64,000 nt of DNA from a virus (taxonomy: Duplodnaviria; Caudoviricetes): IMG/VR virus record IMGVR_UViG_3300032280_000320, positions 50,332-114,331 of that record; one strand, given 5' to 3'. The notes below the pieces were generated by a model. The model was not told where the DNA came from, made no database searches, and was given only the letters and a program-made list of their open reading frames with translations. This document shows positions 1-64,000 of this stretch, piece by piece (the first letter of the stretch is position 1; every line of letters begins with the position of its first letter). The translations under genes and the position numbers were made by a program.

Positions 1-1569
1 TACATCTGTTCCATATGCCGATGTTTTATTGCCCAGTATCTTTGCTGATTTATTTAAAGATAAAGATATGTCAATTGGTTTAGCTGGGCGTTCATCAAAT
101 TTGGTACTTAGTCTATAGATCTCTCTCACTGTTGATCCAAACTCTTCCACCGCCCCTGGCTTTTTTTCAATTGCATCATCTTCGCTAACAGCGTTATATA
201 TAAAATCTCCAAATGATAGGTCTAATATATCATTTGAAAATTGTCCTGAATAAAAGTTTGGAGAATACTCTGCTTTTTTATACTGCTCTTCAGTTATTGT
301 GTCTGCGTACACATAGTCAAAAAACGCTTTACCAATTGTTGAAAATAAGGCAACACCCTTTTTAGGGCTTATTGTTCCTGGGAATCTTTTATCATTGCTT
401 ACTTTGTCTGTAGCAACAATTCTTTGTCCATTAATAAAACATATTATGGTTGTTTGGGCTGATGTATATTTTACCTTTAAATCAATAGAGTATGTTGTAC
501 CAGAAATCACTCCTGCAAACATAGAGTTTCTGGTTATCTGTGAGTCATTTAAAACTCTTTGCTCTGATCCGTCTACCTTTATTATCCTAAATGGTTTTTT
601 ATTTGCATCTGATGCATTTGCTTCTGTACTAAGCTGAATGAAGTATCCAGTGCCTCCATTATTGGATACAAAAAATCCTAGCCCTGCCGAGTTTCTTCCA
701 TTTGAGTTAATCTCTGGATCAAAGTAAATGGTTGTTCCAAAAGAATAGTATCCACTTTGCGGTGTTCCCACAACTTCATCTCTGCCGTATGTTGTGACTG
801 GGGGAATTACTGAGTCAAAATCTTTGTATACTATAGAGCTTTCACCTTTTATTTCATTAAAAATTTCTAAATATGATTTACCAGATGTTTGATTTGCTAA
901 AGATGCAGGTGATATTTTGTCTCTTGCAATTGGAGAATAGTATGAAGTTTTATATTTATTTACCTTCTCTGCAGGGCCTCTATTGGCAAGTAGTGTTGGG
1001 TTTCCCTTATAAGGTATGATGTTAAAGTCATAGTATCTTCCAGAATTTATTCCAGTTATAATTATATCTTGTATAGCTTTGCCTGTTGTAGCTCTTTCTG
1101 TTATAGGAGTTATTCCAGTACCATCAAAAGAAAATGTATCTGCTGTTACTGCTATTACTTTCTTTTTTGACACATTAAATCTTTGATATGTATTAGTTAT
1201 AGTTACATAATCTCCTACTGCAAAATTATGTGCAGTAGCAGTAAATGTAATTAAATTATTTGCACATACTAGTTTTGTTACAGCATGTTTATAAAAGATT
1301 AATCTTCTAGTTTGGCTTCCTGGCCAAAACTCTGATATGGGCCCGTCTGGAGATGTGCCGTCTGATGAAAACATTTGATGAGTTACTATATAGCCGTCTG
1401 GGTCTATGCCTAGATCAATTTCTTTTACAGAAATATTTATATTTATATTTGAGTTCTCTGCTATTCCAAGATCTTTATTTGATATCTCGTGTATTGATGA
1501 TGCATACAATATATCCATACCAATAGCGGTTCCACCGCTTCCATTAATATATGCTTCTGTTAGTCTCAT
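1..1569 (-). CDS. Tail/baseplate-region structural protein, partial (appears to run off the left edge)
   Basis: ATG at 1569 overlaps the stop of the upstream gene (ATGA) and reads MRLTEAYINGSGGTAIGMDILYASSIHEISNKDLG. Only the first ~100 codons were translated by hand. It is absent from the ORF track, as expected for a truncated ORF. Function is inferred from position downstream of the TMP. Confidence 0.65.
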   Translation of the reverse strand, partial: MRLTEAYINGSGGTAIGMDILYASSIHEISNKDLGIAENSNININISVKEIDLGIDPDGYIVTHQMFSSDGTSPDGPISEFWPGSQTRRLIFYKHAVTKLVCANNLITFTATAHNFAVGDYVTITNTYQRFNVSKKKVIAVTADTFSFDGTGITPITERATTGKAIQDIIITGINSGRYYDFNIIPYKGNPTLLANRGPAEKVNKYKTSYYSPIARDKISPASLANQTSGKSYLEIFNEIKGESSIVYKDFDSVIPPVTTYGRDEVVGTPQSGYYSFGTTIYFDPEINSNGRNSAGLGFFVSNNGGTGYFIQLSTEANASDANKKPFRIIKVDGSEQRVLNDSQITRNSMFAGVISGTTYSIDLKVKYTSAQTTIICFINGQRIVATDKVSNDKRFPGTISPKKGVALFSTIGKAFFDYVYADTITEEQYKKAEYSPNFYSGQFSNDILDLSFGDFIYNAVSEDDAIEKKPGAVEEFGSTVREIYRLSTKFDERPAKPIDISLSLNKSAKILGNKTSAYGTDV

Positions 1570-3833
1570 ACCCAGGCCACCCTCTTTTGTATCCAGCCTC
1601 CAGATTCTATTACATCCATTGGAGTGGCTTTATGGTCTGCTGCTGCTGTTCCAAGTGCGCCACGTGTTTTAACACGATATCTTCCTGTTGGCTTAAAGTA
1701 TGCTGTTCCTAAAATGTTATTGATATCAACAAACCCTGGCTTTGACAGGGATACATATTTGTTTACATCGTTTTGTGATGCTATCCAAACAATATTTTCA
1801 TCATCATTAAAGTCAATAAATTGATACTCTAATGCATCAAATTCAATTACCTCTGAGTCAATAAGGAAGTATCCACTGAATGCAAATCCACTTTGATATT
1901 GGCTATAAGAATCTCCAACAGTATTATTATTTATTACCAATACGGTATTATCTGCTGGCGTGTCCTTTGATATGTCTAGCTTTAGTCCGCCTGCGCTTAA
2001 AAATGTTGTTGGTGCTTGGGCAAGCTTTGTCGCATCTCCAGTATATTGTGTTGGCACAATTGAATTCCATATAACCTTTACGTTATTTCCAGAAGCAATT
2101 TCTTCCTGGCTTAAAGAAATAATGTTTGGCAAAACTGATCCTTCTGGCTTTTCGTAAAAATTCCATACAGGCGTTGTTTGTGAATATATCTTGTCTCTTG
2201 TATAAAACTGCAAAACATTGTTCTGATCAAAAAATGCATTCATCTGTATGTCTCTGCATAGATCTTGAAGGTGTTCCCAAACTGTTTTTGAATCTGTAGT
2301 CCACCAATATCCTATTGTAGGGATTGAAGTATCTTTAATTATTATAGCACCTTTTGCGGATGTTTCTGTTACCATGTTTATATTATAGTTTGTAAATCCA
2401 ACTGAGTCTAGGAGTCTTCTAATTATTGCAGTTGCTGAATATGTCTCGCAAAGCATGTCTGGTGCAATTGATTCCATTAAATACTTTGCGCCATCTAGCG
2501 CAACTATGTCTGTCTCGCCAAAATTATTGATTGTCCAGCTATCCATATAATAAGATCCCTGTGGAATTTTATATTCTGTTGCGCCATCATATATTTTAAA
2601 GTGTGGTCTTAGTTCTGCATTTTTAAATGTGTATAAGAAATCAAAATCAGAAGGGCCACCTACAATACTTGTCCATGGCTTTTCTCTGTTATATGATCTA
2701 ATCATAACTTGGCTTTGGTTGTAGTTTGCCAGAGACAGAGAAAGTACGTTTGCCGAAAGCTTTCCTACTGGTAAGATATCACTCGAAGATGAGTTTGATG
2801 ATTCTTGTGACAAGCTAACTGCTGAGACTAGTGGGCTTATTTCCTTTACCCATCTTGCAGAAATTTCTATTAACCCCATAACACTTGTTCCGCCAGGATT
2901 TTTTGCAGTTAATGCAATTGATTTTATATACTTTGGGGCTCTGTAAATATTGTCAGTAAAATGAATCCAGTTTGTATCTGCTTCAGTGGGATATAAGGAT
3001 ACTTCTCCTGATGGGAAATTTGTGCTGAAGTTAGGCATTGTTCCTGACTTTACTGTTCCATCTTTATAGGTTATGCTAACTGTAACTTCGGATGGTAGTG
3101 CATGATTCTTATCAAATCTAATTAATATCTTATTTGCAATTGCTGCTTTTGTTTCTGGTATGGTGGCTACTCCAGCAGATGTTAGATAGCCAATCTTACC
3201 TATGTTCTTTTCTATAATAAATGAAGTACTTGATGGCACCTCTATAATTTTGCCGTTTGTGTTATATGCTGTGTCTGACATGCCAGTTATTGTTATTGTA
3301 TTGCCAGTTACAAATCCATGTGGCACCGTGGTTGTATATTTAACCTTATATCGTGTACCAGTATTTGATGCCTCCGCCTTTACAATAGGAACTGTAGTCT
3401 GTGAATACTTAATTGTTATTGTTGAGTCTTTGCCTTCTGGTGACAACCAATACTTGTAAAATGTTGAGGGGCCTGGGTAGTAAACTCTAGGTGTAGATAG
3501 ATTATAGTATATAGCTTTTGGATCCTTGTATATAAAATTAGTTCCATCCGTTGGTATAACAAAATACTTAACCCCAGAATTTAATGGGCGGAATGGCTTG
3601 ATGATAGAATCTACTGGGAAAAGCTTTTTATAGGGGTTAATTGATCCTTGCTTAAATCCATTTATGCCAGCAGTATATTCTGCATCTGTGTTTGAAGAAT
3701 AGACTGATATGTTATCTATCATTGTATTCATATTGTATTCTACTTCACAGCCAACTGATATATTGATTGATGATCTATTTTTTAATATTCCTGTTACGGC
3801 ATCTGTTTGTGCCTGTGTTGCAAGAGAAATCAT
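1566..3833 (-). CDS. Minor tail / baseplate hub-like protein (755 aa)
   Basis: Second gene after the TMP. Motifs QGSYYMDSW, DGAKYL and WEHLQDLCRDIQMNAFFDQNNVLQF resemble tail hub proteins; includes a TTTVPHGFVTGNTITITG beta-domain insert. Confidence 0.65.
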   Translation of the reverse strand: MISLATQAQTDAVTGILKNRSSINISVGCEVEYNMNTMIDNISVYSSNTDAEYTAGINGFKQGSINPYKKLFPVDSIIKPFRPLNSGVKYFVIPTDGTNFIYKDPKAIYYNLSTPRVYYPGPSTFYKYWLSPEGKDSTITIKYSQTTVPIVKAEASNTGTRYKVKYTTTVPHGFVTGNTITITGMSDTAYNTNGKIIEVPSSTSFIIEKNIGKIGYLTSAGVATIPETKAAIANKILIRFDKNHALPSEVTVSITYKDGTVKSGTMPNFSTNFPSGEVSLYPTEADTNWIHFTDNIYRAPKYIKSIALTAKNPGGTSVMGLIEISARWVKEISPLVSAVSLSQESSNSSSSDILPVGKLSANVLSLSLANYNQSQVMIRSYNREKPWTSIVGGPSDFDFLYTFKNAELRPHFKIYDGATEYKIPQGSYYMDSWTINNFGETDIVALDGAKYLMESIAPDMLCETYSATAIIRRLLDSVGFTNYNINMVTETSAKGAIIIKDTSIPTIGYWWTTDSKTVWEHLQDLCRDIQMNAFFDQNNVLQFYTRDKIYSQTTPVWNFYEKPEGSVLPNIISLSQEEIASGNNVKVIWNSIVPTQYTGDATKLAQAPTTFLSAGGLKLDISKDTPADNTVLVINNNTVGDSYSQYQSGFAFSGYFLIDSEVIEFDALEYQFIDFNDDENIVWIASQNDVNKYVSLSKPGFVDINNILGTAYFKPTGRYRVKTRGALGTAAADHKATPMDVIESGGWIQKRVAWV

Positions 3834-4309
3834 TATACTTCCTCCAGCGTCATTGATATTGTCCAGAAAGAATGTAATCCACGCTTTTGTAAGACTGCGG
3901 AAAATTCTGTAAACGAGACTGTATATACTTCTCCTGTTAAAGCTGTGTCTTCTGCGGCACCAGACTTTGCAAAATTTAATAGTATTCTAAATGTGCCCTT
4001 GCCTTCTTCGCTTGCATAAAATCTTCTTAGGTCTTCTGCACCAAGGTTTCCGTCTGCCGTATGTGTTCTTGTTGTGGGTAGCATATTCCAAGACATGCTA
4101 AATGTTTTTTTGTCAGCAATAAAAAATTTTCTAAGGGTTCCGTTAGCCATTCTTTGAGTTTGTTGGATTCTATTTGAGCCTACAGTTATTTCTGATCTAT
4201 TGTGATCAGATATTTTTAGCCAAGTTAAAGTGGTGCCTGGGACAGTAGCAAGAACATCCTTGCCTTCTATTTGTAACCCTACACCTTTAGGTAATTTTGT
4301 ATAACCCAT
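3833..4309 (-). CDS. Distal tail (Dit)-like protein
   Basis: 158 aa immediately after the TMP; RMANGTLRKFFIADKKTFSMSW motif and a C-terminal MTLEEV typical of such tail proteins. Confidence 0.6.
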   Translation of the reverse strand: MGYTKLPKGVGLQIEGKDVLATVPGTTLTWLKISDHNRSEITVGSNRIQQTQRMANGTLRKFFIADKKTFSMSWNMLPTTRTHTADGNLGAEDLRRFYASEEGKGTFRILLNFAKSGAAEDTALTGEVYTVSFTEFSAVLQKRGLHSFWTISMTLEEV

Positions 4310-7300
4310 TATGCTTTAACCTCCAATCCACTTCCTAGTGATCTACTTTCTCCCATAGATTTAACTGATATCTTGCTCATTGTCTTTATAGACTCAACTG
4401 TTTTTCTTGTAACCATGTCAGACAGTGCATTTATGTCACCATCATATCCATTAATATTATTTGTAATATTATATACGCCTCCACCCATTGTAGCATTATT
4501 AGCGTTTGGATTAAAGGGGTTCATATTAGCAGGAACTACTGCTTCATTCTTATGAAGCATGGCAAGCATGTTTGCTGGGACGTTATTTATACCAGTTTCA
4601 AATCTAGGGATATTGAATTTGCCTCCACTTAAGTATCCCCCAGTTGCACCAGTAATTCTTTTACTTTGAAGACCCGCAATTTGGGCAAGCTTTGCATCCA
4701 TTTCTGTACCAGATATAAATCCTCTAGCATATTGATTTATAATAAACTCCTGCATTGCTTTAAGGTCACTTGGATTTGGGTAAGTCTTTCCGCTTTCATA
4801 TTTACCAAAACGTGTCCACATTAAAAGTGCATCTAAAGCTTTTGTTGCTGTGGTGGTTCCAGTATTGGGAGTACCTACTGAAGTTTTATATTCATTTAAA
4901 AGATATGTAAACGGATTGCTTCCAGATCCTTTTGCCAGCATATCTAAGTCACCACTGTTATGGCCTCCATCAAATCTTACTCCAAGCTTAGAGGCTACTT
5001 CTTGAATTACATCTTGATTTAAAGAATGATGCTCACCGCCGACAGCGTATAAGTATGGCTGATCTATTCCAATTTGTTTTTTTGCTTTATCTATTGCTAT
5101 TATCTGTAGGGCTCTTTGGGCACTCATAGGAGTATCAACCTCATAAGAACTTCTTGCTGGCATGTAGAGATCTTGATTGCCAAACACTCTTTCATGATTT
5201 GGCCTAGCCCTCATAGCGTCGTCTACTTGTGCGGCAGGTCTTAAATTACTATTTTCGTTAATTTCTTTTAATATTTGATCAAGCTCTGACTGGGAATATT
5301 TTTCTTTTGCTAAGTAAAATATTTCTTTTGTTGAAGGGTTTTCTGCCATTATTGGCAGCGGGTCTCCTTGTTTATATAACCCAAGCTCTGTTAATCTTTT
5401 AATATAGGCTGATTCTTCTAAAGGAAATACTGAACTGAGCTGCCCTTCTTTTTTACTATACTTAAATGGTTTCCCAAATTTTTGTAAGAAAAAGCTGTCG
5501 ATTGAATGAAGCTGTTCTGGCTTACCGTTATATTTCATTAAATTAGAAAGTGTACTTACTATAAACGGCTTGTCTGGCTTCCAAGATCCCTGAAAATGAG
5601 ATTGAACTGCATCATAAATTCCAAAGTGCCTTGATGTTCTAGCAACAGCATAATCAGCAGCTTTATCAGTTCCAGCAACAGAGCCTTTGGGTCCTACAAA
5701 CCTATCAAATATTTTAAATCCTGCAGCAGTTTCTAGAAGGTCTCCGCTGGCATCTGCTGTTGGGAACTCTTCATTAAACACTCTTATCATTGGAATATCG
5801 TCTGGTGTTGGTGGAGCATAGGGGTCCATTCCTCTTGCTCTGTAAGCTGCAATCTCTGCTCTAGTTAGAGGAACTTCTCCACGGAATCCATGGAAACCTC
5901 CCTTTACTCCACCAGCACGTTCTGTGGCTGCTGCAATTAATGCGGCTTGCTCTTTGGCATTCTCTGCATATTCTTTTGCTGATCTGGCAAGTATCGGTGA
6001 CATTGCTTTTGTTTTAGTTCTAATAGCAATATCGTCTTTTGCGCTACCAAGAGTTGCAGAAATCAATTGAGTAAGTCCTGCTGAATCTAGAGAGGTTGCA
6101 AGCTCTGGCATTCTTAGATCTTGGCCCAGCATGCTGATAGGGAGTAGGTCTGTATCTATTTTCCTTAAATTTATGCTTCCTGCCGCTAGCATGTTCATTA
6201 AAAATTCTCTTACCTGTTTGTCATCCCACTTGTTATTATTCATCTTGTCTAACAAAATTTGAGCTTTTTTATTTTTTGGATCTTTTTTCAAAATATAAGA
6301 AAGTATTCCTTCGGGTGTTGTTGGTATAATATCAGAAACCTGATGATTTGTTAATAGGGAGCCAAGGTTTTCATTTGTGCCTTGGAAAACAACGGCATCG
6401 TTACCAAAAGGCCCTCCTGAATGTAATGGTACTTTATTTCCTTCATGAACTACAAATGGCGGATAATTATTATTTGGTTTCATCTGCTCTGCAGTTGCAG
6501 TTATTTTTGGTTTTTGAATTACTGAAGCTACTCTATTTTCAACAAATGGCCTTGCTGCACCGATTACTGCAGCAGTTGCTGCATTTGTTGCAATCTTTGA
6601 TCCAGATGCTCCAAGGAATGGTATCGAACCCTTTGGCAATAAGTGGCCAAGGTTTGGAATTCCTTTTGCTGCGCCAAATCCCTCAACTATAGATCTCATA
6701 AGTGCATTTCCGTTTGCCCCGCCAACCCTAGCTAAGGCAACATTTATTGCTGCGGTTAGGTATTCTCCTTTAGCCCAATCCCTGCCATCTTGGTAACGCT
6801 GAGCTCCTCCTGCTCCGACAAGGGCGGTGAGTAGAATATTTTGCATTTCGGTATGTATCGGACCACCAGGATTATTTCCCCCAATGGCTGCTGTCCAGTT
6901 TTTACTTGTTGTAAATGTTTCCCATAGAGATGGAGGGTTTTTTACCCATTCACCATTTTCATTTTTATAATAGTTGCCATCCTTCTCATAAAATTTGTCG
7001 GTTGCTTTAGAGTTTGCTGCAGCTCTTGCTGGACTTAATGCACTCATGCTTGGACCTGAATAAGGTGCTTTGTAACTGCTTGCCATATGCCCTGGACTCA
7101 AATGCTTATGTCCTACTAGTCCGCCTTTATGGAAACCTAGCCCAGATTTAATTTTCTTAAATAGCTTACTCCAATTAACAACTGAATGCATGGATCCACC
7201 AGATACCATTGTTCCCTGATTGCCAACAATTTCTCCGCCGCCAACCAGCATGCCTCTACTCCAAGAGTATTCATGGTTTTCAGGAATATAATCTGGATAA

Positions 7301-10300
7301 ATTGTTTTATATTTATCTGGTAGGAACAGCTCCGCTCTTCTATTTTTAGCTTTGTTTTCAGAAGTTGTATTTGGAACAAGAGGTCTATATTCGCCATATC
7401 CTACTGGAGTGAATGCTGTGCCAGGAACAAACTTTGACATATATTCTGCAATAGCATTTGCTCTATTTTGTGAAAGGATCTTGTTGTCTTTTTCTTTACC
7501 TACAGAGTCTGTGTGTCCTTGAACAACTATTGATGCTAGCTTATGCTTAATAAGATCTTTAGCAATTTTTTGAAGCTCTAGTCTTTGCTCTTTATTTAAT
7601 GTGTAAGAATTTGTATCAAAATTAGCTGTGATAGGCGGAACTTCAATTTTAACAACCTGCTTATTGGCATCTTGCCATGCTTCTATTGGGCCCATTAGTT
7701 TTCCGCCTTGTTCGACTCCCTCAGTTGTCGATCCATGCCTATGTCCTACAGGCCCGCCTTTATGTAGCCTTTGAGCATTTAATTTATCAAAAAAATTAAC
7801 TCCATATTGCTTTACAGCTTTTTCTTTAATTACATATTCACCATTTGAAAGCATGGCTGGAATAGAATCAGATGTTCCAGTTCCTGGACCAGATACTTTT
7901 CCTCCTGGCTCAAAATACTTTACCTTACCGCCCTTATTATATGAAACTACTTTTTTATCCCAAGGATTGCTAGCGTAATTTTCGCTTGCCCATCTACCAA
8001 TTATTTTTCCATTTTTATCGGTTACTCTACCATCTGCTGTGTAGGTATATCCAGTTTTTGGATCAATATAATCTTTAAATTTATTACGACCATCTTCTTC
8101 TCTGATAGTAGTTCCACGTTTAGTTGGATCTGGGTGCTTAAATGATTTATACTGGGCTCCTCCTGGAGTATCCTCTGCAGGTTTAGGCATAAAGAATCTT
8201 TCACTTTCTTTATAAACTTTACCAGATGAATCTATGTACTGTCCAGTTTTCTTATCAAAAGTTAATTTTATTGGTGCTCCCTTTGCATTAGCAAAGGCAT
8301 TAGCTTCTCCTACTTCTGGTAATCCTAGTAGCTTTTTGACATACATTCCAAATGAATCTACGTGTTCTCCAAAGCCATCAAAATATTTTTCTGCATATTC
8401 TACAGCTGAGTTACTTGCTCCACCAGGATCATTAGTTATCTTTTTTAGATATGTGAGCCAATCAGCTGAACCAGGCTGCTGGAAACTTAATCCCTTTGGA
8501 CCAGTAACTGTTTTTCCTGCTGTTATTGGAACACCAGCTGTAACTGTTTTTGCTGCAGCCGCACCTTCTGAATTTATTGCAGCTAACGCTGCTACGTCTG
8601 ATTGTAGTGCTTTTGCCAAGGTGCCTAGAACACCCTCATCTGTTGTCATTCCAGCTTTTGATATAGTAGTTGCAATACTTTGCTGTAGGGCCTGTATTGA
8701 TGCATATTCTTTTTGCTTAATGTTAGCAATTTCTTGTAGCTTGTTTGCTTTCTCTTGAAGCTTAATAAGTCTCTCTTGAACTGCAGCTTTTGCTTCTTCA
8801 AGCTTTTTAACTTCTGCATCTCTTTTATCTTGGATTGCATCTATTGATAATGTTTTTTGTCTTTCGTTTGTTAGACTTTGTATATTAAGCTGTGACTGCG
8901 CTGCACGTGACATATCTCCAGCTAACAATGCTTGCTGGTAATTTAGTTGCTCTTTTTGTACCTCTGTTAAATAATCTTGCTTTTCTGCTTGATCTTCAAT
9001 AGCACGTATTCTTGCATCTGCTTCTTCGTTGATTTTTTCTATCTTTTTGTCGAGAGCCTTTATCTCTGCATCTGCATTCTTTTGAGCATTCTTTGTTGCA
9101 TCGTCTGAGGCTTTCTTTGCTTTATCGTATGCAAGTTTTGCTGCTGTTCCATAATCTGCAATTGCATCAATTGGGTTATTTAATAAGTTAGCATTTGTAG
9201 TCATTTCAGATGCAGCTTGTGAAATTGCTGTCACTACCTGTAGCAAATCTTGTGCTTCTTGTCCGCTTAACCCTGATAGATTAGCAGTTACGCCATTTGT
9301 ATAAAGCTGTATTTTTGCCCATGCATCAACCATACTGTCATTTGAATTAAGTATATCTTTGTATAAAGGATTTTCTTTTACAAGAAGATTTAATATGTCA
9401 TCGCCAATATCTTTTTGATTATTCTTATTTGCATTCATTTGCTCTATTGTGTCATTTAGAGCTTCTGTCTGTGTCTTTGCTTTTCCAGTCTCATCTTTTA
9501 TTCCAACTAGGCTTTGGTAGTATAGCTGTATTGCATCTAGCCCGCCGCTAAATGAGGCTGCTATTTCTTTTTTGTCTACGTCTGCGCCTTCAATTGATTT
9601 AACAAATGTCTCTATTGCTACTCTTGCTGCGGATGCTCTGTCTACTACTCTTAAAAATTCTGATGAGGATACAGCTGCCGTTGCCTGAGCAGCTTTATTT
9701 GAAACAGATATAATGCTGTAAATTTCTTTTGCAGCTTCTTGTGCTGATTTTCCTGCTGCAACTAGCTGAACCTTGAGTGCTGTTGCTGCTTTTGTAACGT
9801 CATTTTCATCAAGGTTATTAAACATCTGTACGATGTCACCTTGTGTTTCTTTAGCTTTCTTTTGTAGAGCATTAAGTTCTTTTACAGACATATTGATTCC
9901 GCCGCCTATAGCGGTAGATCCAGCAGCCTTAATCTTTGCTAACTCTCCCTGTGCCTTTGCAGCTTCTGTTGCTTTTTTAATTTTGTCTGTCAGGCTTGTG
10001 TATGTTATGCCAAGTTGTTTTGCTTGTATTTCATTTACATCTAATGCTTCTTGAGAAGCAAGTCTTGCTTTTCTTGCATTCTCCCATGCTCCATAAGAGA
10101 CTGTTGCAAGTGTTGTTAATGCAAATATTGCAACCTTACCCCAACCAGGAATTGCTTTGCCAGCAGCATTAAGCTTTCCTAAAGTTTGACCAAACTTGCC
10201 AACGTTTCTTTCTGCTGCAACAGCTGCCGTTGCTTCTCCTACAGCACCTCCTGCTTTGGCGGCTTTAGCAGTTTTTATACCTTTGTAAATTGATCCAGCA

Positions 10301-13300
10301 GTCATTACTGCAAATATTCCATTTAGAATAAGGTTTGATTTTTCGCTGGCGATTCCCAACTTCTCTAAAGCTTTTGGCAATAGCATAAATGCAGCTAGTG
10401 GTAAAGCTTGCTGTGCAACAACACCTGCAACTGGACCTAGTGCTCCATAATTATATTTTCCACTTTTAATCATTCCTCCCAATGCATGGTTAGGAACAAT
10501 ACCTCCACTGTTCATAGGAACAAATAGTTCTGGTCCCTTTTCTCCAACTATGTAAGGTGTGCCACCAGATACAGGTCCGCCTTTTTCTCTAGCCTCTAAG
10601 CCAAATATTAATTTCTTTAACTCTTCTGTTAATGGAGTATCTTTTCTTGATTCCCAGTTTGTATATCTTCTTTTAAGTATATCTCTGTCTATTGCAGACA
10701 ATACCTTTCTTCCTTCTGGTGCGGAAATTGTAGAAGATGCAGCTGATCTAATAACTGAGTCCATAATATCTGGCTCTAGTGCTTTTAGTAATTGTCCTTG
10801 TGCATTTTTAGAATAGCCATAAGGCATTTCTTTTGCAAGTGCTTCTGCAAACTTGTCATAAAGAATTCTTTGTGCTCTCTTTGTTAATCCGCTAGAAGCA
10901 AATAGCTTTTCTGCCATTCCTATTTCTAGTGATGTTACTCCCCATCCGCCAGTTGTATTCTTTCCAAATCCCGCTCCAATTCTACGCATAGCAAGAGATT
11001 TAATAACATTGATTAATCCACCACCATTAAATCCATTAGCATCAGATTTAAATTCCATATCACTTAAGCTTACAGCGTGGCCCTTTTGTCTTGCTCTTAA
11101 TGCTGCAGCTTCTTCTAATTTAGCAAGTGCTGCTGGCGTCAATGATTTTGGAGCACTTGGCTTAACTGCTGCATGTATGCCGTGAAGTTCTTTCCAGTTT
11201 ACATGCCTTGCATCTTCAAGCCTTCTTATCATTGCAGCATAAACTTCTTCTTCTCTTGGAGTTAGACCTTTAAAGCCAGCAATTGTTTCTTTTAGTCTAG
11301 GAAGGACCTCATCAATTTCATTAAGCATTGATTGCTGATATTGCTGAGGAGTCATTCCTCTTGGAATGTCTACTGTTGATTCTGCAAAGAATCTTTTTGC
11401 TCCGCCCTTTACGCCAAGTAAATTAATTCTTGCTTGTTCTCCAACTGATGGCATATCGTCTGCGTATGATCTCAGACCAGAAGCTGTTTTAAATACACCC
11501 ATAGTTCCGCCATCTGCAACAAAACTTCCACCAATGTTACCAGGTGATAAATCTTTGTCTCCTCTTAATGCTGATGCGAGTAGCTGTTGGAAGTACTCTT
11601 GCTCTGACATTTCTTTTGGCAAGCTTGCAAATCTTGGGTCATAAGGTGATTCAAGAACAAGGAGTTTTCTTTTGCCTGCTGGATCTGTTGGGTCTATCAT
11701 TACCCTTATTTCCTGCTGAGGTGTTGTTAATCTATGTGCTCCTTGGTGTATTGCATTATATCTTTGCTCAGCAAGTGCAGCAGTTTCATCAAGGACTGGC
11801 TTAACAAATACTCTTGTTCCGTCTGGCTTTGTGTATACTCCGCCCACTCCTTCGACTGGGAAGCTGTGACCTTTTGTATCTTCTTCTTTCTTTCCAAAGT
11901 TAGTTGGTTCTTCTTTTGCAAAACGACTCTTGTTTACTGCTTCTGTCGTCTGCTCCATAACCTCTCTACGTTTTCTTTGCTCTTGAACCTGCTTAATTGA
12001 TTTAGGCATTCCAAGAAACAGTCTGCCGTAGTTTCTTTTCTTCTTTAAAATAGGTCCGCCCATTGCAAATTCTTCAAATTCATCAAGCTGCATATGGGCA
12101 AAAGCTCCACGCTCACCATTAACTGTCATTCCTTTAGGATTGTATGATTCATAAGAACCCATGAAGTCTGTTCCGAATTCATCATTCTTTGCAATTAATT
12201 CATCTACGCTTGTTGTGCCATAAGGATTTATTCCTGTGGCAGCTTTAAATCCAGATTTAGTATCTCCTGGTTTACGGAATGCTCTTCTTTGTCCAGGTAT
12301 ACCTAAAGACCTAATATATTTCTTTCTTAAACCTAATCTCTTTGCTATCTCTAGATATACATCGTGTTGTGCTTTTGCAAATAATTTTTCTCCAATTAAT
12401 GTATCACCATGTGCTTGGAAGTTCCCTACAATTTTATCTCTTGCTTCTAAAACTAATGAGTCTGCCATATCGTCATCTATTTTATTTACCTTTAAGAATC
12501 TTCTTAGTGCTGGTAGCGCTTCTGAAGGAGGGAGTGACATTATGTCATCTATTATTTCTTGTGGCTTGGCTGTACTACTATTTATTTTTGAGTTTGTTGT
12601 TTTTCTAGTATTGAGTCCCCAGTTACCAACAAAGAAATATCCAAATGGATTTTTAAGTGTGCGTTTTACTGGTGCTGCTGCTCCTAGTGTTTCATCAACA
12701 AATTTTTGAGCATTAGATCCAGAAGTTGCAACTCTCTTACCCATCTTCATTATTGGAGACAAAAGATCTTCTGCTGCATCTGTAACAGCCTTTGGCAACT
12801 TAACTCTTCCATAATTGTGCTTACCAGAAACAATTGGTCCACCTAAAATTCCGCCTGCATTTCTAAATTGAATTCTTTGTCCGTTATTTGCCGCCTCTAA
12901 TATAGGCAACATCTCTTGTGTTTGTTCTGGTGTAAATACTGTCTCATATGGAGTCAGCATTGCATCAATCATTCCGCCACGATTATATGGCTTAGTCTTT
13001 TTTGCATATTCAACTAGCTGTGGATTATTTCTTGTTGCATCTTGATTTAATACAAAACCACCAACTGGTATTTTTGCCATTGTATTGTCATAGTTTACAC
13101 TCTTGTCACCAGGTACAACTGGGCCATCTTCTAATGTGTATACATATCCACCATCATTAAACCCTCTAGATGGACCTCTTTTTGGAAGAATAATTCTTGG
13201 CTTAGTGGTTTCTATACTATAGCCTCCGCCTGACGTTCTAACTCCTAAGCCTCTTGCAACATCATCAACAAGTGCTGCGGTTTCTGGCTTATGGAACATT

Positions 13301-15906
13301 TCTTTCATGTTTGATTTACCAGTTACTGGATCAACTACTGGCTGGCTAGTAAATGGTACTGTTGTTAAATTAATACTTCTTCCCATACCTGCTGCAACTT
13401 GTGCCGCAGTCTCTGCCATCATTATTTCAATTGTTGCATTAAGTGAAATTATTCTTGCTCTAGCTTGCTCTACAGTTATTACACCTTGCTGTAGCTGTCT
13501 TACAATCATTGCTCCTTCATCAGCCGCCAATGAAGTAAGTTGTTGCATTTGTGGAAGCATCTGTTGATAAACTGAGGATAACTCATGTGTTACTGTTCCA
13601 GTTGCTGCTACTTCCGTTTTTAATAATGTAAGTTCTGCTTGAGACTGGGTTGCAATAGCTGCTGTCATTGCATGCCATTTAGCTGCTTCTGTTGCGACTA
13701 TACCAGTTGACACTCCGCTAATAGATGTAACTCCAGGAATTCTTGGTAAATCCTCATTCATATACATCTGTGGGTTATTGCTTACTCTAACATTTACTGG
13801 ACCTGGGTTTGGAACAACACCAAATATTGTTCCTGGTTGTTCTATTGCTGTAGGAATAGTGTGTGCAAACTGTCTGCTAAATGGGGCACCTATAAACCTG
13901 CTATCTTTATCTGCCATTCTGTCTGCATTTGCTGCAGCTCCTGCTGGAGATAGGATTGTTGATCCGCCCATTGTACTTATGCTTGAGCTTGTTGCAACTG
14001 CTGAATTTAATGCACTTGCCTTTAATCTATCAAATGATGCAGCAAGATTATTAACTGCTGTTTCTAATGCTATTGCAGCCTGTGCATCACTAAAGAAAGA
14101 TTTTTCTACAACCTTACCAGCTTCTGCAGCTGCCATCATTTCTGGTGTTAATAATTTAAATCCTGATCCACCCTTAAATAATTGCTTTAGATGGAATACG
14201 CCCTTGATAATATATCCAAGGAAGTTTCCAAGAACACCAGTAAGCATGATAAGTGGTCCTGCAAATGCTGTTAATCCACCAAGGAATGTTAACAGTGACT
14301 TAATTGGCCCTGGTAGATTTTCTACAAACTTAATAATTCCGCTGATTGTTTTTAATACAAATGTGCTTATCTTTAAGAACTGATCACCAACACCTGCAAG
14401 TTCTGCCTTAATTGTTTCAAGTGCTCTTTTATATTGTCCAGATGCAGACTCTGTCATAGCCTTTAATTCTCGGTCTGCAATTCCTGCTAGCTCTTCAGTG
14501 CTTGCCTTCATCAAATCTAATACTTGTAAAGTCTGTGACCCTTCTTTACCAAGGTTATTAAATAGAGCTCCCATACGAGCAAACTGGAACTTTCCAAAAA
14601 GCTGTTCAATTGCCTGAGCCTTTTGTAGTGGATCTAGCTTATCTAGTGATGCTTGAAGTGCTAATATTGTTGCAGTTATATCTCCAGCATTATTCTTTAC
14701 AATTGATCCAAGATCAATTCCAAATCCCATAAACATTTCTCTTGCAACTTTAGTTGGGTTAATAAGTGATGCGAGAGATGACTTAATAGCGTTAGCACCT
14801 TCTGATGCATTTACTCCGCCTTCTTTCATTGCAGTTAAATAAAGAGCAAGATCTTGAACGTCTCCGCCAAGTGATTGGATTACTGGTCCTGCTTTTGGAA
14901 TTGCTTCAACCAAATCTGCAAGCGATGTTGATGTCTGGTTTTCAACTGCGTTTAGGAAGTTAATTGATCCTGCTAGCTCTTCGTTGCTTTGCTTAAATGC
15001 ATTTTGAATAGCAAGTGTTGCTTTCATTGCATCTTGTCTATCTACTTCACCAAGAATAGAAAGTCTTGTTGTTTCTTGTGTTGATACAAGAAGATCATTT
15101 CCTTGCTTACCAGTTGCTGCAATATCCGCTGCTAATGCGATTGTTTCTTTATATGATGCACCGTAGATAGATGCTAATTCTTTCGCTGTCTCTTCGACAT
15201 CTTTTCTAACTTGCTTTAGCTCTGCAGAAGATGTTTCTGCTAGACCGCCATAAACCTTTGTTAATCTAACTAGCTGTTGGTCTGCTTCTAAGAATGCTTT
15301 TTGTGCTGCTGCACCAAATGCCATCATTGGGACTGTTAGTCCAACTGTTAGCTGACGTCCTGCCCACTGTGTATTTTTACCCCAGTTAATAAGCTGGTTA
15401 GATCCATCAAGCATTACCTTGTTAAGAATTGATGCTTCTTGTCTTAATAAAGCAGTTCTATTCTTTAAAACATCTAGTCCATTTGCTACGTGGACATTGT
15501 ATTGCATTTGCCCCTGGGCATTTCTTCCCAGGGGTTGCATTACGGCTTGTTCCATTAATACTTGCTGCTTAGCAAGATCTTTAATTAATGTGCTTGTTTT
15601 TCTTGTGTGTCCTTGCCAGACTCCGAAGTACTCGCCAAGTTTCATTCGGCCAGTATCTAGCCTCTTTCCAAACTTCTGTACATCAGATTCAAGTGTTACA
15701 AAGTGTGAAGAAAACTGTCCAGTTGCTCGCATTGTGTCGGCAAATGAACGATTCATTCGGCCTACTTCATTTGATAGATTTCTATCTAATCCAATGGTTG
15801 TGGCTTGTAGTTTAATTAACTCGGCGGTTACGGCTCTTAACTGCGCTGTTAAACTTGTAAAGTTTGCCGTCGCAGTTATGTTCGTATTAATATTTTGTTC
15901 AGCCAA
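4309..15906 (-). CDS. Giant tape measure protein (3,865 aa) with embedded cargo domains (kinase-like, OmpA-like)
   Basis: Follows the tail chaperones. TP901-type TMP core (GRQLTVGLTVP...AVENQTSTSLADLVEAIPKAGPV...EGANAIKS), long Ala/Lys/Glu helical tracts, and TMP-type motifs GGPVSGGTPYIVGEKGPELFVP and GPGTGTSDSIPAMLSNGEYV. Confidence 0.9.
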   Translation of the reverse strand: MAEQNINTNITATANFTSLTAQLRAVTAELIKLQATTIGLDRNLSNEVGRMNRSFADTMRATGQFSSHFVTLESDVQKFGKRLDTGRMKLGEYFGVWQGHTRKTSTLIKDLAKQQVLMEQAVMQPLGRNAQGQMQYNVHVANGLDVLKNRTALLRQEASILNKVMLDGSNQLINWGKNTQWAGRQLTVGLTVPMMAFGAAAQKAFLEADQQLVRLTKVYGGLAETSSAELKQVRKDVEETAKELASIYGASYKETIALAADIAATGKQGNDLLVSTQETTRLSILGEVDRQDAMKATLAIQNAFKQSNEELAGSINFLNAVENQTSTSLADLVEAIPKAGPVIQSLGGDVQDLALYLTAMKEGGVNASEGANAIKSSLASLINPTKVAREMFMGFGIDLGSIVKNNAGDITATILALQASLDKLDPLQKAQAIEQLFGKFQFARMGALFNNLGKEGSQTLQVLDLMKASTEELAGIADRELKAMTESASGQYKRALETIKAELAGVGDQFLKISTFVLKTISGIIKFVENLPGPIKSLLTFLGGLTAFAGPLIMLTGVLGNFLGYIIKGVFHLKQLFKGGSGFKLLTPEMMAAAEAGKVVEKSFFSDAQAAIALETAVNNLAASFDRLKASALNSAVATSSSISTMGGSTILSPAGAAANADRMADKDSRFIGAPFSRQFAHTIPTAIEQPGTIFGVVPNPGPVNVRVSNNPQMYMNEDLPRIPGVTSISGVSTGIVATEAAKWHAMTAAIATQSQAELTLLKTEVAATGTVTHELSSVYQQMLPQMQQLTSLAADEGAMIVRQLQQGVITVEQARARIISLNATIEIMMAETAAQVAAGMGRSINLTTVPFTSQPVVDPVTGKSNMKEMFHKPETAALVDDVARGLGVRTSGGGYSIETTKPRIILPKRGPSRGFNDGGYVYTLEDGPVVPGDKSVNYDNTMAKIPVGGFVLNQDATRNNPQLVEYAKKTKPYNRGGMIDAMLTPYETVFTPEQTQEMLPILEAANNGQRIQFRNAGGILGGPIVSGKHNYGRVKLPKAVTDAAEDLLSPIMKMGKRVATSGSNAQKFVDETLGAAAPVKRTLKNPFGYFFVGNWGLNTRKTTNSKINSSTAKPQEIIDDIMSLPPSEALPALRRFLKVNKIDDDMADSLVLEARDKIVGNFQAHGDTLIGEKLFAKAQHDVYLEIAKRLGLRKKYIRSLGIPGQRRAFRKPGDTKSGFKAATGINPYGTTSVDELIAKNDEFGTDFMGSYESYNPKGMTVNGERGAFAHMQLDEFEEFAMGGPILKKKRNYGRLFLGMPKSIKQVQEQRKRREVMEQTTEAVNKSRFAKEEPTNFGKKEEDTKGHSFPVEGVGGVYTKPDGTRVFVKPVLDETAALAEQRYNAIHQGAHRLTTPQQEIRVMIDPTDPAGKRKLLVLESPYDPRFASLPKEMSEQEYFQQLLASALRGDKDLSPGNIGGSFVADGGTMGVFKTASGLRSYADDMPSVGEQARINLLGVKGGAKRFFAESTVDIPRGMTPQQYQQSMLNEIDEVLPRLKETIAGFKGLTPREEEVYAAMIRRLEDARHVNWKELHGIHAAVKPSAPKSLTPAALAKLEEAAALRARQKGHAVSLSDMEFKSDANGFNGGGLINVIKSLAMRRIGAGFGKNTTGGWGVTSLEIGMAEKLFASSGLTKRAQRILYDKFAEALAKEMPYGYSKNAQGQLLKALEPDIMDSVIRSAASSTISAPEGRKVLSAIDRDILKRRYTNWESRKDTPLTEELKKLIFGLEAREKGGPVSGGTPYIVGEKGPELFVPMNSGGIVPNHALGGMIKSGKYNYGALGPVAGVVAQQALPLAAFMLLPKALEKLGIASEKSNLILNGIFAVMTAGSIYKGIKTAKAAKAGGAVGEATAAVAAERNVGKFGQTLGKLNAAGKAIPGWGKVAIFALTTLATVSYGAWENARKARLASQEALDVNEIQAKQLGITYTSLTDKIKKATEAAKAQGELAKIKAAGSTAIGGGINMSVKELNALQKKAKETQGDIVQMFNNLDENDVTKAATALKVQLVAAGKSAQEAAKEIYSIISVSNKAAQATAAVSSSEFLRVVDRASAARVAIETFVKSIEGADVDKKEIAASFSGGLDAIQLYYQSLVGIKDETGKAKTQTEALNDTIEQMNANKNNQKDIGDDILNLLVKENPLYKDILNSNDSMVDAWAKIQLYTNGVTANLSGLSGQEAQDLLQVVTAISQAASEMTTNANLLNNPIDAIADYGTAAKLAYDKAKKASDDATKNAQKNADAEIKALDKKIEKINEEADARIRAIEDQAEKQDYLTEVQKEQLNYQQALLAGDMSRAAQSQLNIQSLTNERQKTLSIDAIQDKRDAEVKKLEEAKAAVQERLIKLQEKANKLQEIANIKQKEYASIQALQQSIATTISKAGMTTDEGVLGTLAKALQSDVAALAAINSEGAAAAKTVTAGVPITAGKTVTGPKGLSFQQPGSADWLTYLKKITNDPGGASNSAVEYAEKYFDGFGEHVDSFGMYVKKLLGLPEVGEANAFANAKGAPIKLTFDKKTGQYIDSSGKVYKESERFFMPKPAEDTPGGAQYKSFKHPDPTKRGTTIREEDGRNKFKDYIDPKTGYTYTADGRVTDKNGKIIGRWASENYASNPWDKKVVSYNKGGKVKYFEPGGKVSGPGTGTSDSIPAMLSNGEYVIKEKAVKQYGVNFFDKLNAQRLHKGGPVGHRHGSTTEGVEQGGKLMGPIEAWQDANKQVVKIEVPPITANFDTNSYTLNKEQRLELQKIAKDLIKHKLASIVVQGHTDSVGKEKDNKILSQNRANAIAEYMSKFVPGTAFTPVGYGEYRPLVPNTTSENKAKNRRAELFLPDKYKTIYPDYIPENHEYSWSRGMLVGGGEIVGNQGTMVSGGSMHSVVNWSKLFKKIKSGLGFHKGGLVGHKHLSPGHMASSYKAPYSGPSMSALSPARAAANSKATDKFYEKDGNYYKNENGEWVKNPPSLWETFTTSKNWTAAIGGNNPGGPIHTEMQNILLTALVGAGGAQRYQDGRDWAKGEYLTAAINVALARVGGANGNALMRSIVEGFGAAKGIPNLGHLLPKGSIPFLGASGSKIATNAATAAVIGAARPFVENRVASVIQKPKITATAEQMKPNNNYPPFVVHEGNKVPLHSGGPFGNDAVVFQGTNENLGSLLTNHQVSDIIPTTPEGILSYILKKDPKNKKAQILLDKMNNNKWDDKQVREFLMNMLAAGSINLRKIDTDLLPISMLGQDLRMPELATSLDSAGLTQLISATLGSAKDDIAIRTKTKAMSPILARSAKEYAENAKEQAALIAAATERAGGVKGGFHGFRGEVPLTRAEIAAYRARGMDPYAPPTPDDIPMIRVFNEEFPTADASGDLLETAAGFKIFDRFVGPKGSVAGTDKAADYAVARTSRHFGIYDAVQSHFQGSWKPDKPFIVSTLSNLMKYNGKPEQLHSIDSFFLQKFGKPFKYSKKEGQLSSVFPLEESAYIKRLTELGLYKQGDPLPIMAENPSTKEIFYLAKEKYSQSELDQILKEINENSNLRPAAQVDDAMRARPNHERVFGNQDLYMPARSSYEVDTPMSAQRALQIIAIDKAKKQIGIDQPYLYAVGGEHHSLNQDVIQEVASKLGVRFDGGHNSGDLDMLAKGSGSNPFTYLLNEYKTSVGTPNTGTTTATKALDALLMWTRFGKYESGKTYPNPSDLKAMQEFIINQYARGFISGTEMDAKLAQIAGLQSKRITGATGGYLSGGKFNIPRFETGINNVPANMLAMLHKNEAVVPANMNPFNPNANNATMGGGVYNITNNINGYDGDINALSDMVTRKTVESIKTMSKISVKSMGESRSLGSGLEVKA

Positions 15907-15911
15907 GTAAT

Positions 15912-16283
15912 CTACTCCTTTGAGTATCCTAACCCTGCTCCAATACCAAAGCCAGCATCTGCTGCAAATGAGCCTTGTAATGAAACCACATCATCTCCTG
16001 ATGTTTCTATTCCAAGTGCCCTTCTTTGTATATCTTCAAAGGTAGGACCTTTGTTTTCTTCTTCTTCACCATCTAACTCAATACCTTGAATTGCTGCTAA
16101 GAACTTTCTTTTCTCTGATTCGCTCTTTTGCATTGACTTAAATGTTTGAACAAGTTCTGGCATTGAGAGGCTTTCTTCTAGCTCTTCGTAATTTTTCCAA
16201 TTACCTAAAAGAAAAACCTCTCCTAATAAAGCGGCTAAATCTAGTTCTGCCCAGCCAGAACCGCTGCCGCTAGAAGGTTTGGG
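15912..16283 (-). CDS. Tail assembly chaperone, -1 frameshift extension (gpGT-type C-terminal part)
   Basis: The -1 frame is open from the slippery site C CCA AAC (16277-16283) through PSSGSGSGWAELDLAALLGEVFLLGNWKNYEELEESLS into the track ORF MPELVQTFK (15912..16163). Confidence 0.8.
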   Translation of the reverse strand, partial: PKPSSGSGSGWAELDLAALLGEVFLLGNWKNYEELEESLSMPELVQTFKSMQKSESEKRKFLAAIQGIELDGEEEENKGPTFEDIQRRALGIETSGDDVVSLQGSFAADAGFGIGAGLGYSKE

Positions 16284-16573
16284 TCGTCCATCTTAATTCC
16301 ACCACATACTTCTAGAATGCGGTTAATTGTTGGAACATCTAGAACATCTTCAAAAGCATCTACATCTTTTACCAAGTCTGGTAACTGCTTTTCTAGTGCT
16401 ACTGCACATGCTTCAATAAGGATTGTTAATGTTTCGTCTTCTGTAGTTACATCTGCTGTCTTCTGGATAACAACCATAAACTTTCTAAGCTCTTTAATTG
16501 TTAAAGGCTTTAACTTTACGGTTACGCCATTTTGTAGAGTAATTTCTTCTACGCTATATACTGTTGTTGCCAA
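16241..16573 (-). CDS. Tail assembly chaperone (gpG-type)
   Basis: 110 aa between the major tail protein and the TMP, with an X XXY YYZ heptamer near its 3' end. Confidence 0.85.
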   Translation of the reverse strand: MATTVYSVEEITLQNGVTVKLKPLTIKELRKFMVVIQKTADVTTEDETLTILIEACAVALEKQLPDLVKDVDAFEDVLDVPTINRILEVCGGIKMDDPNLLAAAVLAGQN

Positions 16574-16634
16574 TTTGAATCCTCCTAGGATCTAGTCTTA
16601 ATTATTGTATCATATAGATTTTATCAGCACAAAC

Positions 16635-16666
16635 AGTAAATCCCCCCATTTCTGGAGGGATTTACT
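16635..16666 (-). terminator. Intrinsic terminator after the major tail gene
   Basis: Minus strand AGTAAATCCCTCCA-GAAA-TGGGGGGATTTACT followed by GTTTGT. Confidence 0.7.
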
Positions 16667-16686
16667 ATAATTAAATTAATTAATTA

Positions 16687-17370
16687 CTATGACCAAGAAC
16701 GGTCAATAATCTTACCGTATTCCTGACCAGCGTATGCTGCTTCTCCTGATGGGAGAAGACGGAATGTCACTGGGAAAGTTGTTGCAGCATTACGTGCAAG
16801 TGAGAACTGTGACTGTTGTACTGAAAGTACGCGACGTGCATAATATACACGCTCTGTCTTTGATGAAGCCTGTGTAGTTGGTGCTTGACCAACTGCAATT
16901 AGCTGACGCTCAGTTGGCTGTACACCAAGAGCTCCTGCCTCAAGACCAATGTTAGCGCCTTCTGTAGAACGAAGATTCTTATCCTTTGTTGATGCTCCTT
17001 GGCCAAATACTACTAGAGTATTCTGAAGTGTTCCTTCTGCCATTTCTGTTGCAATCATAACTTCCATTGACTCCTTGAATAGCTTTGCTGTATCAAGAAG
17101 CTGATCTACTGTTACTGAACCGTATGATGGGTTGTAAGTAATCTGAAGACCATTGTTTGTGTAACCTACGTTACGGTACTTATCTGTTGATGATGTGATA
17201 TCAATAGCATTAAGTGTATCTGTGTAAGACGCTGTTGCGCTATATGCACCTGCAGCTGTGCTGCCTGGTTCTGCATTTTCTACCATTCCTGATGTTGAAT
17301 CAAGATTTGAAATAAATAGTGGTGATGCACCAACTAGAATATTTCTAGCATTTCCTGTGGACTGTGCCAT
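16687..17370 (-). CDS. Major tail (tube) protein
   Basis: Motifs NILVGASPLF, VGYTNNGLQITY, VTVDQLLD and TFPVTFRLLP; strong AGGAGG RBS; upstream sigma70-like promoter TTGCAT-17-TAGAAT; terminator downstream. Confidence 0.85.
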   Translation of the reverse strand: MAQSTGNARNILVGASPLFISNLDSTSGMVENAEPGSTAAGAYSATASYTDTLNAIDITSSTDKYRNVGYTNNGLQITYNPSYGSVTVDQLLDTAKLFKESMEVMIATEMAEGTLQNTLVVFGQGASTKDKNLRSTEGANIGLEAGALGVQPTERQLIAVGQAPTTQASSKTERVYYARRVLSVQQSQFSLARNAATTFPVTFRLLPSGEAAYAGQEYGKIIDRSWS

Positions 17371-17482
17371 GTTTACTACCTCCTGTTAAATAAATATATA
17401 TATTGATTTATAAAAATCAAAAGTGCTGGCTAGGCTCTTTTCCTCTAGGACAATTCTAGAGTATAATACCCCCAAATGCAAC

Positions 17483-17989
17483 CTAAATAAATCTTCCGTC
17501 TGGACCAGTGACCCTTGAGTATTTAACCTCTATAATAACATCTGCTGAAAAGAAGCCCTGTATCTCTTCTGACGGGGCTGTGGCTGAGGCCTCAAGGATC
17601 ATGATATTATGAAATATTAAATTGTTCTCTGATTTGAACTCATTTACATCTTTAGCAGAATCGTCCATTCTTCTAAATACGTCTAGCATTAGGTTCCTGA
17701 CCTCATTTATATCGGCTACGTCAATTGCATATATTGTAAATATAATCTTCTCGCAAGAGAGTAGCCAGATGTCTTCATATGTTAAGCCTATCTTATCGTA
17801 GACTATATGCTTCTTCCCGCTTAAAAATTGATTCATTTCTGGCTGTTGCTGGACTGGGATAATTGGAATTATTTCCTGGCCTAGGTTATCGCTATAGTAA
17901 TCATTGGCATCAAATACGCCAGAGTCAGTTAACTCTTTCCAAAGGTATTTTCTTATTTCGTATATTGAGTCTACTTTATATTTTGTCAT
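17483..17989 (-). CDS. Tail terminator / tail completion protein
   Basis: 168 aa directly upstream of the major tail gene, in canonical siphovirus order. Confidence 0.6.
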   Translation of the reverse strand: MTKYKVDSIYEIRKYLWKELTDSGVFDANDYYSDNLGQEIIPIIPVQQQPEMNQFLSGKKHIVYDKIGLTYEDIWLLSCEKIIFTIYAIDVADINEVRNLMLDVFRRMDDSAKDVNEFKSENNLIFHNIMILEASATAPSEEIQGFFSADVIIEVKYSRVTGPDGRFI

Positions 17990-18780
17990 AGCACCCCTCC
18001 AAATGATTGTGTTAATGCCATATCTGCCTGCCGCCTTACAGCGTTTGGGGAAAAAGAATATTGCACCTTTTTAATATTGAGTGGTACCGCTAATGCTCTT
18101 GTAATCTTAGATCCAAATATTTGTTGAAAGCCAGAATTTTTAATTGATTCATTAACAAGTTGTCCGCTAAAGAATATACTGTAAGCAAGTTTGAACTGGT
18201 TTGTAGAAGCCCTTCCTCCAGGGCTCTTGACGGTCACTGAGGCCCCTTTAGGCATAAAGACTACTTCACCATCAATCTCAAAGACAAGCCTCTCAGCGGA
18301 CCTTGGGCGGATTATGACGGGCATACCCTCTTCCATAACAGAAGCCTTATTTTCAAAGATATATTTCTTCTTTTGCTTTACATTGTTTGATGGAACAGAA
18401 GTCTTAGATAATTTAAAATCAAAATCTATTTTAAAGGAAAGTCCTGTTGTGTCAATTGTTCTTAATTTAAAAAGTCTGGCTGCTGGCTTTCCGCCTTTAC
18501 CCCATTCATAAACATGGTGAAATGCCTTTGGTTTTGTTCTAGATAGTGCATCTATATATTGTCCAAAGTCTTTATCTATCTGCTTAAACAATGTATGTTT
18601 AAACAAAGCTTTAAATGCTTCATTTGCTTCTAGTTCTGCCATTACATTTGCTTGGTAATATAAGAATGCAGATATCTGTGCGACATTGCTATCTCTAATT
18701 GCCCCTTTTGTTGGAGTGCCAACCATGAGTCTTTCTAAACCGCTGGCTGCTTGTAGTAGTGCTACGTTACTAGATGCCAA
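17986..18780 (-). CDS. Neck / head-tail joining protein (probable start TTG at 18780)
   Basis: Track ORF is 17986..18870, but GGAG-N10-TTG at 18780 is the likelier start. Contains an HHVYEW motif; function from position. Confidence 0.55.
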   Translation of the reverse strand: MASSNVALLQAASGLERLMVGTPTKGAIRDSNVAQISAFLYYQANVMAELEANEAFKALFKHTLFKQIDKDFGQYIDALSRTKPKAFHHVYEWGKGGKPAARLFKLRTIDTTGLSFKIDFDFKLSKTSVPSNNVKQKKKYIFENKASVMEEGMPVIIRPRSAERLVFEIDGEVVFMPKGASVTVKSPGGRASTNQFKLAYSIFFSGQLVNESIKNSGFQQIFGSKITRALAVPLNIKKVQYSFSPNAVRRQADMALTQSFGGVL

Positions 18781-19198
18781 TTTGTTGATTCTCCGACCTT
18801 GATAATGTAGTGTTATATCCAACAACATTTCCAAAAGGATCAGTAATTGGAGTTGATCCAACAACCTCAAAAACCGTTGGGGTCTCTGTTGGGAAATCTA
18901 TTTCTGTCCAGATTGATTTGTTTTTTGCATCACGAATATTAGTAGCCTTTTCTCTATAGGTTATTCTTTCTGATGTTCTGACCTGGATCATTTGCTGGTT
19001 TGTGTATTTGTTTCCAAATACCTGCCTGTCATTCGTGCTACTTGATGAAGAGTTGCTAATGATTCCTTTTGCGTGGCAATCTAATGTTTTATAAAAATTC
19101 CAAGATTTTAATATTGCCCCAGTGTTTGGGTCTTGTGAATCAGACTGTCTATATAGATCCAATCTCATTACCAATATTGAGTCTATAAGGTCTAACAT
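18770..19198 (-). CDS. Head closure (stopper) protein
   Basis: 142 aa following the adaptor; QDPNTGAILKSW and PITDPFGNVVGY segments fit a beta-rich stopper. Confidence 0.6.
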   Translation of the reverse strand: MLDLIDSILVMRLDLYRQSDSQDPNTGAILKSWNFYKTLDCHAKGIISNSSSSSTNDRQVFGNKYTNQQMIQVRTSERITYREKATNIRDAKNKSIWTEIDFPTETPTVFEVVGSTPITDPFGNVVGYNTTLSRSENQQIGI

Positions 19199-20184
19199 TA
19201 TATAACAACCATGCTGCTTATGACATATGGGTAGAGTAGCTGGTCTGCGTATGCATTACCAGTTCCTCTGTAAGCATCTGATGCATATTCAAACTGCCAA
19301 TCAAATGTTTTAATATTCTTTAGGTACTTATTTGTCCAAACTCTATCCTTAGAGAAATAGTCTCCTATTAATTGGATAGCTGCCTGCTCAACATTGTCTG
19401 GTACTTCCGCCCAGCCAAATTTTCCTTGAATACGATACTTAACATCTTTCTGGAAAGCTCCGTGGTATGTGTCATTAATTGATGGCGGAATTAATCCATT
19501 TGCACTGTATGTTATGTTGTCAAGAGTATTAGTTCTATCTATTCTTAATCCAAAGCCTGTCTCAGAAATTATTGGATTGAATACCCAATTTGTTTCTTCA
19601 TTTATATTGTCTATAAGCTTTATATCATTTCCATATAACTCATGCAATGCATTAATTTTAAATGGCAGTGGCAAAACATCAGAACCTGATCCGTATATAG
19701 ATTCAGTGCTATCGTACAAATAGAATCTTTGTCCTGTATAGCTTTCAATTACTTTACGGGCAAATTTTTCTGCCATAACTAATTCATGATAGCTTTTATA
19801 CATTGGGTCGGATGGATCTGTTCCAAGACCAAGATCTTCAATAACTTCAGCAAGAGAAGCATATGGAGTTACAACATTCACAAATGTTTCATGCTGTATG
19901 CTAGTTGAATTCATCTGGTACTTCCAGACAAGCTTTAAGCTCTTGTCTCTGTTGGTTATTGAATATGGAATATTAATTTGATATGATCCATAATCAACCT
20001 CAGATTTTGACGCCAATATGTTTGTAAGTATTGGTGTTGCTGGGTTAACAGATGGTAATATTCCTGGGTCTTCAGTTATGTCATATATGTCTACACGTAC
20101 ATCACTTTCGGCATCAACAATAGCGCCACCCCAAAAAATTTTAGTAGACGCTGGTGCGTTGCTGTTTTTATATACTTCTGCCAT
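19198..20184 (-). CDS. Head-to-tail adaptor
   Basis: YASLAEV...ARKVIESYTGQRF...GWAEVPDNVEQAAIQL...TGNAYADQLLYPY is a gp15/gp6-like adaptor signature. Confidence 0.75.
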   Translation of the reverse strand: MAEVYKNSNAPASTKIFWGGAIVDAESDVRVDIYDITEDPGILPSVNPATPILTNILASKSEVDYGSYQINIPYSITNRDKSLKLVWKYQMNSTSIQHETFVNVVTPYASLAEVIEDLGLGTDPSDPMYKSYHELVMAEKFARKVIESYTGQRFYLYDSTESIYGSGSDVLPLPFKINALHELYGNDIKLIDNINEETNWVFNPIISETGFGLRIDRTNTLDNITYSANGLIPPSINDTYHGAFQKDVKYRIQGKFGWAEVPDNVEQAAIQLIGDYFSKDRVWTNKYLKNIKTFDWQFEYASDAYRGTGNAYADQLLYPYVISSMVVI

Positions 20185-20198
20185 ATATAACGTTTCGT

Positions 20199-20591
20199 TT
20201 AGTTATAGAAGTCTTGAACTTCCTTTGGTGTGGCTAAACGAAAACCCTCCTCTGTGTCAAAGATTTTTTGAGCATCTTCTTCAGACATTGCTACGAATGG
20301 ATGATCATTTGTAAATGTATGTCCATGAATATCATATCTAAAGTTTGCTCTTGTCATGCGTACCAAGACTGAATCTTCTAGCTGTGCTTTTGGATCAAAC
20401 TTTGGCAAAATTTCAATTTCTTCTGCTGCTTCCTCTAGTGTCTGCAATGTCTTTGCATACACTGAATAGGTAACTCCTTCTTCTGCAAGTGCAGCTATGA
20501 TATCCTTTTTATTTTTAAGGCCATCTGTGTCTACCGCAAAATCTTCTGCTATTGTTTTTAATTCGGCTACTTTTAATGTGTCAAACGACAT
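20199..20591 (-). CDS. Head-associated protein with N-terminal HeH/Rho-N-like domain
   Basis: LKVAELKTIAEDFAV...KKDIIAAL helix-extension-helix motif; lies directly after the capsid gene. Confidence 0.55.
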   Translation of the reverse strand: MSFDTLKVAELKTIAEDFAVDTDGLKNKKDIIAALAEEGVTYSVYAKTLQTLEEAAEEIEILPKFDPKAQLEDSVLVRMTRANFRYDIHGHTFTNDHPFVAMSEEDAQKIFDTEEGFRLATPKEVQDFYN

Positions 20592-20644
20592 ATTTATTTC
20601 TCCTTCTTGTAGGTCATTTAATTATAGCATTAGTCAATTAAAAT

Positions 20645-20676
20645 GAAAAGCCCCCAAAATTAATTGGGGGCCTTTC
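20645..20676 (-). terminator. Intrinsic terminator after the major capsid gene
   Basis: Minus strand GAAAGGCCCCCAA-TTAATT-TTGGGGGCTTTTC then ATTTT. Confidence 0.75.
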
Positions 20677-20698
20677 TTGGGATTAATTCTTAAATTAA

Positions 20699-21769
20699 TT
20701 AAGAAGCAACCTTTACGTTCTTTACAACGACCCAAGCATCTGCTTGTTCGATTTGAACGCCAACGCGAGTATACATTGTGTACTCAATTGAGTCCTTACG
20801 TGGCCAGAAGAAGCGGTAAACTGTAACGTCACGCTTGATACCAATAACTACGTTATTTGGGAATGTCAAGTGGATGTCACCGTGTGAACCAGATGCTCCT
20901 GAGTATGAACCTGTCTGAACTTCTGGAAGAAGTGGAACTTCAACGATTGGAATACCAAATGCGTATGGAGCTACATATCCTGCAGGACCAGAAACTGGTG
21001 CAACCTCACCACGGATGATGCCTGAAGCAATATCTTGTGGGTTAACGTTCTGGATGTTCTGTGATGTTGAGTATAAGTAATCCTGGATCAAGTTTGAACC
21101 TGATAGGAAGCGAAGGTCTGTACGACGCTGCTTGTACTTACGTGGAAGAGCCTTAAGTGCTGAGTTGAAAACTGCACGAGAAATTCCCGCACCAGCTGCA
21201 TCAACGACATGACCGTGAGCCTTTGCCTTCTTAACTGCACCGTCAAATGACTTATAAAGTGCATCTGATGATAGTGCTGTATCGCCATTAAGAACTAGGT
21301 CTTCAATGTCGTTACCTGCCTGTGTTGCCATCATTCTGGCAATGTGATCTTCGAGATCAGCACCTTCAATGTTGTCTTCTAGTGACTCAGTTGAAAGCTC
21401 CCAATCTAAACGAAGCTTCTTTGTTGTTAGAGAGATCTTTGAGAATGTCACTGGTGCGTTAACGCCTGTGTTTTCTCCTTCGGTTGCTAGCTTAACAAGC
21501 TTCTCACCGATTGACATGCGGTCAATCTCTGTTGTGTCAGACTTCATTCGGACCGTACGTGCAACCTTACCAATTACGGTAGCGTCGAACATATAATCTA
21601 AAAATCTTGCTGACTGCTCTGGGTTTAGAACACCACCGTTGCCATTTTCTGACGCAACGTGATCTCCTGAACCACCTGTTGCAGATGCGAAAGTACCTCC
21701 GACGGCCTGTGGGCCACCAGCGATTGTTGTACCAGCTGCTGCTGCTTTTTCTAATAATTCATTACTCAT
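20699..21769 (-). CDS. Major capsid protein (HK97 fold)
   Basis: GGVLNPEQSARF...LTTKKLRLDWELSTESLEDNIEG...GNDIEDLVLNGD; follows the protease/scaffold gene. Confidence 0.92.
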   Translation of the reverse strand: MSNELLEKAAAAGTTIAGGPQAVGGTFASATGGSGDHVASENGNGGVLNPEQSARFLDYMFDATVIGKVARTVRMKSDTTEIDRMSIGEKLVKLATEGENTGVNAPVTFSKISLTTKKLRLDWELSTESLEDNIEGADLEDHIARMMATQAGNDIEDLVLNGDTALSSDALYKSFDGAVKKAKAHGHVVDAAGAGISRAVFNSALKALPRKYKQRRTDLRFLSGSNLIQDYLYSTSQNIQNVNPQDIASGIIRGEVAPVSGPAGYVAPYAFGIPIVEVPLLPEVQTGSYSGASGSHGDIHLTFPNNVVIGIKRDVTVYRFFWPRKDSIEYTMYTRVGVQIEQADAWVVVKNVKVAS

Positions 21770-21786
21770 TTATTTCACCTACCTTT

Positions 21787-23100
21787 TTAGTTAAAGATTT
21801 CATTTACGGAACCGAGGAAAGAACCGTTCCATTTTGATTTAGATTTTGTTACTACTTCAGACCCGCCGAGGTCTGAAGACTTCTTAATTGCTGTTTCGCC
21901 TTCTACGGCATCAACACGCTTCTGAACACCGTCAATAGTGCCCTTGATTTCTGTTACTGCTGCGCTTAGTGCGCTGTGCTTCTCTGCTAACTCTGAAATT
22001 CTAACATCGACATTCTTGCTGAATGCTTCAACAGATTCTTTGATCTGTGAAACTTGTGCAGCATTTGCCTCTGTAGCCTTTGAAAGTGTGTCCGAGAAAA
22101 AGCCTTTTAGGTCGCCCAACATTTTTGCAAAATCAGGTGTATCAACCTCTGCTGTGGCTGCTTCTTCAACGGAGTCGGCAGGAGCGTCTACTACTGCAGC
22201 TTCTGCTACAGGAGCATCTTCTACAATAGTTTCTACAACAGCTTCAACAGCTGGTGCTTCTTCTAGTACGTCTACAGATTTTTCAATTACTGTCTCATTT
22301 TGTACGTCTGACACTTCATTACCTCCTTCTACGTTTGCCTGTTTTGCTATTTGTGTATCAGGCAACGCTAATCTTGTCTTCTTGAATGAAGCAAGAATCT
22401 TATCTATTTCTTTTGACTTGTTTATATCTGATGATTCAACCCAGCCAATTAGTGTCGCTGGCTTTCCAGATATTGGTGAGTCAAATGTTTTTTCTGTTGA
22501 TATAAATACAGAATCACTTTCTTCGCAATAAAAAATATTTTCAGCAACTACTTCTGTTGCTATACCTTTGTAAACCATCTTTCCACCAACTTTTTCAATA
22601 GAGAAAATATTGCATAGCTCATTTGCTGGTGAGTCTACAATTGATAGCTCAACAAGATCATAATCCTTAATGAATCTTACTGCTTCTCCTGTTGCCTTGT
22701 TAACTTCATTGTCTGACTCATTAATCTTTCCGCCGATTGAAAAACCAGAAAGAGTGCCATCAAGAATTTTTTCCCAAGTATCTTGTGCACCCTTTGAAAT
22801 GTATGAAGTTACATAAACTCCATTATAAAATGTCTGTGACTTTTGATCGTAGTATGTCTCTGGCTTAAATCCAATAACTTTGCCTACTGCAATTGCTTGA
22901 TGCATCTCTCTAAGATTTCCACGGAAATTTTCAAATGCCTTCATGCTTGCTTCTGCTGTAACAACGTCGCCTGTTTGGTCAACATTGTCTAATGTTGCAA
23001 ATCCTGATACAGTTCTCTGCTCACGGTTTACTTTTGTAAATGGGACTGAGAGATGGAGCTTTTCTCCATCACTAGACCAGTTAGACTTTTCGATAATCAT
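21787..23100 (-). CDS. Prohead maturation protease fused to scaffold-like C-terminus (probable start 23100)
   Basis: VSGFATLDNVDQTGDVV...LREMH...LSGFSIGG...LVELSIVDSPAN is an HK97-type protease; acidic coiled-coil C-terminus. TTGCCT-17-TAAAAT lies 7 nt before the ATG at 23100. Confidence 0.88.
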   Translation of the reverse strand: MIIEKSNWSSDGEKLHLSVPFTKVNREQRTVSGFATLDNVDQTGDVVTAEASMKAFENFRGNLREMHQAIAVGKVIGFKPETYYDQKSQTFYNGVYVTSYISKGAQDTWEKILDGTLSGFSIGGKINESDNEVNKATGEAVRFIKDYDLVELSIVDSPANELCNIFSIEKVGGKMVYKGIATEVVAENIFYCEESDSVFISTEKTFDSPISGKPATLIGWVESSDINKSKEIDKILASFKKTRLALPDTQIAKQANVEGGNEVSDVQNETVIEKSVDVLEEAPAVEAVVETIVEDAPVAEAAVVDAPADSVEEAATAEVDTPDFAKMLGDLKGFFSDTLSKATEANAAQVSQIKESVEAFSKNVDVRISELAEKHSALSAAVTEIKGTIDGVQKRVDAVEGETAIKKSSDLGGSEVVTKSKSKWNGSFLGSVNEIFN

Positions 23101-23153
23101 ATGCTTAATTTTATAGGTATATATATCAAAAGGCAAATAGTAGTTGAGTAAAG

Positions 23154-24740
23154 TTATTTGACTTTTGGACCGTCGCCCTTTGCATTCCTGCCTTCCCCGT
23201 TTTTGTCTGGGGCATTCTTGGCACGTTCTTGGTCTCTAGTTTTATTGCCAGTCGATTTAGCTTTTTGATCAGCCTCTTGCTGTGGCTTTAATTCTATGAC
23301 TTCGTCTCCTCCGTCTAAAGGAATCATGCCCTTTCTAATTCTAACTTCATTAGGAGTAAGAACCTGCATGCGTAGATAAATCTCATCAATTTGGCTCTGA
23401 GAAATCTCATCAGTTAGGCTTAGCTCATTAAATTTAATAACTAGAGCGTCTGTCTTTTCTTCAATAATTGCATTGATTTTCTTCTCAAGTCTCATCTGTG
23501 CTGGACGGCAGACCTGCTCTTTAAATGTCTTGTCTGCATCACGAGCAACTGCTAAATTTACTCCTGGTGGGGTACCAATTTTATTAATTGGTACACGATG
23601 AGCCATAAGAATTTCGTCTCTATTTGTTTCACGGTATACGTTAAATGAAGACTCTTGTGCGCCTGCCTCAATAGGCTCCATCTTAAATTCTGTCTTTGAG
23701 TCTGGTGTGTCTGCTGGCAAAGGAATATAAAGGGATCTGTGATTCTTGCCCTTAAGACCTACCTGAAAAAACTCAAGTAACTTTCTTTCTGACTCTGGTG
23801 AAAGCTTTGCGCCCTTTACTGTAATAATATATCTTGGCACTGCTTTATTTTCAAAGTAGTCAAGGTTGTATCTTCCAGAAAATTCATTTCCAGTTAATGC
23901 CATTTGTGCTGCAATAATGTCTGGGATTCCGTAGTAATTATTCATTGGTGTGTATTTCTTTAAATGAATAATCTCGTTAGGTCTATCCTCTGCACCTGCT
24001 ATCGGATTGGGTGTTTCTGTATCTCCGAAGTTTCTAAAAAATACAGCCTTTCCATATAGAAGCTGCATGAATCCATCACGTAGTCTGCGTACACGCATAG
24101 TCTTTGATGGTATGTGTCCAATATATCCAATGTTACCAGCTGTGGTTCTACCTATTTCAATGTAGCCATTTCCAGTTGCTTCAAGGTCTGTATAAGCTTT
24201 GATTAGTGTTTCTGTAAAAGTATCTTCATCATTTGTAGAGTCAAGCCAATCTTGTAGATCCTGCTTTAATTTATTGATCTTTCTTCTTGCTCTTTCAAGC
24301 TGCTTGTCGTCTGTTATTTCATCAATAGCGTCGTTGGTTTTTCTTGTCTCCATAAAATTGTATCCAAGCCCAACAATATTTGCAACTTTAGCATTTACTG
24401 CAGCATAGTTATATGTTGATATTTCGTATACCTGAGACAAGTATTCTAAATTATATTGTGGCTGAATAAGGTCAAACATAGCATATCCGCTAATTGCTTG
24501 AGCCATTAAGTTCTGCTGTGTAGCCGCCCCGTCTTGACCACTAAATGATTTAGAAAAATCTCTATTTATTTTTCTTTTAAAGTTAGTTCCAAGACCTCTT
24601 ACCTTTTTTAAATCATCGATGCCTATTGCAAATGGATCAAAGTGCTCTTTTTCTTTTTTAAATGAAAACCAGTCAGCAGTATTTGATATGTTGATTGTTG
24701 AAGAGTTGTCTTCGCCATCTTCAATAAATTGTGCTGTCAT
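23154..24740 (-). CDS. Portal protein
   Basis: DLEATGNGYIE...EIIHLK...YYGIPD...RDEILMAHRVP...LTPNEVR are HK97-type portal motifs. Confidence 0.92.
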   Translation of the reverse strand: MTAQFIEDGEDNSSTINISNTADWFSFKKEKEHFDPFAIGIDDLKKVRGLGTNFKRKINRDFSKSFSGQDGAATQQNLMAQAISGYAMFDLIQPQYNLEYLSQVYEISTYNYAAVNAKVANIVGLGYNFMETRKTNDAIDEITDDKQLERARRKINKLKQDLQDWLDSTNDEDTFTETLIKAYTDLEATGNGYIEIGRTTAGNIGYIGHIPSKTMRVRRLRDGFMQLLYGKAVFFRNFGDTETPNPIAGAEDRPNEIIHLKKYTPMNNYYGIPDIIAAQMALTGNEFSGRYNLDYFENKAVPRYIITVKGAKLSPESERKLLEFFQVGLKGKNHRSLYIPLPADTPDSKTEFKMEPIEAGAQESSFNVYRETNRDEILMAHRVPINKIGTPPGVNLAVARDADKTFKEQVCRPAQMRLEKKINAIIEEKTDALVIKFNELSLTDEISQSQIDEIYLRMQVLTPNEVRIRKGMIPLDGGDEVIELKPQQEADQKAKSTGNKTRDQERAKNAPDKNGEGRNAKGDGPKVK

Positions 24741-25075
24741 TGTACTTTACCATTCCTTAAGGCACCATCTTTGTAGTTACCAATGTCTAGTGGATCTGGT
24801 AGAAGACCCCACTGAAGTCTTTGTGACTGATGTTCAAATTCTTCATCATCAATTTTTCTACGACCCGCTAAAAACTTTGGCTGCCCTACATCAATACCGT
24901 ATGAGCGCACTTCTCTTGCAAGCTGGTCCATCTTTGACTTGTTGCCCTTCATGGATGTGACTGAAAGGAAGTTGCCGTCATCGTCACCAATCCATCTGCC
25001 ATCTGGCATTTCCCATACGTATATGCCAAGTCGTGTTTCTTCTACAATTGATGATTTTTGATTTAAGATGTCCAT
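24737..25075 (-). CDS. Hypothetical protein upstream of portal (probable start 25075)
   Basis: Track ORF 24737..25093; an extended -10 TGGTAAAAT sits 8 nt before the ATG at 25075. Contains GIYVWEMPDG and LLPDPLD motifs. Confidence 0.6.
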   Translation of the reverse strand: MDILNQKSSIVEETRLGIYVWEMPDGRWIGDDDGNFLSVTSMKGNKSKMDQLAREVRSYGIDVGQPKFLAGRRKIDDEEFEHQSQRLQWGLLPDPLDIGNYKDGALRNGKVQ

Positions 25076-25137
25076 AGTAATTAATTTTACCATTACTTAG
25101 TGCCAAAGTCCAGATTTTGTCAAGACTTTGTACAAAA

Positions 25138-26952
25138 TTATGAGTTCTGGAGAACCACCCAGTCATTATCGTAGTACTCGACAGAGCTTTCGGTCATTCC
25201 GATGCCAGAATCATATACTATTGCAGTTGCTCTGCCTATATACAATGAATAATTATATAAACATTCAGATACATTAAACTGCTTTTCATACAGGGTTATA
25301 TTTTGATACAAAGACTTTGGGCCAGACCCATTAAACTCTATATCTCCAGATATTGGGGTTCTTAGTACGACTAGAATATGATACATATTGCCAGGCTCAA
25401 AAACCGTTGATATATTTGAATCAAATATCTTACTTACTCCATTGACATAGAATCTCAAAATGTTACTTCCTATGCTTATTTGACCTGAGCTATTCCATGA
25501 AATTCCGTCAACAATGGATCCCGCAATTCTGGAGTTTGGGGTATAAAACATTTCTATTGTATTTATTTGGCTGGAGGTGTTAATGAAGAATCCTGAACCA
25601 GCCTCTACATTTACTCCGCTTCTTGAGTCTCTAGTCATAATAGGATATCTTCTATTACCAATTCCAATATTGTTATCTCCTGGATATAGGTAGTCTTGAG
25701 AATTGTTTGAATACTCTTTATTGTCGGCATACATTTTAACTATGAGATACTCTAAAGATGGTATATATCTAGATGTATCTTCAGATGTAAATACTATTTT
25801 AATGTAAAGCTTTCTTGATTCACTAAAGTCTGTTGAGGTATATTGAGGTATTACTGAGTTGTTTTCACACGGCTCAAATGCTATTCCGTCTGTACTTGAA
25901 AATACTGTTATTCCATTATCTCCTGCCCATTCTATTTTTGAAGAAGTTGGAGAAAGAGAGTATGGAATATATATCATGTCTGTTATTTCAACAATAGAAT
26001 CTTCTGCGGTATCTGTTTTAGATATAGAAAGTGTTTTTTTAGATGTGTTGTGATCAAGACCATCTACTAATATATCTGACCAATCTTTATCTACTGGGTA
26101 TCTAAAAACAAAATCTGTCATATAGTTGCTGTCATTGATTTCAAAAGCTTTTCCATTTAATGGACCATAGACATCTAAAGGCCTTGTTGATACTGCATTT
26201 AAATAATGATTTTTAATTTTAACATCTGTTAGTGCGTATCTGTATATTGCTAGGCCGTTTACTAAAAAGTAGTTGCTGCTATTTTCAGTTGGCCCGCATA
26301 GCAAAGATAAGCTAGAATTTGTAAATTTAAAGTTTTCAATGTCTATCGATGAAACCAATTCTCCATCTACATAAAGCATTGCGGAGTCTTTGTTGTACAC
26401 TGCAGCCAGATAGTAGGCCTTCTTTTTGTATGGCAAAGTATACTCAATAGTATTTGTATTTAGCTTAAAAAGAATATTGCCTTTATGATAGAACAGACCT
26501 ACGCTATTTAATGAATCTCCAATTAGTGGTATTGGATCAGACTCTAAAGCATTGATTGATGGGTATATAAAAATTTCAAAAGAAAATGTATTATCAGAGA
26601 ATGTATCTTTTGCAAATCCGCCTTTAACAATTTCTCCGTTGTATCCTCTTGCATTATTTATATTAATAGATGCAGCGCTATCTATTTTTATTGCATATGG
26701 GTCACCGTATACTAAAGGGATAATATCTGACTTTACTTCTCCTGAATAGAATCCGTTATTTTGGCAACCAGAAATATCAACAACTGCATTTCCAGAGTCT
26801 AATGAGTAGTTCGCAAATGCAGCTTTAAATTCCTCATATGTATTATAATCATTCAATACATCTTGGTAAGACGGAATGCTAAATGATTCTGTTATTGCAC
26901 CGCTATAATATACTATTGGGTTGTCTGATAAGACAGAGTATTTATATGACAT
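25138..26952 (-). CDS. LamG/concanavalin-A-like lectin-domain virion protein
   Basis: SYKYSVLSDNPIVYY...FSFEIFIYP...AMLYVDGELV...LAIYRYALTDVKIKNHY is a LamG-type pattern. Confidence 0.7.
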   Translation of the reverse strand: MSYKYSVLSDNPIVYYSGAITESFSIPSYQDVLNDYNTYEEFKAAFANYSLDSGNAVVDISGCQNNGFYSGEVKSDIIPLVYGDPYAIKIDSAASININNARGYNGEIVKGGFAKDTFSDNTFSFEIFIYPSINALESDPIPLIGDSLNSVGLFYHKGNILFKLNTNTIEYTLPYKKKAYYLAAVYNKDSAMLYVDGELVSSIDIENFKFTNSSLSLLCGPTENSSNYFLVNGLAIYRYALTDVKIKNHYLNAVSTRPLDVYGPLNGKAFEINDSNYMTDFVFRYPVDKDWSDILVDGLDHNTSKKTLSISKTDTAEDSIVEITDMIYIPYSLSPTSSKIEWAGDNGITVFSSTDGIAFEPCENNSVIPQYTSTDFSESRKLYIKIVFTSEDTSRYIPSLEYLIVKMYADNKEYSNNSQDYLYPGDNNIGIGNRRYPIMTRDSRSGVNVEAGSGFFINTSSQINTIEMFYTPNSRIAGSIVDGISWNSSGQISIGSNILRFYVNGVSKIFDSNISTVFEPGNMYHILVVLRTPISGDIEFNGSGPKSLYQNITLYEKQFNVSECLYNYSLYIGRATAIVYDSGIGMTESSVEYYDNDWVVLQNS

Positions 26953-26954
26953 AA

Positions 26955-27935
26955 TTACCCCTGTTCTAGTTGTGCAACTCTTGTAGATAATTCCTGTACG
27001 GCTTTGATAAGTGGAGCAATAAACTGCTCATATCTTAATGCTTGGCTTTGATCTTCTTTCAGAATCCATCCGCCAAAATCTTCTGCCCCAGATCCATCTA
27101 CTGCTGCTTTTACTTCTTGAGCTATTAATCCATAATGAACTCTTTCGCCAGCAACTGGTGTTTCAATCTGATTGCCTTCTGGGTCAAAGGTGGTTACGGT
27201 ATCGCCAACTATGTATTTATATTTTACTGGGTTTAGAGAATTAATAAAGTTTAGCCCTAAATCAGAAGACTCTATCTCTGTTTTTAAATTTAAGTCTGAA
27301 GGTGTAATTAAAGATGCAGCATATACTGAGCCTTGGAAAAATCCTCTTTTCCAATTCTTTGCAACTGGTATTCCAGAAAATGCATCAACTTCTTGGCCTA
27401 AATCAAAAAAGTTATTTGATGACGGGTACCAGTTTGAGTTAACTCCATATGCAGAAGATGTTGCTAAGTTTAAACTTATTCTATTATCTAGCGGATCAAT
27501 GTTTGCATTTTGTCCTGCTGGACCTTGAGGTCCTGCTGCTCCTGTTGCTCCGTCTGCACCTCTTGGAATAGTAAAATTTAATTTTACATCAGATATTGTT
27601 CCAGAGTTTGTAACAGATGCATTTGTTCCAGCTGCGCCTGTTGATGTTGATTGAACTGTTATTGTTGCAGCAGCGTCGCCTTTATCGCCTTCTGGACCTA
27701 CGGGGCCCTGAACACCCTGCACACCTTGTGAGCCAGTTGCGCCAGTCAATCCCTGCGGACCCTGCGGTCCTTGCGCTCCTGTGGCTCCTGTGGGTCCTGC
27801 GGGCCCTACAGGGCCTGGGTGTGAGTCTAGGTACTGGTCAATGTCCAAAGCAAGCTGAGAGATATCCCTAGGTACGTCAGGGGTATCTGTATAGTCTGGG
27901 TAACTAAAGTTCTTGTCATTTGGTACAGTAGCCAT
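26955..27935 (-). CDS. Collagen-repeat tail fibre with C-terminal intramolecular chaperone (peptidase S74-like)
   Basis: Gly-X-Y run [18 protein letters not shown]...; autocleavage/chaperone motif SDLNLKTEI...GLIAQEV...[17 protein letters not shown]. Confidence 0.85.
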
Positions 27936-27956
27936 TTTTTAATTATACCACCTAAA

Positions 27957-28559
27957 TTACCAAAGCCAAAAACCTGGGCACATATACTTTGTGCCAGATA
28001 TTAACTTTTTAGATTGGTGCAGATATGGCTCTGAAGATGGGAATATGACTATGCTTCCAGCTTGAGGCTTTATAGTAACATTTTGATTTGGAAATGCTAA
28101 CTCTCCACCTTCATAATCATCGTTTAAATATGAAACAATAGAGTATCTTAATCTTGAATTTCCGTCATTTTGATCAGCATGTGGACCCATTTCTGTTCCA
28201 ACATTATACTTTTTAATAGCTGAGTCGGTATCAATTTTTACATCGCCTTCTACATTATTATACTGTTTATATAATGAAGCGCAGAATTTCATATTTGCAA
28301 TAACGCTATTAATTATATAAAGCTCTTTTGAAGAAGGCTCTTTACCAATTTTTTCATAATTAGCATCAATCATTTTTGCATAGCCGTATACTGTATCTGA
28401 ATCGTTGCTTGCTGTCCAAGGCTTCCATTTAGATATAAATGCAGTATCAATTGAATCGTCATTCTCTGACTGCTCTATAAGATCTATTAATCTGCTAGGC
28501 TCAGAAATTGAATTAGTAAAATAAAATATGTTTGGTGCTAATTGGTGAAACTCGTACAT
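27957..28559 (-). CDS. 2OG-Fe(II) oxygenase, prolyl 4-hydroxylase-like
   Basis: GPHAD...YLNDDYEGGEL...YLHQS...GTKY (HxD...H...K). Confidence 0.88.
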   Translation of the reverse strand: MYEFHQLAPNIFYFTNSISEPSRLIDLIEQSENDDSIDTAFISKWKPWTASNDSDTVYGYAKMIDANYEKIGKEPSSKELYIINSVIANMKFCASLYKQYNNVEGDVKIDTDSAIKKYNVGTEMGPHADQNDGNSRLRYSIVSYLNDDYEGGELAFPNQNVTIKPQAGSIVIFPSSEPYLHQSKKLISGTKYMCPGFWLW

Positions 28560-28560
28560 T

Positions 28561-29277
28561 TCAATCTCCTATAAACTCGGTTCCAGTAAACCAAAATGAT
28601 GGACACATGTATTTGTGTCCACTTTTAACTAAATGTGCTGTGTGACTGTATGGTGATGATGAAGGGAATAATATTGCACTTCCCGCCTTTGGTTTTACAG
28701 AAACTGTTATCTTGTTTGCATTTTCTTTTGCAAGGAAGTCTGGGTGAGGCTTTTCTTCATGGCCAACAATTCCATCTTGTATTGTAAATGAAATTTCTCC
28801 ACCCTCGTAATCATCGTTAAGATATAATACTACAGAATATCTTAATCTTGTATCTCCTTCTTGCTGATCAAAATGTCCTCCCATAAAAGTTCCAACATCG
28901 TACTTATTGATTCCGACATCTTGGTACATATTAAGAGGGTCTTCTATTTTATAAAAATCTCTATATGCTTCAAATGAATTTTTGAATGCTGAGTTTATTG
29001 TGCCAAATATATAAGAAAACTTATCTAATGTATCTTCGTCAACAACTTTTGCTAGATCACCAGATTTGTAGCTTTTCCAATGATCTGAGTTTATGTTTTT
29101 ATTTGTGCCATAAACATACATTTCTCCACTGCAGGCTTCCCATGATTTCCATTTTGGAATTAATGTAGTAATCTTTTCGTTATCTTCTGTTTTTTCAATT
29201 GCAGAAATTAACTCCTCATGGTTGTCAATTAAACCTGTTATATAAAGTATGCCATTGTTTATCTCTGTTACATTCAT
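28561..29277 (-). CDS. 2OG-Fe(II) oxygenase, prolyl 4-hydroxylase-like
   Basis: GGHFD...YLNDDYEGGEI...YSHTA...GHKY. Confidence 0.88.
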   Translation of the reverse strand: MNVTEINNGILYITGLIDNHEELISAIEKTEDNEKITTLIPKWKSWEACSGEMYVYGTNKNINSDHWKSYKSGDLAKVVDEDTLDKFSYIFGTINSAFKNSFEAYRDFYKIEDPLNMYQDVGINKYDVGTFMGGHFDQQEGDTRLRYSVVLYLNDDYEGGEISFTIQDGIVGHEEKPHPDFLAKENANKITVSVKPKAGSAILFPSSSPYSHTAHLVKSGHKYMCPSFWFTGTEFIGD

Positions 29278-29286
29278 AGTGTCTCC

Positions 29287-29874
29287 TTAGTGAACTATTG
29301 TTCCATTTCTCCAAAAATGCGGTATAAATATTTTTCTGCCAGAAGTTAACTTTAAAGAGCCATGTAAATATGGCTCTTTTGAAGGAAACAAAATAATACT
29401 ACCAGCTTTTGGCTTTAGTGTTATATTCTGCTTGCTAAAGTATATCTCTCCTCCTTCATAATTATCATTTAGATATATTACAAAAGAATATTCAAGCATT
29501 TTTTGATCTTCGTTCCAATCAGTATGCTGACCCATTTCTTGTCCCTCAGCATATTTATTTAAAACAAAATCTTTAGCTATTCCAGGCTCATCTTCTATAT
29601 CATATAGTTTAGCATATTCTTTAGCACAAGCGTACATGGCATCAATTATTTCCATTGTAAGTTTGCCTGAATCTGACTCCCGCTGTGAAGAATCTTTTAT
29701 TGATATAAATTTTCTTTCTCCATAGACATATGTTGTTTCTGCATTTGCTTCCCAGCTTACCCAATCTGAAATAACATCATCACTGATTGAATCAACTTTT
29801 TCAACCCATTTTTCTGGGTTTGATATTGCGTCTTCAAAATAAACTATTTTATCATATAGAACTTGAGATTTCAT
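29287..29874 (-). CDS. 2OG-Fe(II) oxygenase, prolyl 4-hydroxylase-like
   Basis: GQHTD...YLNDNYEGGEI...YLHGS...GRKI. Confidence 0.88.
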   Translation of the reverse strand: MKSQVLYDKIVYFEDAISNPEKWVEKVDSISDDVISDWVSWEANAETTYVYGERKFISIKDSSQRESDSGKLTMEIIDAMYACAKEYAKLYDIEDEPGIAKDFVLNKYAEGQEMGQHTDWNEDQKMLEYSFVIYLNDNYEGGEIYFSKQNITLKPKAGSIILFPSKEPYLHGSLKLTSGRKIFIPHFWRNGTIVH

Positions 29875-29875
29875 A

Positions 29876-30619
29876 TTAAAGACCCTTTGCTGGCCTACTA
29901 GAAACTCCTGGTCCTGGTAAAAGCCTTTCTCCTCGTTCTCTCATCTCAGCCCATTCTTCAGCATCTTTTGCTTGCTGTAGTCTTGCTTCTGCGATTTCCG
30001 TTTCCCATCTAGCTCTTGTTTCATCAGTATATTCTATTTCTTCAAAATCCCAAAACGATCCAACTGTATATCTTGTGCCATCTTCTATTGGTAGGACTTC
30101 GTGTATATTGTGATGTCCGCCCTCAAATGCTGCAAGCAGTCCTTTTCTTGGCTTTATTGTTATCTCGTGATCTCTAAAGTTAAGCTCTCCACCTTCAAAG
30201 TCATCGTTAAGATAAAGGAATGTTGCCATTTTACTTCTTTCAAATGCATTATACTCTGGGCTATCTAATGGAGTATTGTCTGAATGGAATCCAGCAAATG
30301 CTCCTTTTATCCATTTTTGTGAATGATAGCTAACTTTTCTAAGTGGTCCACCTCTTGTATCTTCGGTGGCAGCTTTAATTCCAGCCTCTAAATCTGTAAA
30401 GAAGTTTGCTGGTAGCCCAAACTGAAGCATGTCGTCATCTTCTGGTAAGTTTGAAGAGAATGATTCGTAGAAAGAAATTGGTCCCCAAATAAGAGTACCC
30501 TTTTCTGTTGAGTGTTCCCAATACTTTAATATAGCATCACAGTGTTCTGGCGATATGAAGTTTTCGTATAAAACTACATCGCTTTTTAAAACCTTCTTGC
30601 CATCAAGATTATATATCAT
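29876..30619 (-). CDS. 2OG-Fe(II) oxygenase, prolyl 4-hydroxylase-like
   Basis: GFHSD...YLNDDFEGGEL...NIHEV...GTRY. Confidence 0.88.
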   Translation of the reverse strand: MIYNLDGKKVLKSDVVLYENFISPEHCDAILKYWEHSTEKGTLIWGPISFYESFSSNLPEDDDMLQFGLPANFFTDLEAGIKAATEDTRGGPLRKVSYHSQKWIKGAFAGFHSDNTPLDSPEYNAFERSKMATFLYLNDDFEGGELNFRDHEITIKPRKGLLAAFEGGHHNIHEVLPIEDGTRYTVGSFWDFEEIEYTDETRARWETEIAEARLQQAKDAEEWAEMRERGERLLPGPGVSSRPAKGL

Positions 30620-31457
30620 TTAGTCTTCTCGCTTTCGATACGTCTTGTCGATTTATCTGTTGATAAACTCCGTTTGCCCTGTCTCTTTTCCATCTTTCTC
30701 TTTCCATCTCTGCCCATATTTCTTCTCCATAAAGCTGCTGGTTTTTTATCCATTCTTCAGTGCCTTCATGAAATCTAAGCATATTGTTTCTGATAAAGTA
30801 CTTTGGCTTACCCGTAATTTTTCTAACTCCATGATGGTATAACTCATCACCATCTGTTAAGAAATTAGGATCTCCTGCTGGGAAAACAATTACATCTCCA
30901 GCTTTTGGCTTATAGTAAAATAGCTTATCATTTATATAAAAATCAACTCCGCCGCCTTCGTAGTCATCATTTAAATACATAGTTACGGTTACAGCAAAAT
31001 TATATCCTCTAGCGTCTCTTTTTTCTACTTGGTAGTCTGTGTGATAGTGCATTGCAAGATCTAGTGCTACTTCTGCTTCTTCATTATACTTGCATATAGA
31101 AGGACCCATTTTTATCCATTTGTTTTTTGATTTACCATCAACTTCATCAAGAAACGATTCAAATGAATATTCAACATTATTTTTCTTAAAATAGTCATCA
31201 ACTACTGTGAAAAATACTCCTTCTATTTCTGCTAAAGCTTCTCTTTCTTTTATGACCCTTGGAGTGTCTTCTGCATCACGAATAAAATTATCTGCTTCTA
31301 GACCAAACGTATACCAATCTTCCCAAGGATGAATCATTGACCCTTCAGGATTTACCTCTGACTCTATTATTGTATTTAAAAGTGAGTCTAGGTCTCTGAA
31401 TGTGTTAGAATAAACAAAAATCTTTGGATAAATTTCTCTGTACTGAAGTTCACTCAC
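30609..31457 (-). CDS. 2OG-Fe(II) oxygenase, prolyl 4-hydroxylase-like
   Basis: HYHTD...YLNDDYEGGGV...YHHGV...KPKY. Confidence 0.87.
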   Translation of the reverse strand: MSELQYREIYPKIFVYSNTFRDLDSLLNTIIESEVNPEGSMIHPWEDWYTFGLEADNFIRDAEDTPRVIKEREALAEIEGVFFTVVDDYFKKNNVEYSFESFLDEVDGKSKNKWIKMGPSICKYNEEAEVALDLAMHYHTDYQVEKRDARGYNFAVTVTMYLNDDYEGGGVDFYINDKLFYYKPKAGDVIVFPAGDPNFLTDGDELYHHGVRKITGKPKYFIRNNMLRFHEGTEEWIKNQQLYGEEIWAEMERERWKRDRANGVYQQINRQDVSKARRLNDI

Positions 31458-32143
31458 GGCTGCTTTTCTCCTGTATGTTTTAATATATTCCAGAAAAATG
31501 GTGAGGTATATCTATTACCAGATAATACTGGTCTTACTCCATGAACATAATTTCTATCTCCTGGGAAGAAGTAAGCTGATCCAGCATTTGGCTTAAATTC
31601 AATTCCTTGTATTGGAAAAAATAGTTCTCCGCCTTCGTAGTCATCGTTAAAATAAAATATTGATGCAATGTCGTAATGTGGGAAATCGTTAGGTGTTCCA
31701 GCATCTGGGCCTTCATGAAGTTCTTTGTCTGCATGAGGATCTTGTCTAGTTCCAACTGGCCATCTTACAATAGCTGGTCCTGTTGCCTGTACATCTACAT
31801 CAAAAAATTTATCTACTTCTTTTTTAAGTCTGACAATTAATCCTTCAACAACAGCTACAATTGAAGGGTCATGTGATATATCCATTGATTTTCTTGTGCA
31901 TACTCTGTCTGCCCAGACGTTTGCATCATATATAACTGTCCCGTTTTCATTAAAATGTGACTCTGTTATATCCCATGTCTTGTTGCTAAATGCAAAATCA
32001 GTTAATCTTTGCTTTTCTGATTCAGTTAAGAAGTTTTTTAACTCAACAATATTATCTGTTGAATCACCAAAAAAACCAGAAGGTGTAATTGATGTAAGCT
32101 CTTTGTAATTATGCTCTTTGTTTGTATTTACTTGCTTTTGCAT
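31454..32143 (-). CDS. 2OG-Fe(II) oxygenase, prolyl 4-hydroxylase-like (probable start 32143)
   Basis: DPHAD...YFNDDYEGGEL...YVHGV...GNRY; AGGAG RBS before the ATG at 32143. Confidence 0.88.
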   Translation of the reverse strand: MQKQVNTNKEHNYKELTSITPSGFFGDSTDNIVELKNFLTESEKQRLTDFAFSNKTWDITESHFNENGTVIYDANVWADRVCTRKSMDISHDPSIVAVVEGLIVRLKKEVDKFFDVDVQATGPAIVRWPVGTRQDPHADKELHEGPDAGTPNDFPHYDIASIFYFNDDYEGGELFFPIQGIEFKPNAGSAYFFPGDRNYVHGVRPVLSGNRYTSPFFWNILKHTGEKQP

Positions 32144-32151
32144 TTTTTCTC

Positions 32152-32901
32152 CTATTGGTATTTTCTTTTTGACCAAAACTTCTTTTTATAGACTCCACCA
32201 TCTGGTGTTCTAAATGTATTAGCTGTCTCCATATGCTTTTGTAAAATCTCTTCTGCCGTCCTAAAAACCAAGTCTGATTCCCAGTCTTCTCTTTTGAAAG
32301 GAATTATTTGCATATACGGTGTGCCTGCTGGCACTACGCCTGTAAAACCTTTTTGCAAGAAAAACGGGATAAGACCTGAGTTAGTTACCTTATCACTATC
32401 TATTATACCAGCCACTGTTAAAAATGGTAAATCAAATCTATTAACTGGCGATAGGTATATTGCACTATATCCTTCTGGAAGTACTGGTGCCCAATTTGCA
32501 TACCAATGAAAATGATCATCGTCATACCCTGCTGGGGTTACAAATCCTTCCATGACTGTTCTTTCTCCAACAAAATCTTCAAAACCAATATCTGTCTTGA
32601 CTTTTGTTCTCCCACGCTTTTCATAAAACTCAATATCGCATGGAGTAAGTAGGGCATATCCTGTTGTAAATATATCAAGTATTGCTGGGCAGGACTTATA
32701 CGACATGACCTTTGATACCCCATCTTGGTTTACGTAAGGTACGCCATTTGGATCTTTAATATAAATGCTTGCATCTTGCCACCATTTTGCAATTGATTTA
32801 CTCATAGGAGATGGGGAATGAGTGCCATCTTTTTTATTATAAGTTTTATTAGAATGAAATGTTATTTTATTTGTCACTGCAGGCCACTGGCTTTCCGTCA
32901 T
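32152..32901 (-). CDS. Hypothetical beta-fold protein (DUF6065/dUTPase-like fold), oxygenase-cluster associated
   Basis: KSCPAILD...GYSAIYLSPVNR...GIIDSD...PAGTPYMQIIPFKRE shares the C-P...GTP..QIIP pattern with the neighbouring gene. Confidence 0.5.
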   Translation of the reverse strand: MTESQWPAVTNKITFHSNKTYNKKDGTHSPSPMSKSIAKWWQDASIYIKDPNGVPYVNQDGVSKVMSYKSCPAILDIFTTGYALLTPCDIEFYEKRGRTKVKTDIGFEDFVGERTVMEGFVTPAGYDDDHFHWYANWAPVLPEGYSAIYLSPVNRFDLPFLTVAGIIDSDKVTNSGLIPFFLQKGFTGVVPAGTPYMQIIPFKREDWESDLVFRTAEEILQKHMETANTFRTPDGGVYKKKFWSKRKYQ

Positions 32902-33589
32902 TAACCTTTAATCTTAAAGCTTTTATTTCATGATCACCTATTTTATTACCATAATGATCTACGCCATCTCTATAGAAATTTGTCCATTTGCCAGCCTTAT
33001 TTATTTCATAAACAATATCTCCATATTTATCATCTGGGAAAAACCCTGGAGGCAATTCAAACATATCACGAACTACCGCTTCTGAGTTGTTTAGTTCTTG
33101 TAATGATATTGGCATTATGGATATTACTGGTGTGCCAGCCTTAATAGTAATTACTGTATCTGGTCTAGTAATTCTCCATGCTACTGGAAATTCACCTTTA
33201 AAGAATGAAGTTGATATAACTCCAGTAAATGGGTGTGCTCCGTCTATAAATTGATTAGGGACGGGCATTCCCATTATACTGAGGTTCTCTTCAGTTCTAA
33301 AAAGCAAACCAGTATTAAAGCTTATAGTTGCATTTCCTCTTGTGTTATGTGCGTACTTTTCTCCTGAAAGGATCTTTACGTGATCTGATTCTGAATTAGA
33401 AATGCCATCCCATATAAAGCTAATATCCTCTGGGAAAGATATCCCCCAACCAAGAGCATTTGAAAGACTTACTGGAAAGCATTTATATGCATGCGCCTCA
33501 TAAGTTTCGTCCATCCAGGATCTTTTTATTCCCAGTGGCTCAAGCTTTCCATAGTTTGCTCTTGTTTGGTAGACATCAAATTTGTGCAT
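32867..33589 (-). CDS. DUF6065-like protein
   Basis: KRSWMDET...HAYKCFPVSLSNALGW...FPVAWRIT...KAGTPVISIMP resembles the DUF6065 R.WMD...AY.C.P...N..GW signature. Confidence 0.7.
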   Translation of the reverse strand: MHKFDVYQTRANYGKLEPLGIKRSWMDETYEAHAYKCFPVSLSNALGWGISFPEDISFIWDGISNSESDHVKILSGEKYAHNTRGNATISFNTGLLFRTEENLSIMGMPVPNQFIDGAHPFTGVISTSFFKGEFPVAWRITRPDTVITIKAGTPVISIMPISLQELNNSEAVVRDMFELPPGFFPDDKYGDIVYEINKAGKWTNFYRDGVDHYGNKIGDHEIKALRLKVNDGKPVACSDK

Positions 33590-34266
33590 TAGTACTCACT
33601 ATCTTTTAATGAAAGATTCGTAGCATGTTGTTTATAAAATTCTGGCGAATGTGCAGAATCATTATAGTCAGTCATTGTTACTAAGGAATATTTTGTTCCA
33701 GTTAGAACTGGCATTGCTCTATGTGAAAATAAATACGTTGATGGAAAAATAAATAAGTCTCCAGCATTTGGTTTTACCTCAATCCCAAGTTTTCCAAAGC
33801 TTAATCCGCCACCCTCGTAATCATCATTTAGGTATCCAACCATTGAAACTGTAGCAATATATGACCAGCCGTGGTCAGCATGCTCAGCAAAGTGTTGCCC
33901 TGGACCATACTTAATAAAATTCATTGCTTCCCAATACTTCATATCAATATTGTAAAACTTTGAGTAGTCATCTAGTGCAACCTTTTGAGCGTCATAAAGA
34001 TCTTGCCATACTCTATCAAATTCAAGCATGTACTCATCTTTGCCTGGGTAGTCCATCTTTTTTAATTTAAAATCGTAGCAATCACGATATTCTGGAATTT
34101 TTTCTCTATAGCCTACAGTGGCTTCTTTCCAGTTATGCAGTCCATTACTTGCCTTTAGAGTATTTTCAACTCTTTCAATGGCATTGATTTCTGGCTTTAA
34201 TACGTCACGGTATAGCCATAATCCAGGAAACAGCTCTTCTTTTGAAGAGTATCCAATATTTGACAT
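33589..34266 (-). CDS. 2OG-Fe(II) oxygenase, prolyl 4-hydroxylase-like
   Basis: KYGPGQHFAEHAD...YLNDDYEGG...FSHRA...GTKY. Confidence 0.88.
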   Translation of the reverse strand: MSNIGYSSKEELFPGLWLYRDVLKPEINAIERVENTLKASNGLHNWKEATVGYREKIPEYRDCYDFKLKKMDYPGKDEYMLEFDRVWQDLYDAQKVALDDYSKFYNIDMKYWEAMNFIKYGPGQHFAEHADHGWSYIATVSMVGYLNDDYEGGGLSFGKLGIEVKPNAGDLFIFPSTYLFSHRAMPVLTGTKYSLVTMTDYNDSAHSPEFYKQHATNLSLKDSEY

Positions 34267-34311
34267 TAATTACTTCTTTCTATTATTATCTAAATTAATA
34301 AAAAAATTAAT

Positions 34312-34704
34312 TTAGCTCCAAGCACTTCCAGTTTCTGGTAGGGTTTCAGAAGTTACTGGGTAAACTGATATACCTTCAGCTGCAGCCTTTATAAATGCCT
34401 GTACTGTTCCTGTACTTACATACATAACTCTTTTTATATAAAATATTTTATTGTCAGAGATAAAAGCAAATCTGTGCTGTCCTTCTACAATGTGTGCTGG
34501 TTCACTGTCATCATGAGTAAAAGATGTTCCATCCCATGTTGAGCCAATTCTTGCCTCTTCATTATCTGTTATATCAATAATGCCAGTTGTATTATCAAAT
34601 CCCGCTTTTTTTCTAGGATATGAAGGAGCTTCTGGATCTAATGTTACTGTTCCTAGAACAATATTATCTGAAACAAAAACGTATGAATTTTCTATAATTG
34701 CCAT
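34312..34704 (-). CDS. Hypothetical protein with internal duplication (FVSDN / FISDN; GSTWDG / GSAW)
   Basis: 130-aa ORF with AGGAG RBS; two similar halves, typical of small fibre-associated proteins. Confidence 0.6.
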   Translation of the reverse strand: MAIIENSYVFVSDNIVLGTVTLDPEAPSYPRKKAGFDNTTGIIDITDNEEARIGSTWDGTSFTHDDSEPAHIVEGQHRFAFISDNKIFYIKRVMYVSTGTVQAFIKAAAEGISVYPVTSETLPETGSAWS

Positions 34705-34733
34705 TTTTTTTCTCCTGTCAATAATTATATCAT

Positions 34734-34763
34734 TTAAGTGGGGCTGTTGCCAGCCCCACTTAA
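34734..34763. terminator. Perfect hairpin after the PPxF gene (terminator or processing stem)
   Basis: TTAAGTGGGGCTG-TTGC-CAGCCCCACTTAA, 13-bp stem. There is no clear U-tract on the minus strand. Confidence 0.55.
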
Positions 34764-34770
34764 ACTTAAT

Positions 34771-35736
34771 TTAGTATCTGAATCCGAACCGTGGTGGTGC
34801 GAAGTACGGTGGGAAGTATGGTGGTGAGAATCCGAAGTACGGATATCCTCCAAAGTAAGGTGGGAAGTATGGTGGTGAGAACCCGAAGTACGGTGGGAAG
34901 AATGGTGGGAAGTGTGGTGGGAAGAATGGTGGGAAGTGTGGTGGGAAGAACGGTGGGAAGAATGGTGGGAAGTGTGGTGGGAAGAATGGTGGGAAGTATG
35001 GTGGGAAGAACGGTGGGAAGAATGGTGGGAAGTACGGTGGGAAGAATGGTGGGAAGTGTGGTGGGAAGAACGGTGGGAAGAACGGCGGGAAGTGAGGTGG
35101 GAAGAACGGTGGGAAGAACGGCGGGAAGTGAGGTGGTGTAAAGGTTGTAACCTGATTAGTACCCACTCCTGCTGATGTTCCGTTTGCGTTTAATGCATAA
35201 ACTGTATAACTTTGTGTTGTATTACCTGTCTCTGATATGTCTTTTGGAGATACAGAGTTTACGTAAGATGGGCCGTCTGAAGAAACTATAGTATAACTTG
35301 ATACTGCTTTTCCTCCATCTGATGTCGGTGCGTCCCATGTAACTCGGTCAGTGTTATTAGCAGGAGTTGTTGCAACTGCGTTTCTTGGTGCTGAAGGAAC
35401 TGTGGTTGCTGTTACTGCAGCAGATGCAGCAGATGCAGCAGAAGTTCCAGCAGCATTTGTTGCAGTTACTGTAAATGTTACAGATGCTGCTGACGCAATA
35501 CCTTCAACAAGAAGTGGAGAAGATGCTCCAGTTTTTGTTTGTCCAGTACTTGCTGTTACTGTATATGATGTAGCGGCAGGAGAGAGTGCTGGTAGGGAAA
35601 AAGCTACAGATACTGCAGCATTATTAAATGCTCTACCCGTTCCAACATCTGTTCCTGTGACACCTATCGGTGCTAAAGGCTCTAAGAAGTCATTTGACGC
35701 CTGAGACTTTTTACCTATTTTCTTACCTGATGCCAT
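34771..35736 (-). CDS. Fibronectin type III-domain protein with C-terminal (PP[F/H/Y]F)n tail
   Basis: Two FN3-like repeats (SYTVTAS...[12 protein letters not shown]; [11 protein letters not shown]...[12 protein letters not shown]), then 25 PPxF units and a terminal PPRFGFRY. Confidence 0.85.
34774..35136 (-). repeat. 12-nt coding tandem repeat encoding [12 protein letters not shown]
   Basis: Plus-strand units such as GAAGAATGGTGG, GAAGTGTGGTGG and GAAGTATGGTGG; 21 contiguous tetrapeptides plus 4 more. Confidence 0.95.
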
Positions 35737-35768
35737 TTTTATCTCCTAATTTCTTACTGAATTTTTTA

Positions 35769-37802
35769 TTACGCTGTCAAGTCGCCGAAGACAACCCATG
35801 TATTTTGTGCTCTCTTGAATAGAGTTGCAGATGACCATTGGGTTCTCAACTTTAATCCTGGTGTTGCATTTACTGTTACTCCTGCACCTGCGGCTACTGT
35901 TACTTGACCTGCTCCAGTTTGAAGAATATCAATTGAAGTTCCAATTGGATAATCAACTGCTGATGCTGGTGGAATTGTTAGAGTTAGTGCTGATCCTGAA
36001 CCCATTTCAATTAGGTCATCTCTTTCAGTTAGTGATGAAAGTGTGTATGATGCTGTCTTCTGTGAAATTGGTGTTAAAGAGTCTACCTTTAATCCAAGGC
36101 TAGTTGTTACTGTTGCTGCAAAGTTTGCATCATCACCAAGGGCTGCAGCAAGCTCATCAAGTGTGTTAAGGGCTGCTGGAGCACCTGTTAGTAGTGCGTT
36201 AACCTGTGATGTAGCATCTGCGATTGCTTCTGCTTTTGCAGTTGCGATTGCTGAAGCTTGTGCTGTAGATACTGGCTTTGCTGTATCTGCTGTGTTATTA
36301 ACATTACCAAGACCTAAGCTTGTTGCTGTAACTGCTGCAACTTCTGACTTAAGAGCAAGAAGTGATGTGTCTGCAATGCCATGTACTGCTGTTGTATCTA
36401 ATGTATGTGTTGAAACTGCTGAATCTGCATAAGCTTTTGTTGCAAGATCTGCGGTGTTTGCAATTCCGTGAACATTTGTTTCATCTGCTGCGTGGGTTGT
36501 TAGATCTCCTGCATTTGCTTTTAAGTCTAATGCTGTCTGTGTAGCAGTTGAAATTGGCTTTGCTGCATCTGCTGTATCATCTACGTTAGAAAGACCAACC
36601 ATGCCCTTAGTTATTCCGCCAACTGTACCAGTAAATACTGGTGAAGCTAGTGGTGCTTTTTCATCTAACTGAGTCTGTACGTTAGATGTAACATTGTTTA
36701 GGTATCCAATTTCAGTGTTTGAAACATCACCGATTGATGTTGTTGCTGGAAGTGTTACTGATCCTGTAAATACAGGGCCTGCTGAAGGAGCTTTGCTATC
36801 TAACTGAACTTGTATGGCAGATGTTACTCCGTTGACATATCCAATTTCAGTGTTTGAAACATCACCGATTGATGTTGTTGCTGGAAGTGTTACTGATCCT
36901 GTAAATACAGGGCCTGCTGAAGGAGCTTTAGCATCTAGCTGTACTTGTAGGTTTGATGTTACTCCATCTACATATCCAATTTCAGTTGCTGAAACGTTTC
37001 CAATTGTTGTTGTTGAAGGAAGAACAACTCCTCCAGTAAATGTTGGTGAATTTAGTGGAGCTTTAGTATCTATTGCTGTTAGTGCTCCCTGTACAACAGA
37101 AGCGTCAGCCTTTGCTGTTAATGCTGTTGTTACTGTAGATGCAAAGTTAGCATCATCGCCAAGGGCATCTGCAAGTTCGCTTAATGTATTTAAAACTGCT
37201 GGTGCTGCACCAACAAGTTGAGCAAATGCTTGATCTGTGTATGACTCTGCATACATCTTTGTTGCCATAACTGATGTGTCGGCTGATACTGTAATTGTGT
37301 TAGCTACATCGTCGTATGACTTTGTTACACCAGTTCCAGCAATCATTGCTGTATTAACTGCGTCTTGAGCAGATTCTGCTAATTCAGATTTTACTGCAAT
37401 CACGCTAGTATCTACGCTTACAGTAATAGTATTAGCTGCATCGTCGTATGACTTTGTGATTCCAGTTCCAGCGGTAATTGCTGTATTAACTGCATCTTGT
37501 GATAACTCTGTTATATCTAATTGAGATGCTGGCACTTTACCTGAACTGTTAAGTGATGCTACACCATTAGCCTGACCAAGTAGATTATCTTCAAGATAAG
37601 CTCCTACTCTATTCTCTAAATCAGACAATGGTTCATTTGCATAAGGAAGGGCATTCCATGCCACGCTTCCAGTTCCAAATTTAAAATAATTTGTGTCGGA
37701 CTCTAGTCCAACTTCTCCTGCTGCTAGAATTGGGTTAACTTGAGCCCATTGAGCTTCTGTTCCTCTTCTTACTTGAATTCTTACTGTTGACATATTTGCC
37801 AC
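35769..37802 (-). CDS. Tail fibre/decoration protein with Mtd-type N-terminal domain and internal repeats
   Basis: VRIQVRRGTEAQWAQVNPILAAGEVGLESDT (Mtd_N-like); repeated KAPSAGPVFTGSVTLPATTSIGDVSNTEIGY and APAALNTL.ELA.ALGDDANF; C-terminus LRTQWSSATLFKR...WVVFGDL. Confidence 0.75.
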   Translation of the reverse strand: MANMSTVRIQVRRGTEAQWAQVNPILAAGEVGLESDTNYFKFGTGSVAWNALPYANEPLSDLENRVGAYLEDNLLGQANGVASLNSSGKVPASQLDITELSQDAVNTAITAGTGITKSYDDAANTITVSVDTSVIAVKSELAESAQDAVNTAMIAGTGVTKSYDDVANTITVSADTSVMATKMYAESYTDQAFAQLVGAAPAVLNTLSELADALGDDANFASTVTTALTAKADASVVQGALTAIDTKAPLNSPTFTGGVVLPSTTTIGNVSATEIGYVDGVTSNLQVQLDAKAPSAGPVFTGSVTLPATTSIGDVSNTEIGYVNGVTSAIQVQLDSKAPSAGPVFTGSVTLPATTSIGDVSNTEIGYLNNVTSNVQTQLDEKAPLASPVFTGTVGGITKGMVGLSNVDDTADAAKPISTATQTALDLKANAGDLTTHAADETNVHGIANTADLATKAYADSAVSTHTLDTTAVHGIADTSLLALKSEVAAVTATSLGLGNVNNTADTAKPVSTAQASAIATAKAEAIADATSQVNALLTGAPAALNTLDELAAALGDDANFAATVTTSLGLKVDSLTPISQKTASYTLSSLTERDDLIEMGSGSALTLTIPPASAVDYPIGTSIDILQTGAGQVTVAAGAGVTVNATPGLKLRTQWSSATLFKRAQNTWVVFGDLTA

Positions 37803-37854
37803 CCCTAATTTAGACTTATTTTGTAATTATAGCATCATAAAAATTCAAAAACAA

Positions 37855-38244
37855 TTAACCAATTGTTCCTGAATCAAAAGTCATACTATAGCTTGTTGTG
37901 CCTGTATCTCCACCGTCTGCAAACTTTGTAGCCGTACTATTGACTCCATTTGCATAAACTGTGTATATTGGCTGACCATCAAAATCTATGGCCAAACCAA
38001 TGTCCATAAATGTTAGTGCTGTTGTATCTTCGACTGCATCTTCTAAAAGAGCTATCTCTTTCCATACTCCGCCAACTTGGATCTTTAGTCTTCCAGTCGT
38101 CGAATCATACGCTAGGGGTGTTGAATTTAATACAAGATTATCTACATTTACGGCAGAAGAAAATGTTGCTGCTCCTGCTATTGTTGCTGCTCCTGCGACA
38201 TTCAAGCCATTCTTTACTCTAAAGTTTTTATCTACTGTTGCCAT
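37855..38244 (-). CDS. Virion structural protein, hypothetical
   Basis: N-terminus MATVDKNFRVKNGL is shared with the neighbouring gene. Confidence 0.6.
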   Translation of the reverse strand: MATVDKNFRVKNGLNVAGAATIAGAATFSSAVNVDNLVLNSTPLAYDSTTGRLKIQVGGVWKEIALLEDAVEDTTALTFMDIGLAIDFDGQPIYTVYANGVNSTATKFADGGDTGTTSYSMTFDSGTIG

Positions 38245-38276
38245 TTAAGTTCACATATCCCCTAATTGTTTTATTG

Positions 38277-38301
38277 TGGGGGATTTTTAAGGAATCCCCC
38301 A
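38277..38301. terminator. Intergenic hairpin, probable terminator
   Basis: TGGGGGATT-TTTAAGG-AATCCCCCA. Confidence 0.55.
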
Positions 38302-38315
38302 AAACCTTTATTTAA

Positions 38316-39608
38316 TTATTTAAGTAGTGTTCCAGTTACTTTGATTGTTGAATCATTTACTGGATTTACTCTTATCTGAACATTTGCTCCAGATACTATT
38401 GCTGTAATTGAACCTCTTGATCCATTAGTTCCAACAATTGCATATTCTGTAATTGCTACGTTATCTGATGAATCTAGTGTTAATAGAATTTCTGATATCT
38501 CATTGTGTGTTCCATTGTCAATTTTAACAAGGAACTTTCCTGAACGGTAATCTGCTTTTGGCCACTCGTAAGCAGTTACTATAACTGATCCAAGTGATGT
38601 TGATGATGCTGCAATTTGCTTAGCCTGATCATTAACATTTAGAGCTGTAAAGGCTGTGGTTCCGTTTTGCTGTGCTGTATTAGCTGCTGCTGCTGTAGCT
38701 TCTGCTGCTGCTTGAGCGGCGTTGGCCTTAGTTGTAGCGTCTGTTGCTGCTGCAGAAATTGCTGCTGCTTGAGCGGCGTTAGCCTTAGTTGTAGCGTCTG
38801 TTGCTGCTGCAGAAATTGCTGCTGCTTGAGCGGCGTTGGCCTTAGTTGTAGCGTCTGATGCTGCAGTTGAAACGGCTGTTGCAATGTTTGTCGCAACATC
38901 TGATGAGTTAGCCTTTGTTGCCAAAGCTGTTGTAATAGTTGTTGTGTAATTAGCATCATCATTTATTGCTGCTGCTAATTCATTTAATGTATTAAGAAGT
39001 GCTGGTGCACCATCTACTAATGAGTCTACTGCAGTTGAAATTGCTGTATTACGATTTGTAACCTCTGTTGAGATTGCAGTTGAAAGTGCTGCTGCTGCTG
39101 TAGCTTCTGCTGCTGCTTGAGCGGCGTTAGCCTTAGTTGTAGCGTCTGTTGCTGCTGCAGAAATTGCTGCTGCTTGAGCGGCGTTGGCCTTAGTTGTAGC
39201 GTCTGATGCTGCTGTAGCAACTGAGGCTGCGTCGCCTGATACTCTAAGTGCTGCTTCTGCTGCTACCTTTGTTGTAGCATCTGTTGCTGCTGCAGTAATT
39301 GCTGCAGACTGTGCTGCATTAGCTTTTGATGTTGCGTCAGATGCTGCGGTTGCTTCTGCTGCAGACTGTGCTGCTGCTGCTGAACCTGCTGGATCAAATA
39401 CGCCAGATTTTACGGAGAGTTTTCCTGCTCCATTTACTTCAAGTTGTGTAGCCTCTACGGACTTTACAAGAGTTGCTCCACCAACAAGATTCAGAATATA
39501 ATTATCTGCACCTGTTTCTGTAAGTATATTTTGGCCATTAATTGTACCCGTTGTACCTTCTACAATTAAGCCTTGTTTAATTCTAAAGTTCTTATTTACT
39601 GTTGCCAT
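38316..39608 (-). CDS. Ala-rich coiled-coil fibre protein (probable start 39608)
   Basis: MATVNKNFRIKQGL N-terminus after an AGGGGG RBS-like site; many ATDATTKANAAQAAA repeats. Confidence 0.7.
   Translation of the reverse strand: MATVNKNFRIKQGLIVEGTTGTINGQNILTETGADNYILNLVGGATLVKSVEATQLEVNGAGKLSVKSGVFDPAGSAAAAQSAAEATAASDATSKANAAQSAAITAAATDATTKVAAEAALRVSGDAASVATAASDATTKANAAQAAAISAAATDATTKANAAQAAAEATAAAALSTAISTEVTNRNTAISTAVDSLVDGAPALLNTLNELAAAINDDANYTTTITTALATKANSSDVATNIATAVSTAASDATTKANAAQAAAISAAATDATTKANAAQAAAISAAATDATTKANAAQAAAEATAAAANTAQQNGTTAFTALNVNDQAKQIAASSTSLGSVIVTAYEWPKADYRSGKFLVKIDNGTHNEISEILLTLDSSDNVAITEYAIVGTNGSRGSITAIVSGANVQIRVNPVNDSTIKVTGTLLK
38700..39215 (-). repeat. 57-nt near-exact coding repeats (ISAAATDATTKANAAQAAA)
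   Basis: GCTGCTGCTTGAGCGGCGTT(A/G)GCCTTAGTTGTAGCGTCTG occurs three times around 38704-38860 and twice around 39109-39206. Confidence 0.85.
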
Positions 39609-39622
39609 TTGCAACCCCCTTG

Positions 39623-40174
39623 TTAAGCTTTAAGCGCAGTTCTGTAATATCTAGCAGTTACGCTAGCGGCTACAGGAGTTACGCATAAACCAATTATACC
39701 TGAATTTTCTTCAAAAGTAACAGAAGCAAGCGTGTTATTTGTATTAGAAATAATGTTTGATTCTGCTACGTTTATGTTTGTACCATCATTCAAAATCACT
39801 AGAGATGAAGAAACGTATTCATTACCTCTTGTAATCTGAAGTTCATATTTTACTGTTCTGTATACTGTTTTTGAAAAAGTATCAATTGTTGTTTTGTTTT
39901 CTATACCATTTATAACAACATCATTATTACCTTCAAGGCCGAAAAGAATATCTCCAGCGTCTGTGGTATTTTGAAGTGTTGTAAGAGCAGTAGAAATCTC
40001 TGAGACCTTGTAGTCTAATGAGTCTGGATCTGTAGATCCATCTACACCAACCTTTGTCTGTATTGCTTCTAGAGCATCATTGATGTCTGTGTGAAGAGCT
40101 GCGTGACCAGATAAAGAGTCTGTTGCCGACGGATTATCTAGGTTATCTAAAGTTGTTGGAAAATCTGTTGCCAT
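39623..40174 (-). CDS. Virion structural protein, hypothetical
   Basis: MATDFPTTLD...HAALHTDINDALEAIQTKVG N-terminus; the C-terminal domain (YRTVKYELQI) resembles that of 38316..39608. Confidence 0.6.
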   Translation of the reverse strand: MATDFPTTLDNLDNPSATDSLSGHAALHTDINDALEAIQTKVGVDGSTDPDSLDYKVSEISTALTTLQNTTDAGDILFGLEGNNDVVINGIENKTTIDTFSKTVYRTVKYELQITRGNEYVSSSLVILNDGTNINVAESNIISNTNNTLASVTFEENSGIIGLCVTPVAASVTARYYRTALKA

Positions 40175-40227
40175 GTTGCCTCCATGCGGTGTAACCTTAT
40201 CTAATTATATCGTATATTTTATTATGA

Positions 40228-40461
40228 TTACCACTTTTTTAGTGGACATTCCGCATATTTTATTTTTGTTTTAGCTTTCATTATACACCCACATTCTTTA
40301 CATTGTGTTGTAAGACTTATGAATCTTGGGCATTCTTTGCATATAGATAGTTTTGATTCCGCTTCATCATCAGATACATACTCAGTTCTAGGATTCAATA
40401 AATCCCACGGTCTTGTATCTCCAAGCTTTTCTTTATAGTTTTCCCATGCAGAAAGTGTCAT
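40228..40461 (-). CDS. Small Cys-rich (probable Zn-binding) protein
   Basis: CKEC...QCKECGC...CPLKKW; translationally coupled to the upstream PPxF gene. Confidence 0.7.
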   Translation of the reverse strand: MTLSAWENYKEKLGDTRPWDLLNPRTEYVSDDEAESKLSICKECPRFISLTTQCKECGCIMKAKTKIKYAECPLKKW

Positions 40462-42842
40462 TAGTATCTAAATCCAAAACGTGGTGGTGAAACAGCAAAG
40501 TGTGGTGGGAAGAACGGTGGGAAGTGTGGTGGTGTGAATGCAAAGTATGGGAATCCACTAAAGTACGGTGGGAAAAACGGTGGGAAGTGTGGTGGGAAGA
40601 ACGGTGGGAAGTGAGGTGGGAAGAACGGTGGGAAGAACGGTGGGAAGTGTGGTGGGAAGAACGGTGGGAAGTGTGGTGGTGTAAATGCAAAGTATGGGAA
40701 TCCGCCAAAGTACGGTGGGAAGAACGGTGGGAAGTGTGGTGGTGAAAACGCAACGGTTGCACAAGCTGCTTGTGCGGCAGCAGCGAGTGCTGCTGCATAG
40801 GTAGATCTATAAACTATTTTTTCTCTTGAATTAGATGCGCCAGTTAGTACATCTGCTGGCATTGATGATGCAGTATAAGGACCAGCAGCAGAAGGGGCGG
40901 ATATATATGCACCGCTGTTTGCATTACACCAGGAAGTTCCAATGTAATATTCTATTGCAATAGGTTCTACATATCCGCAATCTGCTGAATTCCAAGTCCA
41001 ATATACAGTTGCCTGATAAGTCTTATCTCCATATGTTGGTGATCCAGTACAGTCTCTATAAATTCCTTGAGCAACTCCATTTAAATAATATTGTTCTCTG
41101 TATCCATAAATTGGTCTGGACCAAGTCATTTTTGTTGTTCCAGTACAGTCATATCCATAATCAGTTCCGTTATTATACTGTGTACATGCACCCCAAGTTG
41201 CTACTGGTGCAGGTGCAGAAGGAACTCTAGAATTTGATGTTGCAGTTGCTGATCCTGCGCTATTGCTTGCTGTAACTATACATTTAATTGAAAATCCATC
41301 TAGGTATGATGGTGTTGTTATTGAAGATCCAGTTCCTATATTTATCCAAACTGATCCCTGGTCATTATACTGCCACTGATAAGAGTAAGATGTTGGATTA
41401 TTATTCCAAGTTCCAACACTTGATACTGACCAGTCTCTATTTGATCCAGATATAACTGGTGAGCCACCAGCCCATGTTGGCGCAATAACTGTTGGTGGTT
41501 TAACAACTGATTGAGCTGAGTTGCTGCTTGCCACTGGTGTAGTTAAAGTTAAATCGGTTAACAAAAGTTGTACGGTACATGATATTGCTTTGTTGTCATA
41601 AGCTGTTGTGTCATAAAGATTAATTGTATCTGATTCATATATAAATATATTATCTATTGGTGATCCGTCTGCAAACCATTCATATAAATATGAATATATT
41701 GATGAAGTGTTTGTCCATGTTCCAGTTGTTGCAGAAAATACTCTTCCATTAGATGTAGACACTGTAGGGGCTACTGTATTTACTGGTTTTGGTACCGCTG
41801 GGTAATTGATTGCAAGTCCAGGAGAAGAGCTCCAAGATGTCTCATCAAATCTTGGCGCAGTTCCATTTATTGTTATTGTAAATGAGCCAAACGATGCGCC
41901 TCCTACTCCAACCTCTTGAATAGTATATGAGGTTACGTTAGGTCCTCCATTCATAAAGCTACCTGCGTATGAAACCCCATTATTATATATAATCCAAGAT
42001 GTTGGCTGTATTAAATTTAATGACCAGTTTAATGTTGCGCCAGACATGTTCGCCCCAGTCATTGTAGTTGTTACTGATGGCTTATTTGGCTTTAGGTCAT
42101 TAACGGATCCATTTTTACCATAGCCCGTTACTGTCATTCCACTCACATTGGAAGTGTTTAAAGGATTAATTAACAGGCCAATAGTCCCATCAGCATTACC
42201 AGTATCAAATGTATATGTGTTAACATCTCCAAGAGAAGGCACCTGGGTAAATGATACTTCAGGACCTTGATATTGTAGATAGAAATCATTTGCTCCAATT
42301 GGCTTTACCCAATCAATCTTTACAACACCATTTTCTACAACTGTAACAGTTAAGTTTGTTAATTTTTGTGGGGCAATAATAGGTGTTGGTAAAGTATATA
42401 CTGGCTCTCTGTTATCTCCATATTGATTGGTTGCAGTAACTTTGCATCTTACTACATATCCAACATATTTTAATGTTCTTGAAGAATTCCATTCATCTTC
42501 ATTTAAGAATAACGAGTTCTCTGTTTTACCATTAATGTCAGACCAATTTAAAGATGATCCAGAATAAGGAGCTTTTTGCCATTGGTACCTATAAGATGTT
42601 GGAGAATTATCCCATGTTCCAGTTGAGACAGATATGGTTTCTTGTGCTCCATATAAATAATTATCTGGTTGTAAAGATATAATTGGCAATACTTTGTTTA
42701 TTGGAGTAACTTCTGTTACTGGTTTCCAAGTTGTGCCGTCATAAATAAAAATGCGCTTAGCATCATTCCAGGTAATCCCGTCATGAAGTTTTATTTTTTT
42801 GAAGGGATTCCACGAAGAACCATTCCAAATATTTAGCGGCAT
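40461..42842 (-). CDS. Multi-Ig/FN3-like virion protein with C-terminal (PP[F/H/Y]F)n tail
   Basis: Three repeats of the type STGTW.N.PTSY.YQW...C.VTA.N, a Cys-rich segment, then 16 PPxF units and a terminal PPRFGFRY. Confidence 0.85.
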   Translation of the reverse strand: MPLNIWNGSSWNPFKKIKLHDGITWNDAKRIFIYDGTTWKPVTEVTPINKVLPIISLQPDNYLYGAQETISVSTGTWDNSPTSYRYQWQKAPYSGSSLNWSDINGKTENSLFLNEDEWNSSRTLKYVGYVVRCKVTATNQYGDNREPVYTLPTPIIAPQKLTNLTVTVVENGVVKIDWVKPIGANDFYLQYQGPEVSFTQVPSLGDVNTYTFDTGNADGTIGLLINPLNTSNVSGMTVTGYGKNGSVNDLKPNKPSVTTTMTGANMSGATLNWSLNLIQPTSWIIYNNGVSYAGSFMNGGPNVTSYTIQEVGVGGASFGSFTITINGTAPRFDETSWSSSPGLAINYPAVPKPVNTVAPTVSTSNGRVFSATTGTWTNTSSIYSYLYEWFADGSPIDNIFIYESDTINLYDTTAYDNKAISCTVQLLLTDLTLTTPVASSNSAQSVVKPPTVIAPTWAGGSPVISGSNRDWSVSSVGTWNNNPTSYSYQWQYNDQGSVWINIGTGSSITTPSYLDGFSIKCIVTASNSAGSATATSNSRVPSAPAPVATWGACTQYNNGTDYGYDCTGTTKMTWSRPIYGYREQYYLNGVAQGIYRDCTGSPTYGDKTYQATVYWTWNSADCGYVEPIAIEYYIGTSWCNANSGAYISAPSAAGPYTASSMPADVLTGASNSREKIVYRSTYAAALAAAAQAACATVAFSPPHFPPFFPPYFGGFPYFAFTPPHFPPFFPPHFPPFFPPFFPPHFPPFFPPHFPPFFPPYFSGFPYFAFTPPHFPPFFPPHFAVSPPRFGFRY
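40464..40742 (-). repeat. Second PPxF 12-nt coding tandem repeat
   Basis: GAAGAACGGTGG / GAAGTGTGGTGG units interrupted by [G/S]GFPYFAFT spacers. Confidence 0.95.
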
Positions 42843-42853
42843 TTAATCTCCTA

Positions 42854-44797
42854 TCAGTATTGTATGTAAATATCTCCAGCTACGGGGCTCACTATAGAAG
42901 GTGTCTCTGATGTTCCGTATGCAATTTTGTTCTGTACATTTGGTGTAGCAGGATTTGTATAGCCACCTAGTGTTATTGTTTCTCCCAAGTTTACTACGTT
43001 ACCATTTATTCCAATATAGGCTGTTTCTATTTTGCTATTTGGAATTGATCCAGTTAATGCTGAACTTGCTATTGATGAATCTGCAAAAGTAACATTGGCA
43101 TTAGCAAATGAAACTGTTCCTGCAAAAACTGGGCTAATTAGGGTTGCATATAGAGAAAGGTCAACCGATGCCCATGATGCAGAGGATCCGTTTGTTGTTA
43201 AAAATTTACCATTATTATCTAATTGATTTGGTAATGTATTTATTCCAGTAACTGTTGCATTTGTAAAATCTACAGTTCCAGAAAATGATGGTGATGCAAG
43301 TGGTGCTTTGAGCTCTAAATCAGATTGAGATCCTTTTAAATTTAAAGCAGATTGTGTTGCTGTTGAAATAGGTTTGTCTAAATCGCTAGTATCATTAACA
43401 TTTCCAAGGCCAACCATTGATTTTGTTATTCCAGAAACAGTTCCTGTAAATGTAGGATTTGCAATTGGTGCCTTTAATGCAACATTAGTAATTGTTTCAT
43501 ATGTTGTTGCCGCATCCGAAGAATTTAGCTTATTGCCAACTACTGTAGTCAAAGAATTAATTACATTAGCATCATCTCCAAGTGCTGCAGAAAGCTCAGC
43601 AATTGTATTTAATGCTGCAGGTGCAGTACCAACAAGTGCTGCAATTGCATTATCTGCGTATAGCTTTGTTGCGATTGTGTCTGGTATAACCGACTCTAGT
43701 ATTTTGCTAGTTGAATCTAAACCTGCGTAACCATTTTGCTGGTTTCTTAATGAGTCAAGAACATAATCTCCAAGAGAGTTTTCAATATTTGTAACTTCTT
43801 GATTTGTATCAGCAATCATGTCCATTAAAGATGTTCTTAACTCATCATCTGCTGTTTGTAGTGCTGCTACTCTTGAATTAATTGTTGGGGTTAATGCTGA
43901 AATTGCCCTAGGGTTTGTAAAATAAAGGTTTGTTCCTTCTGGTAGGTTGGTAGTAGAAGTTATTACGCTTCCTCCGCTTCCCACTGGTATTGCTGCTATT
44001 GCTGCAACAATATCTGGGGCAACCGCATCTTTAGCTCTTTGTGCTGTAAAGTAAAGTCTGCTGCCCTCTGCTACATCGGAAGTTGTAAGATCCATAATTT
44101 CAGCTTGTATTGCAATATTTCTATTTATAACTTCATTACCTATAGCTGTGCTTATTGCGGTATTTCTGTTACCAACTTCTTGTGTAATTGCTGTTGATAC
44201 AGCAGTATTGATTGCAGATGTTGTATCAGTCAAAGCTTGATTAACTTTAGTTGTTGCATCGTTTGAAGCTGTGCTTATTGCTTCTGATTTTGCAGTTGCA
44301 ATTTTTCCTTCAGCATTTGATATTGCTGTGGCCTGTGCTGTATTAGCTTTTGTTGTTGCATCTGTTGCGGCAGCAGCTATGGCAGCAGCTTGTGCTGCAT
44401 TAGCTTTTGTTGTTGCATCTGCTGCGGCAGTTGTCGATATACCTGAAACAATTGAGGCATTTGCTGCAATTGCTCTAGCATCAGTAAAGTATTTATTTGT
44501 TCCTTCAGTTAGGCTTGTTGTAGTTAATGCAGCTATGGCAGCTGCAATTTCTCCAGATACTGAGGTTTGGTTTGGCAGTTGGGATGTAGGAATTTTACCA
44601 CTTGAATCAAGTGTTGCTATACCATTTGCTTCTCCTGGTTTAAATGCATAAGATGATACTGAATTCCATCTTGATCCATTACCAATTTTAAATTTGTTAG
44701 TATCTGATTCTATTCCTATTTCTCCAGCAAGAAGAACTGGGTTGTTTAGTACCCAATTTGATGCTGTATCTCTTCTAAGTTTTATTCTGACTGCCAT
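42854..44797 (-). CDS. Tail fibre/decoration protein with Mtd-type N-terminal domain
   Basis: AVRIKLRRDTASNWVLNNPVLLAGEIGIESDT; repeated T..L.EG...YFT..RA units; shares the ADATTKANAAQ repeat with 38316..39608. Confidence 0.75.
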   Translation of the reverse strand: MAVRIKLRRDTASNWVLNNPVLLAGEIGIESDTNKFKIGNGSRWNSVSSYAFKPGEANGIATLDSSGKIPTSQLPNQTSVSGEIAAAIAALTTTSLTEGTNKYFTDARAIAANASIVSGISTTAAADATTKANAAQAAAIAAAATDATTKANTAQATAISNAEGKIATAKSEAISTASNDATTKVNQALTDTTSAINTAVSTAITQEVGNRNTAISTAIGNEVINRNIAIQAEIMDLTTSDVAEGSRLYFTAQRAKDAVAPDIVAAIAAIPVGSGGSVITSTTNLPEGTNLYFTNPRAISALTPTINSRVAALQTADDELRTSLMDMIADTNQEVTNIENSLGDYVLDSLRNQQNGYAGLDSTSKILESVIPDTIATKLYADNAIAALVGTAPAALNTIAELSAALGDDANVINSLTTVVGNKLNSSDAATTYETITNVALKAPIANPTFTGTVSGITKSMVGLGNVNDTSDLDKPISTATQSALNLKGSQSDLELKAPLASPSFSGTVDFTNATVTGINTLPNQLDNNGKFLTTNGSSASWASVDLSLYATLISPVFAGTVSFANANVTFADSSIASSALTGSIPNSKIETAYIGINGNVVNLGETITLGGYTNPATPNVQNKIAYGTSETPSIVSPVAGDIYIQY

Positions 44798-45249
44798 TAT
44801 ACTGATGCTCCTCCGTCAAGGATGTCTCCAACAAAATCTGTAGAGTCTCCTCCTATAATTAATGTGTCTTCTGGTGTTTCTTCTGGTTCTCCCCCATCAA
44901 ATAATGTTAGATTATCCCAGCTTGGGTTTTCATTTGATAAAGAAGGTGTTCCGCCTTCTACTCCAACAACTTCTGGGAGGATAACTGCGGGAGATGCAAT
45001 TTCATTATACTCCAAGAAAGTGATTGGATTTTGAATATCAATTGTATGGACTTCTCCATCAAATGCGTGAGTATGTCTATAAAATGGAGTTGGGTCTGTA
45101 CTTGGTGGAGTTAGCTCAATCCATGAATCACCATTGTGAATTCTTAAATTTTTGCTAATTACATTAAAGTAGACATCGCCTTCTTTTCCAGATGACGGAT
45201 CTACTTCCATTGTAAGTAAGTTTAACGCAACTTTCATTTGTCTAGACAT
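44797..45249 (-). CDS. Virion structural protein, hypothetical
   Basis: EGDVYFN...W and repeated DGG motifs typical of fibre-cluster proteins. Confidence 0.55.
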   Translation of the reverse strand: MSRQMKVALNLLTMEVDPSSGKEGDVYFNVISKNLRIHNGDSWIELTPPSTDPTPFYRHTHAFDGEVHTIDIQNPITFLEYNEIASPAVILPEVVGVEGGTPSLSNENPSWDNLTLFDGGEPEETPEDTLIIGGDSTDFVGDILDGGASV

Positions 45250-45250
45250 A

Positions 45251-46219
45251 TTAACCTACTACTACTACTTTAAACTCTCCAGCTGAAGGTGCGACTGCAA
45301 AATCAACTTTAACATTATTTTCATCATGCAACTTAATGTCTGCTTCTACAAGTGAGCCAGTTGCTGTATCAAATACCTGTACTGTAACTTCTAAGGTTCC
45401 AAGTTTATGTTCTACTGTATATGATGTTTGTGATGTGCCAAGTGTTGTTACTGACTTTCTAGCAATTGAGTGATAGTCTACTCCATTGTTTGTTAGTGAC
45501 CACTTGTCTGTTGCTTCATTCCATAAAATTTCAACATCTGCGTCTGAACCACGTTCTACCATTATTCCAGCATTTGTAGTTGCAGATCCAGTGGCATTGC
45601 TATTAAGCTTTACCTTGTTATCTTCAATGTTAATCTGTGTAGTGTTTACAGAGTTAACTGTTCCAATAACATTAAGGTTTCCGCCAACTTGTAAGTTACC
45701 AGTTATCTCTACGTTGTCTGGCAATCCGATTGTTACGGCTGCATCATGACCACTATTTGGTGAAACTGTAATTTCATTTACTGTTCCAGCAATTGTAGCT
45801 ACATAATCTCCTGTGGTCTGTGTGCTCAAAGGAACAATTAAATCTGCCTGACTTGCAGCAGTTAATCTACCTTGCTGATCTACTGAAAATGTTACTGTCT
45901 TTGATGTAGACCCGTATGTTCCAGCAGTTACTGCTGTATTATCTAGATCTATGGTTGTTACGCCAGTTGTGTCATTGTATGAACGAGTTAATCCAACTCC
46001 GCCTTCTACATACTGACCAATAGCATCTTGAATTACTTCTAGTGAACCTGATGTGGAAATCCACTCTGTTCCATTCCAGAAGTACATGATGTTGTTGCCA
46101 GTATTGTAGTAAACTTGACCAGATACTGGATTTGAAGGGGCTGCCCCTAAGTTTTGAATTCTAGCATTGAGTAACTCATTCTTGTTGAGATCAATACTAA
46201 CTAAATATTTTTTTGCCAT
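45251..46219 (-). CDS. Virion structural/fibre protein
   Basis: IDLNKNELLNARIQNL...GQVYYNT; IEDNKVKLN...AGIMVERG; C-terminal VEHKLGT...VQVFD. Confidence 0.65.
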   Translation of the reverse strand: MAKKYLVSIDLNKNELLNARIQNLGAAPSNPVSGQVYYNTGNNIMYFWNGTEWISTSGSLEVIQDAIGQYVEGGVGLTRSYNDTTGVTTIDLDNTAVTAGTYGSTSKTVTFSVDQQGRLTAASQADLIVPLSTQTTGDYVATIAGTVNEITVSPNSGHDAAVTIGLPDNVEITGNLQVGGNLNVIGTVNSVNTTQINIEDNKVKLNSNATGSATTNAGIMVERGSDADVEILWNEATDKWSLTNNGVDYHSIARKSVTTLGTSQTSYTVEHKLGTLEVTVQVFDTATGSLVEADIKLHDENNVKVDFAVAPSAGEFKVVVVG

Positions 46220-46233
46220 TTGCTATCTCCCTT

Positions 46234-46674
46234 TTAGGACAGGTGTGCTGTCCCTGAAAATGGCTGTGCCATTGTCAATGTTATTTTATTAAAGCTATTG
46301 TAATCTATGCCTGTTTCAAGAATATCTCCAGCGCTTGATTTCACAGTTACATTTGGATTGTATCCAAGGTTGTGAATAATTTCTACTGAGTATACCCCAT
46401 TTATTGGACCCTGAAGTTGAGCAAGTTCCCAGGATGTTGTTAGAGTTGAATTTGTTAATATAATTACTTTTGCGTCTGCCCAAGAAGAATCACTAGTCTT
46501 TGGACCGATAAATTTATTTAGTGTCGTTTCATAGTAAAAATCTCCAGTTAGCCCAAGATTATTTGCTGGGTTACCGACTCCATTGAGTATTGTTCTACCT
46601 CTTGGTCCTTGTGGACCAGGAGATGAAATAATTAGATTATTTTTTTGTTCTTTAACTATTACTTTGTCGACCAT
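46234..46674 (-). CDS. Virion structural protein, hypothetical
   Basis: GPQGPRG...GDFYY...IHNLGYNPNVTV...PFSGTAHL. Confidence 0.6.
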   Translation of the reverse strand: MVDKVIVKEQKNNLIISSPGPQGPRGRTILNGVGNPANNLGLTGDFYYETTLNKFIGPKTSDSSWADAKVIILTNSTLTTSWELAQLQGPINGVYSVEIIHNLGYNPNVTVKSSAGDILETGIDYNSFNKITLTMAQPFSGTAHLS

Positions 46675-47024
46675 TATATAGTTACCGACCTACTGAGAGT
46701 AATAAACCCCTCTAGGAGTTTAATCTTATTCCCATTAGTGTCAATAACCATAATGTCATATGCAGATTTTGGATAAAAGAGTTTGTTAGTTTGTGTTGGA
46801 GTCATCTTTACATCTAATGTTCCTGTTGGGCCATTGATTATAATTCCACCCGCTGGTGATGTTAGTGTGAAAGCAAGTTTGTTGCCACCCTGTGTATCAC
46901 GAACTTGTAGTTTTGCCGATGCACCAGTAAGATCAATAGCTGTTACCTCATCATCTTCAGTATACTGTATCTGAAAATTAAATGTAGCGTTTTGATCTAC
47001 TTCGAAATTCTTTTTTACTGCCAT
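46674..47024 (-). CDS. BppU-like baseplate/fibre anchor protein
   Basis: DQNATF...IDLTGASAKLQVR...AYDIMV...LLEGFITL Ig-like pattern. Confidence 0.6.
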   Translation of the reverse strand: MAVKKNFEVDQNATFNFQIQYTEDDEVTAIDLTGASAKLQVRDTQGGNKLAFTLTSPAGGIIINGPTGTLDVKMTPTQTNKLFYPKSAYDIMVIDTNGNKIKLLEGFITLSRSVTI

Positions 47025-47042
47025 TTGCCATAGTCTCCTAAA

Positions 47043-47084
47043 TAGGAATACTCCTGTACCAATTTTAGCACAGGAGTATTTCTA
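47043..47084. promoter_or_regulatory. Inverted repeat enclosing an extended -10 promoter
   Basis: AATACTCCTGT-accaattttagc-ACAGGAGTATT; the minus strand reads TGCTAAAATT across the loop. Confidence 0.55.
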
Positions 47085-47093
47085 ATCGACTAA

Positions 47094-47333
47094 TTACTTA
47101 GTTGGGGATTTGAAACCAAATTCTTGGTTGCTTGGGCTTAGTGCCTTTAGAATTACGGGTGCAACTGCTGCAAATCCGCCCATCAAAAGGTCTCTCGGAC
47201 TTGTATTTCCAGTCATGTATAGAGCAATTGAAGCTGAAAGAAAAGCTCTTGCATATGTTCCAAGTGCTGCTAAAATTTGTTCTGTCATTGTTACCTTTCC
47301 ATCTTTATTTAAATCGGCTTTATCGTGTGCCAT
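47094..47333 (-). CDS. Holin-like two-TM membrane protein
   Basis: TYARAFLSASIALYMTG...LLMGGFAAVAPVILKALSP resembles actinophage holin-like proteins; N-terminal DLNKDGKVT is an EF-hand-like loop. Confidence 0.55.
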   Translation of the reverse strand: MAHDKADLNKDGKVTMTEQILAALGTYARAFLSASIALYMTGNTSPRDLLMGGFAAVAPVILKALSPSNQEFGFKSPTK

Positions 47334-47400
47334 TTAATTATCTCCATTTCGGGGCGGGGTGCCCAGGAATTTTGGTTTTACCCAATACTATATTTTACCA

Positions 47401-49332
47401 CTATGCTGATATATCCACAATCTCGCAATTTCCGTCAGAAGTACATGCTAAGGTCTGTGTACCGCTTGTTCCATCCTCTGTCTCATAGAAAGATAGGTCT
47501 TCCCAGCGAATGCTTTTTGGCATCCTTGAAACAAGGTCTTCATAGTCTTCCTTGCTCACTTCCTGATATGGAGCTTGCTTATATGAGTGTTCTGAGTGGG
47601 GTAGGAATGATATTCCAGACACTTCATCAAAGTGCTTATATACCCAGGCTCCTACTTCCATCCACTCATCTTCTTTTACAGAAACTGTAATAGATGGCTT
47701 GTGCTCACACCATGCACGTTGGTAAACCAACCAAATATTTAAATGTTCAATAGCAGTTAAATCATTTCTAACAATTGCACCTTCTGGTGCTTTAACTGGG
47801 AATGAGAAAACGTATGTATCGTTTGGTTTCATTACATCGTCTTCCACTGGTATACCAACTTCTTTAAGAAATACAGAAATTGGATCTCCCTTTGAACCAC
47901 GAACTGTGCGAATGTAATATGGAGAATGCCATGCATGCATTCCTGAAGATACCCCGACCAATTGAGATACTGTTCCTGAAGGCTTTACACATGTGATAGC
48001 TGCAGACTCAGGAATCCCAATTTTCCCAGCCTCACCTTTATTAGTTTCTCTAGCCGCTTCTCTAAGTGTCATTAAAAATGCTTCTAATGAGACTAGGTCT
48101 TCTTTGCCAGACATAAACTTGTGACCAAACTGGCCCGTTAAAGAAACTCCTAGAAGCCTTTCCTCTTCCGTGTTATCTTTCCAAATTTTTCTAAGATATT
48201 TAAAATCAGTTAAAGTTGATTGCCAGGTGCCAAGAATTGTTGCAAGTTCAACTTTGCGTTGAATATCTTTCTTTGTATCTTTTTCACGTAGTACCACTTC
48301 TGAAAGATTACAAAACTGGTAAGGACGTAAAATAATTTCTGAACATGGGTTAGTTCCATAGTGAATATCTGGATCTCTTCTTCCAAACTTTGCTGCTTGG
48401 GCTTGAGCTGCGGCCACATTGTATATGCCTCGCTCTCCTGATTTCGAGTCATATAAAGATTTCCATTCTGCAATAAACTGTTCCATCTCTGGTTTGCGAG
48501 AATACGCAACAGAGTTATTTGATAAAGCACGTTGAGTGTTGTTTTCCCACCAGTTACCAGACTTTGCAGATGCCATCTCAATGTCGTTAATGTTTGACAG
48601 AGAGATCATTGCTGAACGTCTGACTCCACCTACTACAACCACTTCCCCAATCTTACACATTATGTCATGTGCTTCAATTGGCTTTAGTTGACGTCCTGCT
48701 GAGGATTTAAACTTTGCAATTGTAAAATCAAAAAGATTAATAAGTGGTTGTGGACCTGATGAACGTCCACCCATTGTCTTAAGTCTTGCTCCTGCTGGAC
48801 GAAGTTTGCTAACATCAATTGCTGGCACCTGACCTGACCAAAGTAGTGCTAGCAACTCACGATATGCTTTTGCCCATCCTTGTTTTGAATCTTCAACTGT
48901 AATAACTGTTGTAGACTTATCAAATGAATCTGGGACGGCAGGAAGCTTATTAACATACTTGTATTCAACAGAGAACCCAACACCAGTACCGCACATTAAG
49001 ATATACATGGTTTCATCAAATGATCTTGGTGAATCTACTGGAACAAATGAACAGTTGTATCCTGCTACATGGTCTCTATCTAATGCTGCTCCAGCTGTCA
49101 TGACTGAACGCATGGATGGCATAACATTTCTATTATATACTGCTTCTTTTATTTCAGCTACTACTTTTGAATCTGGAACATAGTCCATAGTTTTGAGATG
49201 TGATAGCATAAAGTCAAAATACCTATCTACTGTCTCACCCCATGTTTCACGACGATTATCTTCTTGTAACCATCTTGCATATCTTGATAATGCAATAAAG
49301 TTTTCATATGGGTTTGCAATAGTTCTTGACAT
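47401..49332 (-). CDS. nrdJ: Class II (adenosylcobalamin-dependent) ribonucleotide reductase
   Basis: YNCSF...GTGVGFS, VVVGGVRRSAMI, catalytic TNPCSEI, CNLSEV, TCVKPSGTVS and a C-terminal C..G.CE pair; no beta-subunit gene nearby. Confidence 0.9.
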   Translation of the reverse strand: MSRTIANPYENFIALSRYARWLQEDNRRETWGETVDRYFDFMLSHLKTMDYVPDSKVVAEIKEAVYNRNVMPSMRSVMTAGAALDRDHVAGYNCSFVPVDSPRSFDETMYILMCGTGVGFSVEYKYVNKLPAVPDSFDKSTTVITVEDSKQGWAKAYRELLALLWSGQVPAIDVSKLRPAGARLKTMGGRSSGPQPLINLFDFTIAKFKSSAGRQLKPIEAHDIMCKIGEVVVVGGVRRSAMISLSNINDIEMASAKSGNWWENNTQRALSNNSVAYSRKPEMEQFIAEWKSLYDSKSGERGIYNVAAAQAQAAKFGRRDPDIHYGTNPCSEIILRPYQFCNLSEVVLREKDTKKDIQRKVELATILGTWQSTLTDFKYLRKIWKDNTEEERLLGVSLTGQFGHKFMSGKEDLVSLEAFLMTLREAARETNKGEAGKIGIPESAAITCVKPSGTVSQLVGVSSGMHAWHSPYYIRTVRGSKGDPISVFLKEVGIPVEDDVMKPNDTYVFSFPVKAPEGAIVRNDLTAIEHLNIWLVYQRAWCEHKPSITVSVKEDEWMEVGAWVYKHFDEVSGISFLPHSEHSYKQAPYQEVSKEDYEDLVSRMPKSIRWEDLSFYETEDGTSGTQTLACTSDGNCEIVDISA

Positions 49333-49412
49333 ATACGACCTCTTCTCCGCCCTGCGGTGTAATTTTTGTGTGAAGTCCTAGTGTATCAAACTTTTTTTTA
49401 CAGGTCTAGTGT

Positions 49413-50402
49413 TTAAGAAAACTTTTTAAAAATATGATCAAATGAATTTTCAGTTAACTGCAACCAGTTGTATTCTTCATGAATCTTAGTCGACTGAGCA
49501 TAATAATATCCTGAGTAAGCGTTGTAATCTAAAACAACATCTCTCATAAGCTCAAGTAGGTGTTGATAGTTTGGTTCAAAAACTAATCCTGGTAAATTTA
49601 AAAATGGTGACTGAGTTAGTTTTGATTTTAAAGAAAGTGGACCTATAAATTTTTTATAATCTGCCCAAGCAGAAGTACAAATTGTTGGCATACCAGTTGC
49701 TAATGCCTGAAGTGGAATGAAACCAAATCCTTCTCCATAACTAGGGTAAACTAAAACGTCATGATCATAATAAAGTTGAAGTAGTTGACTTTCTGTAAAC
49801 TCTTCTGTTATAATATTAATATTATTATATATATAATTAGGTAAACCTATTATTTCTTTATCTATATAATTATTATATACTCTAGTAGTATTATTATGAT
49901 ATGCTTTAATAGTTAAAGAGTAAGAAGGATTGTTTCCGTATAATTGTGTGAATGCGTTAACAACCATCTGTCCAGCTTTTCTTGGTGCTGGCTCTCCAAC
50001 ATGTAAAAACTTAATAACACCATCAGGTTTTCTCCTGCGTGGTTTCCAAACATCGCTTATACCATGATTGTAAACATGTATTGGTTTTTTTAAACCAGCA
50101 TCTTCAAATACTTGTGCATTCCATTCAGATGTTGTCCACATTTCATCAACATGATCTGCAATCGGAAACCAGTTAGATGGAACTACGGTTGACTCCCAAG
50201 GGGTATATCCTATTTGATATTGTCCCCTGTGCATCTTAAATTGATTTGGTTGTGCAAAATTAACTTGTACTTCAGGTTTACTGTTTGAATAAAGTACTTC
50301 ATGGCCTAGATCTTCTAGAGACTTTTTTATGTTTAAATAAGCAGAATTATACCCACCAGCATTTTTAATGTGAGTTGTAGGCGTAAATAGAGATATTTCC
50401 AT
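49413..50402 (-). CDS. Glycosyltransferase, GT-B / GT4 family
   Basis: FLHVGEPAPRK...DVLVYPSYGEGFGFIPLQALATGMPTI. Confidence 0.88.
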   Translation of the reverse strand: MEISLFTPTTHIKNAGGYNSAYLNIKKSLEDLGHEVLYSNSKPEVQVNFAQPNQFKMHRGQYQIGYTPWESTVVPSNWFPIADHVDEMWTTSEWNAQVFEDAGLKKPIHVYNHGISDVWKPRRRKPDGVIKFLHVGEPAPRKAGQMVVNAFTQLYGNNPSYSLTIKAYHNNTTRVYNNYIDKEIIGLPNYIYNNINIITEEFTESQLLQLYYDHDVLVYPSYGEGFGFIPLQALATGMPTICTSAWADYKKFIGPLSLKSKLTQSPFLNLPGLVFEPNYQHLLELMRDVVLDYNAYSGYYYAQSTKIHEEYNWLQLTENSFDHIFKKFS

Positions 50403-50424
50403 GATTACTTTCTAGTTAACTGAC

Positions 50425-50454
50425 TTGACAGTAACTTACTGACAATGCTATGAT
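50425..50454 (+). promoter_or_regulatory. Sigma70-type promoter of the transglycosylase gene
   Basis: TTGACA-18-TATGAT with an extended TG; AAAGGAGG RBS downstream. Confidence 0.7.
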
Positions 50455-50481
50455 TATAGTTCGTTATCTCTAAAGGAGGAA

Positions 50482-51051
50482 ATGCCAATGGAGAATATAA
50501 AACAAAAGCTTAGTGATTTTGTTCATAGTACGACTGCTATAGTAATGATAACATTATTTCTATTCAGTAACAATACTGTGATTGCAATACAAAATTCACA
50601 AGCTCTAATAGTAAAACCAAAGACAGAAGTACAACTTAAGAAAGAAACCTTAGAAAAGTACAGCAATACTGTTTATAAGCCTTCTCAGGCTCTGTCAGAT
50701 GAAGATTTAAAAGATCTTTTGATAGCAGTAGGTTTTGAAGGAAAAGCCCTTAAAACGGCTTGGGCCATTGCCAAGAGGGAGTCCAACGGACGACCAATGG
50801 CATATAATGGCAACAGGAATACTGGAGACAGTTCCTATGGAATTTTTCAGATTAATATGTTGGGTAACCTCGGAATTGATCGAAAAGAAAAGTTCGACCT
50901 GAAGTCAAATGTACTATTATTTGACCCAGTAATCAACGCAGAGATAACGTATCATATGACTAATGGCGGTGAGGATTGGTCAGCTTGGAAGGGTTTAACC
51001 CAAAGAGCACAGGAATTTTATTTAAAGTTCCCAACAGACATAAAGAAGTAG
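50482..51051 (+). CDS. Membrane-anchored lytic transglycosylase (lysozyme-like/SLT fold)
   Basis: N-terminal hydrophobic segment; AIAKRESNG...SYGIFQIN...NAEITY...WSAW. Confidence 0.85.
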   Translation: MPMENIKQKLSDFVHSTTAIVMITLFLFSNNTVIAIQNSQALIVKPKTEVQLKKETLEKYSNTVYKPSQALSDEDLKDLLIAVGFEGKALKTAWAIAKRESNGRPMAYNGNRNTGDSSYGIFQINMLGNLGIDRKEKFDLKSNVLLFDPVINAEITYHMTNGGEDWSAWKGLTQRAQEFYLKFPTDIKK

Positions 51052-51057
51052 GAGACT

Positions 51058-51276
51058 ATGCAAAGGATACAGTATGTATCTAAATACATAGCAATGGCTG
51101 AAGAAGGCCTTGTTCCTCAATTGGAATGCCCAATGGATCAAGGTCTTCTTTATCCCAATCAAGATTTGCAAGACAATCTTTATCTGTATTGCTTGTCTTG
51201 CAACTACAAAAAATTTATAGGATTTGGCTTTTACGATGACATTGTAAAAGCAGTTAAAAAAGGCGGTTCCAAATGA
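51058..51276 (+). CDS. Small Zn-ribbon protein
   Basis: CPMD...CLSC; AGGAG RBS. Confidence 0.65.
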   Translation: MQRIQYVSKYIAMAEEGLVPQLECPMDQGLLYPNQDLQDNLYLYCLSCNYKKFIGFGFYDDIVKAVKKGGSK

Positions 51277-51386
51277 CATGTAAAAGCAGTGATTGCAAAT
51301 GTCAAAATGAATCACAACCAATCCCCATAACAGACGCTATGGGCAGAGAAATATTTTGGGAAGATTTAGGTAGAGAGAATGACTGA
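51273..51386 (+). CDS. Small hypothetical protein (37 aa)
   Basis: MTCKSSDCKCQNESQPIPITDAMGREIFWEDLGREND; overlaps both neighbours. Confidence 0.5.
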   Translation: MTCKSSDCKCQNESQPIPITDAMGREIFWEDLGREND

Positions 51387-51585
51387 AGAACAACCAACAA
51401 CGAATCTAGAAGATAATCTTCCTATGGTGACATATATTATGCTCCATAGGATTTATGATCTGCTTACAATAATTTCGAATAAAGTTGTAGGCGGAGAAGA
51501 TACACAGAAGATGATAAATTATCATGAACAGGGCTATCTATTAGGTCCTGCCCCAGCGTATACAACAGGAGAAGAAAATGGATAA
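51379..51585 (+). CDS. Hypothetical protein
   Basis: ORF track; coupled to neighbours. Confidence 0.65.
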   Translation: MTEEQPTTNLEDNLPMVTYIMLHRIYDLLTIISNKVVGGEDTQKMINYHEQGYLLGPAPAYTTGEENG

Positions 51586-51772
51586 AGATAGAGACTCAAT
51601 TGTTAACTTAATGACAAGAGTTTTCCAAAACGGTAACAAGATGATGTGCATTCAGTCAGGAATGTCTGAAGAAGAAACTGAAGAAAAGATGAACCAAAGT
51701 TTGCCATCAATTACATACCTTATGGGATTAGTTTTTGACAAGCTTGATGAAAACAATCTTATTGTAGAATAA
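51578..51772 (+). CDS. Hypothetical protein
   Basis: ORF track; AGGAG RBS. Confidence 0.6.
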   Translation: MDKDRDSIVNLMTRVFQNGNKMMCIQSGMSEEETEEKMNQSLPSITYLMGLVFDKLDENNLIVE

Positions 51773-51775
51773 TCC

Positions 51776-51804
51776 TTGACTTAGGATAGAATCTATTTTA
51801 CAAT
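51776..51804 (+). promoter_or_regulatory. Near-consensus sigma70 promoter with no ORF downstream
   Basis: TTGACT-17-TACAAT. Confidence 0.7.
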
Positions 51805-51809
51805 AATAT

Positions 51810-51890
51810 TGTAAGTTGAGCTTTTAGTTCCTTACATGTGCTTAGGCACAACAGAACCCAGTCGGATCCGCCTCTGACTGGGTTTTGTGC
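51810..51890 (+). ncRNA. Candidate ~80-nt small RNA (three hairpins, last one terminator-like)
   Basis: Lies between the promoter and the CAGAACCCAGTCGGA-TCCGCC-TCTGACTGGGTTTTG stem; internal stems TGTAAG/CTTACA and TGTGC/GCACA. Confidence 0.5.
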
Positions 51891-52453
51891 TATCTACCTT
51901 TGTCTAATGTTCCCTTTTTAAAAACAAAACCTGTTATAAAATATCGTGTCCCAGATGTTACATGTGTTACTGCGTGTGTGTAGTCTTTGTATCCAGAGTG
52001 AACAAGAAGTCTTCCAGCTTTAGGTTTAAGTTTAATTCCTTTGTTTATGTAAACAGTTTCTCCGCCTTCAAAGTCATCGTTAAAGTACACAATGTATCCT
52101 TTAGTAACATTGACACTTGATCCATCTCCATACTCATGGTTATCTGCATGCATTCCAAGTGCCCATTCTTTACCATTGCCAGTTGATACACGAAGTCTAT
52201 TTACAAAAGTGTTTGAGTCACATTCTTCTTCATCATTGTTTATAATGTCTTGGACACGGCTACTTATTGTCATACGAAATTCCATAGAAGACGAGCATTC
52301 TTTAATGTTATTTACCCAGTCGTTCTCACCAATTGACCATCCGTCTTCTTTAAGACAGTCAGTCATCATGATTTCAATTTCATTTGGGGTTAGAAAGTTA
52401 TCAATATAATAGATACCATCATCGACCTTAGTTATGACATAATTATTTTCCAT
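51890..52453 (-). CDS. 2OG-Fe(II) oxygenase, prolyl 4-hydroxylase-like
   Basis: GMHAD...YFNDDFEGGE...YTHAV...GTRY; TGATAGAAT 6 nt before the ATG (leaderless). Confidence 0.88.
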   Translation of the reverse strand: MENNYVITKVDDGIYYIDNFLTPNEIEIMMTDCLKEDGWSIGENDWVNNIKECSSSMEFRMTISSRVQDIINNDEEECDSNTFVNRLRVSTGNGKEWALGMHADNHEYGDGSSVNVTKGYIVYFNDDFEGGETVYINKGIKLKPKAGRLLVHSGYKDYTHAVTHVTSGTRYFITGFVFKKGTLDKGR

Positions 52454-52557
52454 ATCTATATTCTATCATTTTGTAGAACATAGTGCGAAAAATAGTGCAA
52501 AAAAAGTGCTTCGGCGGCAGAAGAACCCTTTTATAAATTTGGGTGTATAATAATAAT

Positions 52558-52719
52558 ATGAGTCCAAGACATTTTGCAAAGATGATGTACGGTCCTTATT
52601 TTTTAAGTGACACCCATCCAGATCAAAAGCAAGTTCAAATAGAGGCAGATATAGAAGAACGTGCCAAAAAGTTTTGGCATATACTCTTAAAGCCTTTCTC
52701 TAAGTTCACCAAATCCTAA
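52558..52719 (+). CDS. Small hypothetical protein (53 aa), leaderless
   Basis: TATAAT 6 nt before the ATG; MSPRHFAKMMYGPYFLSD... Confidence 0.5.
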   Translation: MSPRHFAKMMYGPYFLSDTHPDQKQVQIEADIEERAKKFWHILLKPFSKFTKS

Positions 52720-53241
52720 AGATACTCCAAAGCGGGGGGAAGAAGCAATAACATTATGCTTTCTACCATTAGGACAATATAGGATATCTCCTGGTCCAAT
52801 TACTTTATCAAATTCAATTTCACTATTAGTCTTATCATATATCTGCCATCTGGAATGTCCCTGAAGTTGCCAGAATATAACATTTTCCATATCTATGTGT
52901 TCTCCACCATATGCTGATGGATCTGTAGTTAAGGACATGTATATTTGATGATCACTTCCTACTTCTTCAGCCAATGGAGATTCATGGAGTACCTCTAATA
53001 AATCCTCTAAGGCCTCTCTAACAGCTTTGATCCTATGTGCCTGCCTTATCTTATACCCGCCAAATTTAAATCGCTTCTGACCATACTTCTTGCCATTTTT
53101 TACATCTTCATCTAATAATACAAATACTTCATCCCATGTAACTATTGGCAACTCTAGGTCAGTACGATAGTATATATGTCTGTTTTGTATACTTTGTAGT
53201 AGATTGATATCATTTTGAAATTTATACATAATTCTAGTCAA
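52687..53241 (-). CDS. JmjC/cupin-4 family 2OG oxygenase (YcfD/ROX-like)
   Basis: GEHIDMENVIFWQLQGHSRWQI...PGDILYCPNGRKHNV. Confidence 0.82.
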   Translation of the reverse strand: MTRIMYKFQNDINLLQSIQNRHIYYRTDLELPIVTWDEVFVLLDEDVKNGKKYGQKRFKFGGYKIRQAHRIKAVREALEDLLEVLHESPLAEEVGSDHQIYMSLTTDPSAYGGEHIDMENVIFWQLQGHSRWQIYDKTNSEIEFDKVIGPGDILYCPNGRKHNVIASSPRFGVSLGFGELRERL

Positions 53242-53246
53242 CTGCT

Positions 53247-53324
53247 TTATTTAATGTCATCCCAAGATGCAATTAACAGAACTATCATTGGACCAAATAT
53301 AATTGATGCTTGTAGCCAATTCAT
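53247..53324 (-). CDS. 25-aa membrane peptide
   Basis: GGAGG RBS just after the tRNA; MNWLQASIIFGPMIVLLIASWDDIK. Confidence 0.5.
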   Translation of the reverse strand: MNWLQASIIFGPMIVLLIASWDDIK

Positions 53325-53337
53325 TTTAACCTCCTTG

Positions 53338-53412
53338 TAGGGATACTGGGATTTGAACCCAGAATCTATTGTATATAAGACAAGTGCTTTAACCAGATTA
53401 AGCTATATCCCC
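53338..53412 (-). tRNA. tRNA-Ile (anticodon UAU)
   Basis: GGGGATA acceptor pairs with TATCCCT; D-arm AGCTTAATCTGGTTAAAGC; anticodon loop CT-TAT-AT in stem TTGT/ACAA; T-arm CTGGG-TTCAAAT-CCCAG; CCA not encoded. Confidence 0.85.
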
Positions 53413-53418
53413 TAGGGA

Positions 53419-53496
53419 CTAGCGTATTATCTGATACATTATTCCAAGTATAAATACCATAAAGGTTACTATCGTAACCGCAATTATTGTCTTCAT
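53419..53496 (-). CDS. 25-aa membrane peptide
   Basis: ATGA overlap with the upstream oxygenase; MKTIIAVTIVTFMVFILGIMYQIIR. Confidence 0.45.
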   Translation of the reverse strand: MKTIIAVTIVTFMVFILGIMYQIIR

Positions 53497-53999
53497 GGTA
53501 AAAATTCCAGAGAGTCATCTCCATATGCAAATCCAGTGATATAGTATCTATCTCCTGAAGTTACCACTTGAACCTTATGTGGGATATCTCCTCTATGAAT
53601 GAGCATTGATCCCATCTTTGGTTTAAATGCAATACCTTGATCTGGATACTCTATGTTCCCGCCCTCATATTCATCATTGAGATAAATTACAATTCCCCAT
53701 TTGATTCCAACTTGATCTGGACGTTCTCCATATGCATCATCACGATGTAAATCCATTCCGCTATTGGTTTCCCATCTTTGAACTCTATAAAACCCAGCCA
53801 TTCTTTCTAAATTTTTAAACATAGGATCAACTCTACTACGTAATTTACGAAACAATGGAGCAAAATCATTATGCTCAAAATATAGCTGCATCTCACCATC
53901 ATTTTTAAGATTTCTTTTTGAAACTTCCATGAATGATGCTATCTCACTATCTGAGATATAATTTTCAAACTCATAGATACCATCTGCAATTAAATTCAT
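53493..53999 (-). CDS. 2OG-Fe(II) oxygenase, prolyl 4-hydroxylase-like
   Basis: DLHRD...YLNDEYEGG...IPHKV...GDRY. Confidence 0.88.
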   Translation of the reverse strand: MNLIADGIYEFENYISDSEIASFMEVSKRNLKNDGEMQLYFEHNDFAPLFRKLRSRVDPMFKNLERMAGFYRVQRWETNSGMDLHRDDAYGERPDQVGIKWGIVIYLNDEYEGGNIEYPDQGIAFKPKMGSMLIHRGDIPHKVQVVTSGDRYYITGFAYGDDSLEFLP

Positions 54000-54568
54000 C
54001 TTAAATCTCCAAATCCTAGAGAAGCACCAAACCTTGGAGTAATAGCTTCTACCTTATGTGGTCTACCATATGGACAATAAAGAATATCACCAGGTTCTAG
54101 TATAACATCTACATCTATCAAATCATCTGAGACGTTTTCTAGATCTTCGTATTCCCCCGCTTTATAAATTGTCCATCTTGACTTGCCTTCAATATTCCAG
54201 AAGATCACATTCTCAGTATCCTGATGAAGTTTCCAGTATGTTCCATCTTGTGTAGTAATATTCATGTATAGATGTGTAGATCTACCCTCAACCTCAAGTT
54301 GATAGTTTGATTCTGTAAAAATTTCTAATAATTTTTTTTGTGCATCTGCAATTCCTGGAATACGCATTGCATTTAGGATTCTAAATCCACCATTTTCATA
54401 TCGCTTTTGTCCATATAGGTTTCCTGCCTTTACATCCTGATCTAAGATTCTGAATGCGTCATCCCATTTAATCTTTGGTAACCCCTCCACATTTTTTGCA
54501 ACATGAACAGTAGCGTTGTTAAAAGCTGATCTAAATTCAGCGTCATCAAAGATATCAAAAGTGGCCAT
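53996..54568 (-). CDS. JmjC/cupin-4 family 2OG oxygenase (probable start 54568, leaderless)
   Basis: KLHQDTENVIFWNIEGKSRW...PGDILYCPYGRPHKV; paralog of 52687..53241; TGCTATACT 6 nt before the ATG. Confidence 0.82.
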   Translation of the reverse strand: MATFDIFDDAEFRSAFNNATVHVAKNVEGLPKIKWDDAFRILDQDVKAGNLYGQKRYENGGFRILNAMRIPGIADAQKKLLEIFTESNYQLEVEGRSTHLYMNITTQDGTYWKLHQDTENVIFWNIEGKSRWTIYKAGEYEDLENVSDDLIDVDVILEPGDILYCPYGRPHKVEAITPRFGASLGFGDLR

Positions 54569-54587
54569 GTCTCTAGTATAGCATTTG

Positions 54588-54603
54588 TGTTTCACGTGAA
54601 ACA
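54588..54603. promoter_or_regulatory. parS: parS site (ParB-binding centromere-like palindrome)
   Basis: TGTTTCACGTGAAACA is an exact 16-bp match to the bacterial chromosomal parS consensus. Confidence 0.85.
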
Positions 54604-54853
54604 AGTTCTGGTCAACTACTATTTCAGATTTAAGAAAATGTTAATATTTATTTTTCTTGTATGATACACACCTAAAAAAAGAGCGATAAATCTTGATAGT
54701 CCGCCCATATTGTCCTCAATGTCCGATTTATACACTAAAAAAGTTGTGTGATGTGCCTCACAATGTCCGATTTACACCATTTTCGAGTTGATATTTGTCA
54801 GACCCCCGTGTTATGATTTATATATAAAGAAAAACAAACGAAAGGAGTCAAAA

Positions 54854-55009
54854 ATGACTCAACTTACAGAAACACTATTCTCAACAATAGTTCATGACTA
54901 CCATAACGGCGGAGTAAAATCCTCATATGGATTAGATAACTACACACGCAAGGAAATCCTTGCCTACCTTATCCGCTCTAAGGGTTGCGAGTGCATAAAC
55001 TGTCTGTGA
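54854..55009 (+). CDS. Small hypothetical early protein (start 54854)
   Basis: GAAAGGAG RBS; MTQLTET...GCECINCL. Confidence 0.65.
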   Translation: MTQLTETLFSTIVHDYHNGGVKSSYGLDNYTRKEILAYLIRSKGCECINCL

Positions 55010-55093
55010 TAGACATCACACGCAATACCCTTGCAAATGTCAGACTTATCTGATACCTTTATCTTATTGAACTACTAAAGAAAGAAGAAACAA

Positions 55094-55282
55094 ATGTCAT
55101 ACTCATTCGATACTAACACCGCCTCTAAGTGGGACACAATTCAAGAAGATGTTGCAGACATGTACCTTGAAGAAGAAGAAACAGAAGAAGAAGATTTCTT
55201 TGGTTTCTCTAAGTCTATTGAAACAGACCACCTAACAGATGAACAGATTGACACACTACTAACCACTATCGATTGGAACTAA
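55094..55282 (+). CDS. Small acidic hypothetical protein
   Basis: ORF track; Glu/Asp-rich; own promoter. Confidence 0.65.
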   Translation: MSYSFDTNTASKWDTIQEDVADMYLEEEETEEEDFFGFSKSIETDHLTDEQIDTLLTTIDWN

Positions 55283-55286
55283 TCTA

Positions 55287-55457
55287 ATGACTATCACTTA
55301 CTCAATTTGGCAAGGCTCTAAACTAATCTCTATCGACAATGTAGCGCATGAGGCTAAGGCTATTGACCACCTAATCCAATCTCTTAACGCTAGCGAATTA
55401 GGCAAGGTTAAGAAATTCACCGCTAATGTACAAAACATAAAGGTAGGGGCTAACTAA
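55287..55457 (+). CDS. Small hypothetical protein (56 aa)
   Basis: MTITYSIWQGSKLISID...; TAATG coupling to the next gene. Confidence 0.55.
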   Translation: MTITYSIWQGSKLISIDNVAHEAKAIDHLIQSLNASELGKVKKFTANVQNIKVGAN

Positions 55458-55594
55458 TGACTATTGAACTAGATAACTATGGTTTCATGCTAGATACAGA
55501 ATGGTGCTATGTTGCACTATCATGGCAACTACTAATCACCACCGCCCTACTAGTAACCGCTTACAAGATTTATAAGAGAAAGAAGAATAAGTAA
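55457..55594 (+). CDS. Small membrane protein (45 aa)
   Basis: MTIELDNYGF...LSWQLLITTALLVTAYKIYKRKKNK; TAATG coupling. Confidence 0.55.
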   Translation: MTIELDNYGFMLDTEWCYVALSWQLLITTALLVTAYKIYKRKKNK

Positions 55595-55716
55595 TGAACA
55601 GACTACTAACTACTATCGTGCAACTATCTATCGCTATCCCCGCCCTATACATGATGAGGATCGTGTATCATGATTTCAAGGCGGAGATGCGTGAGATGTG
55701 GCAAGAATCACACTAG
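55594..55716 (+). CDS. Small membrane protein (40 aa)
   Basis: MNRLLTTIVQLSIAIPALYMMR...; TAATG coupling. Confidence 0.5.
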   Translation: MNRLLTTIVQLSIAIPALYMMRIVYHDFKAEMREMWQESH

Positions 55717-55991
55717 CCTAACGGCGTGTCGACTTGACATTGTCAAGCTGGCCCGCAAAGGCGCGGGGTCGGGCGTGTCGTTATGAACATGTTATAAAAT
55801 CCCCTGAAATTTACGGCGTGTCGATTTGACAGACAAAACGGACATATTGGTGTGATGCTTATCACATAGCCAGTGTGATGCTTATCACAATACCCACGCT
55901 CCACATAGTGAGACAATTACCCCTAGGATTGGAAAATGTCAGTGCCTTTTGGTACAATACTCTTATAACAACAACGAAAGAAGGTCAATTC

Positions 55992-56111
55992 ATGAACCTA
56001 GATGAATTCCGTGCCCATGTAGAGGCAACCCGTCAAGCAAGCAAGGCAGAAGCCTTGTCAGTGCTATCTGCTACAATGTCCGTATCAACAACAACGAAAG
56101 AAGGTCGCTAA
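55992..56111 (+). CDS. Small hypothetical protein (start 55992)
   Basis: GAAAGAAGG RBS before MNLDEFRAHVEATR; its 3' half carries the next promoter. Confidence 0.55.
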   Translation: MNLDEFRAHVEATRQASKAEALSVLSATMSVSTTTKEGR

Positions 56112-56317
56112 TGTCAGCGAATGTCTATAATGTCGAAAGCCTCTTAGTAGGTAAAATGTATTACTCTAATTCAGTAAAGGGCGAGATTATCTCAGCCGAA
56201 AAAAATGATGATGTATGGTACTCAGGTGCAGATACATACAAGGTGCAAATTCGCCCTGTAAATTCTTTTGATTTTAAGGATACATACCGCTATGTAGCGG
56301 TGAAGGTAGGTGACTAA
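56111..56317 (+). CDS. Hypothetical protein
   Basis: ORF track; RBS and promoter upstream. Confidence 0.65.
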   Translation: MSANVYNVESLLVGKMYYSNSVKGEIISAEKNDDVWYSGADTYKVQIRPVNSFDFKDTYRYVAVKVGD

Positions 56318-56481
56318 TGCTGAACATAATTGACAAAACCGATTTCTATGAAATCGCAGATGAGCAACACTTTTGCTGTGATGAAAGTCAGTTTAAGTAT
56401 TACTGTATAGAGCACTTAGAATTTATGGGTTGCTACTTTTGTGGATTTGATTACGATAAAGATTGCGAGGAACAACACTAA
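56317..56481 (+). CDS. Small Cys-rich protein (54 aa)
   Basis: MLNIIDKTDFYE...CCDE...CIEH...GCYFC; TAATG coupling. Confidence 0.55.
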   Translation: MLNIIDKTDFYEIADEQHFCCDESQFKYYCIEHLEFMGCYFCGFDYDKDCEEQH

Positions 56482-56624
56482 TGGGATACATTGAGATTTT
56501 TAGAATGGATCAAAATGGTGCAGGCTGGGTAGATTTATCTGACGCTACCCCTGATGAACTATTTACTATTGAGGTAGGGCTACTTAATGAGGGAGCCTTA
56601 TTCCATACCCCCGAATCTGACTAA
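56481..56624 (+). CDS. Small hypothetical protein (47 aa)
   Basis: MGYIEIFRMDQNGAGWVDL...; TAATG coupling. Confidence 0.55.
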   Translation: MGYIEIFRMDQNGAGWVDLSDATPDELFTIEVGLLNEGALFHTPESD

Positions 56625-56676
56625 TTTGTCAGACCCCTCTGCTACAATACTCTAAACAACTACGAAAGGGAAACTA

Positions 56677-56883
56677 ATGCATAAAGTAACTTGCCAGTAT
56701 GACTTTGAGGAAAGCCCTCATTGGTCTGCAAACTACGAGGACGAATTCGAAGCGTGGAAATCTTTTTTCTCATTCACCGACTGGGGAATGGCTAATGAAT
56801 ACTCAACTGTAAATATTTACACACCAGCATTAAAATGCTACACAAAAGTTTTTTATCGCAACGGAATGGTGGTAACGAAATGA
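56677..56883 (+). CDS. Hypothetical protein
   Basis: ORF track; GAAAGGG RBS. Confidence 0.65.
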   Translation: MHKVTCQYDFEESPHWSANYEDEFEAWKSFFSFTDWGMANEYSTVNIYTPALKCYTKVFYRNGMVVTK

Positions 56884-57065
56884 TGACCCGTAAAGATTAT
56901 GTAGCAACCGCAGAAATTCTAAAGTATGCAAGCGATAAAGCGCACCCCGCTTTATTTTCTAAAATGGTAAATGATTTTGCGGAAATGTTTGCAAAAGATA
57001 ATCCGCGTTTTGATGTTGTGAGATTTCACGAAGCAAGCAATTACAAAGTAAAGGTGGGCAAATAA
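56880..57065 (+). CDS. Hypothetical protein (MTRKDY...DNPRFD type; start 56880)
   Basis: ATGA overlap; MMTRKDYVATAEIL...FAKDNPRFDVVRF. Confidence 0.65.
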   Translation: MMTRKDYVATAEILKYASDKAHPALFSKMVNDFAEMFAKDNPRFDVVRFHEASNYKVKVGK

Positions 57066-57176
57066 ATGCAAATCGTTGAAATGTTTGTGTGTTCAGATTG
57101 TGAAGATTTCGGTGCAGTTTATATTGAAGGGAATGTGTTAAGTGTTAAAAGATGTGAATGTATTGCAGAAGATTAA
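57066..57176 (+). CDS. Small Zn-finger-like peptide (36 aa)
   Basis: MQIVEMFVCSDC...RCECIAED. Confidence 0.45.
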   Translation: MQIVEMFVCSDCEDFGAVYIEGNVLSVKRCECIAED

Positions 57177-57273
57177 ACGAATTCAAGAATTGCGAAGATC
57201 AAATGCAGCAACCGCAATTCCTTCAAAGAAAAAATATTCACGAAAGCGCAAGCATAAAAATTCAGAGTATTGA
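57163..57273 (+). CDS. Small basic peptide (36 aa)
   Basis: TTG start; QKIKRIQELRRSNAATAIPSKKKYSRKRKHKNSEY. Confidence 0.45.
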   Translation: MQKIKRIQELRRSNAATAIPSKKKYSRKRKHKNSEY

Positions 57274-57419
57274 ATATTTATGCGGCCCGCAATCTTTTGT
57301 GGGGGGCAAGTGTGAATTACGACACATTTTAAAAATCGCCTGAATTTTTCGGCGTGTCGATTATGATATGTCAGTGGCCCATGGTATTATTCTCTTAAAT
57401 CTAACGAAAGGTCCAACTC

Positions 57420-57629
57420 ATGGAACTATTTACTGTTGCTTGCTTAAACTATGAAATTTGTGGCGATATGGCTACCTTTGATTCTGATTCAGAATATGAA
57501 ATCTATGGTGATGATTATATCTGCGCTGAATGCTATGCGTCTGAGGAAATGGAATTTTTTGAAACTATTGGCTGGGCAGATTCAGACGCATTAGCGTCTG
57601 CAGGCCATGGAATGGATGAGGATTACTAA
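57420..57629 (+). CDS. Small acidic Cys-containing protein
   Basis: ORF track; CLNYEIC...CAEC; GAAAGG RBS. Confidence 0.65.
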   Translation: MELFTVACLNYEICGDMATFDSDSEYEIYGDDYICAECYASEEMEFFETIGWADSDALASAGHGMDEDY

Positions 57630-57660
57630 TATGTCAGATCTAACCGCTATAATTACCTCT

Positions 57661-58380
57661 ATGAAACTTAAACGGTCCAACGATAGAAAGGTGGCTAACC
57701 TTGTCACAAAAAATGGAAAGCAAGCCGCAATTGCTAACACATTCGGATTACCTGCAGGAAAGGCTTATTCATGTCCTGGCGCTACGTCTATCTGCGAAAG
57801 TGTTTGCTATGCAGGCAAATTGGAAAAGCTCTTCCCTGGTGTAAAAACTAATCTTCTTCACAATTGGGAATTGCTACGCAATGCAGACATGGACACAATG
57901 CTCATTCTATTAGATGAGATGATTGTTGAATTTATTGCTGATTGTGAGAAGAAAGACGCTCCTAAATTATTCCGTATCCACTGGGACGGTGATTTTTTCA
58001 ATGATACTTATACATATGCGTGGAAAGTAATTATTAATAATCATCCTGATATTCAATTTTGGGTTTACACACGTGTAAAGTCTGCAGCGCTTATTCTTAA
58101 GGATGTTGCTAACCTATCTCTTTATTATTCCACCGACGATGATAATAAAGAAATTGGCCATGAGTTAAAAGTAAATGAAGGTATTCGCCTTGCATATCTT
58201 GGGAAGACATTCGCCGTAACTGAGGGCACCATGAAAGAATTGACTGGTAAGCCTGGCGCTAAGTGTCCTGAGAATATGAAAAGCATTCCACTTATTAGCA
58301 ATGCAGGTTCTGCATGCGTGTCATGCGGTCTCTGCGTATATGGTAAGGCTGATGTTAGATTTTCTGCGAGTAAGAAATGA
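57661..58380 (+). CDS. Mycobacteriophage gp88-like protein (CxxxxxxCxxxC, radical-SAM-like); probable leaderless start 57661
   Basis: FGLPAG...SCPGATSICESVCYA...FRIHWDGDF...FWVYTR...CVSCGLC; TATAAT 7 nt before the ATG. Confidence 0.75.
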   Translation: MKLKRSNDRKVANLVTKNGKQAAIANTFGLPAGKAYSCPGATSICESVCYAGKLEKLFPGVKTNLLHNWELLRNADMDTMLILLDEMIVEFIADCEKKDAPKLFRIHWDGDFFNDTYTYAWKVIINNHPDIQFWVYTRVKSAALILKDVANLSLYYSTDDDNKEIGHELKVNEGIRLAYLGKTFAVTEGTMKELTGKPGAKCPENMKSIPLISNAGSACVSCGLCVYGKADVRFSASKK

Positions 58381-58472
58381 CGGATATACTGGGGGCAATT
58401 ATTGGAGTCGGGATCTTAATTGCATTACTGGTCCCGCTTCCAATAATTATTTATACAATATTTAAACAATAG
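58377..58472 (+). CDS. 31-aa membrane peptide
   Basis: ATGA overlap; MTDILGAIIGVGILIALLVPLPIIIYTIFKQ. Confidence 0.5.
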   Translation: MTDILGAIIGVGILIALLVPLPIIIYTIFKQ

Positions 58473-58661
58473 CGGCGTGTCGGCTTGACAAGATCAAGCT
58501 GGCCCGCAATGTTGCGGGGTTATCCACAGGCTTACGGGAGTTATCCACAATCCCTTGAAATTGTGAGTATTATCACAAAAGCTGCGACACGCCCATAATG
58601 GATTAGGTAATGTCAGTGGCATAGTGTAAAATACTCTTATCAACCAAACGAAAGGCAACAA

Positions 58662-58886
58662 ATGTCAAATGTAATCCGTGTTCCACACACAATAGTATTC
58701 GAGGCTATTATTAATCTTGATACTATTCCCGCTAACCTACTACCTGCGCTAATTGCTCTTGATGAAGCAACAATGACGCAAATGTGCAAAGAAGCAACAC
58801 TACACGCACTTGGTATGTCTAATGTATTACCACTTGCTAATGAACACAACACTTGGGCAGAAGTAACAATTAAGGAAGGTAACTAA
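58662..58886 (+). CDS. Hypothetical protein
   Basis: ORF track; GAAAGG RBS and promoter. Confidence 0.65.
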   Translation: MSNVIRVPHTIVFEAIINLDTIPANLLPALIALDEATMTQMCKEATLHALGMSNVLPLANEHNTWAEVTIKEGN

Positions 58887-58888
58887 TA

Positions 58889-59155
58889 ATGGGATACACA
58901 ACAGCATTAGCATTAGAAGAAGAATTGTCTTTAGAGGCAGGACTTGCTTATCACTTGCAGGGTAATCATTACCCACCCGTTCCCGTCTCAATGGTGCAAC
59001 CTTGCATAGACGCTATTGATGCGTTCTATGATGAGGATTTTGATCGTGAGATTAATTTACCTGAAGGTATCTCTTGGCGAGGTAAAACTTCAGCACCCGC
59101 ATCTGCCATAATTGATGCTCACCACTTAGACCCGTGGCTACCTGAGTGTGATTAA
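58889..59155 (+). CDS. Hypothetical protein
   Basis: HLQGNHYPPVP...AIIDAHHLDPW. Confidence 0.7.
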   Translation: MGYTTALALEEELSLEAGLAYHLQGNHYPPVPVSMVQPCIDAIDAFYDEDFDREINLPEGISWRGKTSAPASAIIDAHHLDPWLPECD

Positions 59156-59250
59156 CCTCACACAATAATTTTCTCAAATACTGAGATAGGGCTAGACAAA
59201 TGTCATACCCCAATGTTATACTACCTACCTAACAAAGAAAAGAGGCAAAA

Positions 59251-59427
59251 ATGACAATCAACGACAAGTTGTATCAGGTTGGCGATTTATTCACCACCCT
59301 AAAGTCAAAGAAAACAGGTGTGATTAAGGAAATCCACCCACAGGCATCTGGCTCGGTGCGTGTGTTGCTAGAAATGCCAAACAAGGAAACTCGCTGGACT
59401 TCGGTATCAGCAAGCACTTTGGCATAA
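59251..59427 (+). CDS. Small SH3/KOW-like protein (58 aa)
   Basis: AGAGG RBS; YQVGDLFTTLKSKKTGVIKEI...VRVLLE...TRWTSV. Confidence 0.6.
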   Translation: MTINDKLYQVGDLFTTLKSKKTGVIKEIHPQASGSVRVLLEMPNKETRWTSVSASTLA

Positions 59428-59567
59428 AACTAAATAATCGAAACAGGGGCAGTTTAAGAGAGTGTTCTCGCCCAATGTCGTAAGTAAGAACTCTCTCCCT
59501 TCGGGGAAATGTCAGACCCCCCTGCTATACTATCCACTAACAACAACCCATCAACGAAAGGTAACAA

Positions 59568-59984
59568 ATGTCAAGAGCAATCACAGTAAAGGTGGCAACA
59601 CCTAAAGTAATCAAGGCACTAGAAACTCGTCTAGCAACACTAGAAAAAGACTATGCTAGTCAAACAGCAAATGAAGCAAAGTTCCAAAAGGCACACGAAG
59701 CGTGGAAAAAGGAAATTGGTAAGTGGGCTATTGCTAACTTCTCAAAGGCTGAGAACCTTCGCACATCTTATCGCTCTTGGAACAACACTCTCAATGTTGA
59801 TTTTGACATCATCACAAAAGAGGGAACTTTCCCTACCGAACCTGAAAAGGATTTCGAGGTTATCCATCAGCACACTTATCGTGAGATGAAAGAGGACATC
59901 ACAAATGCTCTCACCATCTTAAAGATGACAGATGAGGAAACAGTAAATGCTTCTACAATGAAGCAAATTGCTAAGTATCTCTAA
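59568..59984 (+). CDS. Hypothetical protein
   Basis: ORF track; GAAAGG RBS and promoter. Confidence 0.7.
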   Translation: MSRAITVKVATPKVIKALETRLATLEKDYASQTANEAKFQKAHEAWKKEIGKWAIANFSKAENLRTSYRSWNNTLNVDFDIITKEGTFPTEPEKDFEVIHQHTYREMKEDITNALTILKMTDEETVNASTMKQIAKYL

Positions 59985-60083
59985 ATAATTTGGGGGGCAG
60001 AACTAAAGTCCTGAACCCAAACGACCTGAGTAAGTCGCCAAACTGCTCTCCCTTATGGGACAACTACTAACAAAGGTAATACA

Positions 60084-60344
60084 ATGGCAAATCGTTTTAG
60101 AGTTGAAATCTATGACGCAAACAAAATGAATGACATCACAATCTATTCAGATCAAGGTGTCGATAAAGAATACTTAACTGAATTAGTATTCAGCAACATC
60201 AGAAACTTTAGCGGAAGAGTTAATGCTTATGTTTTTGATAATGTAAAAAAGAAAAAGACAACTGCATTATTTTTTGATGAGGATACAGTTGAAAAAGTTA
60301 ATTCAATTACACGTGGCTTAAAGAAAATGGAGTTGGGGTTCTAA
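60084..60344 (+). CDS. Hypothetical protein
   Basis: ORF track; AAAGG RBS. Confidence 0.65.
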   Translation: MANRFRVEIYDANKMNDITIYSDQGVDKEYLTELVFSNIRNFSGRVNAYVFDNVKKKKTTALFFDEDTVEKVNSITRGLKKMELGF

Positions 60345-60524
60345 ATCCCAGCTTTGCCCGCAGTATTGCGGGGTTATCCACAGGTTTATGAGGGGCTGTG
60401 GAAAACCCTGAAAGTTTGTGAGATTACTCACATGGATCAAATCGGACAAATGACTATCTAATCTAGACAATGTCAGTGCCACCTGTTATACTTACTTAAT
60501 CAACCAATCGAAAGGAATAAATCC

Positions 60525-61529
60525 ATGGCTCATAATCTAGAAATGGAAAATGGCGAAGTTGCATTTGCACTTCGTGGCGCACCTGCTTGGCATAATCTTG
60601 CCAATCGTATTTTCTCACAAGATGAGGAAGTAACTACACAATCTATGCTTGAAGAAGCAAAGTTATCAAATTGGAATGTTCGTCTATCTCCAATCACTGA
60701 GCACATTCCAGAATCTTGGAATGATGTATCTACTGCATCTCTTGTCATTCGTGATAATCCATTCAATGGCGGAACTGATGTTCTTGCTACTGTTGGTAAG
60801 CGTTACAAGCCTGTGCAGAATGAAGAACTATTTGCATTCGCTGATGCAATTCACGATGCCAATGCTGATTGCCGTTGGGAATCTGCTGGCTCACTAAAGA
60901 AGGGCAAAGTCGTGTTTGGAACTGTAGACATTCCTCGCACAATGGTTATCGACCCACAAGGCGCTAACGATGAGACTAAACTCTATCTAATTGTTTGGAC
61001 ATCACACGATGGTTCTGTAGCGGTGCAGGCTGCCGTTACTCCTGTTCGTGTTGTTTGCCAAAACACTCTTAACCTTGCAATGAAAAGCGCAAAGCAATCT
61101 TTCAAGATTCGCCACACGCAATCTGTTGAAGGTCGCATTCAAGTTGCTCGTGAAACTCTTGGGCTTGCTCTTGGATACTTTGATGAATTTGAAAAAGAGG
61201 CTCAGGCTCTTTACACTCAGGCAATTACTGATGCTGAATTCTCTAAGTTGATTCGAGCAATCTATCCTAAGCCTGAAAAGGATTCTAAGGGTGCGCTAAA
61301 GAAGTGGGAAAATAAGGTTGTTCTACTTGATGACCTTTATCATAACTCACCAACTAACGCTACAATCAAGGGAACTAAGTGGGGCGCATTTAATGCACTT
61401 ACTGAGCGACTTGATTACTATCGTTCAGGTCGTGGTAATTCTGAATCACTAATGGCTGGTGCATCAGGATTTGACCCTGTACTAACCGCAGAGAAAAATA
61501 AAATTCTCAAGTTAGTAAAATCATTTTAA
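60525..61529 (+). CDS. DUF932/DUF945-family phage-plasmid protein
   Basis: PAWHNL...YKPVQNEELF...ESAGSLKKGK...TSHDGS...TPVRVVCQNTL...IRHT...GTKWGAFNALTE. Confidence 0.85.
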   Translation: MAHNLEMENGEVAFALRGAPAWHNLANRIFSQDEEVTTQSMLEEAKLSNWNVRLSPITEHIPESWNDVSTASLVIRDNPFNGGTDVLATVGKRYKPVQNEELFAFADAIHDANADCRWESAGSLKKGKVVFGTVDIPRTMVIDPQGANDETKLYLIVWTSHDGSVAVQAAVTPVRVVCQNTLNLAMKSAKQSFKIRHTQSVEGRIQVARETLGLALGYFDEFEKEAQALYTQAITDAEFSKLIRAIYPKPEKDSKGALKKWENKVVLLDDLYHNSPTNATIKGTKWGAFNALTERLDYYRSGRGNSESLMAGASGFDPVLTAEKNKILKLVKSF

Positions 61530-61538
61530 CTAAATGAT

Positions 61539-61572
61539 TAACGGGGGAGAGAAATCTCCCCCGTTTTTATTT
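61539..61572 (+). terminator. Intrinsic terminator
   Basis: AACGGGGGAGA-GAAA-TCTCCCCCGTT then TTTATTT. Confidence 0.85.
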
Positions 61573-61645
61573 GGTTCGTTAGCTTAGTGGTTAAAGCGCT
61601 ACCCTGTCACGGTAGAGATCATGGGTTCAAATCCCATACGAATCG
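61573..61645 (+). tRNA. tRNA-Asp (anticodon GUC)
   Basis: GGTTCGT/ACGAATC acceptor; CTACC-CT GTC AC-GGTAG anticodon arm; ATGGG-TTCAAAT-CCCAT T-arm; CCA not encoded. Confidence 0.88.
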
Positions 61646-61801
61646 CAATAAATATTTATGCATAAGTGTGCATAAATATTCGCCCGCAATGTTAAGGGAA
61701 AATTTTTTGTGTTACGGATCACATAAAAAAAGCCCTGAAAAGTATAGACAGATGTCAGTGGGGTCCGCTATAATACTCCTATACAAACGAAAGAGGTAAA
61801 A

Positions 61802-62227
61802 ATGTCAAATAGAACTAAAGGATACACTGGAACAATTGTTGACGGCAAGAAGCTTGCTGAAATTGCAAACGGTATTTATAATCTACAATACAGTTCAGAT
61901 TTTTCTGAGTGCACAGTAGATAATCTATTGTTCATTGAACTAGAAGAGAAGAATGTTTTTGGTGATCCAAAATATGCTCTTGTATGTTCAGAAGGTGTTG
62001 GTTGGGAACAAGATACATATGGTTGCCTGGAAGTACCTACTAATATTGGTGCTATGGGCCTATGGAATGGAAGAGTATTCATTTCAGTAGATACTGTTAA
62101 GTCTTGCCTTACTGATAAGACTGAGGATATATCAGATTACATTAGAGTCTTTGGTTCCCGCCTTGATTCTAACTGCTCCCTATGGCAGTCCAAAATGTCA
62201 GTGGTCTCTGATAGAATACTCGTATGA
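61802..62227 (+). CDS. Hypothetical protein
   Basis: ORF track; GAGG RBS and promoter. Confidence 0.65.
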   Translation: MSNRTKGYTGTIVDGKKLAEIANGIYNLQYSSDFSECTVDNLLFIELEEKNVFGDPKYALVCSEGVGWEQDTYGCLEVPTNIGAMGLWNGRVFISVDTVKSCLTDKTEDISDYIRVFGSRLDSNCSLWQSKMSVVSDRILV

Positions 62228-62886
62228 CCAACGAACTCATATCATCTAAATATACATTTGTCTGTGACCCAGATGAATGCGACTGCTTAATTGAATTAAC
62301 ATCATCAGACGGGTTTGGATTCCCTTCTGGTGTGACAGAACTCACATGTCCATGTGGCCGTAAGACTACCTTATTGTCAGTGGAGCATGCTACAATTGCA
62401 CCTTCAACCCAAACGAAAGAGGAAAAAATGGAAGATACAACAACACCTGCAGTAACAGTTCCTGCTACATATAACCCTAATCTATTGGTAACTTACAAAG
62501 TTATCCGTGGTTACTCAGATGCAGAATATGCAACTGACAAGGTCACATCAATTGAATGGGACCTACACAATGCACGTCAAGCACAAAAGCACAATAGTGT
62601 TTATCAAGACAAGATTAACACAGTAAAAGATATTATCACTGAGGCATATGGAGATTCAGACGACCAAGAAACTCTTCGCTCAATTGCTGAAGCGCTTGAC
62701 ATTGCTTTGACACGAGATGTTGAGTGGTCTGCAACAATTGAGGTTAGCGGAACTATTCAATTAGATTTGCTTGCTGATTCAGATACAGATGTAGAACAAG
62801 AAATCTACGATAATCTTTATGTTGATTCACAAAATGGCAACATTGAAATTGTTGACACTGAAGTATGTAATGTTCGTGAGAACTAA
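62224..62886 (+). CDS. Hypothetical protein with N-terminal Zn-ribbon and internal in-frame start at 62428
   Basis: CDPDECD...CPCG; internal promoter at 62375 and GAAAGAGG RBS before MEDTTTP. Confidence 0.65.
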   Translation: MTNELISSKYTFVCDPDECDCLIELTSSDGFGFPSGVTELTCPCGRKTTLLSVEHATIAPSTQTKEEKMEDTTTPAVTVPATYNPNLLVTYKVIRGYSDAEYATDKVTSIEWDLHNARQAQKHNSVYQDKINTVKDIITEAYGDSDDQETLRSIAEALDIALTRDVEWSATIEVSGTIQLDLLADSDTDVEQEIYDNLYVDSQNGNIEIVDTEVCNVREN

Positions 62887-63089
62887 TGTACTTTGAACTT
62901 ACCGCTCCTGATAGGCTCTCCATGGAGAGAGCCTATTGGGATGCAGAGATAACTGGGCTAGACCCTGAGCAATGCGGGCCGTTGACTTTCAACATTGGAA
63001 CTGGTAGTATTGAGAAAGTAAGTCGCATTCGTGACAAGTATAATTTAAAAGAATCATACTGGTCAGACAAAGAAGCGACAGGATACTAG
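62886..63089 (+). CDS. Hypothetical protein
   Basis: ORF track; TAATG coupling. Confidence 0.65.
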   Translation: MYFELTAPDRLSMERAYWDAEITGLDPEQCGPLTFNIGTGSIEKVSRIRDKYNLKESYWSDKEATGY

Positions 63090-63097
63090 GAGATAAT

Positions 63098-63244
63098 ATG
63101 TCAGACTATAGAGATGGATTTGATGACGGGTATAAGTTTGCTCGTGAAGAACTAATTGAGAAGTTATCAGAGATTGATATTTCTGATATCGACACTTGGA
63201 TTCTTGACCGTCTCTCAGAGATGATTGAAGGTGGAACACTGTGA
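63098..63244 (+). CDS. Small acidic protein (48 aa)
   Basis: AGGAG RBS; MSDYRDGFDDGYKFAREELIEKL... Confidence 0.6.
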   Translation: MSDYRDGFDDGYKFAREELIEKLSEIDISDIDTWILDRLSEMIEGGTL

Positions 63245-63432
63245 TGGCTGAATGGCTTAAGTGTGATCAGTGTGCAGCTCAGGCAATGTGGGAAGCAAAG
63301 AAAGATGAGATGTCTCTTTATTTCTGCGGGCACCACAAGAATTCACAGGGAGAGTCCCTTGTGGACTGGGCCCAAGAAATGGTACAATTGCTTAACTACG
63401 AGCAAAATCAACTACTAGCAAAGGCGGAATAA
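63241..63432 (+). CDS. Small Zn-binding protein
   Basis: CDQC...LYFCGHH. Confidence 0.65.
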   Translation: MMAEWLKCDQCAAQAMWEAKKDEMSLYFCGHHKNSQGESLVDWAQEMVQLLNYEQNQLLAKAE

Positions 63433-63433
63433 A

Positions 63434-63832
63434 ATGGGAGATAGAGCAAACTTCGGATTTAAACAGAGCAATGGTGACGTTATTGTTTTGTACGGTCACT
63501 GGGCTGGCCACGAGATGTTAGCGCAATTGGCTAGCGCTGTTGAAGCGGCACGTCCTAGGTGGACCGATGAGGGATATGCAACACGTATTGCTATCTCTCA
63601 CCTAGTGGGCCAAGATTGGGAATCAACAACTGGTTGGGGAATTTATATTAATACAATTCCTGACAATGAGCACAAGATTCCTCTAATCGATTGGCGCAGT
63701 GGGACCTTTAGTCTTCATGAGGAAGCATCTTATGATGAAGATACAAAAGTAAATGGCATGGCGGATGAGCCGATGTTTACACAAACATTGGATGCATTTG
63801 TAAATAAATATTCCTTGATACTTTCTAAGTAA
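63434..63832 (+). CDS. Hypothetical protein
   Basis: MGDRANF...LYGHWAG...RWTDEGYATRI. Confidence 0.7.
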   Translation: MGDRANFGFKQSNGDVIVLYGHWAGHEMLAQLASAVEAARPRWTDEGYATRIAISHLVGQDWESTTGWGIYINTIPDNEHKIPLIDWRSGTFSLHEEASYDEDTKVNGMADEPMFTQTLDAFVNKYSLILSK

Positions 63833-64000
63833 CACGGAACCATATGGTGCCTCTATCAGTCATTAAATGGCCAGGGGTTAAATAAAGCAGAGTTCTTTTA
63901 CTTTCGTTGGTGAAACTCTAGCAGCCTATATAAAAGCTTGACAAATCATGATCTGGCCCGCAAAAACATAAGGGTAACATATTTTGTTTACGAGGTCAAT

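Follow-up and report, generated by a model that had tools for sequence, protein, structure and literature searches.

Repeated PafBC-type promoter cassettes with candidate host-regulator sites in the small-gene arm of an uncultured lake actinophage

The DNA considered here comes from an abundant uncultured lake phage of actinobacteria, a lytic actinophage of ~115 kb and low G+C (38%). The genome record is 114,331 bp long; the window, meaning the whole stretch that was analyzed, is 64,000 nt. Its plus-strand small-gene “takeover” arm is split into at least 14 short operons, each with a repeated cassette at its head. On balance we favor, with some reserve, an explanation in which these are terminator/operator/promoter cassettes like the promoter-early stem-loops (PeSL) of T4-type phages, and in which the host reads them through PafBC, CRP and DnaA, with ParB added in some lineages. 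In a scan of the whole record, all sites of four words (parS, the DnaA box, the CRP-type palindrome, and GGCGTGTCG) fall at genome 104.9–112.7 kb, exclusively in this arm of the 114-kb genome.

The order within a cassette is a G+C-rich terminator-like hairpin, often one or two DnaA boxes, a CRP-type palindrome, sometimes GGCGTGTCG, and a hybrid promoter combining a TGTCAG element at −28 to −23 with an extended −10. Hairpin stems of the M3-type cassette show compensatory variation among relatives. The consensus of 766 unique promoter cores is aaaTGTCAGtgcc..atGcTAtAAT, and a conserved −35 is absent. As given in PMC8635444, the published PafBC motif is tGTCgg(N10)tA(N3)T, its −26 element spanning −23 to −28, and it lacks a −35; judged from sequence, the repeated promoters match this actinobacterial promoter type (DNA-damage, “sigma adaptation”) in sequence, spacing and position, as far as that source describes it. 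They had been left unidentified in the sequence-only reading. The motif TGTCRG-N10-TAnnnT occurs 15 times in the window against 0.83 expected, with 14 copies co-oriented in the arm; in the remaining ~105 kb the coding strand has no copy. Most of the promoters have an extended −10 and some a fair −35, so they might fire without PafBC. Two copies that overlap start codons (56112 and 57632) are doubtful as promoters. Promoters and landmarks of the arm are:

54796-62396, plus strand: 14 PafBC-type motifs, starting at 54796, 55038, 55937, 56056, 56112, 56627, 57369, 57632, 58611, 59510, 60471, 61753, 62196 and 62375
57631-58380, plus strand: GP88-family gene (PF17338, Pfam), one of two arm genes common to Streptomyces phage Jay2Jay
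58481-58501 and 58503-58518, plus strand: two adjacent hairpins after ORF 58377-58472, the terminator-like part of cassette M3
59201 (start), plus strand: TGTCAT variant promoter, from the motif scan
60525-61529, plus strand: DUF932 gene (Pfam), with a Jay2Jay homologue in the terminal repeat
61540-61565, plus strand: canonical intrinsic terminator between the DUF932 gene and cassette M5
61573-61646, plus strand: tRNA-Asp(GTC), after this terminator and before cassette M5

The sequence-only reading had counted one exact parS, three exact DnaA boxes, seven exact CRP boxes and six GGCGTGTCG copies, interleaved with repeated promoters. All of these were found again, the GGCGTGTCG copies as five on the plus and one on the minus strand, and the sites are positioned relative to the promoters; one more CRP box lies beyond the interval, at 62331. 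With expected counts taken as means of 100 dinucleotide-preserving shuffles of the window, enrichment is strong for parS (one exact site in the window, 0.01 expected), the CRP palindrome TGTGA-N6-TCACA (8 exact, 0.11 expected) and GGCGTGTCG (6, 0.00 expected), and modest for the exact DnaA box TTATCCACA (3, 0.69 expected, with 2 of 100 shuffles reaching 3). The description of the words as almost entirely intergenic holds overall, with qualifications: in two cases a CRP box overlaps a small ORF's stop codon, the eighth CRP box is inside an ORF (though upstream of an internal promoter), and parS is 7 nt upstream of a leftward gene's −10. In the following list, centers are measured from assumed start sites.

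54747-54762: CRP-type palindrome, center ~−69.5 from P54796
55005-55020: CRP-type palindrome, center ~−53.5 from P55038, overlapping the stop codon of ORF 54854-55009
55723-55823, plus strand: three GGCGTGTCG copies (55723, 55772, 55815) in cassette M1
55851-55889: two identical CRP-type palindromes 23 bp apart (55851, 55874), centers ~−106.5 and −83.5 from P55937
57351-57359, plus strand: GGCGTGTCG, center ~−42 from P57369
58474, plus strand: GGCGTGTCG, from the window scan
58520-58549, plus strand: two direct exact DnaA boxes 21 bp apart (58520, 58541), directly after the G+C-rich hairpin
58562-58577: CRP-type palindrome, center ~−69.5 from P58611
58585-58593, minus strand: GGCGTGTCG, center ~−50 from P58611
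59147-59162: CRP-type palindrome, center ~−74.5 from P59201 (the TGTCAT variant promoter), overlapping a small-ORF stop codon
60374-60382, plus strand: exact DnaA box, from the window scan
60397-60405, minus strand: inverted DnaA variant TTTTCCACA, which can pair with box 60374-60382 into a long hairpin
60417-60432: CRP-type palindrome, center ~−74.5 from P60471 (the DUF932 gene promoter)
62331-62346: eighth CRP-type palindrome, inside ORF 62224-62886, center ~−64.5 from internal promoter P62375

Upstream of the repeated promoters, the CRP boxes are spaced about one helical turn apart: across 831 unique promoter contexts, which are related sequences rather than independent events, their centers peak at −54.5 (11), −64.5 (57), −74.5 (86) and −84.5 (50), a pattern that survives clustering. 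An off-phase class at −69.5 (39 contexts, including two promoters of the window) misfits a single helical face and counts against a phased CRP reading. DnaA boxes and GGCGTGTCG also occur at preferred promoter distances, the window's DnaA boxes at ~−94 to −121. DnaA-box contexts include a CRP box in 136 cases and lack one in 7. The boxes at 58520 and 60374 are in homologous repeat cassettes and are not independent events. Several are embedded in possible hairpins, in relatives in the terminator-like hairpin, so that their conservation could be due in part to structure and not to DnaA binding.

Relatives were fetched with the DUF932 gene, yielding five complete genomes (112–120 kb) and 80 related loci, of which 52 are full-span. 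CRP, DnaA and GGCGTGTCG words are kept in the same arm in all five complete genomes. Their CRP palindromes (7, 8, 6, 4 and 5) are all in one stretch of at most ~8 kb, with none elsewhere and a control count of 0; all 32 GGCGTGTCG sites are in the arm (control 0), and 26 of 31 TTATCCACA sites are in or adjoining it (control 2). Each also has 14–17 co-oriented PafBC-type motifs in a single arm and 2–6 elsewhere (control 2–3). Gene content is mosaic: 10 of 28 arm ORFs occur in all 52 full-span loci and the other 18 in 3 to 51, as expected for recombining cassettes.

Among cultured phages, the distant Jay2Jay (Samistivirus; NC_029098.1) has DUF932 and GP88 homologues at ~50% identity and small genes in a similar row, with hairpin-plus-promoter cassettes between them. 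Its homologous genes are all inside an 11,438-bp terminal repeat, and by this homology the arm is probably within a long direct terminal repeat. Despite their very different G+C, the cassettes of both phages share the motif A(A/T)CGGACAT. However, CRP palindromes, DnaA boxes, parS and PafBC-type motifs are all absent from the Jay2Jay repeat; cassettes without these words argue against a host-regulator reading. Jay2Jay also encodes ParB-like nuclease-domain and Lsr2-like proteins, both missing from the phage described here.

The parS site lies in a leftward promoter:

53999-54604, minus strand: JmjC-like ORF (Pfam JmjC_2)
54569-54567, minus strand: ATG of the JmjC-like gene, by sequence reading
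54583-54575, minus strand: extended −10 element TGc TATACT, upstream of the JmjC-like gene
54588-54603: parS, exact 16-bp palindrome TGTTTCACGTGAAACA, ~−34 to −19 of the leftward promoter

The minus-strand order is parS, 7 nt, TATACT, 6 nt, ATG, a geometry of the leaderless type as predicted from these elements. In two sequence contexts that are unrelated to each other, a leftward −10 with an ATG after it has a parS (at most one mismatch) 5–7 nt upstream. Its position within a promoter makes parS look like an operator, not a partition site, and its reading as a candidate operator of the leftward promoter is new in this analysis.

The absence of parB, dnaA and crp genes, stated earlier for the window, extends to the whole genome: a Pfam search of 160 ORFs (84 + 76, covering the genome) at E ≤ 1e-3 recovered no ParB, DnaA, CRP or WYL domain. 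Twelve arm proteins occur in 50 or more of the 52 full-span loci, and at E ≤ 1 none of them gives any hint of DNA binding.

As stand-ins for the host, five complete actinobacterial genomes (1.3–1.4 Mb, local GC 47–49%) were chosen on size and G+C only; they are higher in G+C than the phage. Regulators matching the words were observed in them. All five have an adjacent pair of WYL-domain genes, pafBC-like, and a single CRP orthologue whose recognition helix reads RETVNKALADF. The strict motif TGTCRGTG-N8-TAnnnT totals 29 in the five genomes against a control of 2; in one of them it precedes genes for a LysM protein, an OGG-like glycosylase and a C5 methylase, among others, often 6 nt ahead of the start codon. 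The promoter variant TGTCAGTG is common to the phage and to the stand-in hosts' own promoters, and is enriched in the stand-in genomes. Around the chromosome start, two of the five have 3–4 exact TTATCCACA boxes, and three have 15/16 parS near the chromosome end. GGCGTGTCG, a candidate WhiA word, is not enriched in the five genomes (3–5, control 5–13), and exact CRP palindromes number 1, 0, 0, 0 and 0. Their near-absence would make the phage sites unusual “super-sites,” or sites of another dimeric protein.

Several known systems resemble parts of this arrangement. The PafBC (RecA-NDp) promoters of mycobacteria and other Actinobacteria, as described in PMC8635444 and PMC6789036, have the same −26 element TGTC(A/G)G at −28 to −23, followed after 10 nt by TAnnnT, and likewise lack a conserved −35; here, however, promoters of this type are on a phage, in 14–17 co-oriented copies before small genes rather than DNA-repair genes, and most add a TGn extended −10 and upstream CRP-type and DnaA words. 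According to the account in PMC2731898, early and late promoters of the Bacillus phages phi29 and Nf have parS sites for host Spo0J and boxes for host Spo0A; phi29, too, is virulent, with host ParB-type and master-regulator sites by its promoters and neither protein encoded. It has five parS, for spore segregation, whereas here there is one, embedded in a promoter and only in some lineages; its regulator is Spo0A, the candidates here are CRP, DnaA and PafBC, and the likely hosts of this phage are non-spore-forming. Alphaproteobacterial phages with dense CtrA-site regions (“lytic deferment”; PMC9437464) similarly have host-regulator sites skewed to one region, preferring promoters, as a conserved genomic signature. 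They differ in phylum and regulator, and that source gives experimental CtrA binding, whereas the sites here are predicted from sequence; here the words of several regulators share one fixed-order cassette. PeSLs are composite terminator-plus-promoter cassettes in a hyperplastic region, among small non-essential ORFs with mosaic gene content between close relatives, but their promoters are plain sigma-70 early promoters and the descriptions in PMC2839356 and PMC4122927 report no host-regulator sites.

In class I CRP promoters of E. coli, the CRP site is centered at −61.5, −71.5 or −82.5. The phage promoters similarly have perfect TGTGA-N6-TCACA upstream of the core in ~10-bp steps, but at ~−54.5, −64.5, −74.5 and −84.5 (start sites assumed), plus the off-phase −69.5, and with a PafBC-type core. 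Regulation of phage T1 promoters by host CRP is described in PMC6737242. The proposal of an undescribed host-interface module survives in part: the words are arm-confined, conserved in relatives except for parS, and positioned, no matching phage regulator was found, and the match of the core promoters to a host-specific activator site (PafBC) strengthens it; in kind, however, it is not undescribed, since host-regulator sites on phages have precedents in phi29 and the CtrA-site phages, as well as in T1.

It is possible, if unlikely, that the words are instead operators of phage-encoded regulators, either small proteins of the arm that lack annotation or a protein carried in the virion. Their likeness to host sites would then be convergence or a shared DNA-binding fold, and the cassettes a self-contained phage circuit, serving early shut-off or the switch from early to middle. 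None of the 28 scanned arm ORFs has a known function (PHROGs), so a phage-encoded binder may exist, and the ten ORFs in all 52 full-span loci could encode regulators; the stand-in genomes have few exact CRP palindromes or GGCGTGTCG copies, and the motif shared with Jay2Jay suggests that lineage-specific phage sites also exist. Nevertheless, the words equal canonical host sites (parS in 16/16, DnaA in 9/9 and CRP in 10/10 specified bases), the PafBC word matches its host site in sequence as well as spacing, and the TGTCAGTG variant also stands at promoters of the stand-in hosts themselves. Searches of the phage brought up no HTH, CRP, ParB or WYL domain, and the first promoters used after infection would have to work before any phage protein exists.

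The other two proposals of the sequence-only reading, a decoy and a borrowed partition machinery, fare less well. A sponge titrating host CRP, DnaA and ParB, which would derange carbon control, replication initiation and segregation, seems improbable. There are 8 perfect CRP palindromes per 8 kb against 0–1 per stand-in genome of 1.3–1.4 Mb (n = 5), and about as many exact DnaA boxes as in a stand-in host's origin region; with the homologous arm terminally repeated in Jay2Jay, the same state here would double the sites, and replication would multiply them. Geometry should not matter to a sponge, yet the CRP boxes are phased, a better fit to promoter regulation, and DnaA boxes and GGCGTGTCG keep preferred distances; sites are few (3–8 per genome), the single parS is absent in most relatives, and titration may be a side effect of regulation. 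We consider it very improbable that the DnaA boxes and parS are a replication origin and partition site borrowing host DnaA and ParABS for plasmid-like persistence or positioning of the phage genome. The phage does encode a DnaB-like helicase, primase and Pol III alpha subunit with no recognized initiator, in relatives a cluster of three DnaA boxes next to repeats is conserved at the arm's far end, and phi29 uses host parS for spore entrapment (as reported in PMC2731898). The three-box cluster is, however, absent from this record and its closest relative, the DnaA boxes are upstream of promoters and nearly always with a CRP box, and no ParA or ParB gene was found among the 160 ORFs. Partition is further disfavored by the single parS, operator-like within its promoter and present (at most one mismatch) in only 10 of 80 related loci, some of which end short of that upstream point.

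For the preferred reading, in which host regulators act on the cassettes, we infer all contacts between protein and DNA, when the genes are expressed, and which bacterium is the host. PafBC of the host is an activator that responds to single-stranded DNA; once it is active, host RNA polymerase carrying the housekeeping sigma factor would initiate at these promoters. A CRP-family dimer of the host would modulate them from class-I-like positions, with host DnaA on box pairs further upstream. In the sub-lineage represented here, host ParB at the parS of the leftward promoter may repress the neighboring leftward genes. Using words that match the sites of these four host master regulators, the phage probably makes its takeover genes responsive to the cell's condition.

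The 114,331-bp virus record, whose last 64 kb form the window, is classed by IMG/VR as having linear ends and rated 100% complete by CheckV, and has a G+C content of ~38%. From genome position 1 to 104,935, nearly all genes are on the minus strand, including those for portal, capsid, and tail proteins, the Pol III alpha subunit, a DnaB-like helicase, primase, and RecA. Also on this strand are a KatG-like peroxidase, more than 10 2OG-Fe(II)/JmjC oxygenase paralogues, and a WhiB-like regulator, because of which the virus is taken to be an actinophage. The interval studied consists of the plus-strand arm, with 28 small ORFs between window position 54,788 and the contig end, and the divergent junction at its left edge. 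Three of the 28 ORFs have Pfam matches (GP88, DUF932, and DUF7455, all families of unknown function), PHROGs assigned a function to none of them, and a Pfam search at E ≤ 1 with 12 widely conserved arm proteins gave no hint of DNA binding.

The gaps between the small operons of the arm are copies of one cassette, made up as follows.

Parts of the repeated cassette, in order
Part 1: one or two hairpins rich in G+C, immediately behind the stop codon of the gene upstream
Part 2: DnaA box, TTATCCACA, often directly after the hairpin, with a second box 21-23 bp on
Part 3: the short conserved words TTAyGrG and CCCTGAAA
Part 4: CRP-type palindrome, TGTGA-N6-TCACA
Part 5: GGCGTGTCG, a word with a GACAC core, in some cassettes
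Part 6: promoter, then a shared leader and ribosome-binding site, AACGAAAGG

The hairpin stems differ compensatorily among relatives (CCCGC/GCGGG, CCCCC/GGGGG, CCCCT/AGGGG), and the hairpins fold as predicted, with weak folding z-scores of -0.5 to -2.65. Gene content is mosaic: 10 of the 28 ORFs are in all 52 loci that span the arm, and the other 18 are in 3 to 51 of them. The PeSL cassettes of T4-type phages are likewise described as having mosaic gene content between them (PMC2839356, PMC4122927); the likeness lies in the pairing of a stem-loop with an early promoter, which recurs among small ORFs of a variable region, as found here with 14 promoters. We are confident that the cassettes are regulatory. 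One further hairpin, at approximately 63887-63917, carries in and beside its loop the sequence CUUUCGUU, which is complementary to the leader and ribosome-binding site that the arm genes share; a 110-nt stretch around it folds no better than shuffles (z = -0.02).

The sequence-only reading had counted one exact parS, three DnaA boxes, seven CRP boxes, and six copies of GGCGTGTCG. On recounting, all of these are correct, and there is an eighth exact CRP palindrome, at 62331; the numbers expected per shuffled window are 0.01, 0.69, 0.11, and 0.00, respectively. Its statement that no parB, dnaA, or crp gene is present also holds, with no ParB, DnaA, CRP-family, or WYL protein among 160 phage ORFs at E ≤ 1e-3. 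In the whole genome, all four words are confined to 104.9-112.7 kb.

A search of a viral collection with the DUF932 protein found 325 related stretches, the best 80 of which are 91-99% identical in this protein. In nearly all of these best 80 loci, CRP, DnaA, and GGCGTGTCG words are found upstream of DUF932, in varying number and order. Whole-record searches covered five complete relatives of 112-120 kb. These have 7, 8, 6, 4, and 5 CRP palindromes, in each case within a single stretch of at most ~8 kb and none elsewhere (control, 0); 26 of their 31 copies of TTATCCACA are in or beside the arm (control, 2), and all 32 copies of GGCGTGTCG are within it (control, 0). Conservation, which had been left to be checked, thus extends to these three words in all five complete relatives, but not to parS, which is found with at most one mismatch in 10 of the best 80 loci. 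A chance origin of the words was rejected on the basis of the shuffles and the conservation. Part of the arm is also present in freshwater and lake-water metagenome runs from several studies, and contigs from four freshwater metatranscriptome libraries cover 22-26 of 30 bins of 53000-64000 at ≥90% likeness, which shows presence in RNA libraries, not transcription; two bins (53734-54467) with no such contig in any of the four runs carry no evidential weight.

The type of the repeated promoters, which the sequence-only reading left unidentified, can now be suggested. For 766 unique cores from the window and the best 80 of the 325 related loci, the consensus reads aaaTGTCAGtgcc..atGcTAtAAT and so consists of TGTCAG and, after 10 nt, an extended -10 element. 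Apart from an A run, no position upstream of TGTCAG in these cores reaches 45% conservation, and a fair -35 hexamer at 17-18 nt is found in five promoters of the window. Given an assumed start 7 nt after the -10 element, TGTCAG is at -28 to -23. The in vivo motif for the actinobacterial regulator PafBC is described as tGTCgg(N10)tA(N3)T (PMC8635444), with the helix-turn-helix of PafB touching positions -23 to -28 (the "-26 element"), no -35 element, and single-stranded DNA required for activation (PMC8635444, PMC6789036). The phage promoters resemble these PafBC-dependent (RecA-NDp) promoters both in the -26 element, tGTC(g/a)g-N10-TAnnnT, and in the absence of a conserved -35; by sequence, the arm promoters have the published PafBC-dependent architecture.

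There are 15 matches in the window to the corresponding pattern, TGTCRG-N10-TAnnnT (0.83 expected); 14 of them are co-oriented in the arm, and the coding strand of the remaining ~105 kb has none. The five complete relatives have 14-17 co-oriented copies in one arm of ~9-12 kb, with 2-6 elsewhere (control, 2-3). TTGACA words in the cassettes were considered as extra -35 elements and rejected, there being no consistent -10 partner by eye. One promoter of the PafBC type is inside an ORF (62224-62886): promoter and leader, together with an ATG in frame with the ORF (62428), are at 62375-62430, a CRP box is at approximately -64.5, and the ORF may yield two products or be a fusion.

At class I CRP promoters, activator sites are spaced ~10 bp apart, at positions that face RNA polymerase. 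In 831 unique promoter contexts, which come from the window and the best 80 of the 325 loci and are therefore related sequences with assumed start sites, the centers of CRP boxes peak at -54.5 (11 contexts), -64.5 (57), -74.5 (86), and -84.5 (50). Another class, at -69.5 (39), is out of phase with these, and minor groups fall close to -106 and -138. Clustering of the contexts leaves the peaks in place. The eight boxes of the window are at -53.5, -64.5, -69.5 (two), -74.5 (two), -83.5, and -106.5. With start sites assumed, the ~10-bp steps between the main peaks would be compatible with class I promoters, though the class at -69.5 is not in step; such spacing suggests an activator that would need to face the polymerase.

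DnaA boxes are farther upstream. The three exact copies of TTATCCACA in the window and one inverted variant form two pairs 21-23 bp apart, at approximately -94 to -121 of promoters; over the 831 contexts the positions peak at approximately -121, -114 to -116, -100, and -93 to -95. DnaA boxes accompany a CRP box in 136 contexts, versus seven without one. A three-box cluster, TTATCCACAgggTTATCCACAtccTGTGGATttttt, is found at 16577-16610 of the related locus L012 and at the same place in four others (L019, L020, L029, L040), and is absent from this record. The second and third boxes form a short hairpin with a T run behind it, and tandem GGGCAAAATTTTCTATTTACGA...CCCTGAAA units adjoin the cluster, at the arm's far end. 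The cluster may serve as an origin or as a terminator.

The word GGCGTGTCG peaks at -42 in forward orientation and at -50 in reverse. GACAC is the sequence recognized by WhiA.

The parS at 54588 matches the consensus palindrome at 16 of 16 positions. Among the best 80 of the 325 loci, the exact site is found only in the four closest, and a 15/16 version in six loci of a second sub-lineage with unrelated flanks; relatives without parS retain the rest of the junction. On the minus strand of the window, parS is followed by 7 nt, TGc-TATACT, 6 nt, and the start codon, ATG, of a JmjC-like gene, and in the second sub-lineage by 5 nt, TATAAT, 6 nt, and the ATG of a 47-residue ORF. In both contexts it spans approximately -34 to -19 of a leaderless-type leftward promoter. 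As far as sequence can tell, this placement is operator geometry, so any bound protein should block the leftward promoter. No ParB or ParA domain was found in the 160 phage ORFs, and parS would therefore need host ParB. The leftward promoter itself was rejected as a PafBC type: the hexamer 10 nt upstream of its -10 is not TGTCRG.

As stand-ins for the true host, five complete actinobacterial genomes of 1.3-1.4 Mb with a local G+C of 47-49% were chosen by size and G+C out of 401 genomes sampled from the class to which a Streptomyces genome belongs; five others (G019, G094, G117, G140, and G201) were dropped for a local GC of ~58%. For CRP, PF13545 is found in all 401 sampled genomes, a tally that takes in 10 unpublished ones. 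Each stand-in encodes a single CRP orthologue, whose recognition helix reads RETVNKALADF, and an adjacent pair of WYL-domain genes that is pafBC-like. The strict motif TGTCRGTG-N8-TAnnnT occurs 29 times over the five genomes (control, 2); in one of them it stands ahead of genes such as those for a LysM protein, an OGG-like glycosylase, a C5 methylase, and TPR proteins, in many cases with 6 nt between motif and start codon. Exact TTATCCACA boxes are found around the chromosome start in two stand-ins (3-4 copies), and a 15/16 parS near the chromosome end in three of the five. Seven of the strict motifs of stand-in G149 are within 24 kb (G149:C1:443341-467143, stretches L188-L194), heading genes for TPR proteins, a trypsin-like peptidase, a C5 DNA methylase, an OGG-like glycosylase, and proteins of unknown function; this may be an island under PafBC control.

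Four words (parS, the DnaA box, the CRP palindrome, and the PafBC-type promoter motif) each equal a canonical host site, the stand-ins encode the corresponding proteins and themselves use this -26 variant, and no matching regulator was found in the phage. On these grounds we think it rather probable that the cassettes are read by host PafBC, CRP, DnaA, and, in this phage, ParB. Two results count against host reading: exact CRP palindromes are nearly absent from the stand-ins (1, 0, 0, 0, and 0), and GGCGTGTCG is in no excess in them (3-5 copies; control, 5-13). In each of two stand-in genomes, however, the three GGCGTGTCG sites examined are all intergenic and exactly conserved between the two, with varying flanks, so a host factor with a small regulon is possible for this word. 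These conserved sites, syntenic in G408 and G149 (stretches L180-L185), are upstream of rpsL, a DUF4193 gene, and a PIN-domain gene, and GGCGTGTCGC is exactly conserved at all three; after one of them comes AAAGTCCGATTCA...TTCTATCTTTTACGAG, similar to parts of the phage cassettes. Binders encoded by the phage could read the words instead, and the failure to find any matching regulator among its 160 ORFs makes this unlikely. As the main purpose of the words, titration of host proteins is quite improbable: a sponge would not need the ~10-bp phasing of the CRP boxes. We give very little credence to an origin or partition function, one of the roles the sequence-only reading had put forward.

Beyond reading of the cassettes by host proteins, it is possible, if decidedly tentative, that the whole arm is a multi-input reader of host state that employs host proteins only, with the host's DNA-damage or phage alarm as the ignition switch of this lytic phage. 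PafBC, as an alarm for single-stranded DNA, would then license each small operon, and CRP, through cAMP, would set the gain from its phased upstream sites. The pairs of DnaA boxes and the ParB operator on the leftward promoter would be copy-number or cell-cycle sensors: replicating phage DNA would titrate scarce DnaA and ParB, and the next genes would be released.

The phage has weak DNA similarity to cluster-BE-type Streptomyces phages. In its relative Jay2Jay, a Streptomyces phage, homologues of DUF932 and GP88 (~50% identity) are in a run of small leftward genes split by hairpin-plus-promoter cassettes, and the whole run is inside a direct terminal repeat of 11,438 bp (1-11438 and 122094-133531, 100% identity). 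Because the Jay2Jay homologues are in a terminal repeat, the arm is, by homology, probably a terminal repeat collapsed in assembly. Neither a CRP palindrome nor a DnaA box, a parS, or a PafBC-type motif is found in the Jay2Jay repeat, from which the words are taken to have been acquired by the low-GC freshwater lineage; the repeat also encodes ParB-like and Lsr2-like proteins. A different sequence, A(A/T)CGGACAT, is common to the terminal-repeat cassettes of Jay2Jay (stretch L178) and the junctions of freshwater phages (loci L012, L015, L019, L020), despite G+C contents of 53% and 38%, respectively; two copies of its complement, ATGTCCGAT, are at the junction of this window (54700-54790). It may be an old lineage-specific site.

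The arm is probably ~3 kb longer than the sequence given. In the closest relative (locus L008, 13482-16476) there are ~3 kb between the points that match the end of this contig (window 64000) and its start (genome 1), so the arm here was probably cut by an assembly break inside a repeated cassette. Where arm and minus-strand genes meet, genome 1-560 (stretch L005) has three TACTCCAC repeats, three ATGTCGACA-like words, and a hairpin, AAGCCTCTAGGAGGCT; the region may mark an end of the genome, be a packaging site, or act as a terminator.

Several other features of the genome were recorded. There are two tRNA genes, tRNA-Ile(TAT) on the minus strand at window 53337-53412 and tRNA-Asp(GTC) inside the arm at 61573-61646, and tRNA was the sole Rfam match at gathering level. 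The KatG-like catalase-peroxidase, of 707 residues (genome 23021-25144, L006:4024-6144, minus strand, outside the window; Pfam peroxidase E = 3.7e-62), is uninformative about the host, its best matches being ~60% identical and scattered over many phyla. At least 11 paralogous 2OG-Fe(II) oxygenase/JmjC-like genes are in a tandem run at window 27960-34266 and beside the junction at 51893-54604, with further paralogues in the first 10 kb of the genome. A single minus-strand ORF of 3,865 residues (window 4312-15906) has a minor-tail (tape-measure-like) domain and an OmpA-family domain.

To the sequence-only reading, the combination of words looked like an undescribed module. As a kind of system it already has precedents: phi29 is described as having Spo0A boxes at its promoters as well as five parS sites of its host (PMC2731898), phages of Alphaproteobacteria as having dense CtrA sites (PMC9437464), and promoters of phage T1 as regulated by host CRP (PMC6737242). 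For the combination of words, the fixed order of the cassette, and the use of PafBC-type promoters by a phage, no report was found in the literature searched; among the matches listed, as titles and abstract openings, none describes promoters of this type in a phage genome.

Relatives of this phage are numerous, with 325 DUF932-related stretches and occurrences in several freshwater studies. If host proteins do read the cassettes, this would be the first virus known to use the "sigma adaptation" pathway, and one of the rare lytic phages in which each promoter brings together several global regulators of the host. The cassettes, short and modular, would be testable with purified proteins from culturable surrogates, and would supply actinobacterial genetics with naturally occurring sites of high affinity and with small regulated promoters. 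The combination suggests that the outcome of infection would hang on the DNA status and the carbon or energy state of the host, with a bearing on virus-host dynamics in lakes.
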